Below, in pieces: positions 1 through 64,000 of a DNA stretch of 64,000 bases. The stretch's first letter is position 1. The number at the start of each line of letters is the position of its first letter. The position numbers and the translations under genes were made by a program. Location of the stretch: the NCBI GenBank assembly GCA_038231435.1, contig JBBRLJ010000001.1:160001-224000 (forward strand), given 5' to 3'. Below the pieces are notes generated by a model that worked only from the letters and a program-made list of their open reading frames with translations, was not told the origin of the DNA and did no database searches. Origin of the DNA: Planctomycetota bacterium. Lineage in GTDB: Bacteria; Planctomycetota; UBA11346.

Positions 1-150
1 ACCGCGCAGCGGTCGCACATGTTCTCGGCTTCCATCGGCGAAGACGAGTACAAGACCGCGTTCATCAAGCAGGTGTTCCGCGACTACTTCGCCAACGACC
101 TCGACGCGTTGCTGCGTTACGTGGGACATCCGGAACTCAGCCACCACTGA
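1..150 (+). CDS. 3' end (partial) of a probable BlaI/MecI/CopY-family transcriptional regulator
   Basis: Frame 1 reads TAQRSHMFSASIGEDEYKTAFIKQVFRDYFANDLDALLRYV..HH* with GC3-rich codons; resembles the BlaI wing/dimerisation region. Truncated by the window edge. Confidence 0.5.
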   Translation, partial: TAQRSHMFSASIGEDEYKTAFIKQVFRDYFANDLDALLRYVGHPELSHH

Positions 151-265
151 TCCGGGCATCTGTCTCGTCGTTCGACGCCTCCCCGTCCGTGCCACATTGC
201 CGGACGGTGGAGGCGTTGTCGTTTCCTGGTTCCAGGATGGAACGCACTGACGGAAACGGAAACGC

Positions 266-1051
266 TCAGATCGGCGGACACATGTGGTCGGGCAGCTGGT
301 CCCCCGTCGTCAGCCCGAGTCCTTGGGTCACGCAATGCTCGGCACCGTTGAAGCGCGCGCCGCGCTCGACGAAGATGACGCTGAACGCCACGCGCGGCAC
401 GTCGGTATGATTGGCCCCCGCGCGATGTGCGCAGAATCCCTGGTGGAACGTGGAGCCGCCAGCCTGCAGGGGCACGATCGTCCGTTCGGCGAACTCCAGG
501 TCCGGCCACATGCCAATGAGGCTGCCGGCGTTGTTCAGGTCCTGTGCCGATAGATCCCGGCGTACGTGGGTCTTCGGGATGAAGCCCATGCAACCGCTCT
601 CGACCGAGGCATCGCCGAGGGCGATCCATGCCGAGATGGTGAAGGTTCCGCGCTCGATCGACCAGTACGGCTGGTCCTGATGGAACTCGGTGGGCGTCTC
701 GTTGCGCGGTCGCTTGATCAGGATGTGGTCGTGCCACAGGCGCATTGGGCGGCCCGCGAGCCTATTCACCGCCGCCAGCAACGCCGGGTGGAAGGTCAGC
801 GCACGCATGGCTTCGCTGGTTCGCCAGACATTCACCAATTGCTGGAAGACCGCGCGGTTGGAATACGCCACCGTCTCCGGGCCGTCCGCGATCGCGAGCG
901 CCGCCGCGCGGAAGGCCAGCGCCTCATCGCGGGGAATCACATTCGCCACGCCGACGAAGCCCTCGTCTTGGAAGCGCGCGATGTGGTCGACGGAAACCGT
1001 CGAACTGTCGGTTGATGCGATGGCTGGGGCTGGGGAGGCGAGGGCTAGCAT
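266..1051 (-). CDS. Phytanoyl-CoA dioxygenase (PhyH) family Fe(II)/2OG dioxygenase
   Basis: HQD..YW, SAWIAL.DA..E.GCM.FIP.TH, and FH....AH.AG.N....R motifs. ATG at 1051 has a GGAG RBS. Confidence 0.88.
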   Translation of the reverse strand: MLALASPAPAIASTDSSTVSVDHIARFQDEGFVGVANVIPRDEALAFRAAALAIADGPETVAYSNRAVFQQLVNVWRTSEAMRALTFHPALLAAVNRLAGRPMRLWHDHILIKRPRNETPTEFHQDQPYWSIERGTFTISAWIALGDASVESGCMGFIPKTHVRRDLSAQDLNNAGSLIGMWPDLEFAERTIVPLQAGGSTFHQGFCAHRAGANHTDVPRVAFSVIFVERGARFNGAEHCVTQGLGLTTGDQLPDHMCPPI

Positions 1052-1178
1052 GGGTGCTCCGGCTGGTGGTGGGCGGGGCGATGGTGCCACCACCCTACCC
1101 GCCGCCTGACCTGCGCTTCCAGCAGTCGTCGCAGGGCATACCGGATTTTCCTCCGACAAGCCCCTGGTTAGGCCCGCC

Positions 1179-2102
1179 TCATCCCCCTGGAGGCCGGGAG
1201 TGGAGCCGGAACTGGCGCGGGGTCAGGCCGGCCTGCACCTTGAACACCCGCGCGAAATAGCTGCTGTCGCCGAAGCCGACGGTCAGGGCGATGTCGGTGA
1301 CGCTGCGGTCGCTCGCGCGCAGCAGCTCCTTGGCGCGGTCGATGCGCAAGCGCACCAGGAACTCCCACGGCGGCAGGCCGCAGTGGCGCTTGAACTGCTC
1401 CGAGAAATGGTGCGGGCTGAGATAGGCGCGGTCGGCGATCGACTTCAGCGAAATGTCCTCGCCGTAATTCTCCTCGATGAAGGCTATGGCGGCGTCGAGC
1501 GCCTGGCGCTGCCCCACCGAGGCTGGAGCCACGCTCGGCTTGCCGCGTTGCCGATGCCAGGCGCGCGCCAACTGCACCAGCAGGGTCAGGAACCGGGCGC
1601 GCGCCATGACATCGAAACCGTCGGCGCCCTGGGCGAGCTCCTCGACGATCGCATCGAGTGACGACAGCACCCGCGCACGTTCGTCGACATCGAGGTGCAT
1701 CTTCGGCACGCCCTCGGCCTCGTGGCGGAACATCGGCTCGACGAACAGGAAGTCGGACAATCCTGCGATCGTCTCGAGGCGCGTGCGCTCGCTCGCGATC
1801 AGCTCGGGCAGGAACAGGATGTTGTAGACCACCAGGCCCTTGGCCTCGCGGAAGGCGTGGCGCTCGTCCGGCGCGACCAGGAAGCAGTCGCCCGGCAGCA
1901 GGGCGTAGCGCTGGGCGCGCAGCGGCCGCGTGCCCGCGCCCATCAGCTCGACGACGTGGGTCGCGCGGCCGCGCGCCACGGAGACGATCTCCTGGAACTC
2001 GTGCTGATGCGGAACCACGTCGGCGTCCACCCGCACCCGCGCGACGTTCAGCGGCAGACCAGGATGCGTGAAGCAGCGCTCGGATCGCAGCAGGTCGTCC
2101 AC
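1179..2102 (-). CDS. AraC-family transcriptional regulator (cupin + double HTH, RhaR/RhaS-like)
   Basis: N-terminal PHQHEFQEI cupin; C-terminal SVTDIALTVGFGDSSYFARVFK...G.TP..FR AraC signature. Confidence 0.92.
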   Translation of the reverse strand: MDDLLRSERCFTHPGLPLNVARVRVDADVVPHQHEFQEIVSVARGRATHVVELMGAGTRPLRAQRYALLPGDCFLVAPDERHAFREAKGLVVYNILFLPELIASERTRLETIAGLSDFLFVEPMFRHEAEGVPKMHLDVDERARVLSSLDAIVEELAQGADGFDVMARARFLTLLVQLARAWHRQRGKPSVAPASVGQRQALDAAIAFIEENYGEDISLKSIADRAYLSPHHFSEQFKRHCGLPPWEFLVRLRIDRAKELLRASDRSVTDIALTVGFGDSSYFARVFKVQAGLTPRQFRLHSRPPGG

Positions 2103-2185
2103 GCCGCCATCCTAGCGCGCGCCCTGGCGCCCGGAACCGCGGGTCGCCAGTGGCCGCCATCCGGGCCACGGCTACGCTGGGCACC

Positions 2186-2395
2186 ATGGACGACGGCCCG
2201 TGGACGATGTACCTGTGCCTGGTGCTGGGCTGCGTCGGCAGCGCCTATTTCGTCTATGGTAAGAAGCAGCAGCACTGGGTCGCGCTGGCCTGCGGCATCG
2301 GCATCATCGTCGCGCCGCTGGTCATCTCGGTGACCTGGGCGGCCATCGCGGTGTCGCTGGTCCTGATGGCGATCCCGTTCGCCGTCCGCCGGTGA
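2186..2395 (+). CDS. Small (69 aa) conserved-type membrane protein
   Basis: Hydrophobic helices with a G.AYFVYGKKQ motif; GC3-rich codons. Confidence 0.7.
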   Translation: MDDGPWTMYLCLVLGCVGSAYFVYGKKQQHWVALACGIGIIVAPLVISVTWAAIAVSLVLMAIPFAVRR

Positions 2396-2504
2396 TCCCG
2401 CCACCGTTGATGGGCCGGAGAGTCCGGGGTTGAACCGAGGCGCCGGGCGGCAAAACTCCCAGCCGGACGCCACCGTCCCACGGCACGCGGGTCACGCGGG
2501 TCAC

Positions 2505-2578
2505 GCGGGTGTAGCTCAATGGTAGAGTAGCGGCTTCCCAAGCCGAACACGGGGGTTCGATTCCCCTCACCCGTTCCA
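2505..2578 (+). tRNA. tRNA-Gly (anticodon CCC)
   Basis: GCGGGTG/CACCCGT acceptor stem, D-arm GCTCAATGGTAGAGT, loop TT-CCC-AA, GGTTCGATTCC T-arm, discriminator T followed by encoded CCA. Confidence 0.95.
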
Positions 2579-2879
2579 CCTTCCTCCTGTGAAGAGCGCT
2601 GCGGCCATTCTCGTCCACGATGCCTGCGTTGGCTTCTCCTAGCGTGGCGCTGCCACGCGGCGTCGTCGCCGCCTTGGCCTCGTGGACGATAATGGTCCTC
2701 GCGCTGGAAAAGTGGGATGGGATCCTGGGGGCTGGAGAGGACTCGCCATGGCGGGGCCATGGCATGCGGATGCATGCATGAGGCGAGTAGAGTAGACAAG
2801 GGCGCGACGGGTGGGTGGTGGCGCGCTTGCAGGGCGGAAGGGCGACGCACCATGTGCGGCCCACGCAGGAGACTCAGCC

Positions 2880-4535
2880 ATGCCTTATGCCATCGGTTAT
2901 GATTTCGGTAGCGAGAGCGGGCGGGCGGTGCTGGTCGACGTGCGCAATGGCAAGGAGGTTGCCAGCCATGTGGTGGCGTATCCGCATGCGGTGATCGACA
3001 AGAAGCTGCCGACCGGCGAGAAGCTCGGGCTGGATTGGGCGCTGCAGCATCCTGAGGATTACCTGGTGGTGCTCGAGAAGGCCACCAAGGCGATCCTGCG
3101 CAAGGCCAAGGCCAAGCCCGAGCAGGTGATCGGCATCGGCACCGACTTCACCGCCTGCACGGTGCTGCCGGTGAAGGCCGACGGCACGCCGCTGTGCCTG
3201 ACCAAGCAGTGGAAGCGCAACCCGCACGCATGGATCAAACTGTGGAAGCACCACGCTGCGCAGCCGTGGGCAGACAAGCTCAACGAGCTCGCCGCCAAGC
3301 GCGAGGAGGAGTGGCTCGCCACCTACGGCGGCAAGATCTCGAGCGAGTGGTTGTTCCCCAAGGTCGCGCAGGTCGCCGACGAGGCGCCCGAGGTCTACGA
3401 CGCCGCCGACCGGTTCATCGAGGCCGCCGACTGGATCGTCTGGCAGCTCACCGGAGTCGAGACGCGCAACGCCTGCACCGCCGGCTACAAGGCGATCTGG
3501 GACGACCAGTCCGGCTATCCCAGCCGCGAGTTCTGCGCGTCGCTGCACCCCAAGCTCGCCAACCTGGTCGACAAGCTCGGCCAGCCGGTGCCGCTCGGCC
3601 GCAAGGCCGGCGAACTGACCGCGGCGATGGCCAAGCGCATGGGCCTCAAGCCCGGCATCGCGGTCGCCGTCGGCAATGTCGATGCTCATGTCAGCGTGCC
3701 GGCGTGCGGCGTGGGCGGATCCGAGGGCTACGGCGGCGATAGCGCCAACGGCGTGCTGGTCGCGATTATGGGCACCAGCTGCTGCGACATCCTCTGCGGC
3801 CCCGAGAAGAAGATCGTTCCCGGGATGTGCGGCGTGGTGAAGGACGGCGTGGTGCCCGGCAGTTACGGCTTCGAGGCCGGGCAGTCCGGCTTCGGCGATC
3901 ACTTCGCCTGGCTGTCGCGCTTCCTCGCCAAGGGCGATCCGGGCCACGAGCGGCTCGAGAAGGACGCTACGGCGCTCGGGCCCGGCGGATCGGGCCTGCT
4001 CGCGCTCGACTGGTGGAACGGCAACCGCTCGGTGCTGGTCGACGCCAACCTCAGCGGCCTGCTGGTGGGCATGAACCTGCACACCACCCCGGCCGAGGTC
4101 TATCGCGCGCTGATCGAGGGCCTGGCCTTCGGCCTGCGCATGATCATCGACACCTTCGCCACCAACGGCGTGCGCATCGACCGCATCATCGCCTGCGGCG
4201 GCCTGGCCGAGAAGAACCAGCTGTTCATGCAGGTAGTGGCCGACGTCTGCCAGCGCCCGATCCAGCTCGCGCGCTCGGCGCAGGCACCGGCGGTGGGCTC
4301 GGCGATCTTCGGCGCCCTCGCCGCCGGCAAGGCGCGCGGCGGCTACGATTCGCTCGCCGCCGCCGCCAAGGCCATGGGCGGCGTCAAGAAGCTGGTGTTC
4401 ACGCCAAACCGCGGCGTCGAGGAGACCTACGACACGCTGTTCGCCGAGTACCGCGAGCTGCACGACTACTTCGGCCGCAAGAATGCCGTGATGAAGCGCC
4501 TGCGTTCGATGCGCCTCTGCGAAGACGCCGAGTAA
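2880..4535 (+). CDS. araB: Ribulokinase (FGGY kinase family)
   Basis: IGYDFGSESGRA, WALQHP.DY, GIGTDFTACT, KLWKHHAAQ, YGGKISSEW and LDWWNGNRS motifs. AGGAG RBS before ATG 2880. Confidence 0.92.
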   Translation: MPYAIGYDFGSESGRAVLVDVRNGKEVASHVVAYPHAVIDKKLPTGEKLGLDWALQHPEDYLVVLEKATKAILRKAKAKPEQVIGIGTDFTACTVLPVKADGTPLCLTKQWKRNPHAWIKLWKHHAAQPWADKLNELAAKREEEWLATYGGKISSEWLFPKVAQVADEAPEVYDAADRFIEAADWIVWQLTGVETRNACTAGYKAIWDDQSGYPSREFCASLHPKLANLVDKLGQPVPLGRKAGELTAAMAKRMGLKPGIAVAVGNVDAHVSVPACGVGGSEGYGGDSANGVLVAIMGTSCCDILCGPEKKIVPGMCGVVKDGVVPGSYGFEAGQSGFGDHFAWLSRFLAKGDPGHERLEKDATALGPGGSGLLALDWWNGNRSVLVDANLSGLLVGMNLHTTPAEVYRALIEGLAFGLRMIIDTFATNGVRIDRIIACGGLAEKNQLFMQVVADVCQRPIQLARSAQAPAVGSAIFGALAAGKARGGYDSLAAAAKAMGGVKKLVFTPNRGVEETYDTLFAEYRELHDYFGRKNAVMKRLRSMRLCEDAE

Positions 4536-4541
4536 TCCGAC

Positions 4542-5192
4542 ATGTCCCGCGCCGACCAGAAGACCTACCTCCTGCCCATCGTCGAGGAGCTGCGCAAGCA
4601 CTGGCCGCAGAATCGCGCCATCAACGTCGTCTGCCACGGGCACAGCGTGCCCGCCGGCTACTTCGCCACGCCGATGGTCGATAGCCTGAACGCCTATCCC
4701 CACCTGCTGCACGTCGGCCTGAAGCAGCGCTTCCCGTTCGCGGTGGTCAATGTCATCGTCACCGCCATCGGTGGCGAGACCTCCGAGAGCGGCGCGCGTC
4801 GTTTCGAGAGCCAGGTGCTCTGCCACCGGCCCGACGTGCTGTGCATCGACTACAGCCTCAACGATCGCGGCGCGCTCGCGGCGGCACGCACGGCGTGGAC
4901 GACGATGGCGGCACGCGCGCTCGATCATGGCGCGCGGGTCCTGCTCCTGACGCCGACACCCGATCGCACCCAGGCCCCCGGCGGTGATGGCGACGACCTG
5001 CGTCGGCATGCCGACCAGGTACGAGCGCTGGCGGACGAACTCGGCACCGGCCTCGTCGACAGCCTCGATGCGTTCGCGCGCACCGTCGCCGCGGGTGCCG
5101 ACCTCGACGATCTGCTCAGCTGGTACAACCATCCGAACCGTGCCGGCCACGAGCTGGTCGCCCGCGAACTGCTGCGTTTCTTTCCTGCGTGA
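4542..5192 (+). CDS. SGNH/GDSL hydrolase family protein
   Basis: Block I GHSV, block II GG, block III DY.LND, block V NHPN..GH. Starts 6 bp after the ribulokinase stop. Confidence 0.8.
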   Translation: MSRADQKTYLLPIVEELRKHWPQNRAINVVCHGHSVPAGYFATPMVDSLNAYPHLLHVGLKQRFPFAVVNVIVTAIGGETSESGARRFESQVLCHRPDVLCIDYSLNDRGALAAARTAWTTMAARALDHGARVLLLTPTPDRTQAPGGDGDDLRRHADQVRALADELGTGLVDSLDAFARTVAAGADLDDLLSWYNHPNRAGHELVARELLRFFPA

Positions 5193-5417
5193 GTGGCGGC
5201 TGCTTCCTGCCGACGGCAGATGCCCCAGGGCATCTCGGATCACTTCGTCATCGCCGCGCTGCCCTCGAAGAAAACCGGGTGCGTGCACGTCCTGGTCCAG
5301 CACTTCTGCCGTAGCATCGACGCAGCTCCTGAACGTTCCAAGGCTTAGAGCGTAGCTGCTGATCTCGTGCGGGAATCGTTGAGGTTTCGGTCTTGCTCGA
5401 GTCGGATGGCGGTTATG

Positions 5418-5443
5418 GATATGGGTCCTTACTGACCTATATC
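5418..5443. promoter_or_regulatory. Candidate repressor operator (inverted repeat GATATGGGTC-N6-GACCTATATC) upstream of the dnaE2-like gene
   Basis: 9/10-bp inverted repeat in an AT-richer island, ending 14 bp before ATG 5458. Confidence 0.5.
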
Positions 5444-5457
5444 GCACGGACGACGCC

Positions 5458-8400
5458 ATGGCCCTGCCCCCCCTGCCCACCAAGCCCAACCAGCAGCTGA
5501 TCAACCACACGCTCGATCACGAGCTCCACGAGGAGCACGACCGGCGCCTGTCCCAGGCGCGCGACCTCGGGCGGCGGATCCGCGCGCGGCTCGCGGGCTG
5601 GCGGCTGCCGCTGCTGGCGGTCCGCACCACCTACAGCCTGCTGCGCGGCACCGCCTCGCCGGAGCAGTGGGCTCAAGCGCTGGTCGGGCTGCGTGGCGAC
5701 GACGCCGACTCGTCGCTCCAGGCGGCGAAGGACCGGCGCGGCGCGAATCATCCGTCCGACCAGGCCGCCGGTGGCGCGGTGCTGGCGGCGGTGCGCGCCC
5801 TCGAGCGCGCGCGCACCTCAGGAGCGGCCGTCGCCGGACCCGCGCGCGTCCAGGACGCGCCTACGCTCGCCGTTCGGTCCGATCACGATCGCGATGCCGA
5901 TAGCGATGGCGATGCCGATGCCGATGCCGAGCCGTGGGCGATCCTCGCCGACCGCGACGACGTGCTCGGGCTGCCGGCCTGCATCGATCACTGGGGGCGC
6001 GGCAAGGTCGGCATCGGCGCCACCGTCGAGCTCGCCCGGGGCGAGGGCGAGGACGAGGACGAGGACACCCTGCTGCTCGCCCCGACCGAGACCGCCTACG
6101 CACGCCTGTGCCTGCTGCTGTCGTGGCGGCACGAGGAGCCCGAGGCATGGGCGCGGTGGCGGCGCGGTGGCGCGGCCCGCGACGGCCTCGACTGCACCGG
6201 CCTCGTCGCGCTGGTCCGCGACGAGGCGTGGGGCCGCCGCCTGCGCGATCTCGGCGCCGAGATCTGGTGGCGCGCGGACGTCCGTCCCCAGCAGACGCCG
6301 GTGGCGTTCCCCGTCGCGTCGGCGCCGATCCTCACACACCACGACGACCGCGGCCGCGCCGCCGCCGGCATCCTCGCCGCGATCCGGCAGCGGCGCACGG
6401 TGCGCCGCGAGGACGCCCGCCATGCCGGGAACGCGCTCACCGACCTGTGCGCGATGCCCGCGGCGTACGCGGGATACGAGGAGCAGCTCGACGCCGGCGC
6501 CGCGCTCGCCGCGCGCTGCCGCTGGCTGCCGGGCGGGCAGGACGAGCAGGGGCGACCGCAGCTGCATCTGCCGCCGCGCGGGGCCGGGCTGTTCGGACGC
6601 GACATCGATCCCGATGCCCTGCTGCGCGAACGCGCCGAGACGGGACTGGTCGACCGCTACCAGGCGCAGTGCGACGTGGCCCGCGCCGCGGCGCGGGCAC
6701 GGCTCGAGAAGGAGCTGCGCATCATCGCCGACAAGCGCTTCGCCGGCTACATCCTGATGGTGTGGGAATTGGCCGACGGCCACCACACCTGCGGTCGCGG
6801 ATCGGGCGCCTCATCGATCGTCTGCTACTGCCTGGGCATCACCAACGTGGACCCGGTGAAGTACCATCTGGTCTTCGAGCGCTTCCTGTCGCCCGAGCGC
6901 ATCGATCCGCCGGACATCGATGTCGATTTCGCCTGGGACGAGCGCGACGAGGTCATCGGCCGCACCATCGCGCGCTACGGGCGCGAGCACGTGGCGATGG
7001 TCGCGACCCACCAGGGCATGCACCGCTGGGCGGCGCTTCGCGAGGCAGCGCGCGCGCATGGCATCCCCGATGGCGCCATCGCCACGATGAGCCAGCGCCT
7101 GCGCGAATCCGATCTCTATGGACAGGGCGTCGAACCGCCCGAACCGTGGCCAGCCATCATCGCCGCCGCCGACGCCATCGCCGGCGCGCCGCGCCACCTT
7201 GGCCTGCACTGCGGCGGGGTGGTCATCACCGCGCGTCCAGTGCGCGAGCTGGTGCCGGTGCATCCGGCGGCGAAGTCGCTCGAGGTGCCCGGACATGGCC
7301 GGCTGCGCGTGCCGACCATCGCCTGGGAGAAGGACGGCGCCGAGGATCTCGGATTCATCAAGGTCGACGTGCTCGGCAACCGCAGCCTGGCGGTGCTGCG
7401 GGACTGCCTCGAAGACCTCGAGGTGGATGGCAATCCGCTCGAGCTGCTCTCGTGGAACCCGATGGAGGACGAGCGGACGAAGGACATCGTCGCGCGCGGA
7501 GCGACCATGGGCGTGTTCTACGTCGAGAGCCCATCGATGCGCCAGCTGCAGGCCAAGGTCGGCAGTCCGGATTTCGACCGGCTGGTGGTGCACAGCAGCA
7601 TCATCCGCCCAGCGGGCACCAACTTCATCGACACCTACATCCGACGCTACCACCGCTCGAAGGAGACCGGCGGCGACGTGCCGGAAGCGGAGCTCCGGGA
7701 ATGGTATCCGCACCCGGCGCTGCGCGGCCTGCTCAGCGACAGCTTCGGCGTGCTCTCATACCAGGAGGACGTGATGCTGGTCTCGCAAGCGCTCGCCGGC
7801 TTCGGCAGCAAGGAGGCCAACGAGCTGCGCAAGGCGCTGGGGCGCAGCGACACCGGGACCCGCCTGCAGGCGCTGGCGAATCGTTTCCGCGAGGGCTGCC
7901 TGGCCAACGGCGTCGCCGAGGATGTCCTCGACTGGGTGTGGCGGATGATCTCGTCGTTCGCGGGCTACAGTTTCTGCAAGGCGCACTCCGCCAGCTACGC
8001 GGTGGTGAGCTTCCAGTGCGCCTACCTCAAGGCCCACCATCCGGCGCACTTCATGGCGCGGGTCATCGCCAACCAGGGCGGCTACTACCACACCGCCGCC
8101 TACGTCGAGGAGGCGCGCCGCCTCGGCGTCGAGATCCGCGGCCCGTGCGTGCTGCGCAGCGCCTGGAAGACCCAGCGCGAGGGCGCGGGCGCCATCCGCA
8201 TCGGTTTCCAGCTGGTCACGGGCCTGTCGATGGCGACGGCGGAGGCGATCATCAGGGAACGGTCCGTGGTCCGTCGTCCGTCGTCCGTCCTCGGACATCA
8301 GGACGGCTGTCCCTTCCGGAGCCTGCGCGAGCTGAAGTCCCGCTGCCGCATCCAGGCCGACGAGATGAAGGCGCTCGATGACGGCGGCGCCTTCGACGCG

Positions 8401-9042
8401 CTGCTCCCGCACCTGAACACGGCACAGCGCACCTGGCTGGTGACGGTGGTGTCGCGCGAGGCCGAGGCGTTCATCCATCCGCCGAGCGTGGCCGGGCAGG
8501 CGATCCTCGATCTGCTCGCCGAGGACCTCTCCGATCCGGTGCCGCCGCCGCTGCGCGACCTGCCGCTCGAGGTGGTGCGCCAGCGACGCTACGCCTGCCT
8601 GGGCCTGTTGCCCGAGCGCCATCCGCTGTGCCTGTGGCACCTGCCGAAGCGCGCGGTGTTCTGCCGCGACATCACCGCGCGCGCCGATCGCCGGCGCCTC
8701 TCGGTGATCGCCTGGCCGATCGCGCGCAAGCGCGTCAGCGCCACCTACAGCAAGGACGAGGACGGCGTGGAGCTCGACACCCCGCGCTTCGAGGCGATGT
8801 GCTTCGTCACCGTCGAGGACGAGACCGGCCTGACCGAGACCGTATGGTTCCCGGACGCGTACCGCGCCTATGGCGCACTGCTCGAGCGCGGCGAACCGCT
8901 GCGTCTCACCGGTACCGTCGCAGTCGCCTTCGGCTACCCCACGCTCACCATCGAACACGCTGACTGTCGGTGGGGGGCTACGGCCCCCCAACATCGGCCT
9001 GCCCCTACCGACCGGGGCCTTACGCCGGCCTGCCCCCCATGA
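5458..9042 (+). CDS. dnaE2: DNA polymerase III alpha subunit, DnaE2-like (probable error-prone copy)
   Basis: CGRGSGASS, FERFLSPER, PPDIDVDF, HCGGVVI, KVDVLG, SYQEDVM and FAGYSFCKAHSASYA motifs, plus a C-terminal OB-like FVTVEDETG. The PHP region is degenerate. Confidence 0.8.
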   Translation: MALPPLPTKPNQQLINHTLDHELHEEHDRRLSQARDLGRRIRARLAGWRLPLLAVRTTYSLLRGTASPEQWAQALVGLRGDDADSSLQAAKDRRGANHPSDQAAGGAVLAAVRALERARTSGAAVAGPARVQDAPTLAVRSDHDRDADSDGDADADAEPWAILADRDDVLGLPACIDHWGRGKVGIGATVELARGEGEDEDEDTLLLAPTETAYARLCLLLSWRHEEPEAWARWRRGGAARDGLDCTGLVALVRDEAWGRRLRDLGAEIWWRADVRPQQTPVAFPVASAPILTHHDDRGRAAAGILAAIRQRRTVRREDARHAGNALTDLCAMPAAYAGYEEQLDAGAALAARCRWLPGGQDEQGRPQLHLPPRGAGLFGRDIDPDALLRERAETGLVDRYQAQCDVARAAARARLEKELRIIADKRFAGYILMVWELADGHHTCGRGSGASSIVCYCLGITNVDPVKYHLVFERFLSPERIDPPDIDVDFAWDERDEVIGRTIARYGREHVAMVATHQGMHRWAALREAARAHGIPDGAIATMSQRLRESDLYGQGVEPPEPWPAIIAAADAIAGAPRHLGLHCGGVVITARPVRELVPVHPAAKSLEVPGHGRLRVPTIAWEKDGAEDLGFIKVDVLGNRSLAVLRDCLEDLEVDGNPLELLSWNPMEDERTKDIVARGATMGVFYVESPSMRQLQAKVGSPDFDRLVVHSSIIRPAGTNFIDTYIRRYHRSKETGGDVPEAELREWYPHPALRGLLSDSFGVLSYQEDVMLVSQALAGFGSKEANELRKALGRSDTGTRLQALANRFREGCLANGVAEDVLDWVWRMISSFAGYSFCKAHSASYAVVSFQCAYLKAHHPAHFMARVIANQGGYYHTAAYVEEARRLGVEIRGPCVLRSAWKTQREGAGAIRIGFQLVTGLSMATAEAIIRERSVVRRPSSVLGHQDGCPFRSLRELKSRCRIQADEMKALDDGGAFDALLPHLNTAQRTWLVTVVSREAEAFIHPPSVAGQAILDLLAEDLSDPVPPPLRDLPLEVVRQRRYACLGLLPERHPLCLWHLPKRAVFCRDITARADRRRLSVIAWPIARKRVSATYSKDEDGVELDTPRFEAMCFVTVEDETGLTETVWFPDAYRAYGALLERGEPLRLTGTVAVAFGYPTLTIEHADCRWGATAPQHRPAPTDRGLTPACPP
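8969..9038 (+). repeat. Dispersed palindromic (REP-like) element, copy A, inside the dnaE2 3' end
   Basis: GGTGGGGGGCTACGGCCCCCCAACATCGGCC...GGCCTGCCCCCC; matches the copies at 33.7k, 33.8k, 37.8k and 46.6k. Confidence 0.8.
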
Positions 9043-9173
9043 AGAAACGGCAAGTGCAGGTAGGTCAGGCTGACTGCGTCGCCTGAAACGGATCCTCAGT
9101 CCTTCGGATGTCCCATCTCTCCCTCCCGCTCTCCCCCTTCCACGCCTTCCGTCTTCGCCATCGTAGCGGTCCG

Positions 9174-9812
9174 ATGTTCGAGCCCGCCGTCACCCTGAGC
9201 GACTACGTCATCGCAGCCGAATGCGCGTGGTGCGCGTGGTGCTGCGAGCGCTGGCCCGGACGGTCGCGGCCGTGGACGACGCTGTTCTATGTATCGCTGA
9301 TCGTCGCTGGCGTGGTCGGCGGCACCTCGCACGGCTTCTATCCCACGGACGGCGAGCGCGTGCACGAAGCGTTGTGGACGGCGACCCTGCTGTCGATCGG
9401 CGTGACCGCGCTGGCGATGTGGGGGATCTGTGCGAGCGGCCTGAAGCGCCAGAGCTTCCGCTGGGTGGTCGGCACCGCGACCGCGCTGCTGGTGGCGTAC
9501 GCCATGGCGGTGCTGATCGGTGCGCGCGAGTTCAGGGTGGCGATCGCCTTCTACCTGCCGCCGGCAGCGGCGATGCTCGGGCGCTTCGCGTGGCTGTGGT
9601 GGCGCAGGCGCGACCGCCGCTTCGGCGCCGGCACCGCCGGCGTGGCCCTGACCTTCGTGGCGGCGGCGATCCAGGCCCTGCGCCTGGACCCGCATCCGTT
9701 GTTCGATCACAACGCGCTCTACCACGCGGTCCAGGCGCTGGCGCTGCTGGCGATCCTGCCGGCGGCGAAGGCGTTGGCGGTGGGCACAGAGAGGCCCGCA
9801 GCAAGAGTCTAG
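9174..9812 (+). CDS. Integral membrane protein (DUF6962-like)
   Basis: M.EP.VTLSDY N-terminus, GG.SHGF, several TM helices, C-terminal FDHNALYH.VQ. Confidence 0.7.
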   Translation: MFEPAVTLSDYVIAAECAWCAWCCERWPGRSRPWTTLFYVSLIVAGVVGGTSHGFYPTDGERVHEALWTATLLSIGVTALAMWGICASGLKRQSFRWVVGTATALLVAYAMAVLIGAREFRVAIAFYLPPAAAMLGRFAWLWWRRRDRRFGAGTAGVALTFVAAAIQALRLDPHPLFDHNALYHAVQALALLAILPAAKALAVGTERPAARV

Positions 9813-9932
9813 GAGATCGAGACGACAGGATGGAAGCGGGGCAGCAGCGATCAGAACCGATTGCAACCGTTGCACATCACCGCGTCCTTCCTGATGCCTG
9901 TTCCAACCGAATGTCCCGGCGAACCTCCCAGC

Positions 9933-9958
9933 GAACCTCCCGACGTCTGCTCCGTCTA
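9933..9958 (+). promoter_or_regulatory. Candidate ECF-sigma promoter (GAACCT ... CGTCTA; AAC-N16-CGT) for the RiPP operon
   Basis: AAC at 9934-9936 and CGT at 9953-9955, about 30 bp upstream of precursor ATG 9985 (GGAG RBS). Confidence 0.4.
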
Positions 9959-9984
9959 TCAGGTATCCTCCCCTGGAGCCTGCC

Positions 9985-10242
9985 ATGAAGATCCCCGACC
10001 ACGTCCTCGACCTGATGCTGATCGGCGCCATCGGCGCCGTCTGCTTCATCCCGCATGGGACCAAGGCCGCGGTCGCCGCGATGCCGACCACGAAGGCTCC
10101 CATCGCCAGCGTGGTTCCAGACGTCCCGCTCCACACGGATCCGGTGAACGCTCCGGGTTGCGCCATGCCCCGCGCCGATGCGCCCACGGTGGGCCGGCCG
10201 ATCGTCGCCCACGATCCCTGTCCCGGCTGCGGACGGGGCTGA
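9985..10242 (+). CDS. RiPP precursor peptide 1, chryseobasin-like (C-terminal DPCPGCGRG)
   Basis: 85 aa with hydrophobic leader MKIPDHVLDLMLIGAIGAVCFIPHG, a Pro/Ala-rich linker and a terminal CPxCGxG; lies just upstream of a DUF692 gene. Confidence 0.85.
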   Translation: MKIPDHVLDLMLIGAIGAVCFIPHGTKAAVAAMPTTKAPIASVVPDVPLHTDPVNAPGCAMPRADAPTVGRPIVAHDPCPGCGRG

Positions 10243-10244
10243 CC

Positions 10245-10499
10245 ATGAAGATCCCCGACCACGTCATCGACCTGATGCTGATAGGCGCCATCGGCGCCAT
10301 CTGCTTCATCCCGCATGGCGGGAAGCCGGCCCCCTCCGCGCTCTCGGCACGCTCAGCGGTGGAGACGGCTGGCGCGCCTGCTGGATGCGTGACACCGGTG
10401 CAGCCGCCGTCCGCAACTCCGATCGTCGGCCAACCTGCTCCGCCGGCGCGGCCGATCCGCTCCCGCGGCGACTATTGTCCGGCCTGCGGCATGGGCTGA
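10245..10499 (+). CDS. RiPP precursor peptide 2, chryseobasin-like (C-terminal DYCPACGMG)
   Basis: 84 aa; ATG 2 bp after the precursor 1 stop; near-identical leader; ends in CPACGMG, the ChrA core motif. Confidence 0.88.
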   Translation: MKIPDHVIDLMLIGAIGAICFIPHGGKPAPSALSARSAVETAGAPAGCVTPVQPPSATPIVGQPAPPARPIRSRGDYCPACGMG

Positions 10500-10503
10500 G
10501 CGG

Positions 10504-11427
10504 ATGCCCACGCGGCTGACGCCGGTGCGCGTGGGCCTGTCGTTGATGACGACGGAGGATTTCCGCGCCGCGTCGCTGCCGCTGTTCGCCGATGGCGTGG
10601 TCGATGCGCTGGAGTGGAGTCCAGACATGCTCTGGGCACCATGCGGGGAGCGCCATCCCGAGCCAGCGTGGTGCGCGGCGCTGCTCGATCACTACGAACA
10701 CGCGGGCCGACTGAGCGGACACGGCGTGCATCTGTCCGCCTTCTCTGCCGAGGCTCCCACGCGTCACGAACGCTGGTTCGCCCGCCTGGCAGGCGATCCC
10801 CGCCGCTACCGCCGCTTCTCGGAGCACGTCGGCTTCATGTCCGCTCCCGGCTTCGCCGATGGTGCGCCCCTGCCGGTGCCGCGCTGTGCCGAGACCGTGG
10901 CGCTCGGCGCTGCGGCGCTGACCCGCATCGCGCGTGTGACCGGCGTCCCCGCGGGGCTGGAGAACCTGGCGCTCGCCTTCAGCGAATCCGAGGCCTGGGA
11001 GCAGGGTCCGATGCTCGCGGACATCCTATCTGCGGCGTCGACGGCCTCGACGGCGGAGGCGCCGGCATTCCTGGTGCTCGATCTGCACAACCTGTGGTGC
11101 CAGGCGGTGAACTTCGCCATCGACCCCGAGCGCCTCCTGGCGGCTTTTCCCCTGGAGCGGGTGCGCGAGCTCCACGTCTCGGGCGGCAGCTGGTCGCATC
11201 CGCGAGCCGATCCCCTCGGACGGCGATTCCGTCGCGACACCCATGATGGCGCCGTGCCCGACGAGGTCCTCGCGCTCATCGAGCCGGCGCTGGCGCGCTG
11301 CCCGCTGCTCGAGGACGTATTCCTGGAGCGGCTCGGCGGAACCATGCTGACCGAAGATGAGCGTGGCGGATTCCGCACCGATTTCATGCGCCTGCGCGCG
11401 CTGGTATATGAGGCCGCGCATGCCTGA
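10504..11427 (+). CDS. DUF692 family multinuclear non-heme iron oxidative enzyme (MNIO, ChrH-like)
   Basis: HGVHLS, FSEHVGF, GLENLA, LDLHNLWCQ..NF, VRELHVSGG, RRDTHDGAVP and LERL iron-ligand motifs. Starts 4 bp after precursor 2. Confidence 0.9.
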   Translation: MPTRLTPVRVGLSLMTTEDFRAASLPLFADGVVDALEWSPDMLWAPCGERHPEPAWCAALLDHYEHAGRLSGHGVHLSAFSAEAPTRHERWFARLAGDPRRYRRFSEHVGFMSAPGFADGAPLPVPRCAETVALGAAALTRIARVTGVPAGLENLALAFSESEAWEQGPMLADILSAASTASTAEAPAFLVLDLHNLWCQAVNFAIDPERLLAAFPLERVRELHVSGGSWSHPRADPLGRRFRRDTHDGAVPDEVLALIEPALARCPLLEDVFLERLGGTMLTEDERGGFRTDFMRLRALVYEAAHA

Positions 11428-11692
11428 CCACGACCACCCCGCCATCAACCTTGCCACCTACCAGAGGCGCCTCTTGGAAGCGCTGCACCACGCCGATGTG
11501 GATTCGGACGGATATGCGATCGCGCGCGAGTTGCGCGCCGATCCGCTGCTCGCACCACTGGCGGAACGGATGGGGCGCTGGGAGCCGCGCAGCCTCGAGA
11601 CCGCGGCGGAGCTGGCGCGGCGATGGGGGCGAGTCGATCCGGCGACGACGGCCGAGGCGCCTCATTCCGATGGCACTCGCGATCAGACCTGA
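11420..11692 (+). CDS. Small (90 aa) putative MNIO partner protein
   Basis: ATG overlaps the DUF692 stop by 8 bp; helical, with LATYQRRLLEAL near the N-terminus and ELARRWG near the C-terminus. Confidence 0.65.
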   Translation: MPDHDHPAINLATYQRRLLEALHHADVDSDGYAIARELRADPLLAPLAERMGRWEPRSLETAAELARRWGRVDPATTAEAPHSDGTRDQT

Positions 11693-14600
11693 GCGTCGCG
11701 CCCGGCGCCGTTCGCCAGCGTCAGCCAGCGCTCCGCCTCCGACTCCCATGCGTCCCCGTCTCCCACCGTACCCTCGGCACTGGCAAAGAAGCGCCGGTCG
11801 AGTTCCGCGATGCGCGCACGCAGCTCCTCGCGCTGACGTTCGGCGAGACCCAGGGACGCATCGCCGTCGATGCGCTTGAGCAGGGATAGCACGGTGAAGG
11901 GCGTGAGTTTGCCCGGGCGCGCATGGCGCGGTCCTGATGCCACCACCGGTCTACGGCTTTGGCGCAGCCACCACCACAGGCTCGCCAAACCAACCACCGC
12001 GACGGCCGCGGCCACGACCCGCGACCAACGCTCGCGAGGGATCGCTCCGAGATCGAGCGGCACGTTGGCGATGGCGTCGACGATATCCGCGTCCACATAG
12101 CGCTTGTAGACCGCTTCCGTCCCGGCGATGCGCGCGACTGGGAAGCGGAATTCCGCCGTCGCGTCGCCGGAGCGGCGCTGGTAGTGCGCCTGGAAGCGGC
12201 GCTGGCAGAGGGCCGCGGCGTCCGGCGAGGCCGGGTCGATGGCGGTGACCACCAGCCCCTGGTCGTCGATCTTCACCCGCGTGAAACCAGGCACCTCGAG
12301 ATCGAGCAGGCGGTCGGGCTCGGGAAGGATGCCCTTGCCGTCGGCCTGGATCTCGATCGAGGCCTCGCCCTTCGCGAGTTCGCGCGTGTCCAGGGTCTGG
12401 GTGATCTTGAGGTCGCGACAGGGGCGCGTCGGCGCGTTATGTGCGCGGGCGTCGATGATCGCCACCGCCGATGACACCGGCAGCACCACCTGGCCCTGGC
12501 CGTCAGCGAAATCGAGATCGATCGGCACCGACGGCAGGCGATCGACCGAAGCGTCCTTGGCTTTCATCGCGATGTAGGCGAGTGGCGTCTCGCGCCAGCC
12601 CTCCTTGCCGAATCCGCGCGGGGCGATGTCCGGCTGGCTCCAGGCCAGCGAGATGATCTCGAAGCGCTCGCCGAGCGTGTCGCGCAGGCGCTTCTCGAAA
12701 TCGTTGCGGTAATTCACCTCCTCGCCGTTCTGGGTGTAGACCTGATTCTGCAGATAACGGTTGAAGCCGCCGCTCTCGCGGCCGAGCGCATCGCTGTAGC
12801 GCAGCGCGACACGGATCCCGAAGGCATGCTCGCCGACCGTCGAATCGCCGTCGACGGCGAGTGACAGCCCGATCTCACCAAGCAGATCGTCGTACGACGA
12901 CAGCAGCTGGCGCGCCTTCGCGCCGCTCTTGTGATCCCCGAGCACGCGCAGCGCGTTGCGCAGGTAGCGAGGCTTGAGCTCGGGAGCGATGGAACGCATG
13001 CGCATCTCGATCTCGGCGCCGAACAGCGCCAGGTGCTGGTCGGCGGCCTTCGCCGGCAGCGCCACGATGGCGGCGCGCACCTTCCCCACCTGGTCGACGT
13101 CGGCCTCCTGCTGCCGGGTGAGGTACCCCATGTCGCTCGCACCCAGGGCGGATTGGAACCACTGCACGTAGGCGTCGGCTGAGGGATCCTCGTCTGAAGT
13201 CGCCAGCCCCGCCGCGTACGATGCCGCCGCGCGGGCGAAGGCCGCGAAGGCGCGGTCGCGCAGGCCCGTGTACTCGGCGAGCGGCACCTTCTGCCCGTAG
13301 GCGAATTCGGCCTCGTCGAAGAGGATCGCCCCTTGACCGGATAACAGGCGCCAGTGGTCAGGAGCCTTCACCAGGGCGCTCTCGATCAACTGGTCGGCGA
13401 GCCGGTAGCCACGCCGCACCTCAGCGACGGTCTCGGCGTCGGTGCGCTTGGTGCCCGCCTGCTGCTGGACCTCGGGCTTGCGCCATCGGCCGGCTAGGCT
13501 CGAACGCATCGCCGAGACGATGTTCACCGATGCAACTGGCGGCAGATCTCGCACGTCGCCGAAGACGGCCGTGATGTCCTCGGCGCGGAATACCTCCGCG
13601 GGGCTGTGGCAGGCGGAGAAGGCCTGCACCTGCAGCTCGGGCGGCAACGGAGGCAGCGGCAGTTTGCGGAATTCGCCGAGCAGCTTGGCGAGCTCCGTGA
13701 GGTCGCGCGCCTGCCGCGCGCGCGTCAGCGGGATGGCGCTGCCGGCGTAAAAATAGCTGCGCCCCCCGCCATAGCTGCCATTGGTGCCCATGCCGTAGCG
13801 ATTGCCGCCGCCTCGGCCCTGGGCCCACACCTGCAGCAGATCCTTGGCGAGCTCGAAGGCACGTTGCTGCTCGTCGGGCGCGAGTTTCGCGATCAGCGCG
13901 AGCGCCTGATCGTATTCGCCCGAGCGCCCGACCATGCCGCCGATGATGCTGCGCAACCGTTGCGCCAGGGCGACATCGAGGTTGGCGAGCCATCCCGCCG
14001 ACGGTGCCAGGGTGAGGAGTTCAACCGCTGGGATGGGCGGGTGGTCGTCGTTGCCGTTGCCGCCTTGGTTCGCGTAGCTGTAGGAGTTGGAGCGCATGAT
14101 GCGGCGGCCGCCCCGGCGCATGGTGGAGCGCACGGGAGTCGCGCGCGAGAAACCCTGACCCTGGTCGTATTCGTCGCCCATCTGATTTACGGTAGCCCCG
14201 ATGCTGCCCTCGGCCTCGCGCAGCCAGCCGAGCGCCAGCAGATTGAGCGCCGGTCGCCAGCGCTCGGTATCGAGCGCAGCGGCCGCTAGCAGACCGTTCA
14301 CGACGCGCGCCTGCGTCCCCAGTGCCTGGATGCGCGCCATCACGTCGGGCGATTCGGCGAGCGCCTCGACCTGCGCCGCCACCGCCGCCAGCAGCAGGCG
14401 GCCCTGGGATGGCTTGCCGCCGAAGACCTCCATCAGCCAGGCGTTGCCGACGCCCTCGGGAAGGTTGGCGAGCAGATCGAGGCAGCGCTTGATGCCGGAC
14501 ATGCGCAGCGCCGACTGCTCGGGATCGGCGTCGCTCAGGTGCGCGAGCATCGCCTGGGTGAGATCCCACGCGCTGCGCAGCTGCTCCGGATCCTTCTGCG

Positions 14601-15423
14601 CCAGGCCCACGGCCATGCGGAAGCGCGCGTGCAGGTCGATGGTCGCGAGATCCTGGTTCTTCAGCGCGGGCTCGAGCGGCGGCAGGAAATGGCCGGCCTC
14701 GATGACGTGGTCTGAGGCCAGCAGCAGCGCCGCTGCGCGACCGCGCTTCTCCGGGCTCTGCCCGCCGAAGTGCTCGGTGCCGACTTCGAGCTGGGCGACC
14801 AGGCTGCCGCTCGCGCTCACCAGCGTGAGCGCGTTGCGCAGCAGATTGCCAAGCACCTGCAGCCGCTGGTCGGTGATCTCGCCAGGAGCGCATTCGCCCA
14901 AGGCGATGACGTCGGCGGGAAGCAGGACGGCGTTCTGGCACAGCTCGCCGAGCATGTGGTCGTAGACCTTGCCCTGGTCGTCGGCCGGCAGCGACGCGAT
15001 CACCTCGTGGACCCGGTCCCAGGCGCCCGCCTGCACAGTGATGACGAAGCGCTCGACGCGATCCTGGAGCGGATCCTTCGCGGGCTTGCGCGCGACACCG
15101 TCGGATGCCATCGCCACCAGCGCCATCGCCGGCATGCGCGGCAGCTTGACCTGCGTCAGCATCTGCAATAGCTGCTTCGCGGCGAGTTCGGCGGGCGTCG
15201 GCGGGGTCTGCGCCGGGGCGGTGTCGGCCTGCGGAGCATCATCTGATTCCTCCATCGCGGACAGGCTCGCGACCGGCGACGACAGGGCGATGGCGATCAG
15301 GCAGCCCACGCAGGCGTGGAGACGGATGACGCTGGGAATGCGCCCGGGCTTTTTGCCGGTGATGCGTCCGGTGATGCGTCCGGTGATGCTGAACGTGATG
15401 CTGCTCGCGGCGCGCTGGATCAT
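11683..15423 (-). CDS. Large exported alpha-helical protein with C-terminal TM, associated with the MoxR/vWA operon
   Basis: Signal-like CVGCLIAIALSS, about 1240 aa, TM VVAAAVAVVGLASLWWWL near the C-terminus; last gene of the operon. Start placed at ATG 15423. Confidence 0.75.
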   Translation of the reverse strand: MIQRAASSITFSITGRITGRITGKKPGRIPSVIRLHACVGCLIAIALSSPVASLSAMEESDDAPQADTAPAQTPPTPAELAAKQLLQMLTQVKLPRMPAMALVAMASDGVARKPAKDPLQDRVERFVITVQAGAWDRVHEVIASLPADDQGKVYDHMLGELCQNAVLLPADVIALGECAPGEITDQRLQVLGNLLRNALTLVSASGSLVAQLEVGTEHFGGQSPEKRGRAAALLLASDHVIEAGHFLPPLEPALKNQDLATIDLHARFRMAVGLAQKDPEQLRSAWDLTQAMLAHLSDADPEQSALRMSGIKRCLDLLANLPEGVGNAWLMEVFGGKPSQGRLLLAAVAAQVEALAESPDVMARIQALGTQARVVNGLLAAAALDTERWRPALNLLALGWLREAEGSIGATVNQMGDEYDQGQGFSRATPVRSTMRRGGRRIMRSNSYSYANQGGNGNDDHPPIPAVELLTLAPSAGWLANLDVALAQRLRSIIGGMVGRSGEYDQALALIAKLAPDEQQRAFELAKDLLQVWAQGRGGGNRYGMGTNGSYGGGRSYFYAGSAIPLTRARQARDLTELAKLLGEFRKLPLPPLPPELQVQAFSACHSPAEVFRAEDITAVFGDVRDLPPVASVNIVSAMRSSLAGRWRKPEVQQQAGTKRTDAETVAEVRRGYRLADQLIESALVKAPDHWRLLSGQGAILFDEAEFAYGQKVPLAEYTGLRDRAFAAFARAAASYAAGLATSDEDPSADAYVQWFQSALGASDMGYLTRQQEADVDQVGKVRAAIVALPAKAADQHLALFGAEIEMRMRSIAPELKPRYLRNALRVLGDHKSGAKARQLLSSYDDLLGEIGLSLAVDGDSTVGEHAFGIRVALRYSDALGRESGGFNRYLQNQVYTQNGEEVNYRNDFEKRLRDTLGERFEIISLAWSQPDIAPRGFGKEGWRETPLAYIAMKAKDASVDRLPSVPIDLDFADGQGQVVLPVSSAVAIIDARAHNAPTRPCRDLKITQTLDTRELAKGEASIEIQADGKGILPEPDRLLDLEVPGFTRVKIDDQGLVVTAIDPASPDAAALCQRRFQAHYQRRSGDATAEFRFPVARIAGTEAVYKRYVDADIVDAIANVPLDLGAIPRERWSRVVAAAVAVVGLASLWWWLRQSRRPVVASGPRHARPGKLTPFTVLSLLKRIDGDASLGLAERQREELRARIAELDRRFFASAEGTVGDGDAWESEAERWLTLANGAGRDAQV

Positions 15424-15476
15424 GGTCTTCCTGAGGGAGTCGTGGTTGGCGGGGCGGCCGGGTCCGAGGCGGATAG

Positions 15477-16346
15477 TCACGAACCATCCCCGTTGCTGCG
15501 GGCCTGCTGGCCAGCGGCGTTGGTCTGCTGCTTGATCTGCTCGCGAGCATCCTCGTCCTTCTTCTGCTGCTGCTGCGGGTTCGGCTTGTGGCCGTGACTC
15601 TCGCGCTGTTGACGACGGCGCTGGCTGAGGTTCTTGCTGTTGCACTTGCAGTTCGACGGCAAAGGCAGGCCCTGGAGCTCGCTGAGGTCCATGCGCTCGA
15701 GGCGCACGGTCGCTTCCAGATTCCTGCTCGCCGGGTCGGCCAGCGCGCCACCATCCTCGGCCAGCATGCGGAACTGCTGGCGCGCCTGCTCGGCATCGGG
15801 CTTCCATTCGTCGGGGCTCGCCCCCTCGAGGCGCATCAGCCACGCTGCCGCGTAGGACGCCGAGGCGAGTTCATGTCGGGCCTCGCGCGCGATCGCTTGC
15901 CGTGCGGGATCCGCGCTCGTCCCTTGGGACGATGCAGGCGAACCGCCATCCGACGAACTGGAGGACAAGCCGTCGACCAAGCTGTCGAGCTGGACGATGC
16001 CTTCCAGCAGTTCGCCCTGGTGGATGCGCGCGCGCGCCTGGTCGAGGGTGAGCGCGGCCACGGCCGGGGACAGGGCCCGGGGGTTCGCTGGTGCCCCCAC
16101 GGATCCAGCCGTGCTGCCGTCATGATCGGGGGCAGCGTCCGGAGCCTCGGCCTGAGCGAGCGTCGCCAGCGCCTCGCCGGCGGCCGTGGCGGCGGTTGCC
16201 CAATCGCCCTCCGCCGCCGCCGCGTGCGAGCGCTCGCGCTGCGCCGCCGCGCGGTCCATCAACAATTGGCGCTGGCCACCGCCGAGATGCCACGCGAGCA
16301 GCAGGGCGGGAGCGATCAGCCAGAGGAGCAGCAAGCATCTACGCAT
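15477..16346 (-). CDS. Hypothetical exported protein (BatC-like position, Gln-rich tail)
   Basis: N-terminal TM/signal, helical body, CxC then a Q/K-rich tail; overlaps the upstream vWA gene stop. Confidence 0.7.
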   Translation of the reverse strand: MRRCLLLLWLIAPALLLAWHLGGGQRQLLMDRAAAQRERSHAAAAEGDWATAATAAGEALATLAQAEAPDAAPDHDGSTAGSVGAPANPRALSPAVAALTLDQARARIHQGELLEGIVQLDSLVDGLSSSSSDGGSPASSQGTSADPARQAIAREARHELASASYAAAWLMRLEGASPDEWKPDAEQARQQFRMLAEDGGALADPASRNLEATVRLERMDLSELQGLPLPSNCKCNSKNLSQRRRQQRESHGHKPNPQQQQKKDEDAREQIKQQTNAAGQQARSNGDGS

Positions 16347-17355
16347 GGGTGGTCCTCGTGCCCTGGATGAAGCGCGCCGGCGCATCGGCGGCGGAATGGG
16401 GGCGGCTACGCGAGGGCCACGTGCTTCCCCACATGATCAGCGCCAGCGGCAGCACGGCTTCCACCGTAGCGCCCACGCCCAACGCCCACAGCGACCACCA
16501 GGCGAGTCCGGTGCGCAGCGGCTGGGCGGGCGCCACGGCGAATCCCGCGAGCTCGCTGCTGGGCAGATGGCGTGCATTGCCGTCGTGATACCGGCCGTGC
16601 AGCCGCGACGCGAGCTGGCGCAGCGACGCCGCGTCCTGGTGCGAGGCGTGGTCGGCGATCATGGTGCCGCGCGCGCAATCGCCGACGCCGATCACCATGG
16701 TGCTGGTGAACGCCGGCGGCAGGACCGGGGCGGCGGTCGCGGGCAAGGTGTCGCCGTCGCTCACCAGCATGAACGCGGCGGATCCCGGCCGCCAGGTCTT
16801 GGCGATCTCGGCGGCGCAGGCGACGCCATCGTACATGCGCGTCTTGCCGACCTCGAATGCGTATTCGAGCGGCAGATCGGCGAGCACGTTGCCCACCACC
16901 TCGGGATCGATGGTATCGACGACCACCGGCTTGGCGCCGCTATAGAAGGCGATGACGCTCACCAGCAGGTGACCACGATCGAGGCGCTCGAGAGCGGAGC
17001 GCACCAGGTCGCGGGCGCGTTCTCCACGCGTCTGGGCGCCGTCAGCGCCCGCGTCCGTGATGGTCATGCTCGGCGAGACGTCGAGCGCGATCACCAGATG
17101 CCGGGGCTCACCGCCGCGCGCCGCGCTCTCGCGCGGGTCCTCGTTCAGCAGGATCGCCAGGGCCCAGGCGATGGCGGTCGCGGCCACGACGCGGGCCGGC
17201 GCGGCCAGCGCCACCCAGGCGCGCGGACGCGCCGACGCGCCGAACGCCAAGCCGGCGATCCGCCGCACGCGCGCAGCGTGCATCCGCTCGGCGACCAGCG
17301 CGAGCAGGAACGCCGCCACGGCGACCAGGGTCGCGAACGTGAGCGGGCTCACCAT
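16339..17355 (-). CDS. vWA domain protein (BatB-like)
   Basis: MIDAS DVSPSM and VSDGD motifs; N- and C-terminal TM helices. Confidence 0.85.
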   Translation of the reverse strand: MVSPLTFATLVAVAAFLLALVAERMHAARVRRIAGLAFGASARPRAWVALAAPARVVAATAIAWALAILLNEDPRESAARGGEPRHLVIALDVSPSMTITDAGADGAQTRGERARDLVRSALERLDRGHLLVSVIAFYSGAKPVVVDTIDPEVVGNVLADLPLEYAFEVGKTRMYDGVACAAEIAKTWRPGSAAFMLVSDGDTLPATAAPVLPPAFTSTMVIGVGDCARGTMIADHASHQDAASLRQLASRLHGRYHDGNARHLPSSELAGFAVAPAQPLRTGLAWWSLWALGVGATVEAVLPLALIMWGSTWPSRSRPHSAADAPARFIQGTRTTHA

Positions 17356-18281
17356 GGAGTGAACCTCAACCCGAGCATGGTCAGCGAGCGCAGGCCGATG
17401 AGCGCCAGGCCGGCCGCGGCCCACGGCCAGCGATCGTCCACCGGCCGTGGCGACTTCGGCTTGAGCTTGGCTGGGCGCATCGCGTCGATGTGGCGGAAGC
17501 ACTGCTCGAGCCCGATCGGATCGCCCGCAGGGAAGACCTTGCCGCCGGTGGCGTTGGCGATGGTGTAGACCTCGGGCTGCGGCCCGCCGTCGCCGATGTA
17601 GACCATGAACACGATCACCCCCGCGGCTTTGAGGTCGTGCGAGAGATCCTGGGCGGCGGTGCCACCCAGGTCCGAGCTCTGGCCATCCGAGAGCAGGATG
17701 ATCATGCGGTCGCAGCCGTCGTCGCCCTGGGATTTCAAGGTCCGCAGGCAGGCCCTCAGGCCCTTGGCGATCTCGGTGCCGCCGAATTGCTGGGGCAGGT
17801 GGTCCGGGCGCAGCCACGGCGTGGCCTGGCGGATCGCCGCGCCGTCCTGCGTCAACGGCGTCCAGCGCAGCACCTCGTCGCCGAAGATGGTCAGGCCGAA
17901 GGCGTCGCCGGCGCGACGCGCGGTGAAACCGGCGATCGCCGCCATCGCGGCGTCGTAGCGGGATCCCTCGCCGCCGAACGGCGAGGTCATGCTCCCCGAG
18001 ACATCGAGGCAGAGCTCGATGTTGGTCAGGGCGCGTTCCTGCTCTGGCACGCCGAGGCGCTGGGGCTTGGCCAGCAACACGATCGCGAGCGCGAGCAGCA
18101 GCGCCGGCAAGAGATTGGCCGCGCGCACCATGCGTCCCAGCCAGGCGCCGGCCCCGCGCTCGGCTCCGAGTACGTGATCCATCGGCAGCACCACCGGATG
18201 CCCGCGGCGCCGCCACTCCCACGAGGCGAGCAGGATCGGCAGCGCCAGCAGCGACAGCACCCATGCGTGCGCGAACATCAT
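17349..18281 (-). CDS. vWA domain protein (BatA-like)
   Basis: F..AWVL.LL.LP N-terminus, DVSGSM, GDAFGL.IF, GGT.I..G, ILLSDG; ATGA coupling. Confidence 0.88.
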   Translation of the reverse strand: MMFAHAWVLSLLALPILLASWEWRRRGHPVVLPMDHVLGAERGAGAWLGRMVRAANLLPALLLALAIVLLAKPQRLGVPEQERALTNIELCLDVSGSMTSPFGGEGSRYDAAMAAIAGFTARRAGDAFGLTIFGDEVLRWTPLTQDGAAIRQATPWLRPDHLPQQFGGTEIAKGLRACLRTLKSQGDDGCDRMIILLSDGQSSDLGGTAAQDLSHDLKAAGVIVFMVYIGDGGPQPEVYTIANATGGKVFPAGDPIGLEQCFRHIDAMRPAKLKPKSPRPVDDRWPWAAAGLALIGLRSLTMLGLRFTPW

Positions 18282-19123
18282 GGCTCCGCCGCCACGACCG
18301 GAGCCTCGGCAATGGCCGGCGAGGCGCGATATGGAGCGAGCAGCGCATCGACGTCGACCGGTTCCGCCGATCCCGGACGCGCGTGCAGCCAGCGTTCCAC
18401 CTGGCGCAGGAGCGCTCCGGCCTCGCGATCGCAGCGCAGCGCGGCCAGGGCTTCCGCGGGCGGCAATGCGTCGAGCGCCAGCCGGCCGCGCCAATGGCCG
18501 ATCAGCAGACGTTCGAGGCGCGCCTGCTCGCGCGGTGGCATGGCGCCAGAGTGAGCGCGCGCGGCGAGTTCGGACAACTGCTCGGCGAGCGTGGGCTCCA
18601 CCAACGCGCGCGTCGGGGCCACCGGGGCCGCGCGCCGCCGGGCCAGCACCAGCAGCGGCAGGGCCGCCACCCAGGCGATGCCCGCGACCGCGAGCCAGCG
18701 GCGGTAGCCGCCGAGCGGCGGCTCGGCCGCCGCCGGCGCGTCGACCAGATCGTGGCTTTCGCCGGTGATCAGCGAACGCACGCGCACCGGCAGCGCGGGC
18801 AACGCTGGATGCGCGCCATCGGCGCCTATCAGGTAGTCGCGCAGGTCGTAAGTGCCCGGGACCGCGCCGAGGAAGCGCAGATCGTAGCGGGTCGCGCTCT
18901 CGGTGGCGGGCTCGGCGGCGGCGATGCGCACGATCAGCGGCGCGCGGTCGCTCACCGGGACGGCAGACAGGGGCGCGCCGGCGATGATCGCGGTGATGCG
19001 GCCCTCGATTCCCACGCTCGGAGCTGCCGCGCTATCAGCGGACGACGGAGCTGCGTCCGGCTGGGCGGCGTGGGCGCTCGACAGGCCGATGACGCATGCC
19101 GCGACGAGGGCGATGGCTCTCAT
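18278..19123 (-). CDS. Hypothetical exported/membrane protein of the MoxR-vWA operon
   Basis: Signal peptide MRAIALVAACVIGLSSAHA, a beta-rich domain, a TM helix and a helical C-terminus; ATGA-coupled at both ends. Confidence 0.75.
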   Translation of the reverse strand: MRAIALVAACVIGLSSAHAAQPDAAPSSADSAAAPSVGIEGRITAIIAGAPLSAVPVSDRAPLIVRIAAAEPATESATRYDLRFLGAVPGTYDLRDYLIGADGAHPALPALPVRVRSLITGESHDLVDAPAAAEPPLGGYRRWLAVAGIAWVAALPLLVLARRRAAPVAPTRALVEPTLAEQLSELAARAHSGAMPPREQARLERLLIGHWRGRLALDALPPAEALAALRCDREAGALLRQVERWLHARPGSAEPVDVDALLAPYRASPAIAEAPVVAAEP

Positions 19124-19986
19124 CGTGTCCCCCGTGTCCGATCGCGTTCGCGCAGGAAACCACGCACCCTGGCCATGAACGGCTGGTCGGTGGCGAGCTC
19201 GAGATGATCGATACCCGCACCGGCGAGCGCGCGCCCGGCGGCATCGCCGTCGTGCCAACGGCTGCGGCCGTGGGCGACGCGCGCCGAGCCGGTCTCGGCC
19301 TCGCGCGCGTCGATGATTCCGGCGCGCAACGCGCCGCGCTCGGCAGGATCGAGCAGACGCAACACCACCAGATCGTGGGCGAGCGCGATGCGCTTGAGCG
19401 CGGGCACGGCGCCTGGGTCGTGCAGGTCGCTGAGCACGATCACCAGAGTCCGGCACGGCAGCATCTCGCCCAGTTCGCGCAGCCGCTCGGCGAGGCGAGT
19501 GCCTTCGCCAGGCCCGATGTCCCCCGTGCGCAGCCGATGCAGCCACATGAATACCGTGGCCTGCGACATGCTGGGCGCGAAGCGCAGATCGCGCTCGCCG
19601 CCGCCCATCAGGCCTACGGGGCTGGCGCGGCCCAGGCCAGCGAGGGCGAGTCCGCCGGCGAGCTGCGTCATGAGCTCGTACTTGCTGAGCACGCCCGAGC
19701 CGACACGCATCGACGCCGAGGTGTCGGCGACCAGCTGAATGGGCATGCGCTTGAGCGTCTCGTATTCCTTGACGTGGAAACGGCGCGTGCGCGCGGTCAC
19801 CTTCCAATCGATGGCGCGCACGTCGTCGCCGTCGCAGAACGGCCGGCTCTGCGCGTAGTCGATGCCCGCGCCCAGGTACGAGGAGATGTCCGAACCGTGA
19901 TTGAGGCTGTCGGCGAGCCTCCTCACAGCGATCTCGAACGCCCGGGCGTCGAGCGGGCGACGCTCAGACGCGGCCGTGCTGGTCAT
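19120..19986 (-). CDS. DUF58 domain protein
   Basis: G.GIDY...R.F..GDDVRAIDWKVTAR, DTSASM and LSDL motifs. Confidence 0.9.
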   Translation of the reverse strand: MTSTAASERRPLDARAFEIAVRRLADSLNHGSDISSYLGAGIDYAQSRPFCDGDDVRAIDWKVTARTRRFHVKEYETLKRMPIQLVADTSASMRVGSGVLSKYELMTQLAGGLALAGLGRASPVGLMGGGERDLRFAPSMSQATVFMWLHRLRTGDIGPGEGTRLAERLRELGEMLPCRTLVIVLSDLHDPGAVPALKRIALAHDLVVLRLLDPAERGALRAGIIDAREAETGSARVAHGRSRWHDGDAAGRALAGAGIDHLELATDQPFMARVRGFLRERDRTRGTR

Positions 19987-21023
19987 CAGCCTGCCCGCTC
20001 GACCAGCTGCCGGAGCACCTGCTGTCCGGTGCGACCGTCGGCCAACGCCTCGTAGTTCAGCCGCAGGCGGTGCAGCAGGGTATCCTCGGCCAGCGCGAAC
20101 AGGTCATCCGGCACCACGTGGTCGCGGCCGTGGATGAAGGCGCGTGCGCGCGAGGCCTGCACCAGGCTGAGGCCGGCGCGCGGGCTGGCCCCGAGCTCGA
20201 TCGACGGATCCTCGCGCGTGCGCCGCACCAATTCGACGCAATGCGCGACGAAGGCCTCGCTGACGTAGACTTGCTGCACCGCGCCCATCGCCGCCACCAG
20301 ATCGTCCATGCCGCAGCTGGCCGCTCCGTCGAGCAGGTCGAAGGCGGTGCGCGGCACCGCACCGCCGTCCTGGCGCTTGAGACCGAGCGCCAGGCTGCGG
20401 CGCAGGATCTCGGCCTCCTCGTCCACCGTCGGATATGCGAGCCGGTGGCAGAGCATGAAGCGATCGAGCTGCGCTTCGGGAAGCTCGAAAGTCCCGGCGT
20501 GCTCGATCGGATTCTGGGTGGCGATCACCAGGAAGGGCGCCGGCAGGGCGTAGGTGGTATTGCCGATCGTGACCTTGCGCTCCTGCATCGCCTCGAGCAG
20601 CGCGCTTTGCACCTTGGGCGCGGCGCGGTTGATCTCGTCGGCGAGCAGCAGGTTGGTGAAGGCCGGACCCTTGCGTACGTGGAAACTCCCGGTCGCCTGG
20701 TCGAGGATCTCGGCACCGACGATGTCGGCTGGCAGCAGATCGATGGTGAACTGCACGCGGTGGAACGACAGGTCGATGGCGCGCGCCACGCAGTTGACCA
20801 GCAGGGTCTTGGCGAGACCCGGCATGCCCTGCAGCAGCAGGTGGCCGCCAGTGAACAGCGCGATGAGGATGCGTTCGACGACCACGTCCTGGCCGACCAC
20901 CACCTTCGCCACCTGGGCGCGGACGCTGGCGATCAGCCGCTGTCCGCGCTCGGCCTCGGCGCTCCTCGGCACGGATCCGACTGGGCCGGCGGCGGTGGCG
21001 TGAGCGGCTGCGGAAATGCTCAT
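19986..21023 (-). CDS. MoxR-family AAA+ ATPase
   Basis: GHLLLQGMPGLAKT, QFT.DLLPAD, LLADEINRA.PK.QSALLEAMQE, ATQNPIE..GT..LPEAQLDRF, GASPRA. Confidence 0.95.
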   Translation of the reverse strand: MSISAAAHATAAGPVGSVPRSAEAERGQRLIASVRAQVAKVVVGQDVVVERILIALFTGGHLLLQGMPGLAKTLLVNCVARAIDLSFHRVQFTIDLLPADIVGAEILDQATGSFHVRKGPAFTNLLLADEINRAAPKVQSALLEAMQERKVTIGNTTYALPAPFLVIATQNPIEHAGTFELPEAQLDRFMLCHRLAYPTVDEEAEILRRSLALGLKRQDGGAVPRTAFDLLDGAASCGMDDLVAAMGAVQQVYVSEAFVAHCVELVRRTREDPSIELGASPRAGLSLVQASRARAFIHGRDHVVPDDLFALAEDTLLHRLRLNYEALADGRTGQQVLRQLVERAG

Positions 21024-21290
21024 GTGGACTCCGATGACGGCTAACGCCACCTGGGGTGATTCGTTCAGGCCCCGACGACACCGGGCTACGGGTGTCTACC
21101 ATGCCCCGACGCGCCCATCCGCACCCAGCCGAGCCAGGCGGACGAGACGGGTGTATAACAGGCCATTGCGTCTCCCGTGTAACAGGAAACGCAATTCAGG
21201 ACATGTCCTCTGGTGCCGGTGCCTCGGATGCCGGTGAAAAAGATGCCGGTTCCCCGGAAGGCCGAAAGGCCAGCCCACGGGCGCCGGCGA

Positions 21291-21497
21291 TCAGTGCTTC
21301 GGCTCTCCGTCCTGCTGGCGCAGGCGTTCGGAACGCTGGGTCTTCAAGCGATCGGAGCGATGCGGATCGGAGGGAGAATTCGCCACCAGCCAGCCGCGAC
21401 GCCAGTTGATCCATTCATCGCTGTCCTGGGCGAAGGGATTGGCGTCCAATCCCGCCCCGTCCTGACGATCCTTCATTCCGTGGGCGAATGGTTCCAT
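21291..21497 (-). CDS. Small hypothetical protein with an Rmf/CrpP-like motif
   Basis: MEPFAHGMKDRQDGAGLDANPFAQDSDEWINWRRGW matches the F..G......G.....NP......W..GW pattern. Confidence 0.45.
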   Translation of the reverse strand: MEPFAHGMKDRQDGAGLDANPFAQDSDEWINWRRGWLVANSPSDPHRSDRLKTQRSERLRQQDGEPKH

Positions 21498-21607
21498 AGT
21501 GGTGAGTGTATCCCACGATCCTATGCCGCGCGCGGACGAATTCCCGCTAAGCATATAGAAGGGCAGGGCCTGGGTGGCACGCGGACAGGTATTACCTCTT
21601 CGCCCAC

Positions 21608-21865
21608 TCAGGCATCCGCTTCGAGTTCCACCTTCAGCACGTCGCTGGCCCCGTCCGCCGATCCACGCGGGATCAAGGTGCCATCGCCGAGCACCTGGAA
21701 CACCGCCGGGCGAAAATTCGCGACCCACACCGGGCCGAGCTCCGGGGACAGGCTATGCGGCTGGCCGCCCTTGCGCCAGCGCAGGCGCCGGCCGTCGACG
21801 GTGGTGATCATGACCCGCCAGCGCCGCGGCGCCGTGCCTGGTCCGCTCGTGAGGTCGCCGGTCAT
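21608..21865 (-). CDS. Hypothetical protein (85 aa), coupled to mprF
   Basis: ATGA overlap with the mprF stop; GC3-rich codons. Confidence 0.6.
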   Translation of the reverse strand: MTGDLTSGPGTAPRRWRVMITTVDGRRLRWRKGGQPHSLSPELGPVWVANFRPAVFQVLGDGTLIPRGSADGASDVLKVELEADA

Positions 21866-24450
21866 GCCGATGCCGCCTCGAGCGGCAGCGACTGCGCCCC
21901 CTGCCCGGGCGCCGCGAGCGCGACGATGTCGTGGATCACGCGCGGCAACTGCAGGTCACCGCGCGAGAACAGGTAACGCGGCTCCCACACCGGATGGAAG
22001 GTCTCCATGAACGAGCGCAGGGCGGCGAGGCTCGCGAAGTGCTCGCCATGGGCGAACACCCGCCGTCCCAGCCTGGCGCCGGTCATGGCGAGCGCGCCGG
22101 TCGCGGTCGGAGCCGAGACGCCACGCAGCGGCGCCATGCCCAGGCTGAACCAGGTGAAGCCCTCGGCGTGACCCCAGGCCATCACCGCATCGAACAGCGG
22201 AGCGAGCAGGCCCTGGGGCGCATCCGGGGCGATGCGCACCAGGTCGAGGCTGAGCTCGGTGCGCGCGCTCGCCGTCCATACGCTGGCGAAGGCGACGATG
22301 ACGCCGGCCTGCCGCACCACCGCGGTCGGGAAGCGCGCGAGCCACGACGGATCGAAATGGCCATGCGCGAAGCCGTCGTCGGCCTGGCGCGGATGTGCCG
22401 CGATCCAGGCGTCGGCGACGCGCTTGAGTTCGGGCAGGAGCGCGAGCGTGAGCTCGGGCGGAACCACCTCGAGCGCGCAGCCGATCTCCTCGAGCCGGCC
22501 TGGCTTCGCGACGCTGGCAAGGCTGCCGCCGATGCGGTGGAACGCCAGCGGCACGCGTGCCTCGTCGCCGATCGCCACCGGGGACAAGCCGAGATCGGCA
22601 TACAGCGAGCATTCACGGACCTGGTAGAACACTGGCCGGCCATCGTGATGGTCGCAGAGCTCGCGGAAGCGCCAAGCCAGCTCGAGCCGCTGTTCCGGCG
22701 GCCCCACCGGATCGCCGAGCGCGACGTAGCTGCGGCCTTCGACGCGGTACATCACGAAGGCCTCGCCGTCTTCGCTGAAGAGCAGCTGCTTGTCGCCGAG
22801 CAGCGCGAGGTTCGCGAGCGTGTCGGGCGAGGCGTGCGCGATGCGCGCCGCGCGCTCGAGCTCGGCGGCGCTCGGTGGCGGGATCGGCTGTTCGTCAGGC
22901 TTGAATGCGCGGGCGCAGGCGACCGCGGCGGTGGCGGCCAGCGCGGCGGCGAAAGCGCGCAGCGCGCGCGCCGCATCGTCACCGGGCGCGAAGGTCGTCC
23001 ACAGCTGGGCTGACCACTCGACATGCTTGTAGGCGAACGCGCCACACCCGGCAGCCGCGAGCAGCACCAGGGCGAAACAGGCGATCCAGCCGGGGATGAA
23101 TTCCACGCTGCCGAGTCCGATGCCACGGTGGAAATCGCGGCGGCACGGCAGCAGCGCGGTGAGCAGCAGCAGCAGCGCAGCCGCCTCCTCCCAGGCGAAC
23201 CCGCGCAAAAGCGAGAGCGCCGCGCCGGCGACCAGCAGCAGTGCGGAGAGGCGCCAAGCGGCGAGCAGCTTGCGCTGCAGCCCGCGCGCGGCGAACAGCA
23301 GCGCCATGCCGAGCGCGCCGCACAGCGCATGCGCCGACTCCGAGATCATCGGCGGCACCCATAGCGCCAGCTGCTGGGCGCGGGCGGGGTCGCTCGGCAG
23401 CACCGATCCCAAGACCAGGGTGGCGCCGGCAAGCACCGCGCAGGCGGCCATGATGTGCCGCACCGCCAGGCCGAAGCGCGAGCCGATGCCGGCGACGGCG
23501 CCGCGCACATTCTCGGCGCGCGTCGACAGCTCGAAGCAGCCGAGCATCAGCGCCGCCGCCATCAGCGGCACCAGGTAGTACACGCCACGGTAGACCGCCA
23601 GGGCGCCGAGCGTCGCGGGCGACGACGCCGCGGCCGGCACCAGCACCAGGAACACGCCCTCGAGGACGCCGAGGCCTCCGGGCACCTGGCTGATCTTGCC
23701 GGCGACCATCGCCAGCAGGTAGGCGCCGAGGAAGGCCGGGTAGCTCAGGCCGATATCCGCTGGCAGCAGGATGTAGAGCACCAGACCGCGCAGCGACATC
23801 TCGATGGCCCCCAGGGCGATCTGCGCGGCGCTCATCGCCGGAGTCGGCATGCGCAAGCTCCAACCCTTGATGGTCAGCGGCCGGCGCAGCGCGATGGAGG
23901 CGATGAGCCAGGCGCCGGGCACAATCAGGAACAATCCCCCGAGCACACGCGCCGACGCGAACGGCAGGTGCAGCGACGCCACCAGGGGCGGCGGCTCGAT
24001 CACGAACACCATTCCAGCCAGCGCCAGGAACCCGACCCAGAAACCGACGAAGCAGAAGGCGATGACCAGCGCGATCTCGACCGCCGACAATCCGCTGGCC
24101 GAATAGAGCCGGTAGCGCACCGAGCCGCCCACCAGCAGGGCATTGCCGAGCGTGTGTGTGAAGGCGTGGCCGATGAACGATCCCATCGCCACCCGTCGCC
24201 AGGGCAGCGGATGGCCGGCGTGACGGCACGCCAGCTGATCGTACAGGGTCAGGACGAGGTAGCCGGCGCCGGTGAGAGCCACTGCCGCGCCGATGGTCAG
24301 CCACGAGATCGCGCGGATGGATTCGCGCAGCGACGGAAAATCGGTGCCGCGCGCGACGTGATGCAGGACACCGATCGCGAACGCGAACAGCACCACCCCC
24401 AGCAGGGGCCCGAGCCGGCGCTTCCACGCGCTGGTCCACGCACGACTCAC
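21862..24450 (-). CDS. mprF: Bifunctional lysylphosphatidylglycerol flippase/synthetase
   Basis: Multi-TM flippase part (GGSVRYRLYS, SQVPGGLGV.E, YR.VYYL.PL) followed by a DUF2156 synthase part (LGDK, ALGDPVG, FYQV, FSLGMAPL, F.P.WEPRYL). Confidence 0.9.
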   Translation of the reverse strand: MSRAWTSAWKRRLGPLLGVVLFAFAIGVLHHVARGTDFPSLRESIRAISWLTIGAAVALTGAGYLVLTLYDQLACRHAGHPLPWRRVAMGSFIGHAFTHTLGNALLVGGSVRYRLYSASGLSAVEIALVIAFCFVGFWVGFLALAGMVFVIEPPPLVASLHLPFASARVLGGLFLIVPGAWLIASIALRRPLTIKGWSLRMPTPAMSAAQIALGAIEMSLRGLVLYILLPADIGLSYPAFLGAYLLAMVAGKISQVPGGLGVLEGVFLVLVPAAASSPATLGALAVYRGVYYLVPLMAAALMLGCFELSTRAENVRGAVAGIGSRFGLAVRHIMAACAVLAGATLVLGSVLPSDPARAQQLALWVPPMISESAHALCGALGMALLFAARGLQRKLLAAWRLSALLLVAGAALSLLRGFAWEEAAALLLLLTALLPCRRDFHRGIGLGSVEFIPGWIACFALVLLAAAGCGAFAYKHVEWSAQLWTTFAPGDDAARALRAFAAALAATAAVACARAFKPDEQPIPPPSAAELERAARIAHASPDTLANLALLGDKQLLFSEDGEAFVMYRVEGRSYVALGDPVGPPEQRLELAWRFRELCDHHDGRPVFYQVRECSLYADLGLSPVAIGDEARVPLAFHRIGGSLASVAKPGRLEEIGCALEVVPPELTLALLPELKRVADAWIAAHPRQADDGFAHGHFDPSWLARFPTAVVRQAGVIVAFASVWTASARTELSLDLVRIAPDAPQGLLAPLFDAVMAWGHAEGFTWFSLGMAPLRGVSAPTATGALAMTGARLGRRVFAHGEHFASLAALRSFMETFHPVWEPRYLFSRGDLQLPRVIHDIVALAAPGQGAQSLPLEAASA

Positions 24451-24664
24451 GGGCGACGGCTCATAGAGAACGACTCATGGCGGGGACCTGTCGGAAGTAT
24501 GCCCCTGGGAACCCTCGGCGCAGCAGCATTGTCGCGAAGTTGCCGCAGTCAGCCCCGATCGAATGCCGTGTGCATGTGGAAGCACCGAGGAAGCAGTTCC
24601 GATGCGTCCAGGAGCCTCTGTCGTAGCGCTCTACGCTGAGGGCATAGCCGCGACCACCTCCGCT

Positions 24665-24766
24665 ATGGCCCCCTTCCACACGGTCATCGCGGATTGGTTC
24701 CGCGCCTGCCTCGGCGAGCCGACGTCGATGCAGGCGCTAGCCTGGGAGCGCCGCGCCAATCGCTGA
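24665..24766 (+). pseudogene. Probable remnant of the N-terminus of an Lhr-type helicase
   Basis: MAPFHTVIADWFRACLGEPTSMQALAW resembles the Lhr N-terminal FH..V..WF...G.PT..Q..AW, then stops. Confidence 0.5.
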
Positions 24767-24857
24767 CCGACGATGCCGGAGCGTTGCGGACGCGAATTCA
24801 CCCGCGTGGTGCTGGGCCAGGCGACGCCGAGAGCTCGCCTTGTGCAGCTGACGTGGG

Positions 24858-25556
24858 CTAGCAGCGGAGAGCAGCCGAAGGGGTGCTGCCGGCCACCTCG
24901 GCGAGCCACGTGGCAATCTCCCTCGCATGGGTCAGCGCAAGCACATGCGGAGCGGAAGGGATGATGCGCTGCGCGCAGGTCCGACCCGCCGGCATCAGGC
25001 GATCCGACGAGCCGTGGATCTGCGCGATGGGCACGGCCAGATCGCCGGCCCCCTCCCAGCGGACGGACGCCCACGCGGCCCAACGCATGAAGCCGGCGCC
25101 GACCGAACGCACCATCTCCACGTGCAGCGCGCGCACCGCCGGATCGTGGATCCCGAGCGCGTAGCGGCAGAATACCGACACCGGCAGGCGCGCGGTCAGG
25201 AATCTCGAGGGCATCACCAGGCGCAGCGGTTCGAGCGAGCGGAACCACCACGCCACCTGCGCGGGATGGCGGCAGCTGCCGATCAGCGCCACCCCGCGCA
25301 CGCGGACGGTTTTCGCGATCTCGAGCGCCAGCATGCCGCCGAAGGACGATCCGCCGATAACCGCGTCGGGACCGAGCGCCAATGAACGCGCGCAACGCAG
25401 CGCGTACTCGCGTAGCGGCTCGCGAGGGCCGGGTTCGAGCCACGGCGGACGCTCGATGCCGGGGATGAACGCCGCGAGCTGGTCGTACATGCGCGCGTCC
25501 GAACCCATGCCCGGATACAAGACGATGCGAGGCGCGCCCGCGACGGTCAGGATCAC
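24858..25556 (-). CDS. Alpha/beta fold hydrolase
   Basis: PGMG.D, GSSFGG nucleophile elbow, IHG..D and a C-terminal H; GTGA coupling. Confidence 0.85.
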   Translation of the reverse strand: MILTVAGAPRIVLYPGMGSDARMYDQLAAFIPGIERPPWLEPGPREPLREYALRCARSLALGPDAVIGGSSFGGMLALEIAKTVRVRGVALIGSCRHPAQVAWWFRSLEPLRLVMPSRFLTARLPVSVFCRYALGIHDPAVRALHVEMVRSVGAGFMRWAAWASVRWEGAGDLAVPIAQIHGSSDRLMPAGRTCAQRIIPSAPHVLALTHAREIATWLAEVAGSTPSAALRC

Positions 25557-26092
25557 GCCCGCGCGGCCACCACCGCGTCGATCGCCTCGGCGGTCCCGCG
25601 GTGGCGGCCGTGGTGGCTGAGCTCCGGAATAGTGACGCTGAAGCCGTGGTCGCGCACATCGACAACCTTGCCGCGCTCGGGAGACAGCGGCCACGGTTCG
25701 GAGGGCTTGCCGCGCAGCGATACCTCGATCACCCACGGACGGCCGAAGCGCGAGGCCTCGTAACCAGAGATCTTGCGCACCTGCAACGGCTGGCCGGCCC
25801 ACTCGCCGCTCGCGCGCCAACCGCCGACATCCTCGCTGAAGGTGAAACCACGGCGTGCCAGCTCCTCGCGCACCTCGCGGTCGGACAGTTCGGCTCCCGA
25901 GCGGCGCGGAATCGCCAACAGCGCCAAGCCGACGACCAGCGCGGTCACCCCGATGGCGGTGAGCGGCAGCGCGGGCAGGGCGACATGGCTCGCAAGCTTG
26001 GCGATGGTGGGAAGCCAGGCCTGCGATTGCACGGCCAGATACGCGCCGGCGAGGATCAGCACCAGTCCGAGGAAGCGCATGTCGACGAGCAT
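25553..26092 (-). CDS. Hypothetical membrane protein
   Basis: Two N-terminal TM helices followed by a soluble domain; coupled to the downstream hydrolase. Confidence 0.65.
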   Translation of the reverse strand: MLVDMRFLGLVLILAGAYLAVQSQAWLPTIAKLASHVALPALPLTAIGVTALVVGLALLAIPRRSGAELSDREVREELARRGFTFSEDVGGWRASGEWAGQPLQVRKISGYEASRFGRPWVIEVSLRGKPSEPWPLSPERGKVVDVRDHGFSVTIPELSHHGRHRGTAEAIDAVVAARA

Positions 26093-26180
26093 GCTCCACG
26101 CGCGGCGCCCACCAAGGGCTACTTGGTCGGCTCCCCGCAGCTGCAAGGGACGGTCGCCCTGAGGCGCGGAGATGCCTGAT

Positions 26181-29009
26181 TCAGGGAGCGGAGTCCTGAG
26201 CATCGAGCGAATCCGCGAGCAGCCGCCAGACATGGCGGTATTCCACCCCCGCGGCCGCGCTCATCGCCCCCGCGCACAGCGAGCTGCTGCATGCGCCCAC
26301 CCGCGCGCCGGTATCGCGCGCGGCATGGGCCTCGCGCGCGGTGGCGCTCGCGGTGAGGTCCGGGACCAGCCAGCCGCGGTCTCCGGCCATGCCGCAGCAG
26401 CCCGTCGTCGATGGCAGCGACGCCTTGTCGGTGGTGGCGCGCACCGCGCTGGCGAGATCAGTGTCCCAGCCGCGCTTGAGCTCGGAACAGGTCGGATGCA
26501 TCACCACCTGCGCGAGCCGCTTGCGCAGCCGGCCATCCAGGCGCGGCAGCAGCTCGCGCGCGGCGAAGGTCGCCGGATCGATGACGCGCAGCCGCGACCA
26601 CGCCAGCGCCTCGGCCCCATCGAGCGTGTCGGCCGCATGCGCGAGCTGCGCTGCGCAGGTGCTGGTGTCGCTCACCACCGCGAGCCCACCATCAGCGGTC
26701 TCTGCGCTCGCGAGCGCTGCGCGCGCCGTGCGTGCGGAGATGTCGCGATACGCGTTGGAGAAGCCCTTGCTGGCGAACGGCTGGCCGCAGCACAGCGACG
26801 CCGCCTGGTGCGGGACCACCAGCCCGATGCCCGCGGCGCGAGCCAGCGCCGCCAGCGCGTGGCCGACGTCGTCGGGCCCGGCGGCGCGCGCGATGCAGGT
26901 GGGCAGATAGACGAAGGTCGGCCGACCGGGCGCGGCCACGGGCCAGGAGCGCGGCAGCCGCCGCGCGGGCGGGGGCAGGGGCACCTCGGCGCCAGGCACC
27001 GCGCGGATGCCGAGGCCGCGCGCGATCGCCAGCGCGCCGCGCGCGGCGCCCGCGACCACGGCGAAATGTCGAGCCGCGAAACCGGCGGCTGCGAGCGCGG
27101 GCCAGGCGTGTGCGCGCGCGCGCTCGGCCTTGATCAGATCGCCGGTGTCGATGTCGACCGGGCACGCGGAGGCGCACATGCCGTCAGCGGCGCAGGTGTC
27201 CACCGCGCGGCGCGTCCATACGCGTTCGATCGCTGCGCGCTCCAGCGGCGTCCCTGACGACTTCACGCGCAGCATGGCGATGCGCTGGCGCGGGCTCATG
27301 GTCAAGTCGCGGCTCGGGCACACCGGTTCGCAGAATCCGCACTCGATGCAGCGGTCGACCAGCGGATCGACCGGCGCCAGGACCTTCAGATGCCGCACGT
27401 GCGCGTCGGGATCCGATCCGAGGAGCACGCCCGGATTGAGGATGCCCAGCGGATCGAGCAGCTGCTTCACCTCGCGCATGCGCGCCACCGCGTCGGCGCC
27501 CCACTGGCGCTCGACGAACGGCGCCATGTTTCGCCCGGTTCCGTGCTCGGCCTTGAGATGCCCGCCGTGCGCGAGCACCACGTCGACCAGCTCGCGCATG
27601 AATGCGTCGTAGCGCGCGACCTCGCTCGGCCGCGAGAAGTCCGGCGTGAGCGTGAAGTGGAGATTGCCGTCCTTGGCATGGCCGAAGAGCACGGCGTCGT
27701 CATAGGTGTGCGCGGCGAACAGCGCGCGCAGGGCGCGCATGCCCTTGGCCAGGACCGCCAAGGGGAAGGTCACGTCCTCGATCACCACCGCCGTGCCCGC
27801 AGCGCGCACCGCGCCGACCGATGGGAACAGCCCCTTGCGCACCGCCCAATATCGCGCTTGCAGCGCCGCATCGCGGGTGAACTCGGCGCACGAAATCAGC
27901 GGCAGCGCAGCGAGCAGGAGCGACGCGCGGGCGACCCGCTGGTCGAGCGCAGCCTCGCGGTCCTCCTGGAACTCCACCAGCAACGCCGCCGGCTGCCCGG
28001 CTGGGAGCGCGCCGGGCAGCTTGTGCGCCACGCGCCGCATGGACGGCGCATCGAGGATCTCGACCGCGGCCGCTCCGGCGGCGGCCAAGGCCGGCACCGC
28101 TTCGGCGGCGTCCTCGACCGACGCGAACAGCATCCAGGCGGTGGCGCGGAAGCGCGGCAGCGGAATGGTGGAGAAGACCGCATCGGCGATGAACGCGAGC
28201 GTGCCCTCGGATCCGACCACCAGGCGCTGCAGGATGCCGGCCGGCGTGTCGGCGTCGAGGAAGGCGTTGAGGCTGTAGCCGACGGTGTTCTTGGTGGCGA
28301 AGGCGGTGGCGATCCGCGCCGATAGCGCGGCGTCGCCGCGGATGGCGTCGCGCAGCGCCAACAGCCCGTGAGCCAGTTCGGGCCGATCCGCGGCCAGGCG
28401 CTGATCGGCGTCGCCCGCGCCGGTCGAGATGCGGTAGCCGTCGGCGAGCACCAGATCGAGGCTGGAGACGGTGTGATAGCTGTTGGCGGCGACGCCGCAG
28501 CACATGCCCGAGGCGTTGTTGGCGACGATGCCGCCGATCTCGGCGGCCTGGATGCTCGCGGGATCCGGTCCGATCTTGCGCCCGTACGGCGCGAGCGCGG
28601 CATTCACGTGCGCGCCGACAGCGCCTGGCTGGCAGGCAACGCGCGCGCCGCCGTCAAGGACGCGGATGCGGCGCAGATGTCGGCTGACCACCACCAGGAT
28701 GCCGTCGGTGACCGCCTGCCCGGATAGGCTGGTGCCGCCGGCGCGGAAGCACACCGGTACCTTGGCGCGCGCGGCGCACGCCAGGATCGCATGCACGTCG
28801 GCGATGTGACGGGGGATCGCGACCACGCGCGGCACCATCCGGTAGATGCTCGCGTCCCCGGCCCACTGCAGCCGGTCGGCGAGATCGCCGAGCGCGACCT
28901 CGGGACCGGTAGCGGCGCGCAGCGCGGCGCACAGCGGATCGGAGTCCGCTTCCAGGCCCTGGATCGCCGAGATGGCGTGATGCTGGTCGGAAGCTGCGAC
29001 CTGGATCAC
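26181..29009 (-). CDS. FAD-binding and (Fe-S)-binding oxidoreductase (Fe-S D-lactate dehydrogenase type)
   Basis: DASIY, FRAGGTSLSGQ, GPDPAS, GSEGTL, GHAKDGNLHF, KAEHGTGRN, CIECGFCEPVCPS, CAADGMCASACP and CCG motifs. Confidence 0.9.
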   Translation of the reverse strand: MIQVAASDQHHAISAIQGLEADSDPLCAALRAATGPEVALGDLADRLQWAGDASIYRMVPRVVAIPRHIADVHAILACAARAKVPVCFRAGGTSLSGQAVTDGILVVVSRHLRRIRVLDGGARVACQPGAVGAHVNAALAPYGRKIGPDPASIQAAEIGGIVANNASGMCCGVAANSYHTVSSLDLVLADGYRISTGAGDADQRLAADRPELAHGLLALRDAIRGDAALSARIATAFATKNTVGYSLNAFLDADTPAGILQRLVVGSEGTLAFIADAVFSTIPLPRFRATAWMLFASVEDAAEAVPALAAAGAAAVEILDAPSMRRVAHKLPGALPAGQPAALLVEFQEDREAALDQRVARASLLLAALPLISCAEFTRDAALQARYWAVRKGLFPSVGAVRAAGTAVVIEDVTFPLAVLAKGMRALRALFAAHTYDDAVLFGHAKDGNLHFTLTPDFSRPSEVARYDAFMRELVDVVLAHGGHLKAEHGTGRNMAPFVERQWGADAVARMREVKQLLDPLGILNPGVLLGSDPDAHVRHLKVLAPVDPLVDRCIECGFCEPVCPSRDLTMSPRQRIAMLRVKSSGTPLERAAIERVWTRRAVDTCAADGMCASACPVDIDTGDLIKAERARAHAWPALAAAGFAARHFAVVAGAARGALAIARGLGIRAVPGAEVPLPPPARRLPRSWPVAAPGRPTFVYLPTCIARAAGPDDVGHALAALARAAGIGLVVPHQAASLCCGQPFASKGFSNAYRDISARTARAALASAETADGGLAVVSDTSTCAAQLAHAADTLDGAEALAWSRLRVIDPATFAARELLPRLDGRLRKRLAQVVMHPTCSELKRGWDTDLASAVRATTDKASLPSTTGCCGMAGDRGWLVPDLTASATAREAHAARDTGARVGACSSSLCAGAMSAAAGVEYRHVWRLLADSLDAQDSAP

Positions 29010-29677
29010 GGCACGTCGAGCAGCTTGTTGAGGCTGGCGAGCAGGCGCTCGTTGTAGGTCTGCAGGGCCTTGGCGTCGGCGAGACGTTCGTCGTCGTGCC
29101 CGGTGGCGCTCTCGTACTGCGGGATGACGCGCTCGAGCATGTCTTTCGCCGACAGGAAACGGCCGCGGGCCTGGCGCAGGTGGTCGCGCGTCTCGGGCAC
29201 CAGCTCGTTCTCCTTCGGCTTGGCGAGCCGGTAATGATCCAGTCCCAATTGGAAATCGATCTCGGCATCGGCGAGCGAGCGCTCGAGCCGCTTGAGATCT
29301 ACCGCCGGCACCTGCGCAGGCTTGGGCACGGCATCAGGCTGCGCCGCGGGCTTGGCTGGCGTGCCGGTGGCCTTGTCGCGCGCGCTGAGCTTGCTGCTCC
29401 ACCAGCGCGAAGTCTGGTCGACCAGGCCGTTGTCGCCCCACAGCGCATCGTTCGCCTTGTTCGAGGCGTTGAGCGCGCCATCGAGCACCGGCTGGGCGCT
29501 CGCCATGCCCGGACGCCACCAGGCGGTATCGAAGATGCGGAAGGAGAAGTGGCCGTCCTTGCGCCAGTTCAGCACCGTCACCCAGGCGAGCGTCGCGGCG
29601 AAGGCGAGCAGGACGAGGATCACGAAGGCCTTCACCAGCGCATGCGAGTGGGCCGATTTCGGTGGGGCATCAGCCAT
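29006..29677 (-). CDS. Hypothetical membrane-anchored helical protein
   Basis: N-terminal TM helix and helical C-terminal domain; GTGA overlap with the next gene. Confidence 0.7.
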   Translation of the reverse strand: MADAPPKSAHSHALVKAFVILVLLAFAATLAWVTVLNWRKDGHFSFRIFDTAWWRPGMASAQPVLDGALNASNKANDALWGDNGLVDQTSRWWSSKLSARDKATGTPAKPAAQPDAVPKPAQVPAVDLKRLERSLADAEIDFQLGLDHYRLAKPKENELVPETRDHLRQARGRFLSAKDMLERVIPQYESATGHDDERLADAKALQTYNERLLASLNKLLDVP

Positions 29678-29679
29678 GG

Positions 29680-30354
29680 TCAGCGAGTCCGTCCGTCGGG
29701 TGGAGATGAGTCGGGTGATGTGGCCGATGATGCTGCTGGAGATGCTGGCGGCTTCGCCTGCAGTCCGGTCCCTGGGGATGCATGTCCGGTGGGTGATAAC
29801 GCTGCGAGCGCGCGCTCGATCCGATCACGGCTCTCCTCGACGCTGCTGCCGATCAGGTCTTCGGCGGCGATGGTGCCATCGGGCGCGACCAGGAACAGAG
29901 CGGGGATCGAGCGCACCCGCCACGGAGCGAGCGCCGGATCGTCGAAGCCGAGCGGCAGGATGGACACCGGCCAATCGATGTGGTGCCGAGCGAGGAACGG
30001 AGGCAGGTCGGCGCGGGTTTCGGGCCGCTCGAGCGCCACGCCGATGAGCGTCAGGCCGTCACCGGCATGTGCCTCGGCGACTGCGGCCACCGCCGGGGCG
30101 GCGATTCGCGCGCACGGCGGGCACCACGAGGCGAAGAACTCGACCAGCACCGGACGTCCGCGCAATGCCGCCAGGTCAACTCCGGCGACCGGGTCGCACA
30201 GCGCCGGTGCCGGTCGGCCGAGCGGCAGCGTCGGATGACGGCGTTGCACCGCCCACACCGACAATGCCGCGGCGAGCACGATGACCACGACTGCCGCCAT
30301 CCCGGGGAGGCCCGAGCTGCGTGGGACAGGCGCGGATGCCGGCGCATCGACCAT
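29680..30354 (-). CDS. TlpA-family thiol-disulfide oxidoreductase
   Basis: TM anchor, GRPVLVEFFASWCPPC, and V.SIP cis-Pro. Confidence 0.85.
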   Translation of the reverse strand: MVDAPASAPVPRSSGLPGMAAVVVIVLAAALSVWAVQRRHPTLPLGRPAPALCDPVAGVDLAALRGRPVLVEFFASWCPPCARIAAPAVAAVAEAHAGDGLTLIGVALERPETRADLPPFLARHHIDWPVSILPLGFDDPALAPWRVRSIPALFLVAPDGTIAAEDLIGSSVEESRDRIERALAALSPTGHASPGTGLQAKPPASPAASSATSPDSSPPDGRTR

Positions 30355-30365
30355 GGCCGGCGAGG

Positions 30366-31601
30366 TCAAGGGATCGCGTCGGGCTCGGGAGCGGCGGCAT
30401 GCGTAGCGCGGCCCGCGGGCGCGGGCGCCGCCGGGCTGGCCTGCCCAGCGAGCAACGGGGCGAGCGCGTCCTCGAGATTCTTCTCGGTCTCCTGGTCGCT
30501 CGCGCCGATGAGATCGACGGCGGCGACGCGGCCATTCGCGCCGACCAGGATCAACGTGGGGATCTTGTCGACATGCCAGGCATCGTCGACCTCGCTGTCC
30601 CAACCGAGGGCGTCCCCGACCACCGGATAGCCGACACCGTTGGCGGCGATGTAGGCCGGGATCTGGTCGAAGGTGTCCTTGGTGTCGAGCGAGACGCCGA
30701 TGGTCGCGAGCTCGCTCGCGTGCTTGGCGGCGAATGCGGCGATCGCGGGCGCGGCCGCCACGCAGGGCTTGCACCAGGTGGCGAAGAAATCGATCAGCAC
30801 CGGCTTGCCTTTGAAGGCGCCGAGATCGACCTCGCCCGGCTGGCCATCGAGACGCTTGAGCTTGAGTGGCGGCGCCGCCTCGCCGACCAGTTTCTGACCG
30901 CTGGTGAGCGCGGATTCCGCAACCTCGGCCGCGGCTGGATCCCCCTGCCGTTCGAGCAGCCAGGCCTGGACCTCGTCGGGCTTCTTGCCGATCTCCTCCA
31001 TGCCCAGCAGGCGCAGGTGGTAGACCGGCACCCGTTCCTCGGCGGGCAGATCCTTGAGCAGCGCCAGCGCGAGGTCGTACTGCGCGAGCGCATCGTCGGG
31101 CGCGACCACCTTGTGGTCCTTGTCCTTCACCGCGAGCAGCCGCTGCGCCTCGCCGCTGTGGGCGCGAGCCGCGACGCGGGCGCCGAGATCGCCGAACGGC
31201 TTGATGGTGGCGAGCACCGAGGGCATGGTGGCGGGATCGGCCGCCTGCGTGAAGCGCAGCTGCCACGACGCGACCCAAGCCAGGCCGGCGCGATCGCGTT
31301 GCGCGGCGGTGAGCCCGGCGGTGCCGAGCGATTCGGCGATGATCTTCTCGCACTCGTCGGGTTTCAGCGCGTCGAGCCAGGCCTCGGCGAGGGCGAGCTT
31401 GAGGTCGACGATCTCGGCGGGTGAGAGTCCGAGATCCTCGTGCATGACGCCGTCGATGGCCTTGGCGCGCGCCTGGCTGCCGGGCTCTTGGAGCTCGTCC
31501 GGCTTGAGGTTCTGGTCGACCATGTCCAGCACCTCGGCGACCGAGGCGGCCGGGACGGACGCGGCGAGAGAGACCAGCAGGGCGCAGGCGATCAGGCGCA
31601 T
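30366..31601 (-). CDS. Exported TlpA/redoxin domain protein with a helical N-terminal extension
   Basis: Signal peptide; GKPVLIDFFATWCKPC; V.KIPT. Confidence 0.85.
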   Translation of the reverse strand: MRLIACALLVSLAASVPAASVAEVLDMVDQNLKPDELQEPGSQARAKAIDGVMHEDLGLSPAEIVDLKLALAEAWLDALKPDECEKIIAESLGTAGLTAAQRDRAGLAWVASWQLRFTQAADPATMPSVLATIKPFGDLGARVAARAHSGEAQRLLAVKDKDHKVVAPDDALAQYDLALALLKDLPAEERVPVYHLRLLGMEEIGKKPDEVQAWLLERQGDPAAAEVAESALTSGQKLVGEAAPPLKLKRLDGQPGEVDLGAFKGKPVLIDFFATWCKPCVAAAPAIAAFAAKHASELATIGVSLDTKDTFDQIPAYIAANGVGYPVVGDALGWDSEVDDAWHVDKIPTLILVGANGRVAAVDLIGASDQETEKNLEDALAPLLAGQASPAAPAPAGRATHAAAPEPDAIP

Positions 31602-31656
31602 GGCTTGATGATGCAGTGCCGGACGGGGCGAGGAAGCGGGGCTTGGGCCGGATTGA

Positions 31657-31757
31657 TCCGTGGTCCGTGGACCGTCGTCCGTCATCGACGACTGACGGCA
31701 CGCCGATACGAGGACGCCGGAGTCGCAATCTGGCTGTCCGACGACGGACGACGACCA
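31657..31757. repeat. Heptamer tandem repeats (TCCGTSG-like x4 plus inverted partial copies)
   Basis: TCCGTGG TCCGTGG ACCGTCG TCCGTCA at 31657-31684; CGACGACGGACGACG near 31740. Confidence 0.55.
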
Positions 31758-31794
31758 GCACCCGACCGTCCCCGGCCGCTCGGCCCTTGCCCAG

Positions 31795-32613
31795 CTAGGT
31801 ACGGTGCTCCTTGATCAAGGCGAGCACCTGATCGTGCAGGCGGCCATTGGTGATGACCGCGTTCTCGGCGCGAATGTCGTGCGTGCCGTCGAGCGACGAG
31901 AAGCGGCCACCCGCCTCCTCGACCACCAGGCTGGTGGCGGCGATGTCCCACAGGCTGAGGTGCGGCTCGACCACGATCTCGGCCCTGCCAGACGCTACCA
32001 GCATGTGGTAGAAGGCGTCTCCGCCGCCGCGCTGCAGGCCGCTGCGGTCGCACAGCTGGTCGAAGAGCTTCTCGAGCCCGTAGCGGCGGAACCACGAGGG
32101 CGTCTCGTAGCAGAACAGCGCGTCGACCAGCTTGTCCACGCTCGAGACCGCGATGGGCGCGCCATTGCAACGGGCACCGCCATCACGGACGGCGTCGTAG
32201 AGCTCGCCCAACGCGGGCAGCTTCACCGCGCTCGCCACCACCCGGCGCCCGTGCGCGTCCTCGATTTCGCACGCCACCAGCGTCGACCACAGCGGGATGC
32301 CGCGCACGAAGTTGCGGGTGCCATCGATCGGATCGACGATCCAGCGCCGGCCGGTGTCGCGACCAGGCGAACTGCCCGCGGCCTCGCCGCTCTCCTCGCC
32401 GTGCCAGGCATCGTCGGGGAACGCCGCCGAGATCACCGCGCGGCACGCCGCCTCGGCCTCGCGATCGGCGCGCGTGACCGGGCTCTCGTCGCTCTTCCAC
32501 TCGACGCGCAGATCGGCCCTGCGGAAATGGGCGGCGGCGGCGCGGCCCCCGGCCTCGGCCGCGGCCATCGCCACCGCGCGCAACTGCCACCACAAGGTCG
32601 GGGTCTCGCTCAT
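31795..32613 (-). CDS. Inositol monophosphatase family protein (probable histidinol-phosphatase, HisN type)
   Basis: KSD.SPVT.ADR.AE, GEE, WIVDPIDGT.NF.RG.P.W, WD.AA. Confidence 0.85.
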   Translation of the reverse strand: MSETPTLWWQLRAVAMAAAEAGGRAAAAHFRRADLRVEWKSDESPVTRADREAEAACRAVISAAFPDDAWHGEESGEAAGSSPGRDTGRRWIVDPIDGTRNFVRGIPLWSTLVACEIEDAHGRRVVASAVKLPALGELYDAVRDGGARCNGAPIAVSSVDKLVDALFCYETPSWFRRYGLEKLFDQLCDRSGLQRGGGDAFYHMLVASGRAEIVVEPHLSLWDIAATSLVVEEAGGRFSSLDGTHDIRAENAVITNGRLHDQVLALIKEHRT

Positions 32614-32739
32614 GCCCGCATGATCCGCGTGAGCGGGCCGCTACAAGGCGCCACAGCCAGGCACGGGTGCGTGGCATGCCCGCCCGTCGGACGACCCCGA
32701 CCCAGGGGACATTCCGCCGCACGCCGCTAGGCTTGCGGC

Positions 32740-33705
32740 ATGACCGACAACCTGCGCGCTGGCGCCGAGGTGCTCGGCTACGTCATCGAACGCCTGCTCG
32801 GACGCGGCGGCATGGGCACCGTCTACCTGGCGCGCCAGCAATCGCTCAACCGCCCGGTGGCGCTCAAGATCCTGCATCCGCACCAGCTGCGCAATCCGGC
32901 CGCGATCGATGACTTCCTGCGCGAAGCCCGCGCCACCGCGCGCCTGAACCATCAGCACCTCGTCGTCTGCCACGACGCCCAGGCCGATGCGGTGAACCGC
33001 ATCTACTGCTACTCGATGGAGTACTGCCCGGGTCAGACCGTCACCCAGTTGATGAAGGCCGACGGGGTGCTCAAGCGCGCCATGGCGCTGCACATCACCT
33101 ACCAGATCGCGTCCGCGCTCGGGTATGCCCATCAGCACGGCCTGGTGCACCGCGACGTGAAGCCCGACAACATCCTGGTGAACACCAACGGCGTGGCGAA
33201 GCTGCTGGATCTTGGGCTGGTCCGCGATCGGCTCGGAGGAGCCGCGGCGACCTCGAGCGGCCGCAAGCTCACGATCGTCGGCACGCCCGAGTTCAGCGCC
33301 CCCGAGCAGAGCCGGAATCCCGATCTCGCCTCGCCTGCTAGCGACGTCTACAGCCTCGGCGCCACCCTCTTCTACATGCTCACCGGCCGGCCTCCCTTCA
33401 TGGGCGACACGGTCATCGACCAGATCGTGCGCGCAGCGACCGATCAGATCCAGTATCCCGAGATCATCCCGCCTGACTGCCGCGCGCTGCTGGGCCTGAT
33501 GCTGGCGCGTACCGCCGATGATCGCCTGCCCCACGGAGCCGCGGTGGTGGCCGCGCTCGAAGCCCTCGCCCAGGGCCGCACCCCGGTCCTGCCCGACAAG
33601 CGCCTCGAGACTGAAACCGCCCAGGCCGACGAAGCCATCGAGGACGGCCCCGACGACGGTTCGCCGGTGAAGCGCAAGCGCATGCGCAGGCTTCGGCGCC
33701 GCTGA
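32740..33705 (+). CDS. Serine/threonine protein kinase
   Basis: GRGGMGTVY, VALK, HRDVKPDN, DLG, GTPEFSAPEQ, DVYSLG. Confidence 0.92.
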   Translation: MTDNLRAGAEVLGYVIERLLGRGGMGTVYLARQQSLNRPVALKILHPHQLRNPAAIDDFLREARATARLNHQHLVVCHDAQADAVNRIYCYSMEYCPGQTVTQLMKADGVLKRAMALHITYQIASALGYAHQHGLVHRDVKPDNILVNTNGVAKLLDLGLVRDRLGGAAATSSGRKLTIVGTPEFSAPEQSRNPDLASPASDVYSLGATLFYMLTGRPPFMGDTVIDQIVRAATDQIQYPEIIPPDCRALLGLMLARTADDRLPHGAAVVAALEALAQGRTPVLPDKRLETETAQADEAIEDGPDDGSPVKRKRMRRLRRR

Positions 33706-33710
33706 CTTTT

Positions 33711-33915
33711 TGTTGGGGGGCTACGGCCCCCCAACATCGCGCTCCGCGCTGCCCCCCGGACGGCGGGGAGCGGGAGGGTTTGGGAGCTGGCGCCGGAGCG
33801 CTGCTCTTCCATGCAACACGAGTGAGGGCTACGGCCCCCCACCATCGCGCTCCGCGCTGCCTCCCGGACGGCGGGGAGCGGGAGGGTTTGGGAGCTGGCG
33901 CCGGGGGCGCTGCTC
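33711..33915 (+). repeat. Two tandem (~108-bp period) copies of the palindromic REP-like element (copies B and C)
   Basis: GGGCTACGGCCCCCC...GCGCTGCTC repeated at 33718 and 33826, between convergent genes. Confidence 0.9.
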
Positions 33916-33927
33916 ATCGATTATCTG

Positions 33928-34380
33928 TCATTCGCGGGATTTGGTATCGATCAGGATCGTCACCGGGCCGTCGTTGATCAGGGAGACGGCCATGTCGGCG
34001 CCGAATTCGCCGGTGGCTACGGGGCGGGCGCTGTCGGCGGCGAGACGGGCGACGAAGGCCTGGTACAGGGGCAGGGCGTGCTCGGGGCGGGCGGCGCGGG
34101 TGAAGGCGGGGCGGTTGCCCTTCGCGGTGCTGGCGAACAGGGTGAACTGGCTGACCACCAGCAGGGAGCCCTCGACGTCCGTCACCGAGCGGTTCATCAG
34201 GCCGTAGGCGTCGTCGAACACGCGCAGGCGGCTGATCTTGCCCGCAAGCCACTCGATGTCCTCTGGCCCGTCCGCGGCTTCGACCCCGAGCAGCACCAGC
34301 AGACCCGGTCCGATAGTGGAGCGGATCTGCCCACCGGTGGCGACCGAGGCCTGGGCAACCCGCTGCACGACCGCGCGCAT
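33928..34380 (-). CDS. dtd: D-aminoacyl-tRNA deacylase
   Basis: [30 protein letters not shown]. Confidence 0.95.
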
Positions 34381-34401
34381 CACCAGGCTCCGGAAACGAA
34401 G

Positions 34402-34423
34402 CACCCGCCGAGGTCGGCGGGTG
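34402..34423 (-). terminator. GC-rich hairpin immediately 3' of tRNA-Ala
   Basis: CACCCGCCG-AGGT-CGGCGGGTG; only a weak U-tract. Confidence 0.4.
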
Positions 34424-34426
34424 GTG

Positions 34427-34502
34427 TGGTGGAGGTAAGGAGATTCGAACTCCTGACCTTTTGAATGCCATTCAAACGCTCTACCAACTGAGCTATACCC
34501 CC
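34427..34502 (-). tRNA. tRNA-Ala (anticodon GGC)
   Basis: Reverse complement GGGGGTATAGCTCAGTTGGTAGAGCG..AT-GGC-AT..GTTCGAATC..TACCTCCACCA; G3:U70 identity pair; 76 nt. Confidence 0.96.
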
Positions 34503-34711
34503 CTGCAACACTCCTTCATCGCTCCCGACGTGGCGGTGCCAGCCGTGAAAAACCACGGAAATCACCGTTCGGCGGGAGGTCGGAAAGTATGGGCGACGGA
34601 TCAGTGGGCAAGCAGTTTCCGCGCGTGTCCCGATGACGCAAACGCGAGTTGCTTGTAGTCTTGTGTCCGAATCCCGCTGTGACTACCATGGTCGCGACAC
34701 GGGGGATTCCG

Positions 34712-36319
34712 ATGCTGCGTCATCTCTCCATCATGCCGGCTTTCCTGCCGCTGCTGCTCGTCTCCGGCGGCTGCTGGGCGGCGGACCAGCAGCGCACGGT
34801 CGACGGTCCATGGACCGAGACGTTCACCATGGAGATCAAGGACAGCGAACGCACCTTCGTCGTCCACAACGGCGCCAGCTACCTGGTGACCAAGCCCGAG
34901 GACTTCACCGATCGCGCGTTCCTCCTCGAGAAGGACGTGATGGTCGCCGCCAAGTTCGAGCGCGGCCAATCCGACCACGTCAGCCTCTACGGTCTCGAGG
35001 ACATCGACGTCCGCGCCAGCGCGGAGTCGTGGAGCACCAAGCTCGACGGCGACAACCTCTACGTGTTCGGGCACATGTCCTCCGACCCCGAGACCGGCAA
35101 GCCGGCCTTGCGCGTCGCCGGCATCGAGCCCGCGCCATCCGACATGCAGGTCATCGCCGCCCGCATGAAGGACATCGCCAAAGATGACTGGGAAGACCGC
35201 CTCGCCGTCGCGGCGTGGGCGCGCGACCAGGGAGCGACCCAGGGCAACAAGGAGTTCTGGCTGCAGGCCGCCGATGATCTGCTGACCAAGATCATCACCG
35301 ACGCCGCGACGCAGGCCGAGTCGAAGAAGGATTTCCCGCTGGTGCTCAAGGCGATCGATTGGGCGGTCGATCTGCAGCACGACGCGATCCGCGCTGGCCG
35401 CATCGGCAGCGCCGTCTGGATCCGCGCCCACGGCGGGAAGGAGGCCGAGGAGGTCTCGAAGCGCATGCACCGCCTGGGCTTCGAATTCTACCGCGAACAA
35501 TGGCGCCCACGCGCGGAAGCCCTGGGCCTGGAATACGACGACCGTTTCGCCGCCATCCCCTGGAAGGACGCGGACGGCTTCTACAAGCTCGGCCGTTGGG
35601 CCGACTCGAACGCCGAGACCCTGCCGCAAGCCAAGGATCGGAGCTACCGCGCGTACCAGGCAGGAGCCAAGGCCAATCCCGACCATCCGGGCATCCGACG
35701 CGAACTCGGCCTGGACGTCGCCGGGGCGGACGATGCGAGCACGTCAGGCGCCGACGCGGGCCAACGCCGCTACGAGTACAAGGATTCCGAGACTGGCATC
35801 CTGGTGCGCTCACCCCCCGGCTGGCGCCGCGCCGAATCGAGCCGCGACGGCGTGCGCTGGGAGGATCCGAACAGCGACACCTCGTATATCACTGTGCGCT
35901 TCCTACCCGCGAGCACTGCCGCCATAGACGACCTTTGGTCGTCGCTCACCGCTCCTGTTCGCGCCTTGCCTGGCTTCGCAGCTGCTTCCGAGGACGCTCC
36001 CGAGCGCCAAGGCGGCAAGATCCGCGTTCTGCGCTACTCGTTCTCCGAAGGTCATCTGACCCGCTTCGGCCAGACCGTCCTGGTCACCGACGATCAGAGC
36101 CGGTTAGGCCTGGTCAGCGAAGCCAGCTTCATCGACGAAGAGAAGGACAAGGCGCTGAAGGCCCTCGCCGACAGCATCGAGCGCATCGACTTCCCGAAGA
36201 ACACGGGTGACAAAGATGCGAAGTCGAAGGGCAAGGGCGATGTGAAGGGAAAAGGCGCGCACGGCAAGAAGAGCGATTCGTCCGAGCCAGAGACCGAAGC
36301 GGAACCGGCCGCGAAGTAG
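34712..36319 (+). CDS. Hypothetical exported protein
   Basis: Signal-like N-terminus, strong GC3 bias, helical middle, possible PsbP-like C-terminal domain (SPPGW) and Lys-rich tail. Confidence 0.75.
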   Translation: MLRHLSIMPAFLPLLLVSGGCWAADQQRTVDGPWTETFTMEIKDSERTFVVHNGASYLVTKPEDFTDRAFLLEKDVMVAAKFERGQSDHVSLYGLEDIDVRASAESWSTKLDGDNLYVFGHMSSDPETGKPALRVAGIEPAPSDMQVIAARMKDIAKDDWEDRLAVAAWARDQGATQGNKEFWLQAADDLLTKIITDAATQAESKKDFPLVLKAIDWAVDLQHDAIRAGRIGSAVWIRAHGGKEAEEVSKRMHRLGFEFYREQWRPRAEALGLEYDDRFAAIPWKDADGFYKLGRWADSNAETLPQAKDRSYRAYQAGAKANPDHPGIRRELGLDVAGADDASTSGADAGQRRYEYKDSETGILVRSPPGWRRAESSRDGVRWEDPNSDTSYITVRFLPASTAAIDDLWSSLTAPVRALPGFAAASEDAPERQGGKIRVLRYSFSEGHLTRFGQTVLVTDDQSRLGLVSEASFIDEEKDKALKALADSIERIDFPKNTGDKDAKSKGKGDVKGKGAHGKKSDSSEPETEAEPAAK

Positions 36320-36403
36320 CGACCGCTCCCGGTCCGCCGCAGCGCTCGAGAAGTTGGACGAAGCATGGGAGGGCCTGACGGCAGGCCTGCGGATCGATGC
36401 GAT

Positions 36404-36486
36404 GCCCGGGTGGCGAAATGGCAAACGCGCTCGACTTAAAATCGAGTCCTCGTAAGGGGTTGCGGGTTCGAGTCCCGCTCTGGGCA
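36404..36486 (+). tRNA. tRNA-Leu (anticodon TAA), CCA not encoded
   Basis: GCCCGGG acceptor, GGCGAAATGGCAAACGC D-arm, CTCGA-CT-TAA-AA-TCGAG, long variable arm, GGTTCGAGTCC, discriminator A. Confidence 0.93.
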
Positions 36487-36527
36487 ATTTTTGATGCGGC
36501 CGCCTAACTCCGCGCTCGAATCCCGTC

Positions 36528-37088
36528 ATGCTCAGACGCAACCCACACGGCGATTTTCCCGTCGTGCCCGAATCCGCCTACGTCGATCAGACCGCGATCA
36601 TCTGCGGGAAGGTGGTGGTCGGCGAAAATGTCTTCATCGGCCCATACGCGGTGATCCGCGCGGACGAGCTCGACGATCACGGCGGGCTCGAGCCGATCAT
36701 CATCGGAGCCAACTCGAACATCCAGGATGGCGTCGTCGTCCACTCGCGCGCGGGCGGACTGGTGCGCATCGGCGAGTTCTCGTCCATCGCGCACCGCGCC
36801 ATCATCCATGGGCCGTGCATCATCGGCAATCGCGTGTTCATCGGCTTCAATAGCGTGATCTTCGATTGCGAGATCGGCGATGGGGTGGTGGTCCGCCACA
36901 ACAGCGTGGTCGAGAACTGCCATGTGCCGGCGGATTTCCACATCCCCTCGACCACCGCGGTGCACAACGACGAGGAGCTCGCGCGGATACCAAAGGTCAC
37001 GCCCGACATCAACAGCTTCTCGGAGAGCGTCGTGTTCAAGAACCTCGAACTGGTCCGCGGATACAAGAAGCTCGGCAACGAGTTTTGA
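36528..37088 (+). CDS. Gamma-class carbonic anhydrase family (hexapeptide repeat) protein
   Basis: Left-handed beta-helix hexapeptides, IRADE, NIQDGVVVH, H.AIIHG zinc ligands. Confidence 0.88.
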   Translation: MLRRNPHGDFPVVPESAYVDQTAIICGKVVVGENVFIGPYAVIRADELDDHGGLEPIIIGANSNIQDGVVVHSRAGGLVRIGEFSSIAHRAIIHGPCIIGNRVFIGFNSVIFDCEIGDGVVVRHNSVVENCHVPADFHIPSTTAVHNDEELARIPKVTPDINSFSESVVFKNLELVRGYKKLGNEF

Positions 37089-37185
37089 GCGACGCTGACG
37101 GCACCAATGCCAGGGTAAGCACGTCATCCGCCCGGGTGTTTGCCCACTCCATCCCCGGCATAGCCTAGAACGACTGGAGACGACC

Positions 37186-37890
37186 ATGGCTGCGACCTTC
37201 GCATCGAGGCACATGGATGAACTGTTCACGCGCCATTCCAGCCTGGTCCCGTGCGGTGGCGACATCATCGCTGCGTTCAAGCTCCTCGAGCGCGCGTTCA
37301 AGGCTGGCGGTACCGCCTATTTCTGCGGCAATGGCGGCAGCGCGGCTGATGCCGAGCATTGGGCTGGCGAGCTGCTGAAGGGCTTCGAGAGCAAGCGACC
37401 GGTGGGGCCGCTGGCGGCGTCACTGCCTCCAGAGATCGCCCAGGCGTTGCAGGGAGCCCTGCCGGCGGTGCCGCTCACCGGATTCCTCAGCCTGCGCACC
37501 GCATTCGCGAACGATGTCGATCCGCGGCTCGATTTCGCTCAGCTGGTATGGGGTCTCGGCCGCAAGGGCGACGTTCTCGTGGGCTTGAGCACCTCGGGGA
37601 ACGCCTACAACGTCGGCGCGGCGATGCGTGTCGCGCGCGCCAAGGGCATGGCGACGCTCGCCCTCACCGGCGAGACCGGCGGAGAACTCCGCGCCTTGTG
37701 CGACGTGACCATCCGCGTGCCGACGCGGCGCACTTGCCATGTGCAGGAAGGGCATCTGCCCATCTACCATGCGCTGTGCCTGATGCTCGAGGACGCGTTC
37801 TTTCAGTTGGGGGACTACGGCCCCCCAACATCGGCCTCCGGCCTGCCCCCCGGGAAGCAGGGAACAGGGCGCGATGCCGGGGGCACGTAA
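37186..37890 (+). CDS. gmhA: D-sedoheptulose 7-phosphate isomerase (SIS domain); C-terminal tail derived from a repeat
   Basis: CGNGGSAADA.H..GEL, TA.AND, LSTSGN, QE.H...H motifs. Confidence 0.85.
   Translation: MAATFASRHMDELFTRHSSLVPCGGDIIAAFKLLERAFKAGGTAYFCGNGGSAADAEHWAGELLKGFESKRPVGPLAASLPPEIAQALQGALPAVPLTGFLSLRTAFANDVDPRLDFAQLVWGLGRKGDVLVGLSTSGNAYNVGAAMRVARAKGMATLALTGETGGELRALCDVTIRVPTRRTCHVQEGHLPIYHALCLMLEDAFFQLGDYGPPTSASGLPPGKQGTGRDAGGT
37800..37851 (+). repeat. Palindromic REP-like element, copy D, inside the gmhA 3' end
   Basis: CTTTCAGTTGGGGGACTACGGCCCCCCAACATCGGCCTCCGGCCTGCCCCCC. Confidence 0.85.
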
Positions 37891-37911
37891 ACCAAGCAGT
37901 CTATCCTTTGA

Positions 37912-38919
37912 TCAGGCCTTGGCGGCTGCGCGCTTCGGCTTGGCGGGCTTGCCGGTCTTCGCCGATTCGTAGATCGCGTCCATCAGCTCGCTCTGGACGA
38001 TGCCGTTCGCCGGCGAGGTGCGCGGCTCGGCGCGGCCAAGGATGGCGTCGATGAAGTTGTCGTTCGGCGACTGCGATTTACCGGGGATCACCGGATACTT
38101 GATCTTGTCGTTCTGGAAGACGTTGATCCAGCCACCGCCCCAGCCGTCGATGTCGACCCGGCCATTCTCGAAGATGAAATGCATCGAGCTGCTCGCCGCG
38201 ACGCAATTGCCGCTGACCACGATGCTGGCGAAGGTGCCGCTCGCGAACCGCACGTTGATCGACGAGTTGATGTCGACCGGGGTGCCGTGGTTGTCCACGA
38301 AGGCGAAGACCTCGGCGATATCGGATTCGACCGACCAGCACAGGCTGTTGAGGATGTGCGCGCCGCTGTCGTACGCCTGGCCGCCGCCAGAGAGCTCGGG
38401 CTTCTGGCGCCAGCTGCCGGCAGTCGGCTTCATCCATGCCTGCGACAGGTAGCCACTGACCAGCTCGAGCTTGCCGAAGGTCTTGTTACGGATGCAGTCG
38501 CGCAGGTAGGCGAATTCCGGAGTGCACGGCGTGTTGTAGCCGATGGTCACGATCTTGCCGGTCTTCTTGGCCTTCGCCGCCAGCGCGTGGGCCTGATCGG
38601 CCGAGGTCACCATCGGCTTTTCCATCAGCACGTGGCAGCCAGCGTCGAGCGCCTCGATGCCATGGTCGTGGTGCAGGGTGTGCGGCGTGATGATCGCCAC
38701 CGCTGCCGGCTTGGCCTTGGCGTACATCGCCGCGCGATCGGTGAACACCATCGGCTTGGTGGGATAGCCATCGAGGTGCTTCGCGATGAACGCGGTGCAG
38801 ATGGCCTCGCTGACATCGCACAGGGCGACGATCTCGACATCGGGGTTGGCGCGGAAACGCTGGGCGTGGGCTCCGGCCATGCCGCCGCAACCGAGGATGG
38901 CGACGCGAACCTTGCTCAT
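37912..38919 (-). CDS. Gfo/Idh/MocA family oxidoreductase
   Basis: GCGGMA Rossmann motif, ITPH..H, EKPM, WR..PELSGGG..YD.G.H. Confidence 0.92.
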   Translation of the reverse strand: MSKVRVAILGCGGMAGAHAQRFRANPDVEIVALCDVSEAICTAFIAKHLDGYPTKPMVFTDRAAMYAKAKPAAVAIITPHTLHHDHGIEALDAGCHVLMEKPMVTSADQAHALAAKAKKTGKIVTIGYNTPCTPEFAYLRDCIRNKTFGKLELVSGYLSQAWMKPTAGSWRQKPELSGGGQAYDSGAHILNSLCWSVESDIAEVFAFVDNHGTPVDINSSINVRFASGTFASIVVSGNCVAASSSMHFIFENGRVDIDGWGGGWINVFQNDKIKYPVIPGKSQSPNDNFIDAILGRAEPRTSPANGIVQSELMDAIYESAKTGKPAKPKRAAAKA

Positions 38920-39175
38920 GTGGAATGCTCCGTGTGGGTGGTGCCGGCGGTGTGGCCGTCAGCGATGTGCTGCGCGGATTCTACCGTCGCGGACGAGCAC
39001 CCAGCCATGTCTGGCGCGGAACCAGATGATGTCTGGTCCGGCACGAGATTGGCACGGCGGACGCGAATAACCGTGGAAAAACCGCCGCTACGCACGTCTG
39101 GCGCAAGAAACACGCGCCTGAGCGGAATGCCTCGCGAATCCCATGCAGACTCGCTCGGAGCCAAATGAGAATGGA

Positions 39176-39829
39176 TCAGACCATTCCCTGGACCAGTTCG
39201 AGAGCCTCGTGGAGCGAGACGCAGACGCGCAGCGCTCCGGCCGCCACCTCGGGCGATGGCTGCTTGAGATCCGGGACGATGATGCAGGCCATGCCAGCGG
39301 CGCGCGCCGCGGTGGCGCCTGGCTCCGAATCCTCGAGCACCAGGCACCTGCTCGGATCGACCGCCAAAGACCGCGCGGCGGCGAGATAGATGTCCGGAGC
39401 CGGCTTGCCGTTGGCTACCTGGTCGCCGGTGACGATGGCGCCGAATCGGCTCGCCAGCTCGCCGAGCACCAGCCGCGCTTCAGGCCCAGCGCTGGAGGTG
39501 GCGATGGCGCGCGGCAGGCCACGACGCTCGACAAAGTCGAGGAACTCGCTCGCTCCCGGCTTCAGTTCGACGCCGCGCGAGGTCACGCGCTGGTGCCAGC
39601 GCGCCTTCCACAGCTCGCGGAACCTGGGCACCGAGAATCCAGCTCCGAAGCGTTCGCCGAGTTCGGCCTCGCACAGCGCGATGCGCCGTCCGATCAGGCC
39701 CAGGTACATCTGGTCGGTGAGCTCGTGGCCGAGCTCACGCGCGGATTCCTGCCAGGAATCGCGGTACACGGGCTCGGAATCGAACAGCAGCCCATCCATG
39801 TCGAAGATCACCGCCGAGAATCCGGACAT
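39176..39829 (-). CDS. HAD family phosphatase
   Basis: FDMDGLLFDSE, ATSS, GKPAPDIY, EDS..G. Confidence 0.9.
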   Translation of the reverse strand: MSGFSAVIFDMDGLLFDSEPVYRDSWQESARELGHELTDQMYLGLIGRRIALCEAELGERFGAGFSVPRFRELWKARWHQRVTSRGVELKPGASEFLDFVERRGLPRAIATSSAGPEARLVLGELASRFGAIVTGDQVANGKPAPDIYLAAARSLAVDPSRCLVLEDSEPGATAARAAGMACIIVPDLKQPSPEVAAGALRVCVSLHEALELVQGMV

Positions 39830-39980
39830 GCGCCACCCTCGCTCGGGGCATGGTGGCGGCAGAGCATCGCCGGCAAGCCCGCGACGGACGCCTGTCCTGG
39901 ACGGGCGCATGACGATCCCGGCCAACTGCATCAGGGTTGCTCGGCGGATTCCCCTACCGTCGTGACGGTTCCGGACTACC

Positions 39981-40637
39981 GTGCCCGCGCAGGAGCCCAG
40001 GGTGGAGGCGAGCCGTTCACTCCGCGATCCTCGCGACGATCACGCCCTGATGGCGGCGATCGCCAACGGCGACCAGTCGGCACTCGAGCAGCTCTACGAG
40101 CGCTTCAGCCCGATGGTGTACGCGCTGTGCCGGCGCGTGCTGCGCGATCCGAATGTGGCCGATGAACTGCTCGCCGACATCTTCATGGAGGTGTGGCGCA
40201 AGAGCGAGCGCTTCGACGCCAGCCGCGGCTCGGTCGTGACCTATCTCGCCACCCTCACGCGCAGCCGCGCCATCGATCGCCTGCGATCCCAGCGGCGCAC
40301 CGCCGCGGCTCCGCTGTCCGAGATCGCCGAGCCCGAGGCGAGCCCCAGCGATCCGGCCAGCGCATTGGGCGACGCCGAGCAGCGGGCGCGCGTCGCATCC
40401 GCCCTGGCACTGCTCTCCCCCGACCAACGCGCGGCCATCGACCTCGCCTACTTCTCGGGCCTGACCCAATCGCAGATCGCGCAACGCTTGAACAAGCCGC
40501 TCGGTACGGTGAAAACCCATATCCGACAAGGACTCATCCAGTTGCGCGATGTGCTGCGTATCTCTTCCGGGGATGGCCCCGGAACTGATCCTGGACGTCG
40601 GAAAAGCGCTTCGACAAGCGATGAGGTCACGCCGTGA
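39981..40637 (+). CDS. ECF RNA polymerase sigma factor (SigK-like)
   Basis: GDQ.AL..LYERF, VW.K..RFD..RGS, RSRAID.LR, AYF.GLTQ.QIA..L..PLGTVKT.IR. Confidence 0.92.
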   Translation: MPAQEPRVEASRSLRDPRDDHALMAAIANGDQSALEQLYERFSPMVYALCRRVLRDPNVADELLADIFMEVWRKSERFDASRGSVVTYLATLTRSRAIDRLRSQRRTAAAPLSEIAEPEASPSDPASALGDAEQRARVASALALLSPDQRAAIDLAYFSGLTQSQIAQRLNKPLGTVKTHIRQGLIQLRDVLRISSGDGPGTDPGRRKSASTSDEVTP

Positions 40638-41479
40638 ACTGCGCCGAATGCCGCGATCTGCTGCTGGAGTACGCGCTCGGGGCGCTCGATGCCGCCGAAT
40701 CCGCGGAGCTCCGCGCCCATCTGGCGAACGGCTGTGCCGGCTGCGCCCAGGCCATGACCGAAGCCGAAGCCCTGGTCGGCCAGCTCGCCTTGGCGCTTCC
40801 GGCGGTCGCACCTCCGCCCGCCGTCAGACACGAGCTGCTGCGCCGCCTCGCTGTCGAGCCCGCGGCGAACGCCCCGATTCCCAAGCCCGCCTCATCGTCT
40901 CGTGAGCGCTCCTGGTGGCTGGTGCCGGTGGCGTGGGCTGCGAGCGTGGCCATCTCCGCCGGCCTGGCTGCCGCCATGGCCAATGCCGCCAACGACCAGC
41001 GCCTCGCCGCGATGCGTTCGCGCCTCGATACGCTCGACGCCACCAATCAGCGCTTGACCAAGGACGTTTCCGAGGCGGCCGACCGCAATGGCTCGCTGGC
41101 CATATCGCTGGCCAAGGCGCAAGAGACCATCGGCATGCTGCGCTCGTCCGATCTGAGCCTGGTGTCGATGACCTCATCGGGCCCGCAGCCGCGCCTCGCG
41201 CGCGCGCGCGCCCTGTGGGACAAGGACACCGAGCACTGGCAGCTGATCGCCACCGGGATGACGCCGCCAGGCAAGGGCAAGGTCTTCGAGTTGTGGTTCA
41301 TCACCGCCGACCAGCGCAAGGTGGCGGCGGGGGTGTTCGATGTCGACGCCCAGGGCAACGGCATCCTCACCGTCACCGTGCCGCACGACATCGGCCAGAT
41401 CTCGGTCGCGGCCGTCACCGACGAGCCGGGCCTGATGACCGCGCCGACTGGCGCGATCCACCTCGCTGGTAAGCTATAG
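40634..41479 (+). CDS. Anti-sigma factor (RskA-like, ZAS HxxxCxxC)
   Basis: EYALGAL, HLANGCAGC, a TM helix, a coiled coil, FELWFI and AVTDEP...PTG; GTGA-coupled to the sigma gene. Confidence 0.88.
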   Translation: MNCAECRDLLLEYALGALDAAESAELRAHLANGCAGCAQAMTEAEALVGQLALALPAVAPPPAVRHELLRRLAVEPAANAPIPKPASSSRERSWWLVPVAWAASVAISAGLAAAMANAANDQRLAAMRSRLDTLDATNQRLTKDVSEAADRNGSLAISLAKAQETIGMLRSSDLSLVSMTSSGPQPRLARARALWDKDTEHWQLIATGMTPPGKGKVFELWFITADQRKVAAGVFDVDAQGNGILTVTVPHDIGQISVAAVTDEPGLMTAPTGAIHLAGKL

Positions 41480-41567
41480 CCAGCGCACCGATAAGCCCAC
41501 GCGCCCATTGGCGGACATCCACCTCCGCCGAGACGGCGTACCCATGCAGGCGCGGAGGACCGAAGCG

Positions 41568-42788
41568 ATGATCACCACGGCTGTGCCGCTCGCAGCCGCG
41601 ATCGCCGTGGTCGCATACGCCCTCGCCACCCACGCCTCCCCCCTGTCCGCCACGCTCCTGGCTCTGCCATTGGCTGCGCTCGCGGCGGTACCACGCGGAT
41701 GGTGGACCACGCGCTCCGGAGTGCTGGTGATCGCCCTCGCGATCATCAGTGGCACAACGCTGCCCTGGCTGCAAGGGCTCGGACTCGAGCGGAAATACCA
41801 GGCACACGCGGTGTGGTGGGGAGTGCTCCTGCACGGCTGGTGCGGCGCAGGCGTACTGCTGATGGTCGCGGCGCTGGCCGGCCGCTTGGGCAAGATGGTC
41901 TCGCGGCGGTGTGCCGCGGTCCACTTCCTGGGGGGCGTGGTGTCCGCCTTGGCGGGCGTCGCCGGCGTGCTGGCGTGCGCGCCACTGACCATGCTCTATG
42001 TGCCGCACATCACCGCCGAGGATGCTGCGATCGTGCGCGCGGTGTCGCGATCGGAGGATCTCGCCGTCGCTGGCGCGGATGGGATCCGCCTGGCCGCCCG
42101 TTGGTACGAGCCGCTCGGCGTCGCGGAGCCCGTGGGCGTGGTGGTGTTCACGCATGGTTTCGGCGGCTGGAAGGAAGGCTTCAAGAACCACCTCAAGCTG
42201 TTCACCGCGTCCGGATGGGCGGTGATGGCGTACGATCTGCGCGGCCACGGCCGCTCCTCGCCAGCGGCGGTGACCTTCGGCAAGCGCGAGCAGGAGGACC
42301 TGATCGCAGTGTGGCGCGCCGCGCGTGATCGAGCGCGCGGCAAGCCCATGGTCGCATACGGGGTCAGCCTCGGCACCAGCGTCGTCCTGCTCGCGGGAGA
42401 CCGCCTCGAAGGCGCGCGCGGCGTGATCCTCGACAGCCCGTTCGCCGACCTCGCAGACATGGCGATGGTACAGCTGCCGAAGCCGCTGGCGATCATCGCT
42501 GGGGCCTGGGCCGCGGGCGGCGTGGGCTTGCACGCCAGCGATGTCCGTCCGGTAGCCTCGCCCGTGCTCGCGCACGGCCCACCGCTGCTGATCGGCTGGA
42601 TCGCTGACGACCGCTCGATACCCGCCCAGCAGAGCGAGCAGGTGGCGCGGGCGTCCCCCCGGGCGATCACGCTGGTGATGCCCCACGGCGACCACCTCGA
42701 CACGGCGACGTGGCTGCCCTGGCGGCGCGCGGTGATCTCGTTCCTGGGCGCGATCGCGCCAGGGCCGGAGTACGACGGCTCGCCCTGA
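41568..42788 (+). CDS. Membrane-anchored alpha/beta hydrolase
   Basis: N-terminal TM helices; HGFGG, DLRGHG.S, GVSLG, D and H of the catalytic triad. Confidence 0.82.
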   Translation: MITTAVPLAAAIAVVAYALATHASPLSATLLALPLAALAAVPRGWWTTRSGVLVIALAIISGTTLPWLQGLGLERKYQAHAVWWGVLLHGWCGAGVLLMVAALAGRLGKMVSRRCAAVHFLGGVVSALAGVAGVLACAPLTMLYVPHITAEDAAIVRAVSRSEDLAVAGADGIRLAARWYEPLGVAEPVGVVVFTHGFGGWKEGFKNHLKLFTASGWAVMAYDLRGHGRSSPAAVTFGKREQEDLIAVWRAARDRARGKPMVAYGVSLGTSVVLLAGDRLEGARGVILDSPFADLADMAMVQLPKPLAIIAGAWAAGGVGLHASDVRPVASPVLAHGPPLLIGWIADDRSIPAQQSEQVARASPRAITLVMPHGDHLDTATWLPWRRAVISFLGAIAPGPEYDGSP

Positions 42789-42948
42789 ACCAGCCCACGG
42801 GCTGGCATCCAGGATCGTTCGAATGGCTGTCGAATGGCTGTTAGGTGCCGCTCCGATGCGGCAGGCCGATTCCGCCTCGCATAATGATTCCCGCGTTCGC
42901 CTTGGCCGTCCAAGCTTCGTTCACCAGACTCGCGGATTGGAGCCGCAC

Positions 42949-43938
42949 ATGCTCGTCAAGGGTTCGGCCACCGTGCTGAAGGACATCTACAACGCCTACT
43001 TCGAGGACCGCGTGCCACGCATGGCCGCGGCGCTCTCTTACTACACGGTGTTCTCGGTGGCGCCGTTGCTGGTGATCGCCATCGCGATCGCCGGCTTGCT
43101 CTTCGGACACGAGGCCGCGAGCGGTCAGATCTCGTCACAGCTCCAAGGGCTGGTGGGCAAGCTCGGCGCCGAGGCCATCGAAGGCATGGTCCAGGGCGCG
43201 TCCAAACGCGGATCGAGCGTGCTCGCCACGGTGGTCGGCATCGCCACCCTGATGTTCGGCGCTACCGGGGTGTTCGGCGAGCTGCAGGATAGCCTCAACA
43301 CCATCTGGCAGGTACGGCCCAAGCCCGGAAGGAGCATGCGCTCCTTCGTCAGGACGCGCTTCCTGTCCTTCGCGATGGTCTTCGGCGTGGGCTTCCTGCT
43401 GCTGGTGTCCTTGCTGCTGTCGGCGGGCCTTTCTGCCATCGGCGCATATCTGACGCAGCTGTGGCCGGCGATGAAGGCGGCCCTGGGGGTCACCAACGTG
43501 GTGGTGTCGTTCGGCCTGATCACCGTGCTCTTCGCCATGATCTACAAGCTGCTCCCCGATGTCAGGTTGAAATGGAGCGACGTGTGGATTGGGGCCGCCG
43601 CCACCTCGGCGCTGTTCTCGATCGGAAAGTTCGCCATCGGCCTCTATATCGGCAACGGCGCAGTCGCCTCGGGCTACGGCGCGGTGGGCTCCCTGGCGGT
43701 ATTCCTGATCTGGATCTATTTCTCGTCCCAGGCGTTCCTGCTCGGAGCTGAATTCACCCGCGCCTACGCCCGCACCTTTGGCTCGCACGTCTCCCCGAAA
43801 CCTGGCGCGCAATGGGTCGCTGGCACGAGCCCCAGCGCGCCGGCGGTCACCGGCGGTGACGCGGCCGCCTCGACGCCCCCGCCGAAGCCGACCGAGAACA
43901 CGTCGCGCGACAGCCATGGTCGCTTCGCAGCGCACTGA
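42949..43938 (+). CDS. YihY/virulence factor BrkB family membrane protein
   Basis: AAALSYYTVFS.APLL, LQ.SLN.IW, YK.LP, YGA.GS....L.WIY.S....LGAE. Confidence 0.92.
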   Translation: MLVKGSATVLKDIYNAYFEDRVPRMAAALSYYTVFSVAPLLVIAIAIAGLLFGHEAASGQISSQLQGLVGKLGAEAIEGMVQGASKRGSSVLATVVGIATLMFGATGVFGELQDSLNTIWQVRPKPGRSMRSFVRTRFLSFAMVFGVGFLLLVSLLLSAGLSAIGAYLTQLWPAMKAALGVTNVVVSFGLITVLFAMIYKLLPDVRLKWSDVWIGAAATSALFSIGKFAIGLYIGNGAVASGYGAVGSLAVFLIWIYFSSQAFLLGAEFTRAYARTFGSHVSPKPGAQWVAGTSPSAPAVTGGDAAASTPPPKPTENTSRDSHGRFAAH

Positions 43939-43957
43939 CCCGGAGAGCTACCGCGGC

Positions 43958-44079
43958 TGTCAATTTGACATGCCAGTGTCGACGGCCCGCGCCAATGACT
44001 GCCTGAAGGGGCTCAAGCATCTGATTATCAAGGCGTTAAGGGCTGGCGGAGGCGCTGCTCGTTTGGCATGCATCATGCT
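43958..44079 (+). promoter_or_regulatory. Candidate sigma54 promoter with UAS palindrome and IHF site
   Basis: TGTCAA-T-TTGACA (43958-43970); TATCAA-GGCG-TTA (44026-44038, matches WATCAANNNNTTR); TGGCAT-GCATCA-TGCT with GG-N10-GC (44064-44079). Confidence 0.6.
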
Positions 44080-44087
44080 CTTTTGAG

Positions 44088-44507
44088 ATGAGCCCAACCG
44101 CCATGCCACCCCGCGCCATCCTCATCGCTGATGATGATCGTCTCCTCCGGGAGTCGTTGTGCGACGCGCTGTCCTTTCTGGGCTGCGAGGCGCGGTCGGT
44201 CGGCAACGCCAGCGAAGCCATCGAGATGCTCGGCAACCAGGTCGCCTGCGACCTGCTGCTCTCGGACGTGGACATGCCCGATATGAGCGGGTTCGAGCTG
44301 CTGTCCTGGTGCACCCGCAACCGGCCCCTGCCCACCGTGCTGATGAGCGCGCGCGCCGATGGCCCGATGCGCCAGGCCGCCCGCACCGCCGGTGCCATCA
44401 CGTTATTGCCGAAACCCGTCGAGATCACCTCGATCGCCACGCTCTTCCACTCCCTCTTCGATCGGCCCGTCGGCGACGACCGCGCCCCCCGTCTACCCTT
44501 CGCGTAA
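44088..44507 (+). CDS. Single-domain response regulator (receiver)
   Basis: ILIADDD, LSDVDMP..SG, MSA and KP motifs. The start may be at 44103. Confidence 0.88.
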   Translation: MSPTAMPPRAILIADDDRLLRESLCDALSFLGCEARSVGNASEAIEMLGNQVACDLLLSDVDMPDMSGFELLSWCTRNRPLPTVLMSARADGPMRQAARTAGAITLLPKPVEITSIATLFHSLFDRPVGDDRAPRLPFA

Positions 44508-44582
44508 CCCGCAGCACAGCTTCCGCAGCGCCTCCACCGCGGCATCTCGCGGACACCATTTCGCAGAACAAAGGAATCCATC

Positions 44583-46532
<1,950 letters not shown>

Positions 46533-46593
46533 TAGAGTCGCTCCTCACGCATTCGAAGAGCAGCCTGCGTTTCAACCCTGCTCATCGGCTCTT

Positions 46594-46645
46594 GGGGGGC
46601 AGCGCGGAGCGCGATGTTGGGGGGCCGTAGTCCCCCAACTGAAAG
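46594..46645 (-). repeat. Palindromic REP-like element, copy E, between dnaK and groES
   Basis: Reverse complement CTTTCAGTTGGGGGACTACGGCCCCCCAACATCGCGCTCCGCGCTGCCCCCC. Confidence 0.88.
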
Positions 46646-46748
46646 CCGCCAGTGGCGAGTCCGGAAATCGCGCTAGGCTTCACATCCCATCACGACGGGC
46701 GGACCGAGCCGGAAACGCCCAGAACCGGAAACACCAGAGGTGCCCCGC

Positions 46749-47045
46749 ATGCCGAAAAATAACATCAAGCCGATCGGATCCCACGTCATCGTCGAGCGCT
46801 CGAGCGCTGCGGACGTCAGCAAGGGCGGCATCGTCCTGCCTGAGAAGGCCAAGGACAAGCCCAAGGAAGGCACCATCATCGCTGTCGGCAACGGCAAGAT
46901 GCTGGAAGATGGCAAGCGCCAGGTCATGCAGGTGAAAGCCGGCGACCGCGTGCTGTTCTCGAGCTATGCTGGCACCGAAGTGAAAGTGCACGGCGAGGAA
47001 TACGTGGTGATGGAGGAGAGCGACGTCCTGGCCGTCATCGAGTGA
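46749..47045 (+). CDS. groES: Co-chaperonin GroES
   Basis: IKPIG..VIVE, GGIVLP..AK.KP..G...AVG.G, VK.GD.VLF..YAGTEVK, ESDVLAV. Confidence 0.96.
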   Translation: MPKNNIKPIGSHVIVERSSAADVSKGGIVLPEKAKDKPKEGTIIAVGNGKMLEDGKRQVMQVKAGDRVLFSSYAGTEVKVHGEEYVVMEESDVLAVIE

Positions 47046-47082
47046 TGATCGTCTAGACTCGCATCCTTCATCGGATCGACGG

Positions 47083-47113
47083 AAACCGGAGGCTTCGGCC
47101 TCCGGTTTTTTTT
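47083..47113 (+). terminator. Rho-independent terminator after groES
   Basis: AAACCGGAGGC-TTCG-GCCTCCGGTTT followed by a T8 run. Confidence 0.92.
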
Positions 47114-47185
47114 GTGCCGTGACGTCCACGCGATGCCGACCGGTCGGCCCGCTTGCGCGCGCGGGCGTGTCTGCACAACCTGCAC

Positions 47186-47602
47186 ATGGCCAACAAGATC
47201 CACGTCGTGCTCGCCGCTGTCGTCCCCGCGCTGGCGGTCGGCGCGCTGCTGATCGCCGTCATCGCCTGGCGCGAGCGCGCCGCGCTGACCGAGAACCGCG
47301 ACCGTCTCGACGCGACGCAGCGCCAGCTCGACGACATGCACCGCCTCGGCGACGCGCTTGCCTCGGCCAAGGACCAAGCACGACAATGGCACGAGCGCTG
47401 GGAGAACGAGACCAAGGCGCTGACCGATGATCTGGGCAAGGCCAACCAGGCCCTGACCGAGAGCGTCCACCAGCAGGAGCGTGCCAAGGCCGCGATCGAG
47501 GACTTGAGCAAGCAGCTCGCCGACATCAACGCGCGGCTGCAGGCCCTCCAAGACGCCAAGACCGACGGCGCGAAACCGGAAGCTATCCCTCCGAAGAAGT
47601 AG
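47186..47602 (+). CDS. Membrane-anchored coiled-coil protein
   Basis: N-terminal TM helix followed by heptad repeats. Confidence 0.72.
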   Translation: MANKIHVVLAAVVPALAVGALLIAVIAWRERAALTENRDRLDATQRQLDDMHRLGDALASAKDQARQWHERWENETKALTDDLGKANQALTESVHQQERAKAAIEDLSKQLADINARLQALQDAKTDGAKPEAIPPKK

Positions 47603-47641
47603 CATCATCCACCTCCCTGGCGAGGCGCGATCCGCCTTGCA

Positions 47642-48283
47642 TCAAGCCGACGGAGGAGCCGGCGCGGTCGCGGCGTGGATGGACGCGAGCCGGTCCCGCG
47701 TCGGGATCTGAGTGATCCCGTGGATGATCAGCAGCAGCGTCGGCGCCAAGGTCGCCAGCAGCACGCGGCCCTCGTGGCTGAAGACGTCGAGGCCGATCAA
47801 TGTTCCCATCACCAGCACGATGTGCCCGGAAGCCGCGAGCAGCAGCAGCAGGTTCCCCCAGCGGTGCACGAAATCGACAACCTGCATGACCCGTTCGCGC
47901 ACCGTCTCGGCGTGGCGGCGGAGATCGGAACGCAGCCGCCAGCCGTAGACCACCACCACCACCAGGCACAGCATCAGATGGATGATGATCAGCCATTCCG
48001 CGGCCTGCGAGCGCAGGTGCAGATCGCTGTCGGCATGCGGATGGAAGGCGTTGTAGGCGGTGACCACCAGGGACACGAACAGCCCGAGCCCGAGGCGCAT
48101 GAAATGCCGCTTCACCAGGATCAGATCGATGTGGTAGCGGGCGATGAACGCGGCGAACTGCGCAGAGGCGATCCACACGGGCTGCGGTGGCGGATCCGTG
48201 TCCTGCCCAGGGTCATGCGGCGGCTGGCCAGGCGGCTCGGGCGGCTGTCCGGGCGGCGAAAGCTTGGCCTCGGGCCCGTCCAT
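47642..48283 (-). CDS. Hypothetical integral membrane protein
   Basis: Pro-rich N-terminus and about 4 TM helices. Confidence 0.7.
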   Translation of the reverse strand: MDGPEAKLSPPGQPPEPPGQPPHDPGQDTDPPPQPVWIASAQFAAFIARYHIDLILVKRHFMRLGLGLFVSLVVTAYNAFHPHADSDLHLRSQAAEWLIIIHLMLCLVVVVVYGWRLRSDLRRHAETVRERVMQVVDFVHRWGNLLLLLAASGHIVLVMGTLIGLDVFSHEGRVLLATLAPTLLLIIHGITQIPTRDRLASIHAATAPAPPSA

Positions 48284-48406
48284 GGCCGGGATGATCGGCC
48301 CGACCCGTTGGCCAGGCAAGGGAGGCCTCGCCAACCTCGCCTCGCCCTCGTCACCCAGGCCGTGAGCGCCGGTTGGCCTCGCTCCACGCCGCGCCACACT
48401 GCACGC

Positions 48407-49588
48407 ATGCGACCACTGGGGTACAGCTCCAATCTGCATGCCGCGGAGACCGTCGATGAGATCATCGCGGCGGTGCAGGGTTTCACGGCCCACGCGCGTG
48501 AACGACTCGGCTGGGAGCGCCTCGGACTGGATCTGCGCCTGGGGTCGAGGGCCATCGCCGAGTTGGCGGATCCGCGCGCCCTGACGCGGCTGCGCGAGGC
48601 GCTCGACCGCGGCGCCATCGACGCGTACACCATCAACGCCTTCCCCCTGCGCCCGTTCCAGGCAGCAGTCGTGAAGCAGGACGCCTACCGGCCGGACTGG
48701 ACCACGGCCGAGCGGCTCGCCGACACCCTGCGGCTGATCGACATCGCGACTCGGCTGAGCGATTCCCCGACGGTGACCATTTCGACCGTCCCGGGGACCT
48801 ACCGGCCGTTCGGCGCTGGTGGGCGCGTTCCCGATGACATCGCCGCCGCGCTCGGTACCTGGGCGGCAGCGGCGGCGCGAGCGGGGCGAGCTACTGGTCG
48901 CACCGTCGTGCTGTGCCTGGAGCCCGAACCCTGGTGCCTGCTCGAGACATCGTGGGATGTCGCCGCGTTCTGGACCGGCCCCCTCGCCCAGTCCGGTCTG
49001 GAAGCGTGCACGCGCGCGCTCGATGGCGATCGCGAGGCCGCGCTCGCCGCCATCTCCACGCATCTGGGGGTCTGCTTCGACACCTGCCACGTGAGCCTCG
49101 CCTTCGAGGATCAGCGCGCGGCCGCCGCGCGCATGATCGCCGCCGGCGCGCGCATCGCCAAGTGCCAGGTCTCGGCCGCGCCCGAGGTGCGCGATCCGCA
49201 CGCCGATGCTGAAGGTGTCGCCGCGATGCGCGCACTCGCCGAGCCGCGTTTCCTGCACCAGACCGCCGCGATCAGCGCGACGGGCTCGTGCTCGAAGGTC
49301 CAGGATCTCACTGAGCTCGACAGCTGCCTCGCGCACCTGCCGAACGCGACCGCCGTGCGCAGCCACTTCCACATCCCGCTGTTCCGCGAACCATCCCCGC
49401 GCGGGCTGTCGACCACCATCGAGGACAGTCTGGCCGGCGTGAGCGCGTGCCTGGCCGCCGGCTGCGAGCATGTCGCCGTCGAGACCTACACCTGGAGCAT
49501 CCTCGCCGCCAACGACCGCGACGCGCTGGCCGGCACCGTGCGCGAGCTGGAATGGCTCGACGGCAGGCTCCGTTCCAAGACCGCCTGA
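48407..49588 (+). CDS. eboE: Metabolite traffic protein EboE (xylose-isomerase-like TIM barrel)
   Basis: Y.SN.H..E, YTINAFP...F...VK..AY.PDW, LEPEP, HLGVCFD.CH, K.QVSAA, AEPRFLHQ, RSHFH.PLF, VETYTW. Confidence 0.85.
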   Translation: MRPLGYSSNLHAAETVDEIIAAVQGFTAHARERLGWERLGLDLRLGSRAIAELADPRALTRLREALDRGAIDAYTINAFPLRPFQAAVVKQDAYRPDWTTAERLADTLRLIDIATRLSDSPTVTISTVPGTYRPFGAGGRVPDDIAAALGTWAAAAARAGRATGRTVVLCLEPEPWCLLETSWDVAAFWTGPLAQSGLEACTRALDGDREAALAAISTHLGVCFDTCHVSLAFEDQRAAAARMIAAGARIAKCQVSAAPEVRDPHADAEGVAAMRALAEPRFLHQTAAISATGSCSKVQDLTELDSCLAHLPNATAVRSHFHIPLFREPSPRGLSTTIEDSLAGVSACLAAGCEHVAVETYTWSILAANDRDALAGTVRELEWLDGRLRSKTA

Positions 49589-49802
49589 GACCGTCGCGAC
49601 GGTTCGGGCATGGCTCAGATGTCGATGAGACATCGATGGCGATGCCGATTCGCTGTCGACATCGCCCTGAGTCGCGGACGACAGCCGCATCAGATGCCCC
49701 CCTGCACGGCCTCCTCGCAGGAAGCCGTCCCCCTTCCGGGATCGGCTGGATCGGCCGCGACCCGGGGCTTTGCCCCTCCGATCTGCTCCCTATGGTCGTG
49801 CC

Positions 49803-50708
49803 ATGGTCCAGCCGACGCCATTCCAACGCATGCTCCAGGATGTGAGCAAAGAAGCCCGCAGCGCTCCCGAGCAGGCGTTCGCCAAGCTCGACGAGCTGTA
49901 CGGCAAGACCATGGTCGATACCGATGTGCTCGCCCTCGGAGCCTTCGCCACCAATCTCGGCGGCGCCGCGCTCGGCCGCTTCGACGAGACCGCGGAGCTC
50001 ATCCGCCGCTGCCTCGGCCACCAGGCGGTGCCGCCCGAGTCCTCGGTGCGCCGCAGCCTCAATCGCGCGCTGGCGGTGCTGATGGTGTGCGCCGACCGCA
50101 TGGAAGACGCCGAGAAGGCCAGGCGCCTGGGCGTCACCACGCCCTCAGAGGAATGCCGCTTCGCCGGCGCCTGCGCGCAGACGCTGCTCGCCCGCAATCG
50201 CGGGTCCGATGCGATGACCTATTTCAAGCAGGCGACCAGGCTCTGCCGCGAACTTCCGGTGACCGACGAGGTCGTGGCCCAGACCGCGGCCATCGCCGCG
50301 AACCTGCTGCGCGTGGCCGAGCCGCAGTGCCTGCTCGCGCACGACCTGCTCACCGCCGCCGCCGAGGCGAACCTGGCCTCCGCGGGCCGCAGCGAGGATT
50401 GGAAGATCCGCCATCGCACGCTGTTCCACCACGGCAAGTCGTGGCTGCTCGCCGGCAATCCCATGCGCGCGCTCGCGAGCGTGCAGAAGATGATGGAGCT
50501 CGAAGCCACGAACGAGGCCGGAGCCGTCGAGTGCTTCTACTCGGCCAACCTGGCTTGCCGCGCGCAGGCGACGCGCGGGCAGTTCAAGGTCGCGGCCAGC
50601 GCCATGGCGGCTTGCGTGAAGCTGGCGCGTGACGCCGAACAGGCTGGCGAGCCGATGGGCCCCGCGCTCGAGGATCTCGAGCGCTTCGTGGCCTCGATGA
50701 AGGCTTAG
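49803..50708 (+). CDS. Hypothetical TPR-like helical protein
   Basis: All-alpha repeat pattern and GC3 bias. Confidence 0.7.
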   Translation: MVQPTPFQRMLQDVSKEARSAPEQAFAKLDELYGKTMVDTDVLALGAFATNLGGAALGRFDETAELIRRCLGHQAVPPESSVRRSLNRALAVLMVCADRMEDAEKARRLGVTTPSEECRFAGACAQTLLARNRGSDAMTYFKQATRLCRELPVTDEVVAQTAAIAANLLRVAEPQCLLAHDLLTAAAEANLASAGRSEDWKIRHRTLFHHGKSWLLAGNPMRALASVQKMMELEATNEAGAVECFYSANLACRAQATRGQFKVAASAMAACVKLARDAEQAGEPMGPALEDLERFVASMKA

Positions 50709-50781
50709 ACCGCCGCCGTCGATGCGCGACGAGGCGAATGGGCGAAGCGCGGCACCGACCTGTCCATGAGCCTCCCGGATA

Positions 50782-51099
50782 TCAGCGCAGGCTGCGCGCG
50801 GCGAGCACGTAGCGCAGGATCTCGTCCTGCTGGACCTGGTCGAGCCTGGCCTTCTTGCCCATGCTCGCGACGAAACCGGGCCACTCGGAGGCGCTGTGCG
50901 AGGTCGGCGGCGGCAACGAGTGGCAGGTGTCGCAGCGGGTGGTGAAGAGGTCGCGGCCGCGCTCGAGCCCCTCGCCGCTGGCGTCGGGATCGCGCGCACG
51001 GGCGGCGGCGATCAGTTCGGGCGACACCCGCGGCACGGCGGTGGCGCAGGAAACGATGAGCAGGATGGGGAGGATCACCAAGCCGTGGCGCGCGCGCAT
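50782..51099 (-). CDS. Monoheme cytochrome c lipoprotein
   Basis: Lipobox-like IVSC, G..LF..RCDTCH, and W...V..M..KA (distal Met). Confidence 0.82.
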   Translation of the reverse strand: MRARHGLVILPILLIVSCATAVPRVSPELIAAARARDPDASGEGLERGRDLFTTRCDTCHSLPPPTSHSASEWPGFVASMGKKARLDQVQQDEILRYVLAARSLR

Positions 51100-51409
51100 C
51101 GGAGTTCCTCTGTGGTCTCTTGGCTGGAATACATTGCCCGTGCAGGGGAGGGCGAGAAAGCGCATCCCCGATCGTGAACTGCGCCCTGAAGGCCTCTTCG
51201 TACTGCGGCTCGACGTGGTTCCGAGCTTGGCGATCGTCGCTGACAGCCGCCCAGCTCCAATGAGGGGACCGAGCGCAGAATGCTACAAAACTCGCCCGCC
51301 GGTCAATGGTATTTGAGAATAATTCGCAATAACATGCCTGCTCCTCCGGCCCGGTAAGCCTCGTCCCTCATTGCCCTTGCCATGACCGACCGCGTGGGAG
51401 AGTGCCCCC

Positions 51410-52579
51410 ATGGCCGACGATTCCTCGACTTCTCGGCATGAGCACACCTGGGTAGATTCGCCGCGTCGGCTCAAGGACCTCGCTGCGGCGATGGCCGCCG
51501 CGCCGTGGATCGCGATCGATACCGAGGCGAACTCCATGTTCGTCTACCGCGAGCAGATGTGCCTGCTGCAGATCAATGCGGCCGGCGCGATGTTCGTGGT
51601 CGATACCCTCGCCCTGATGGCCGCCTCGCCCCAGGCAGGCGTGCCGAATCCAGCCCTGGCCGAGATCGCGGGCGAGCTCTCACGCGCCGACCGCCCCTGC
51701 TACGTACATGGCGGCGAATACGACGTCGGCATCTTCAAACGTGATTTCGGCATCTCCCTCGGCGGGGTCTGGGACAGCCAGCAGGCGGCGAGCCTGCTGG
51801 GATGGGAGAAGACCGGATATGGCGCCGCCGTCGAGCGCGTCTGTTCGGTGCTCCTCGACAAGGCCTATACGCAATACGATTGGGGCACCAGGCCCTTGGA
51901 CCCCAATGCGCTGCGCTACGCCGTCGACGACGTGGTGTACCTGCCGAAGGTCTGCGAGACCCTGCGCGCGGAGATCTCTGCCGCGGACCTCGACGAGGAA
52001 CTCGCCATCGCCAACCAGGCGGTGGCGTCGACCACCTGGACCGGTGGCTTCGATCCGGGCGGCTTCTGGCGCATCAAGGGCGTCCGCGAGCTGAAGCCGC
52101 ACGCACTGGGCATCCTGGCGGCATTGCACGCCTGGCGCGATGGCCTGGCCCGCATCCACAACAAGCCCCCGGGGCGGGTGGTGAACAACGAGAACATGCT
52201 GTCGATCGCTCGCAACGCACCGACGAACTTCCAACTGCTCAAGAAGGTCGGCGTGAAGGGTTGGCTGATGTCCGCGCACGGCGACGACCTGATCGCCACC
52301 ATCAAACGCGCGCAATCGGATCCGCAGCCACTGCCATCGCGTCCACGCGCTCGCGACGTGCTTCCGGAAGAGGAGGAGCGCGAGACCCGGCTGAAGGATT
52401 GGCGGCGCTCAGAGGCCGAACGCCGACAGGTGCCCTTGCAGGTGGTGCTGCCGGCCAAGGCGCTCGAGCATCTCAAGCAACACGGCGCTGGCGATCTCGG
52501 GGTCGTGCCGCAGCTCGGGCCGAAACGCATCCGGCTGTACGGCGACGATCTCAGGCGGCTGTGCTCGCTGGAGCCGTGA
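51410..52579 (+). CDS. rnd: Ribonuclease D (3'-5' exonuclease + HRDC)
   Basis: IAIDTE, CLLQI, D...A..LG, DW..RPL...L.YA.DDV.YL, WR...AR....P..V HRDC. Confidence 0.88.
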   Translation: MADDSSTSRHEHTWVDSPRRLKDLAAAMAAAPWIAIDTEANSMFVYREQMCLLQINAAGAMFVVDTLALMAASPQAGVPNPALAEIAGELSRADRPCYVHGGEYDVGIFKRDFGISLGGVWDSQQAASLLGWEKTGYGAAVERVCSVLLDKAYTQYDWGTRPLDPNALRYAVDDVVYLPKVCETLRAEISAADLDEELAIANQAVASTTWTGGFDPGGFWRIKGVRELKPHALGILAALHAWRDGLARIHNKPPGRVVNNENMLSIARNAPTNFQLLKKVGVKGWLMSAHGDDLIATIKRAQSDPQPLPSRPRARDVLPEEEERETRLKDWRRSEAERRQVPLQVVLPAKALEHLKQHGAGDLGVVPQLGPKRIRLYGDDLRRLCSLEP

Positions 52580-52797
52580 TCGGCTGAGCGGTCAGGGATC
52601 CTCAGCCGATCAGCGCAGCTTCCGCATCCCGTCCTGTATCGGGAGCTTTCCCTGGAATTGCAACGATGGTGCCATTACCATCCCTCGGTGCAGATCCGAG
52701 GAGCACGGCTTTTCCCGCCGCGAACGATCTCGGAGCCAAGCACCCCTACCGCCAGCACCCCGGCTACGGCAGGTCCAATCGCATTCAGGAGCCGCCC

Positions 52798-53667
52798 ATG
52801 CGCGCTGGAATCCGGATAGCTCTCGTGGCCTGCATCGGCGTCCTCGCCACGCGCAGCGCCTCTGCCGCCCTGGTCGATGTCGAGTTCGTGGAGATCCGCG
52901 ATACTCCGGTCGGGATCATGTTCAGCGATTGCCTGAAGGGAGAACCTCCGGCTGCTCCAGCGGACCCCGCCGCCGCGGCGACAGCCGATCCCGCCGTCAC
53001 CATGGGCCCGCCGGCCCCGACCGACGACGACGGGGTCAAGGATCTCAAACGAGTGCTCGTCGGTTGGGACGGCGTGCGTTCCCCGCCGGTCATCCGTTTC
53101 ATCGGCATGTCAGCCGACGATACCATCGCGCGCATCAGCAAGGGCCAACCGGGGATCCCCACCGCGCTCGGACCTTCGTGGCCGATGCCGAACCTCTCGG
53201 GCTTCGCCATCGTCAAGGTCGGCGAGAAGGAGCTGGTCGTCACCACTCCCGCCTCGTTCGAGCACCTCACGCTCGCCCCCTTGCCCGAGGCGGCCGGGCA
53301 CGCGCTCGACTTCAAGGCGCCATCGACCGATCTCAAGCTCGGCGACCTGCAGGACAAGATCTCGGACTTCCACCTCACTTACGACAAGGAAGGCAGCACC
53401 CTGCTCCAGGTGAACACGCCCAACGAACGCGACGCGAAATCCGTCGACCGCTACATCTGGTGGCGCAAGCCGGTGGTGTTCGCGGGGGCCGACGTCGGCG
53501 TGAAGAAGCTGAAATTCCCCGCCAAGCTGTTCGACCAGACCGAGATCACGCGCAAGCGCAACGTGCTGACCGCGAAGACCACGCTCAAGGACGAGATGCG
53601 CGACCAGGCGTTCATCTATCTGGCCGACGCCATCAAGCGTGAACTACGGCGATATCAGGCCAAGTGA
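52798..53667 (+). CDS. Hypothetical exported protein
   Basis: AGGAG RBS, signal peptide ending in ASA, GC3 bias. Confidence 0.72.
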   Translation: MRAGIRIALVACIGVLATRSASAALVDVEFVEIRDTPVGIMFSDCLKGEPPAAPADPAAAATADPAVTMGPPAPTDDDGVKDLKRVLVGWDGVRSPPVIRFIGMSADDTIARISKGQPGIPTALGPSWPMPNLSGFAIVKVGEKELVVTTPASFEHLTLAPLPEAAGHALDFKAPSTDLKLGDLQDKISDFHLTYDKEGSTLLQVNTPNERDAKSVDRYIWWRKPVVFAGADVGVKKLKFPAKLFDQTEITRKRNVLTAKTTLKDEMRDQAFIYLADAIKRELRRYQAK

Positions 53668-53682
53668 ACGGGCGCGAGCGGC

Positions 53683-53710
53683 GATGGGTGATGGGTGATG
53701 GGTGATGGGC
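53683..53710. repeat. Heptamer tandem repeat (GATGGGT)x4
   Basis: GATGGGT GATGGGT GATGGGT GATGGGC between convergent genes. Confidence 0.8.
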
Positions 53711-53733
53711 GCTGTCAAGTCGCGCCAGCGCGT

Positions 53734-54651
53734 TCAACGTGAACGCGTTCCCCGGCGCGTCTCGCGGGCGACCTGGCTCGATCCAGCGGTGTGCCGCCGG
53801 GTACGCCGCGTACGTGGCGTGATGAACTCTTCGACGTGAGCCATGACGCCAATCAGAGCTCTGGCATCCGTCGGTCGCGACATCGGACTCTTGGCCAGGC
53901 ACGCATCTATGATCTGCGCCAACGCCACCGGCGCCTGGGGCATGCGCTCGCGTAACGCCGGCGGTTTCCGCTGGGCATGGGCAGCCAAGCGCTCCGTGCG
54001 GTGGCCCTCGAAGGGCAGCGACCCGGTCAGCACCACGAAGGCGCAGACCCCCAGGGCATAGACATCGCTCGCGAAGGATGGGTGGTGACCGGTGATCAGC
54101 TCAGGGGCCAGATAGGCGGCGGTGCCAAACAACGATTTCGGCTTAGAGAAGAAACGGATGAAGATGCTGGTCTTCACCGGTTCGCGCGCATTGCCAAAAT
54201 CCACCAGCGAGATCTTGCCGTCGGGGCCGACGATGACGTTCTCGGGCTTGAGATCATTGTGCACGATGCCGTGCTCGTGCAGATGGGCCGCAATCCCGAC
54301 CAGTCCGATGAGCGCGCGCGCCCCCACGCGGCTCGGGGCTTCTGCGAGGACCGAGGCCAGCGTCCGTCCGGGAATGAAATCCATCAGCAGAGCGGAGCGT
54401 CCCGACACTTCACCGAAGCGACGCGCTTTGGGAATGCCAGGATGCGACAGTGCCGAGAGCACCTCGAATTCCTTCGCCAGCGCCTGGACCTGGCGCTTCT
54501 CCAACTGCCGTTCGGGCAGCAGCACCTTGAGAGCGGCCTGGGAGCGGCTGTCGTCGACATGCTCGACGCGGTAGACCTCGGCGGCTCCGCCGGCGCCGAC
54601 GAGCTCACGCACCACGTGACTGCCGAAATGCTGGTTGATGAGTCCACTCAC
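53734..54651 (-). CDS. Serine/threonine protein kinase (non-RD, HND)
   Basis: GAGGAAEVY, ALK, HNDLKPEN, DFG, FGTAAYLAPE, DVYALG; GTG start inferred. Confidence 0.88.
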   Translation of the reverse strand: MSGLINQHFGSHVVRELVGAGGAAEVYRVEHVDDSRSQAALKVLLPERQLEKRQVQALAKEFEVLSALSHPGIPKARRFGEVSGRSALLMDFIPGRTLASVLAEAPSRVGARALIGLVGIAAHLHEHGIVHNDLKPENVIVGPDGKISLVDFGNAREPVKTSIFIRFFSKPKSLFGTAAYLAPELITGHHPSFASDVYALGVCAFVVLTGSLPFEGHRTERLAAHAQRKPPALRERMPQAPVALAQIIDACLAKSPMSRPTDARALIGVMAHVEEFITPRTRRTRRHTAGSSQVARETRRGTRSR

Positions 54652-54709
54652 GTCGCACGAGACTAGCGGCCCGGGCCCCCGCACGCAAACCCTCGCTGGG
54701 AACCAAGCC

Positions 54710-55603
54710 TCAGGGAAGCGTGATCGCGCGGAATACGCCAGTCTCGGTGAGCGACGCGGGTAGATCGCGGATCGCCGCATGGAGTTCGCGCGCGTCAGCG
54801 GGCCGCGATACCGCCTCCTTTGCCAGGCAGGCGTCGATCACCTTGCCCATCGCCTGGGGGATCTGCGGGAGGCGATCACGGATGCTCGGGGGCGCCTGGG
54901 TGGCGTTGGCGCGCAGGCGGCCCGACTGGCGGGACTCGTCGAAGGGCGGCTTGCCGGTGAGCAGCATGAAGGCGCAGACGCCGATCGCGTAGACGTCGGT
55001 GGACAGGGTCGGGCGCTTGCCGGCGATCAGTTCAGGAGCGAGATAGGTCGCGGTACCGAAGATCTGCGCTGGCTTGCGGGTGAAGAAGCGGGTGATGACG
55101 TTGTCAGCCTGGACTTCCTTCACGCTGCCGAAATCCACCAGCGATACCTTGGCATCGGGCCGGAGGATGGCGTTCTCGAGCTTGATGTCGTTGTGGATCA
55201 GATGGCGATCGTGCAGGTACGACATGATCGAGGTGAGTCCGAGCAGCGAGGCGACGCCGGGGATCGGCCTTTTCTTGGTCTGCAGCGCTGCGAGCGTCTC
55301 GCCGGGGACGAAATCCATGATGAAGCATGGACGTCCGGATATCTCGCCGGTGCGTCTCGCGATCGGAATTCCCGGATGTTTCAGCTTCTGCAGCACCAGG
55401 AATTCGTCCTGGAAGGCCTTCAGCTTGTCCTTCTCTGCCTGGCGCTCGGGGCGGATGACCTTCAGCGCGTAGGAGCGCTGGTCGTCGCGGTGCTCGACCC
55501 GGAAGACCTCGGCGATGCCGCCTGCGCCGATCGCCTCGCGAACCACGAAAGGACCGACGGTGGCGTTGATGAGCGATGGTCCATTCATCAGCGAGGTGGT
55601 CAT
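54710..55603 (-). CDS. Serine/threonine protein kinase (non-RD, HND), paralog of the neighbour
   Basis: GAGGIAEVF, ALK, HNDIKLEN, DFG, FGTATYLAPE, DVYAIG. Confidence 0.9.
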   Translation of the reverse strand: MTTSLMNGPSLINATVGPFVVREAIGAGGIAEVFRVEHRDDQRSYALKVIRPERQAEKDKLKAFQDEFLVLQKLKHPGIPIARRTGEISGRPCFIMDFVPGETLAALQTKKRPIPGVASLLGLTSIMSYLHDRHLIHNDIKLENAILRPDAKVSLVDFGSVKEVQADNVITRFFTRKPAQIFGTATYLAPELIAGKRPTLSTDVYAIGVCAFMLLTGKPPFDESRQSGRLRANATQAPPSIRDRLPQIPQAMGKVIDACLAKEAVSRPADARELHAAIRDLPASLTETGVFRAITLP

Positions 55604-55771
55604 GGTGCCAGGGTGTGAACGGGTATCAACGTAGCACCCGCGAGAAGGTTCAGTCCTTCTCCAAGCCCTGTGGAGGCAGCCTCCTGATCGCTGAGCGCGG
55701 AGAAGGCCGGGTACGGAGATCAAGACGCTCGCTCCCGACGCGACCGGACCCGGCTCTTCAGACCTGCGGGA

Positions 55772-56719
55772 TCAGACCGGATTGGGGACGAACGACCCGC
55801 CACGGCAGCGCTTCAGATACTCAAGCGCGTGCACCTGGCCGGTCATTTCGAGTTCATCCCGGTAGATCGGATCGTGCCAGCCCTCGATGTCGATCGATCC
55901 CGAGAACCCTCCGCGGCGGAGGTCGCTGATGATGTCGGTCCAATTGCTGTCGCCGAATCCAGGAGTGCGGTGGAACACGTACGGCTTGCTGCCACGGATG
56001 CCGTAGGTGCGGACCACGTCCCAGTGCACCGTCGCGTCCTTGCCATGGACATGGAAGATGCGCTTAACGTACTTGCGCAGCTGCGGCATCGGATCGATCA
56101 GGCTCACCATCTGGTGGCATGGTTCCCATTCGAGTCCGATGTTGTCATACGGGATCGCGTCGAACATCATGTCCCAGGATTCCGGGGTGTGCGCCAGGTT
56201 CCAATCGCCCCCGCCCCAGGTGCCACCCATGTCGCAGTTCTCGAACGCCAGGCGGACGCCGTTGTCCTTCGCCTGCTTGGCCAATGGCGTGAACACCTTC
56301 TTGAATGCCGGGATGGACTTGTCGATCGGCTGGTCCAGGAGCCGTCCAGCGAAGCCGTCGACGATGTCGCAGCCGAACAGCGGCGCGGCCTCGATGCAGC
56401 GGCGCCAGCCCTCGACGGTCTCCTTGTCCTTGTCACGCGTTTCCAACGGATTGCCGAAGATCCCGAGCGTCGAGACCACGGCATTGGTGCCCTTGAGCAC
56501 CGCCGCCACCTCCTTGGCGATCTGCTTCAGGTCGAGGCCCTCGGTGGTCTGCCAGAAGGTGATGCTGAAGCTCTCGAAGCCGTGGGCCAGGATCTGCTCG
56601 ATGTAGCGCGCGGTCTTGGCGTTGCCCGGTACCAGCGTGCCGATGCGCACGTTCTCCTTGTACGCCTTCTTCTCGGGAGCGGCGGTCTTGGTGTCGGTGG
56701 TCAGCGTCGATTCGGCCAT
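55772..56719 (-). CDS. Sugar phosphate isomerase/epimerase (TIM barrel)
   Basis: AFENC, GLEWEPCH, HVHGKDA, PG.G...W, IEG.HD; GGAG RBS. Confidence 0.88.
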   Translation of the reverse strand: MAESTLTTDTKTAAPEKKAYKENVRIGTLVPGNAKTARYIEQILAHGFESFSITFWQTTEGLDLKQIAKEVAAVLKGTNAVVSTLGIFGNPLETRDKDKETVEGWRRCIEAAPLFGCDIVDGFAGRLLDQPIDKSIPAFKKVFTPLAKQAKDNGVRLAFENCDMGGTWGGGDWNLAHTPESWDMMFDAIPYDNIGLEWEPCHQMVSLIDPMPQLRKYVKRIFHVHGKDATVHWDVVRTYGIRGSKPYVFHRTPGFGDSNWTDIISDLRRGGFSGSIDIEGWHDPIYRDELEMTGQVHALEYLKRCRGGSFVPNPV

Positions 56720-56773
56720 GGGAGGCTCCTGATCAGGGGTCGGAATTGGAGTGAGAGGCGGACGCGATGCGTC

Positions 56774-57811
56774 CTACCAGGTGATTTTCACGCGCTTGCC
56801 AGAGCGCGCCGAGCGCATCGCGGCGAACACCATGGCGAGGCTCTTGATGTTGTCGTGGACCTCGCACTGCGGCTTGGTTCCGGACTCGAGCGCATCGAGG
56901 AATTCGTTCAGCGAGCCGTTGATGCCGTCGCCATTGGGCGAGACCTTGGCGACCGTGATGTCCTCGAGCTCGCTGTGGAAGCCGGGCTTGCCGCCCGGCT
57001 TGACGCGCTGGCCGCGCGGGAACTGGTCCTGCTCGAGTAGCATGGTGCCCTGGTTGCCTACCACGCGCCAATTGCCGTTCCACGAGGTGTGCAGGCCTTC
57101 GGCGCACCACGACCCGCGGTAGGTGAACACGATGCCGTCGCTCATCTCGAAGACGCAGGTCGCGGCGACGTCGCCTTTGTACCATGAGCCTTTCGGATTG
57201 AATTCCTTCGCGTAGACGGCCACCGGATCGGCGTCGACGAACAGCCGGCACATGTCGAAATGGTGGATGGCCATGTCGAGGATCAGCGGCGACTCCATGT
57301 CGTCGCGGAATCCGCCAAAATGCGCGCCGATGTAGAAATCGCAATTCAACGTGGTGACATGCCCGATGGCTCCCGAGCGCAGGGCGCGCGCGAACGACAG
57401 GTGATTGGTGTCGTAGCGCCGCGACTGGCTGACCATGTACAGCTTGCGTGACTTCTCGGACGCCTTGAGCATCTTGGATGCGTGGGCCATGCTGTCGGCG
57501 AGCGGCTTCTCGCCGATGACCGGCACGCCCTTCTTCAGCGCCGCGACGGTGGTCGGGCAGTGCGCCTCGGGAATGGTGATGTCGGCGACGAAGTCGGGCT
57601 GGCAAACTTTGATCGCCTTCTTGATGTTGGTGAAGGCGCGGTCCTCGGGCAGGCCGAATTCCTTCGCCGCCGCCAAAGCTGCCTCTTTGCGGATGTCGAC
57701 GACGCCGACGAGCTCGGTACGGGGATTGCCACGGATGTTGCCCATCCAGCCCTTGCCCATGCCTCCGCAGCCCACCACCAGCGCCTTCTTCTTCGTCGTC
57801 ATGGATGTCAT
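56774..57811 (-). CDS. Gfo/Idh/MocA family oxidoreductase
   Basis: GCGGMG, EKPLA, SQSRRY, DMAIHHFD, DN.KSLAMVFAA..S. Confidence 0.92.
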   Translation of the reverse strand: MTSMTTKKKALVVGCGGMGKGWMGNIRGNPRTELVGVVDIRKEAALAAAKEFGLPEDRAFTNIKKAIKVCQPDFVADITIPEAHCPTTVAALKKGVPVIGEKPLADSMAHASKMLKASEKSRKLYMVSQSRRYDTNHLSFARALRSGAIGHVTTLNCDFYIGAHFGGFRDDMESPLILDMAIHHFDMCRLFVDADPVAVYAKEFNPKGSWYKGDVAATCVFEMSDGIVFTYRGSWCAEGLHTSWNGNWRVVGNQGTMLLEQDQFPRGQRVKPGGKPGFHSELEDITVAKVSPNGDGINGSLNEFLDALESGTKPQCEVHDNIKSLAMVFAAMRSARSGKRVKITW

Positions 57812-57832
57812 TGAATCCTCTATTTTACCGTG

Positions 57833-57848
57833 ATGGAAGCGCTTTCAT
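57833..57848. promoter_or_regulatory. LacI-family operator-like palindrome
   Basis: ATGGAAGCGCTTTCAT (TGNAANCGNTTNCA type), just upstream of a minus-strand TAAAAT -10 in front of the sugar operon. Confidence 0.65.
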
Positions 57849-58015
57849 AACCATCTCGGCGGCCGTGGCAAGAGGATCGATCGAGCCTGGACGGAGCGGC
57901 CGCTGGATGCCCATCCACCCACTGGACTTCCATCCTCGCATGCCGTCCGCATGGCGTCCACATGGCGTCCACAGCGAATGGGCGGCCGGACGGGCGCGCA
58001 GAAGCAGCTCGGGGC

Positions 58016-59317
58016 TCACGCCTTTCCAGCGAGCCGCTCCCACGCGAGCTGCAGTGCGTAGGTGGCACCGCGGCGCTGCACGCGCTCACGGTTGCCGACG
58101 ATCACATGCCGGCGCGCCACGCTACCCCGCGCATCGGCGACCGCGACCCACACCGTCCCCACCGGGTCCGTGGCGGTGCCCCCATCGGGACCAGCGATGC
58201 CAGTGGTGGCGACGGCGAGGTCGGCCTCGGTGCGATGGCGGGCTCCTTCCGCCATCGCTCGCGCGCACGCCTCGCTCACCGCTCCCTCGCGCGCGAGGAG
58301 CTCCGCTGAAACGCCAAGACGCGCGCGCTTGACGTCCTCGTGGTAGGCGACGATGGATTCGCGCAGCACGCGCGAGGCTCCAGGCACGGAGCCGATCAGC
58401 GCAGCCACATGGCCGCAGGTGCAGCTCTCGGCGGCGCTCACGGTGCGCTTCAGGCGCGCGAGTTCCGCGACCAGACTGGGGGCCAGGCCCGCGGCCGGCA
58501 GCGCATGCGCGGATAGCAGCCGCGCGAGCTGCCGGTGCCGCGCCTCGACTTGGCGCTCCAGGCCCACGATGCGCAGGGTGATGTGTCCGAGCTCGCTGAC
58601 GGTGATGCCCACCTGCGGATCGCATTCGCTCAGCAGATCGCCGATCATCCCCTGGGCGGTCGATTCGCCGATGCCGGCGAACCAGATCTCGGCGATGGCC
58701 GGTGGCGCGAGCGCGGGGAATAGCTTCGGCACGCGTGGCGTGAACTCCTCGAGCATGCGCATCATCTCGTGCGGCACGCCGGGCAGGCAGGCGATGGCGC
58801 AGCCATGCGCGCGGGCGAGCATGCCCGGAGCGGTGCCGCGATGATTGACGATCGGGCGCGCGCCCGCCGGCAACAGGGCCTGCCGGCGGTTGCTCTCGGG
58901 GATCGGCCCGCGCCGTGAACGCTCGAACCATGCGCGGATGCGCTTCCACGACGGCTGGTGCTCGACCAGCTCGGATCCCAGGAACTCCGCCAGCGCATGG
59001 CGGGTGCGATCGTCGTCGGTGGGTCCCAGCCCGCCGGTGCAGACGATCAGCGACGCCCCGCCCTCTCCGGGGCCGCCGGCCACGGCGCGGCGCAAGGCGC
59101 CGACGATCTCGGCCTGGCCGTCGCCCACCGCCTGGCATAGATCCACGGCGAAGCCGCGGTCGGTCATCCATCTGGCGATCCAGGTGGCGTTGGTGTCTAC
59201 CGTCCGCCCCAGGACCAGCTCATCGCCGATCGAGACGATCCGCGCCACCATCCTGGCCGGGATGCGCGTCGGCAGCTTGCGTGGGCGCGCGCTCCCCGCG
59301 CGCCTAGATCTCGACAT
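58016..59317 (-). CDS. cinA: CinA family competence/damage-inducible protein (NMN amidohydrolase fusion)
   Basis: IGDEL..G..VDTNA, TGGLGPT.DD.T, GTAPG, LPGVP.EM, AESCT, GAVS...A..MA.G, TGIAGP.GG. The start may be at 59251. Confidence 0.9.
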   Translation of the reverse strand: MSRSRRAGSARPRKLPTRIPARMVARIVSIGDELVLGRTVDTNATWIARWMTDRGFAVDLCQAVGDGQAEIVGALRRAVAGGPGEGGASLIVCTGGLGPTDDDRTRHALAEFLGSELVEHQPSWKRIRAWFERSRRGPIPESNRRQALLPAGARPIVNHRGTAPGMLARAHGCAIACLPGVPHEMMRMLEEFTPRVPKLFPALAPPAIAEIWFAGIGESTAQGMIGDLLSECDPQVGITVSELGHITLRIVGLERQVEARHRQLARLLSAHALPAAGLAPSLVAELARLKRTVSAAESCTCGHVAALIGSVPGASRVLRESIVAYHEDVKRARLGVSAELLAREGAVSEACARAMAEGARHRTEADLAVATTGIAGPDGGTATDPVGTVWVAVADARGSVARRHVIVGNRERVQRRGATYALQLAWERLAGKA

Positions 59318-61268
59318 GCATGCCCAGCTCGACGACGCGATTGGGAGGCAGCGAGAAGAACGCCGAGGCGTTCAGCGAGTTGCGCGACATCCACGCGAAC
59401 AGTCGGCGGCGCCAGGCCGGCCAGCCGCTCGCGCGCGAGAGCAGGATGGTCTCGCGACCGAGGAAGTAGCTGGTGTCGAGCAGCTTGCAGGTGAACCCCG
59501 GCTGCACGTCCGCGAGCACCGCGGGGATGTTCGGATCCTCCTTGAAGCCGAAATGCACGGTCAGGCTGTAGAAGCCATGGCTGCGCTCGGTCAGCTCGCA
59601 GCGATCGTCCTCGGCCACGTACGGGATCGATTCGGTGCGCACCGTCAGGATGATGACGCGCTGGTGCAGCACCTTGTTGTGCTTGAGATTGTGCAAGAGC
59701 GATCCCGGCGTCGAAGCCGGGTTACCGGCCATGAACACCGCGGTTCCCGGCACGCGGATGGGCTTGTTGCGATCGAGTTCTCCCAGGAAGCGCTCCAGCG
59801 GCAGCGCGGTCTCCTTGAGGCGCTGGCCCAACCAGCTGCGGCCCGATTTCCAGGTGATCATCACCGTGAAGATGAGCGCGCTGGTGAGCAGCGGGAACCA
59901 GCCGCCATGGAGGATCTTGAGCAGGTTCGCGCCGATGAACGCCATGTCGATGATCACGAACATGCCCGCCACCGACGCGGCGATCGGGGCCGGCCATCCC
60001 CAGACGTTCCTGGCGGCGAAGAAGAACAGCAGGCTGGTGACCAGCATGGTCATCGAGATCGAGACGCCGTAGGCGGCGGCGAGATGCGTGGCCGATCCGA
60101 AAGCCAGCACCAGACCGACGCACGCCAGCATCAGGGTCCAATTGACCGCAGGCACGTAGATCTGGCCGATCGCTTTCGCCGAGGTGTGCTGGACGGCGAG
60201 CCGCGGGAAGTATCCGGCCTGCATCACCTGGGCGGTGACTGAGAAGGTCCCCGAGATCAGCGCTTGCGAGGCGATCACCGCCGCGACCGTCGACAGAGCC
60301 ACCAATGGCAACTGCCCCCATGCCGGCGCGAGCTGGAAGTACGCGTGCTCGACGGTCGGCTCGCGTAGCAGCAAGCTGCCCTGGCCGTAATAGTTCAGGA
60401 GCAGGGCCGGCAGCACGACGATGAACCAGGCCAGACGGATGGGCCGCCGGCCCAGGTGGCCGAGGTCGGCGTACAGCGATTCGCAGCCGGTGACCACCAG
60501 GAACACCGCACCCAACACCAGGTAGCCGCGCCCGCCGTTGTCGGCGAAGAATCTCACCGCGTGGCGCGGATCGATGGCCAGGAGTACGCTGGGGTCCTGC
60601 ATGATGCTGTGCAGGCCGAGCGCGGCGATGGTCGAGAAGTACAGCACCATGATCGGGCCGAACACGGCTCCGACGCTCGCCGTCCCATGACGCTGGAAGA
60701 AGAACAGCAGCACGATGATCCCGACGGTGATCGGCAGCACGAAGGGCGACATCGCGTGGGACACGACGGTGATACCTTCGATGGCGCTGAGCACCGAGAT
60801 GGCCGGCGTGATGATGCCATCGCTGTAGAGGAACGCGGCTCCGATCAGCCCAATGATGGTGAGCGCATGCGCGGTGCGCGGTGCGCGGCCCTTGGTGACC
60901 AGCGCGCTGAGGGACATCACCCCCCCCTCACCACGGTTGTCGGCGCGCAGCACGAAACCCAGGTACTTCACCGACACCGCGACGATCAGCGACCAGGTGA
61001 TCAACGACAACACGCCCAGCACGTTCGCCGCACTGGCCGCCGGAACCGCATTCTCGCCGTTGAAGCACTCGGCGATCGCATAAAGAGGGCTGGTGCCGAT
61101 GTCGCCGTAGGCGATGCCCAGGGCCAGCAGCGACAGCATGCACAGGTTGCGTCCGGTGGGCTGGACGGTCGGCAGGCGATCGGAGCGGCGGCCCGACAGC
61201 GCACCGGGTAGGCGGCCGGATGACGGGGCGGACGGGGATGGAGCGGGAATGTGGCTGGGATCGTTCAT
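59304..61268 (-). CDS. kup: KUP/HAK/KT potassium transporter
   Basis: GDIGTSPLYA, ADN.GEGG, DG.ITPAISVLSA.EG, TG.E.LYADLGH, NY.GQG, IASQALISG.FS, GQIY.P.VN, HN.KHNKVLH. Confidence 0.95.
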   Translation of the reverse strand: MNDPSHIPAPSPSAPSSGRLPGALSGRRSDRLPTVQPTGRNLCMLSLLALGIAYGDIGTSPLYAIAECFNGENAVPAASAANVLGVLSLITWSLIVAVSVKYLGFVLRADNRGEGGVMSLSALVTKGRAPRTAHALTIIGLIGAAFLYSDGIITPAISVLSAIEGITVVSHAMSPFVLPITVGIIVLLFFFQRHGTASVGAVFGPIMVLYFSTIAALGLHSIMQDPSVLLAIDPRHAVRFFADNGGRGYLVLGAVFLVVTGCESLYADLGHLGRRPIRLAWFIVVLPALLLNYYGQGSLLLREPTVEHAYFQLAPAWGQLPLVALSTVAAVIASQALISGTFSVTAQVMQAGYFPRLAVQHTSAKAIGQIYVPAVNWTLMLACVGLVLAFGSATHLAAAYGVSISMTMLVTSLLFFFAARNVWGWPAPIAASVAGMFVIIDMAFIGANLLKILHGGWFPLLTSALIFTVMITWKSGRSWLGQRLKETALPLERFLGELDRNKPIRVPGTAVFMAGNPASTPGSLLHNLKHNKVLHQRVIILTVRTESIPYVAEDDRCELTERSHGFYSLTVHFGFKEDPNIPAVLADVQPGFTCKLLDTSYFLGRETILLSRASGWPAWRRRLFAWMSRNSLNASAFFSLPPNRVVELGMHVEI

Positions 61269-61437
61269 CGAGCGAAGATCGCGAATATAGGCTGTCCTGT
61301 GCACACGCCACTAGCTGCGCTTCCGGGGCTTGACTGCGGCCTCTCGCGCGACATCAGGCCCGCAGTCGCGTGCCCGGGCCGCGAGCGAGTCCCCATCCGG
61401 GGTTGCGCCGATGCCTGGCGCTCCACACTCTGCCGCC

Positions 61438-62592
61438 ATGCGCGTGCTGCTGTTCTTGCTCCTCGTGCTGCTGCCCACGGTCAGCGCGTGGTCCGCGGGC
61501 AGCGAGTTCGACCGCAACCAGCCCATCGACGACGAGGACATCGAGCGCCGCTCCTTCGACGATCTCCAGCGCAAGGCCGCCTCGTACCGGGTCGAACGCA
61601 GCCACGTGCAACCGAGCGCGTCCGACGATGCCGGCGCCCTCTACCACATCGAGCATGCGCGCCATCTGATCGAGGACCGCGACGCCTGGCTGCACCTGTG
61701 GCGCGCCACCCGCACCGCCGAACGTGGCTTTCGCAAATACCCGTACAGCTCCTACGCCGGCGAGCTCCTGCAGACCGCGCTCGACGGCTACCTGGCCCGC
61801 GGGAAACTCGATGAGGTCGACGACAAGCTGGTGATGCTGTGGTTCTATCTCCCCGACTATCCGCGCATGGGCGAGGCGATGGACAAGGCTCTCGCCGCCG
61901 CCGAGTCGCGCCAGAAGTTCACCGCCTCGGTGAACCTGGACGCGGACGATCCCCAAGAGGTGATCCACATACAGGGCAAGTCCTCGCTTTCGGACGCCAA
62001 CAAGATCTTCCGCTTCCTCGCCTTGCACGGCGACCGCGAGAAGGTCGCCCCCCGGGCCGAACTCGGGCTCGCGCGCTCGCAACTGCTCAGCGGCGGCAAG
62101 GAGGACCTCTACGCGGCCCGACGCTCGTACGAGAAGTTCCTCGAGACCTATCCCGTCCACGAGCTGACCTTCACGGCGCTGGTCGAGCACGCGCTGAGCT
62201 ACCTGGTGGGATACCGCGGCGACGATTACGACAATGGCGCGCTGGTGTTCGCGGCGGCGATCATCGACCAGGCCGAGCTCGAGACCCATGGCGACGAGGA
62301 GAAATCCCGCACCGTGCTGGCCTACCGCCGACGCATCCGCTCCTGGCAGCAGGACCGCGACCTGTCGATCGCGCGCTGGTACCGCGGACGTGGCACCTTC
62401 GGCCTCCGATGGTTCAAGGAACCGCCGGGCCTGACGTCGTGGCAAGACGGCGCTCGCTACTACTACCAGGCCGTCATCGCGCGCGACAGCGGCTCGCGGC
62501 AGGCACACGAGGCCGAGCGCGAGCTCAAGGCCATCCCCGTGACGCCCGTGCGCGTCGTTATCCCGCCGGTACCAGCGGACCAGCGGCGATGA
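61438..62592 (+). CDS. Outer membrane protein assembly factor BamD-like TPR protein
   Basis: Signal peptide; YPYS.YA, YEKFLETYP, D..IARWY, A..YY..VI.....S..A motifs; coupled to an LptE-like gene. Confidence 0.6.
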   Translation: MRVLLFLLLVLLPTVSAWSAGSEFDRNQPIDDEDIERRSFDDLQRKAASYRVERSHVQPSASDDAGALYHIEHARHLIEDRDAWLHLWRATRTAERGFRKYPYSSYAGELLQTALDGYLARGKLDEVDDKLVMLWFYLPDYPRMGEAMDKALAAAESRQKFTASVNLDADDPQEVIHIQGKSSLSDANKIFRFLALHGDREKVAPRAELGLARSQLLSGGKEDLYAARRSYEKFLETYPVHELTFTALVEHALSYLVGYRGDDYDNGALVFAAAIIDQAELETHGDEEKSRTVLAYRRRIRSWQQDRDLSIARWYRGRGTFGLRWFKEPPGLTSWQDGARYYYQAVIARDSGSRQAHEAERELKAIPVTPVRVVIPPVPADQRR

Positions 62593-63095
62593 GCCGCCGA
62601 CACGCCCGGGGTCCGCGGGCGTTCCTGGTATCCAAGGCGATGACCGCCTTACTGGCGGCCAGCGCTCTCGCCGGCTGCTACCACGTGCGCCAGCCGCCGC
62701 AGATCGACGAACCGGTCAAGGTCGACGTGGTCGCGAACGAAGCGCGGCTGGTGCAGGCCCAGGGATATCTCCAGCGCGCGATCGGGGACTCGCTGGTCAA
62801 CCGGCTCGGCTGGCGAGTCAGTCCCGAGGGATCGGCCCGCCTCGAGATCGCCATCGCGGATGAACACATCGACGCCGCGTCCAAGGACAGCCGCGACATC
62901 ACCGTGCGCTGGAGCATCCGCGTGACCGGCACCGCGCTGCTGTGCTCGCAGAAAGGCAACGTCGTCGGCACCTTCAGCGGTGTCGGCTACTCGAGCGGGC
63001 TGGTCGATGAGAACGAGGCGCTCAAGGCCGCCGCCGAGAACGCCGCGTTCAATCTCTCGAGCTGGCTCGAGGTCGAGGTCGGCAAGCTGAAGTGA
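62589..63095 (+). CDS. LptE-like lipoprotein
   Basis: Lipobox LAGC followed by Y; an alpha/beta domain ending in E.EA...A helix; ATGA-coupled. Confidence 0.55.
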   Translation: MSRRHARGPRAFLVSKAMTALLAASALAGCYHVRQPPQIDEPVKVDVVANEARLVQAQGYLQRAIGDSLVNRLGWRVSPEGSARLEIAIADEHIDAASKDSRDITVRWSIRVTGTALLCSQKGNVVGTFSGVGYSSGLVDENEALKAAAENAAFNLSSWLEVEVGKLK

Positions 63096-63132
63096 CGTCG
63101 ACGCGCGCCGGCTGGTCGTGGCCGCTACCGCG

Positions 63133-64000
63133 TCATCTCGCGAGCGCGCGCGCGGCCCTGACCGCGTCCTCGACCGCAAGCGGCCTGCCGGGCACTCCGG
63201 ATGCCACCGCGAACCGGGTTCCGGGAGCGAGCGATTCGGCGACCAGGCGGGCGAAGCCGGCTGGACGGCCGTCATCGAGCGCCACCAACGGCGCGCGCGC
63301 GCCGGCGCGATGCAGATCGTACATCGGCAACGGCGACAGGCTGGTGCATTGGAAGACGCCGGCGGCGCGGCTCTCGCCGAGCAGGCCAGCGCGCGCGCGC
63401 AGGGCGATCCCGGCGGTGGACGCGGTGCATGCCAACGTCAGGTCCGCGCCATCGGCGAGCCAGCGTCCTGAGCCAGGGGACCAGGGCTGCTCGGCTGGAT
63501 ACGCAGCCGATCCCTCGACGGCGGCGCCAGGCAGCGCGATGATGAACGCGTCCTCGGTCTCGAGGGCGCGCGCCAGCACGGCGCCGGCCTCGGCGGTGTC
63601 ACCGGGCATCGCCACCCACCAGCCGTCGAGCGCCGCCAGGTGATCGAGCGCGGGGAGATCCTCGGCGTGGCACAGCAGCTTCATCGCCAGGCCGCGCCTT
63701 CCGATGTCGCGCAGCTCGTCGAGCCAACGCATCACCGGCGCACGCGGGGGCAGGAGCCACGCAACGCGCAGGCCTTCCGCGCAGAGGTGCCCCAACGCCA
63801 GCAGCTTCGCTGGGGTATCGGGCAGCGTGCGCCATGCCGGATCGGCATGGGGAGCGAGCAGGCGCGGCTCGCGCTCGGCCATCCACGACAGCGCGCTCGC
63901 GACCGCGTCGACTGGTGAAGAAGCAGATGACGTCGGCCACGGCGCGGCGCCCCCTTTGGCCAAGGCCGCGAGATGGACGGGAGGCCACTCGCGTCGCACC
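63133..64000 (-). CDS. Degenerate DXS/transketolase-like protein (pyrimidine-binding + C-terminal domains), partial
   Basis: AEG.RV, P.D..E....L..AL, G.G..L.DG.DLTL and SL.PL patterns; 5' end lies outside the window. Confidence 0.55.
   Translation of the reverse strand, partial: VRREWPPVHLAALAKGGAAPWPTSSASSPVDAVASALSWMAEREPRLLAPHADPAWRTLPDTPAKLLALGHLCAEGLRVAWLLPPRAPVMRWLDELRDIGRRGLAMKLLCHAEDLPALDHLAALDGWWVAMPGDTAEAGAVLARALETEDAFIIALPGAAVEGSAAYPAEQPWSPGSGRWLADGADLTLACTASTAGIALRARAGLLGESRAAGVFQCTSLSPLPMYDLHRAGARAPLVALDDGRPAGFARLVAESLAPGTRFAVASGVPGRPLAVEDAVRAARALAR

What the first reader, a model, noticed from the sequence alone, without database searches (positions are those of the whole stretch)
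9933..11692. Chryseobasin-like MNIO (DUF692) RiPP cluster with two precursors, outside its described host group
Seen in the sequence: four tightly packed genes (gaps of 2 and 4 bp, then an 8-bp overlap). Two ~85-aa peptides end in DPCPGCGRG and DYCPACGMG, followed by a DUF692 enzyme with intact iron-ligand motifs and a 90-aa protein. Established: the MNIO ChrH (with partner ChrI, Chryseobacterium) modifies a C-terminal CPACGMG into a macrocycle with an imidazolidinedione and a thiomethyl group, and related MNIO products (methanobactin, bufferins) bind copper. Inference: this probable planctomycete makes two congeners, one with a CPGCGRG core, perhaps for metal or redox stress. Automatic annotation would probably miss or mis-start the precursors.
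Basis: partly seen in the sequence, partly recalled or inferred. Interest (0 to 1): 0.88.

Follow-up and report, generated by a model that had tools for sequence, protein, structure and literature searches.

The report
Chryseobasin-type RiPP operon, split enzyme
An uncultured planctomycete carries a compact four-gene operon (two small peptides ending in CPxCGxG, an iron oxidase of the ChrH/DybH family, and that enzyme's detached small helical domain) that is predicted to cyclise the peptides' tails; it is an ordinary new member of a family described between 2023 and 2026.

Summary
Four co-oriented genes sit at 9985-11692 with gaps of 2 and 4 bp and an 8-bp overlap. The two peptides (85 and 84 aa) end in DPCPGCGRG and DYCPACGMG. 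The 307-aa protein is an MNIO (PF05114) whose best named family is ChrH, and all six iron ligands mutated in DybH/ChrH are kept.

The interpretation needs correcting:
- The 90-aa protein is not a ChrI-type partner. It is the family's C-terminal helical bundle encoded separately, as published for MelHc. It matches the tails of fused homologues, folds as four helices and docks on the MNIO in a controlled model (0.92 vs 0.01).
- "Outside its described host group" is out of date. The 2026 PNAS paper already lists Planctomycetota, CPGCG cores and split enzymes.
- The likely product is the unmethylated -4 Da macrocycle plus hydantoin (inferred). No metal role is known.
- Both precursors were already called as genes.

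The split layout is common: 50 of the 84 related loci examined. This scan has met the same cassette type before in other genomes. The one odd feature is the N-terminal hydrophobic module. It is nearly identical in both peptides, is acidic and lacks a canonical lipobox, so the export route is unresolved.

The parts
9985..10242 (+). Precursor A1, 85 aa. It has an N-terminal hydrophobic module (residues 1-25), a Pro/Ala-rich linker and the C-terminal core C79-P-G-C82-G-R-G85.
   Evidence: ORF and translation. (one of only two CPxCGxG-stop ORFs in the genome). (already present as a called gene). (ChrA_rel_RiPP 10.7 bits, below the cut-off of 40).
10219..10239 (+). Core motif CPGCGRG of A1, the predicted site of macrocycle plus hydantoin formation.
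   Evidence: The motif class CPxCGxG comes from PMC13056109. The exact heptad was seen in 0 of the 84 ORF ends counted in related loci, but G at x1 and R at x2 each occur there.
10245..10499 (+). Precursor A2, 84 aa. It has the same N-terminal module (23 of its first 25 residues match A1), a diverged linker and the core C78-P-A-C81-G-M-G84.
   Evidence: first 75 nt are 71/75 identical to A1; the rest is diverged. (ChrA_rel_RiPP 16.3 bits, ChrA 13.8 bits, both below cut-off)..
10476..10496 (+). Core motif CPACGMG of A2, the commonest core of the family.
   Evidence: (CPACGMG in 16 of the 84 ORF ends counted). PMC13056109.
10504..11427 (+). MNIO catalytic core (H subunit), 307 aa. It is a TIM barrel with iron ligands H73, H108, E153, D193, N196, H224, D245, H247 and E275, and it lacks the family's C-terminal domain.
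   Evidence: PF05114, E 1.9e-24. (NF050165 MNIO_ChrH 242.7 bits over profile positions 4-285 of 363; BufB 65.4 bits). (ligands). (model pLDDT 90; the top nine PDB matches are TglH, MbnB and 3BWW).
11420..11692 (+). Hc subunit, 90 aa: the separately encoded C-terminal four-helix bundle of ChrH-type MNIOs (MelHc-like). It overlaps the MNIO gene by 8 bp.
   Evidence: phmmer hits to the C-terminal ~60 residues of 8 of 19 fused homologues, best E 1.6e-9. (shared YQxxLL...EPRxLExAxELxxxWG). (hhalign probability 96.7, E 3.4e-10, to residues 316-375 of a 394-aa fused MNIO). (13 stand-alone relatives of 65-93 aa). (four helices, pLDDT 89-94 over residues 11-70). (docking score 0.92 against a best control of 0.01).

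Best explanation
This is a four-gene operon of the ChrH/DybH/MelH branch of multinuclear non-heme iron oxidases. Its enzyme is split into a 307-aa catalytic barrel and a 90-aa helical subunit that are predicted to form a heterodimer. That heterodimer would oxidise the C-terminal CPxCGxG of the two adjacent 85/84-aa peptides into a macrocycle plus hydantoin (-4 Da).

Shown here:
- the gene layout;
- the family assignment of the barrel and its intact iron ligands;
- homology of the 90-aa protein to the C-terminal domain of fused relatives;
- the two CPxCGxG-terminated peptides.

Inferred from published work on homologues (PMC13056109; bioRxiv 10.64898/2026.10.27.762324):
- The iron site uses O2 to oxidise the second Cys (C82 in A1, C81 in A2) to a thioaldehyde.
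- The backbone rearranges to a hydantoin.
- The first Cys (C79 in A1, C78 in A2) closes the ring.
- The Hc subunit is needed for activity, as MelHc is for MelH.
- The two peptides would give two congeners, with Gly/Arg against Ala/Met at the variable core positions.

Also inferred: after modification in the cytoplasm, the shared N-terminal hydrophobic module likely takes the peptides to or across the inner membrane. Whether that is by signal peptidase I, as an uncleaved anchor, or by lipidation at Cys20 is open. The biological role is unknown, as it is for the whole family.
For: - Layout and motifs.
- MNIO domain: PF05114 E 1.9e-24.
- Best named family is MNIO_ChrH at 242.7 bits. The next are BufB 65.4, HvfB 50.2 and ApyH 27.2 bits.
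- Ligands: all six ligand residues mutated in DybH/ChrH are conserved.
- Fold: the model has pLDDT 90, and the nearest solved folds are TglH (E 4e-16), MbnB and 3BWW.
- Hc is the family's C-terminal domain: phmmer to the tails of fused forms. The hhalign probability is 96.7 to residues 316-375 of P0075, and the ChrH model spans that protein to profile position 362 of 363. The four-helix model is.
- Docking: ipSAE 0.92/0.91/0.92 against a best control of 0.01. That mark was reached by 116 of 157 solved complexes and 2 of 215 mismatched pairs. The runs agree in at least 90% of contacts and the partner pLDDT is 76-77. Foldseek found no solved fold like Hc (0 matches at E <= 0.001), so the pass is unlikely to come from a memorised complex. 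My own alignments were used, so the calibration counts hold only roughly.
- The docked Hc touches MNIO residues 80-83, 111-131, 157-163 and 231-244. These are the loops just after the ligand-bearing strands, at the mouth of the barrel.
- Family context: 67 of the 84 related loci have a + strand ORF ending CGxG-stop next to the MNIO. 50 of 84 have a separate Hc ORF and 28 of 84 are fused.
- A locus that passes NCBI's ChrH cut-off (L046, 690 bits) is 39.7% identical to this MNIO. That is about the ChrH-DybH distance of 40% given in PMC13056109.
- Published chemistry on homologues, including CPGCGLG and a split enzyme: PMC13056109.
Against: - No chemistry or expression data exist for this locus. 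No RNA-bearing run was listed.
- The NF050165 score (242.7) is far below NCBI's equivalog cut-off (600). The same holds for the DybH-like loci (367-389 bits), whose type is experimentally validated.
- The tree was a quick, unfinished search. It places this MNIO only weakly (SH-aLRT 80) beside a split-only metagenomic group, and no well-supported clade holds it.
- None of 40 related Planctomycetota genomes has a close orthologue; the best is 38% identity. The cluster is therefore sporadic and could be decaying or recently acquired, although GC content is flat across it.
- The N-terminal module is atypical for a signal peptide. It has one Lys, two Asp and a short hydrophobic core, so export is less certain than in published cases.
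- The exact heptad CPGCGRG was not seen in the 84 ORF ends counted.
Confidence: 0.85

Rival explanations
1. The mature products are lipoprotein-type 'DAG-RiPPs', like DybA. Cys20 of the shared N-terminal module would be diacylglycerylated by Lgt, and the signal would be cut by LspA, leaving a lipid-anchored macrocyclic peptide of about 65 residues.
For: - Both peptides keep a Cys at position 20, at the end of a hydrophobic stretch.
- The genome encodes Lgt (three places over cut-off) and LspA.
- Precursors of the nearest MNIO group start with the same kind of N-terminus and carry canonical lipoboxes: L041 ...ATGC, L044 ...ASGC, L057 ...ASGC.
- DAG-RiPPs are published for this family (PMC13056109).
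Against: - The residues before Cys20 are G-A-V and G-A-I. A beta-branched residue at -1 falls outside the usual lipobox, which has G/A/S at -1 (rule recalled, not from a call).
- In alignment A5 the column where relatives have the lipobox [AST]-G-C holds P-H-G-T/G in these peptides. The canonical Cys position is therefore lost.
- The n-region has K2 but also D5 and D9.
- The closest N-terminal look-alikes, the two precursors of L050, have no Cys at all.
- Lnt was not found over its cut-off in an assembly that is 87.6% complete.
- A crude census of residues before N-terminal Cys in this genome did not discriminate.
Confidence: 0.25
2. The 90-aa protein is a substrate-recognition or membrane partner of the ChrI, MbnC/TglI (RRE) or DUF2063 type, not a piece of the enzyme.
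For: - Most characterised MNIOs work with a separately encoded partner (PMC12452194, passages).
- The gene is translationally coupled to the MNIO.
Against: - It has no Pfam or NCBIfam family at E <= 1 except a chance-level HHH hit.
- ChrI is a DUF1772 integral membrane protein (PMC10214503), whereas this protein is a soluble-looking four-helix bundle.
- It aligns with the C-terminal ~60 residues of fused MNIOs.
- Foldseek found no RRE or winged-helix match (0 hits at E <= 0.001).
- A role in substrate binding by this domain is not excluded, but that is a property of the family's own domain.
Confidence: 0.03
3. The cluster makes a copper-binding peptide of the bufferin, oxazolin or methanobactin kind (thiooxazole or oxazolone-thioamide) for metal stress.
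For: - Many Cys-modifying MNIO products bind copper (PMC11626156 abstract; PMC13056109).
- Each peptide has two further Cys outside the core.
Against: - The BufB and HvfB models score 65 and 50 bits against 243 for ChrH.
- There is no DUF2063 or MbnC partner and no bufferin-type precursor signature.
- The C-terminal CPxCGxG is the ChrH/DybH substrate motif.
- The DybH product has no UV-vis chromophore, and its function is stated to be unknown (PMC13056109).
- No metal-homeostasis gene lies in the operon.
Confidence: 0.04
4. The operon is a silent or decaying acquisition with no product in this organism.
For: - It is sporadic: no close orthologue in 40 related genomes.
- No RNA evidence is available.
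Against: - All four frames are open, with high third-position GC (0.83-0.87 for A1 and the MNIO).
- All ligands are intact.
- Tight coupling is retained.
- The two N-terminal modules are kept 71/75 nt identical while the linkers have diverged.
- GC content equals that of the surroundings.
Confidence: 0.05

Closest known systems
MelA1 / MelH / MelHc of Candidatus Melainabacteria SJ512 (PMC13056109)
   Same: The enzyme is split into an MNIO barrel plus a separately encoded small C-terminal helical domain that binds the barrel. In the published case that domain is required for the -4 Da modification of a C-terminal CPACGMG. The Hc gene follows the MNIO gene.
   Different: MelA1 is a 34-kDa TPR-type secreted protein, whereas the substrates here are two ~85-aa peptides. 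The host phylum differs (Planctomycetota, not Cyanobacteriota). I did not have MelH/MelHc sequences, so this likeness rests on architecture and on homology to fused tails, not on a direct alignment.
DybA / DybH of Dyadobacter crusticola and related Bacteroidota DAG-RiPPs (PMC13056109; bioRxiv 10.64898/2026.10.27.762324)
   Same: Short precursors carry an N-terminal hydrophobic signal and a C-terminal CPxCGxG. All six iron ligands mutated in DybH are conserved. The predicted chemistry is the same: a thioaldehyde, then a hydantoin plus macrocycle, unmethylated.
   Different: DybH is a single fused polypeptide. DybA has a canonical lipobox and is triacylated, whereas here the lipobox is not canonical. 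DybH-like loci are 38-44% identical to this MNIO and form a separate fused-only clade.
ChrA / ChrH (/ChrI) chryseobasin system of Chryseobacterium (PMC10214503)
   Same: The MNIO branch and the CPACGMG core (A2) are the same. NCBIfam's ChrH model is the best hit.
   Different: ChrH is fused. Its cluster has ChrI (DUF1772), an epimerase and an M42 peptidase, none of which is present here. ChrA is longer, SPI-secreted and S-methylated (+10 Da). The score here is 242.7 bits against an equivalog cut-off of 600.
HymA / HymH of Hymenobacter gelipurpurascens (PMC13056109)
   Same: The core has Gly at the first variable position (CPGCGLG) and was shown to be converted to the -4 Da product. This is the precedent for A1's CPGCGRG.
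   Different: A1 has Arg, not Leu, at the second variable position. The HymH enzyme is fused.
MbnB/MbnC and TglH/TglI (solved MNIO complexes 7FC0, 7TCR, 7DZ9, 8HI7)
   Same: They share the TIM-barrel fold and the multi-iron ligand set (Foldseek E 4e-16 to 3e-09).
   Different: Sequence identity is only 15-22%. The partner proteins are unrelated (MbnC; the RRE-type TglI), and the chemistry and substrates differ.

Membership tests
MNIO superfamily (Pfam PF05114, MbnB_TglH_ChrH) | The domain matches above Pfam's gathering score. | tested here: met
   86.8 bits against a cut-off of 25, E 1.9e-24, residues 60-276.
MNIO superfamily (Pfam PF05114, MbnB_TglH_ChrH) | TIM-barrel fold with the conserved His/Asp/Glu ligands for two to three irons. 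| tested here: met
   The AF2 model has pLDDT 90, and PDB ranks 1-9 are TglH, MbnB and 3BWW. H73, H108, E153, D193, N196, H224, D245, H247 and E275 are invariant in 28 homologues and align with DybH/ChrH ligands. Metal binding itself was not tested.
ChrH/DybH subfamily as described in PMC13056109 | An extra C-terminal helical bundle of about 7.8 kDa, either fused or encoded as a separate polypeptide. | tested here: met
   The 90-aa ORF overlaps the MNIO stop codon. It is homologous to the tails of fused forms, gives a four-helix model and has a docking score of 0.92 against a best control of 0.01.
ChrH/DybH subfamily as described in PMC13056109 | An adjacent precursor carrying the CPxCGxG motif, usually at the C-terminus. 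| tested here: met
   Two precursors directly upstream end in CPGCGRG and CPACGMG.
ChrH/DybH subfamily as described in PMC13056109 | Membership of the paper's sequence similarity network (alignment score 110). | not tested
   No SSN was built, and the paper's protein list (SI Table S2, Dataset 1) was not seen. Proxy evidence: the ChrH model outscores every other MNIO model 3.7-fold, and identity to a locus passing the ChrH cut-off is 39.7%.
ChrH/DybH subfamily as described in PMC13056109 | Product: a macrocycle plus hydantoin, from a four-electron oxidation (-4 Da, or +10 Da if S-methylated). | not testable with these tools
   This needs co-expression followed by MS and NMR.
NCBIfam NF050165 MNIO_ChrH (equivalog) | Whole-protein score of at least 600 bits. 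| tested here: not met
   The score is 242.7 bits over profile positions 4-285 of 363. Only the Chryseobacterium-type locus L046 passes (690 bits). DybH-like loci score 367-389 bits. This locus is therefore not a ChrH equivalog in NCBI's narrow sense.
NCBIfam NF050125 / NF050124 (ChrA-related / ChrA precursor) | Score of at least 40 or 50 bits respectively. | tested here: not met
   A2 scores 16.3 and 13.8 bits and A1 scores 10.7 bits. Only the last 11-14 residues match.
DAG-RiPP (RiPP-lipoprotein hybrid, PMC13056109) | A signal peptidase II signal with a canonical lipobox before the conserved Cys. | tested here: not met
   G-A-V-C and G-A-I-C have a beta-branched residue at -1. The n-region has two Asp. 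In alignment A5 the relatives' lipobox column is P-H-G-T/G here. No SignalP-type predictor was available, and the lipobox rule is recalled.
DAG-RiPP (RiPP-lipoprotein hybrid, PMC13056109) | The host has the lipoprotein pathway (Lgt, LspA, Lnt). | tested here: inconclusive
   Lgt and LspA are found over their cut-offs. Lnt scores only 35.6 bits against a cut-off of 132.9, in an assembly that is 87.6% complete.
ChrHI-type system (PMC10214503) | A DUF1772 (Anthrone_oxy) integral membrane partner, ChrI, in the cluster. | tested here: not met
   None of the four proteins or the upstream neighbour hits DUF1772. The neighbour is DUF6962.
Bufferin / oxazolin / methanobactin systems | A DUF2063 or MbnC partner and a matching precursor family. 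| tested here: not met
   No such Pfam or NCBIfam hits were found. The BufB and HvfB models score 65 and 50 bits against cut-offs of 310 and 360.

The most novel reading that the evidence does not exclude
The N-terminus of the small precursors may be more than a generic export signal. A start of the form M-[KRH]-[LIV]-[PS]-x-x-[LVM]-L recurs in precursors of fused and split enzymes, and with lipobox, SPI-like and anchor-like continuations. It could therefore be a second functional element of the family: a docking or dedicated targeting leader. In this planctomycete it has been remodelled into an acidic, lipobox-less, Cys-bearing membrane segment that is held almost identical at the DNA level in both paralogues. 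That would give membrane-tethered macrocycles by a route that is neither the published SPI nor the published SPII path.
Probability: 0.15. Interest if true: 0.55.

Novelty: new member of a known kind. Interest (0 to 1): 0.3.

Why it matters
For the family:
- It adds a Planctomycetota example with a split enzyme and two tandem precursors.
- It adds a CPGCGRG core. The family's chemistry is published, but its biological role is still unknown.

For annotation:
- The small ORF after such MNIOs should be read as the enzyme's own detached domain and included in any expression construct. The published MelH was inactive without MelHc.
- NCBI's ChrH and ChrA models are too narrow to name these genes.

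The only open thread is what the conserved N-terminal module does.

Tried and rejected
- **Expression:** The look-up of sequencing runs listed five DNA holders in two studies and no RNA holder. No reads were laid.
- **Promoters and terminators:** the sigma-70 scan of 9000-12200 found 0 promoter-like sites, and its one terminator-like site was at chance level. This is uninformative for this phylum.
- **Precursor relatives by word search:** of 4 candidates, only the two precursors themselves matched.
- **N-terminal 30 residues by phmmer:** run against all six-frame ORFs of the genome and of the 84 loci. Nothing but the two peptides scored below E 1. The family-wide N-terminal likeness therefore rests on a hand-made pattern and an alignment, not on a significant pairwise score.
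- **Residues before N-terminal Cys in this genome:** the census did not separate coding-like ORFs from control ORFs. G/A/S made up 187 of 328 against 48 of 76, and V/I made up 46 of 328 against 7 of 76. I rejected it as a test of lipobox usage.
- **Neighbouring genes:** tblastn of the DUF6962 protein and the 1386-aa protein found no match in the 84 related loci, so they are not counted as cluster members.
- **Recent transfer:** GC content is flat at 0.67-0.72 across 5-17 kb, so there is no compositional sign of it.
- **ESM Atlas for the 90-aa protein:** no usable hit.
- **Foldseek of the 90-aa model against the PDB:** 0 matches at E <= 0.001.
- **Tree:** the careful search did not finish in 288 s, so only the quick tree is reported.
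- **Genome-contig scan with the single protein:** only 4 loci were returned. Two Planctomycetota MAG loci proved to be a distant, different type.
Full report
**What is in the sequence.** Four + strand ORFs lie between 9985 and 11692:
- Precursor A1: 9985-10242, 85 aa, ending ...AHDPCPGCGRG.
- Precursor A2: 10245-10499, 84 aa, ending ...RGDYCPACGMG.
- A 307-aa protein: 10504-11427.
- A 90-aa protein: 11420-11692.

Upstream, after a 172-bp gap, lies a DUF6962 membrane protein (9108-9812). Downstream, a 1386-aa protein with no family hit is encoded on the other strand, and its 3' end overlaps by 10 bp. The unit is therefore these four genes.

In the whole 5.2-Mb assembly (87.6% complete) the six-frame translation holds 105 CPxCG strings. 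Only these two end an ORF as CPxCGxG-stop. The genome has two PF05114 genes, this one and a second on another contig.

**The organism.** The window's DnaK (44583-46532) is 91% identical to its best relative. Every organism-bearing name among the 120 listed hits reads Planctomycetes or Planctomycetota bacterium. This agrees with earlier notes of this scan on the same genome.

**The enzyme.**
- The 307-aa protein matches PF05114 at E 1.9e-24.
- Among NCBIfam models it scores 242.7 bits with MNIO_ChrH, 65.4 with BufB, 50.2 with HvfB and 27.2 with ApyH.
- The ChrH match covers profile positions 4-285 of 363, so the last ~78 positions of the model are missing from this polypeptide.
- The score is below NCBI's equivalog cut-off of 600. 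So are loci with DybA-like lipobox precursors (367-389 bits). Only a Chryseobacterium-type locus passes (L046, 690 bits).
- In an alignment with ten full-length Bacteroidota-type ORFs, H73, H108, D193, H224, D245 and H247 fall on the columns that carry H65, H102, D179 and H210 in three of them, and D228 and H230 in L046.
- These are the numbers of the ligands mutated in DybH and ChrH (bioRxiv 10.64898/2026.10.27.762324; outline and first part of the main text read).
- These residues, with E153, N196 and E275, are invariant in 28 homologues.
- An AlphaFold2 model (pLDDT 90, pTM 0.91) is a beta/alpha barrel. Its nine best PDB matches are TglH, MbnB and 3BWW (E 4e-16 to 3e-09). By sequence only TglH and 3BWW are found.

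**The 90-aa protein.**
- It has no Pfam or NCBIfam family.
- The MNIO's 120 best homologues fall into two length classes: 19 are 364-419 aa and the rest are 275-325 aa.
- phmmer with the 90-aa protein hits the C-terminal ~60 residues of 8 of the 19 long forms at E < 1e-3 (best 1.6e-9, in that set of 123 sequences). It hits no short form below E 0.06.
- The shared pattern is visible in the alignment: YQxxLL ... EPRxLExAxELxxxWG.
- Against 1.84 billion representatives it finds 15 other proteins at E <= 1e-3. Thirteen are stand-alone proteins of 65-93 aa, one is a 385-aa fused form matched at residues 326-383, and one is a repetitive 1962-aa protein that I discount.
- A profile of 14 stand-alone forms aligns to residues 316-375 of a 394-aa MNIO with probability 96.7%. 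The source names that MNIO Paraliomyxa miuraensis. NCBI's ChrH model spans the same protein to profile position 362 of 363.
- The 90-aa protein is therefore the ChrH-type C-terminal domain encoded on its own.
- Its model has four helices (residues 11-24, 31-39, 42-51, 56-69; pLDDT 89-94 over 11-70). It has no solved structural relative by Foldseek (0 hits at E <= 0.001).
- Folded together with the MNIO it scores 0.92, 0.91 and 0.92, against 0.01 for the best of three controls.
- That mark was reached by 116 of 157 solved complexes and 2 of 215 mismatched pairs. The runs agree in at least 90% of contacts, and the partner pLDDT is 76-77. My own alignments were used, so the counts hold only roughly.
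- The contacts lie on MNIO loops 80-83, 111-131, 157-163 and 231-244, at the ligand end of the barrel.

The model supports binding but does not show it. The published precedent is MelH/MelHc: MelHc co-purifies with MelH and is required for modification (PMC13056109; abstract, parts 1-3 of 7 and searched passages read).

**How common this layout is.**
- A scan of metagenome contigs gave 328 confirmed relatives. The best 80 were kept (37-52% identity).
- With four loci from species genomes this makes 84 loci.
- Of these, 50 have the Hc homologue as a separate ORF at or overlapping the MNIO stop. Another 28 are fused. In 6 no Hc was detected.
- 67 of the 84 have a + strand ORF ending in CGxG-stop beside the MNIO. 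Seven of the other 17 have under 250 nt of upstream sequence.
- Up to 14 loci have two or more such ORFs, some possibly spurious. Two clear tandem pairs with CPxCG are L074 and L078.
- So the split enzyme and tandem precursors are ordinary in this family.
- In a quick tree (the careful search did not finish) this MNIO sits with weak support (SH-aLRT 80) beside a split-only group of seven metagenomic loci. It is apart from a fused-only clade of 15 that holds the ChrH- and DybH-like loci (SH-aLRT 95).
- Two Planctomycetota MAG loci are a distant, different type. Their MNIOs lack a detectable Hc, and the neighbouring large proteins have DPCPGCGMG embedded 22 residues from the end.
- Among 40 related genomes (24 of the same family) none has a close orthologue. 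The best is 38% identity. The closest protein anywhere is 76% identical, on a 1751-bp contig.

**The precursors.**
- A1 and A2 are 23/25 identical over the first 25 residues and 71/75 identical in the DNA there. Behind that they are diverged, until the core.
- Each has four Cys: Cys20, one mid-peptide Cys and two in the core.
- The N-terminal module (MKIPDHV[L/I]DLMLIGAIGA[V/I]CFIPHG) is hydrophobic but has two Asp and only one Lys.
- The three residues before Cys20 are G-A-V and G-A-I. This is not a canonical lipobox (that rule is recalled, not from a call).
- In an alignment with 13 precursors from related loci, the start M-x-[LI]-P-x-x-[LVM]-[LM] is shared. At the column where the sister-group precursors have [AST]-G-C, these two have P-H-G-T/G.
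- The nearest look-alikes, the two precursors of L050, have no Cys in this region.
- The host has Lgt and LspA. Lnt was not found over its cut-off.
- I therefore treat export or membrane insertion as likely and lipidation as possible but not favoured (about one in four).
- Both precursor sequences are present, with these exact starts, in the public protein collection. The 90-aa protein is present likewise. Gene callers did find them.
- NCBI's precursor models do not reach their cut-offs.

**Mechanism.** The chemistry is inferred from homologues. ChrH, DybH, ChsH, HymH, ArlH and MelH/MelHc all act on the CPxCGxG motif. All but ChrH, and partly ArlH, give an unmethylated -4 Da product with a macrocycle and a hydantoin (PMC13056109). 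The first step is oxidation of the second Cys to a thioaldehyde, and the first Cys closes the ring last (bioRxiv 10.64898/2026.10.27.762324). By analogy C82 (A1) and C81 (A2) are oxidised, and C79 and C78 close the ring. This gives two congeners that differ at Gly/Ala and Arg/Met. HymA (CPGCGLG) is the precedent for Gly. CPACGRG is frequent in the related loci (10 of 84 ORF ends). The exact heptad CPGCGRG was not among the 84.

**What is known, and novelty.**
- PMC13056109 states that smaller SSN clusters of the ChrH subfamily come from Cyanobacteriota, Myxococcota and Planctomycetota. It also states that the motif is CPxCGxG, that the C-terminal domain is a separate polypeptide in Cyanobacteriota, and that ChrI is dispensable.
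- A full-text search for MNIO together with Planctomycet* found 5 papers, of which 3 were listed: this paper, its preprint and a bufferin preprint. No paper dedicated to a planctomycete cluster was found in that library.
- I did not see the paper's supplementary protein list, which may already contain this protein or its relatives.
- This scan has already reported the same cassette type in an Acidimicrobiales genome, an Acaryochloris genome, an Omnitrophota genome and one further genome.
- The finding is a correct identification of a known kind. Its new elements are small: the phylum-level host, the split form outside Cyanobacteriota (common in metagenomes), a new core variant and an unusual N-terminal module.

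**Verdict.** This is a new member of a known kind, with interest 0.3.

Noticed in passing
L019-L098 and window 9985-10059, 10245-10319: Small precursors across the family share an N-terminal start of the form M-[KRHNQ]-[LIV]-[PS]-x-x-[LVMI]-L. It is found in a precursor ORF of 25 of 65 loci (a looser form in 35 of 65). In this genome's coding-like ORFs it occurs in 7 of 4131 (the looser form in 96). It appears whether the peptide continues with a lipobox, an SPI-like site or an anchor-like segment. The pattern was made by eye, and pairwise searches are not significant.
   Followed up: partly
L020-L097 (ORFs just upstream of the MNIO): The core motif is more varied than CPxCGxG. CGPCGMG or CGPCGLG occurs in 10 ORF ends, and 20 of the 84 counted ORF ends have only one Cys in the last seven residues (for example PPPCGRG, AVDCGRG, MVKCGMG). 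The constant part is CG-x-G-stop. Some of these ORFs may be spurious alternative frames.
   Followed up: partly
L003:2550-3815 and L004:2-2659: Two Planctomycetota MAGs encode large proteins (open frames of 421 and 885 aa) with DPCPGCGMGY embedded 22 residues before the end, next to a divergent MNIO. That MNIO sits on a long branch and has no detectable Hc. The ChrH and BufB models score almost equally on the one tested, L003 (121 against 114 bits).
   Followed up: partly
G000:C19:54808-55587 (locus L005): There is a second MNIO gene in the same genome, with a much stronger PF05114 match (351.5 bits, E 5e-105). No CGxG-stop ORF lies in the 3.8-kb locus. Its precursor and type were not examined.
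   Followed up: no
L008:449-1432 (same-genus genome G001): Another MNIO, 38% identical to this one, is preceded by an open frame that ends in a Cys/Gly-rich run (...SCGSGGGCGGGGCGGCGGG). This could be a different precursor type or a GC-rich frame artefact.
   Followed up: no
window 11683-21050, - strand: The convergent neighbour is a MoxR AAA ATPase - DUF58 - VWA gene set. It ends in a 1386-aa protein with no Pfam family. It is not conserved beside related MNIO loci.
   Followed up: no
window 9108-9812, + strand: A DUF6962 multi-pass membrane protein lies 172 bp upstream on the same strand. It is not DUF1772 (ChrI) and is not found in the 84 related loci, so it is probably unrelated. Co-transcription was not excluded.
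   Followed up: partly
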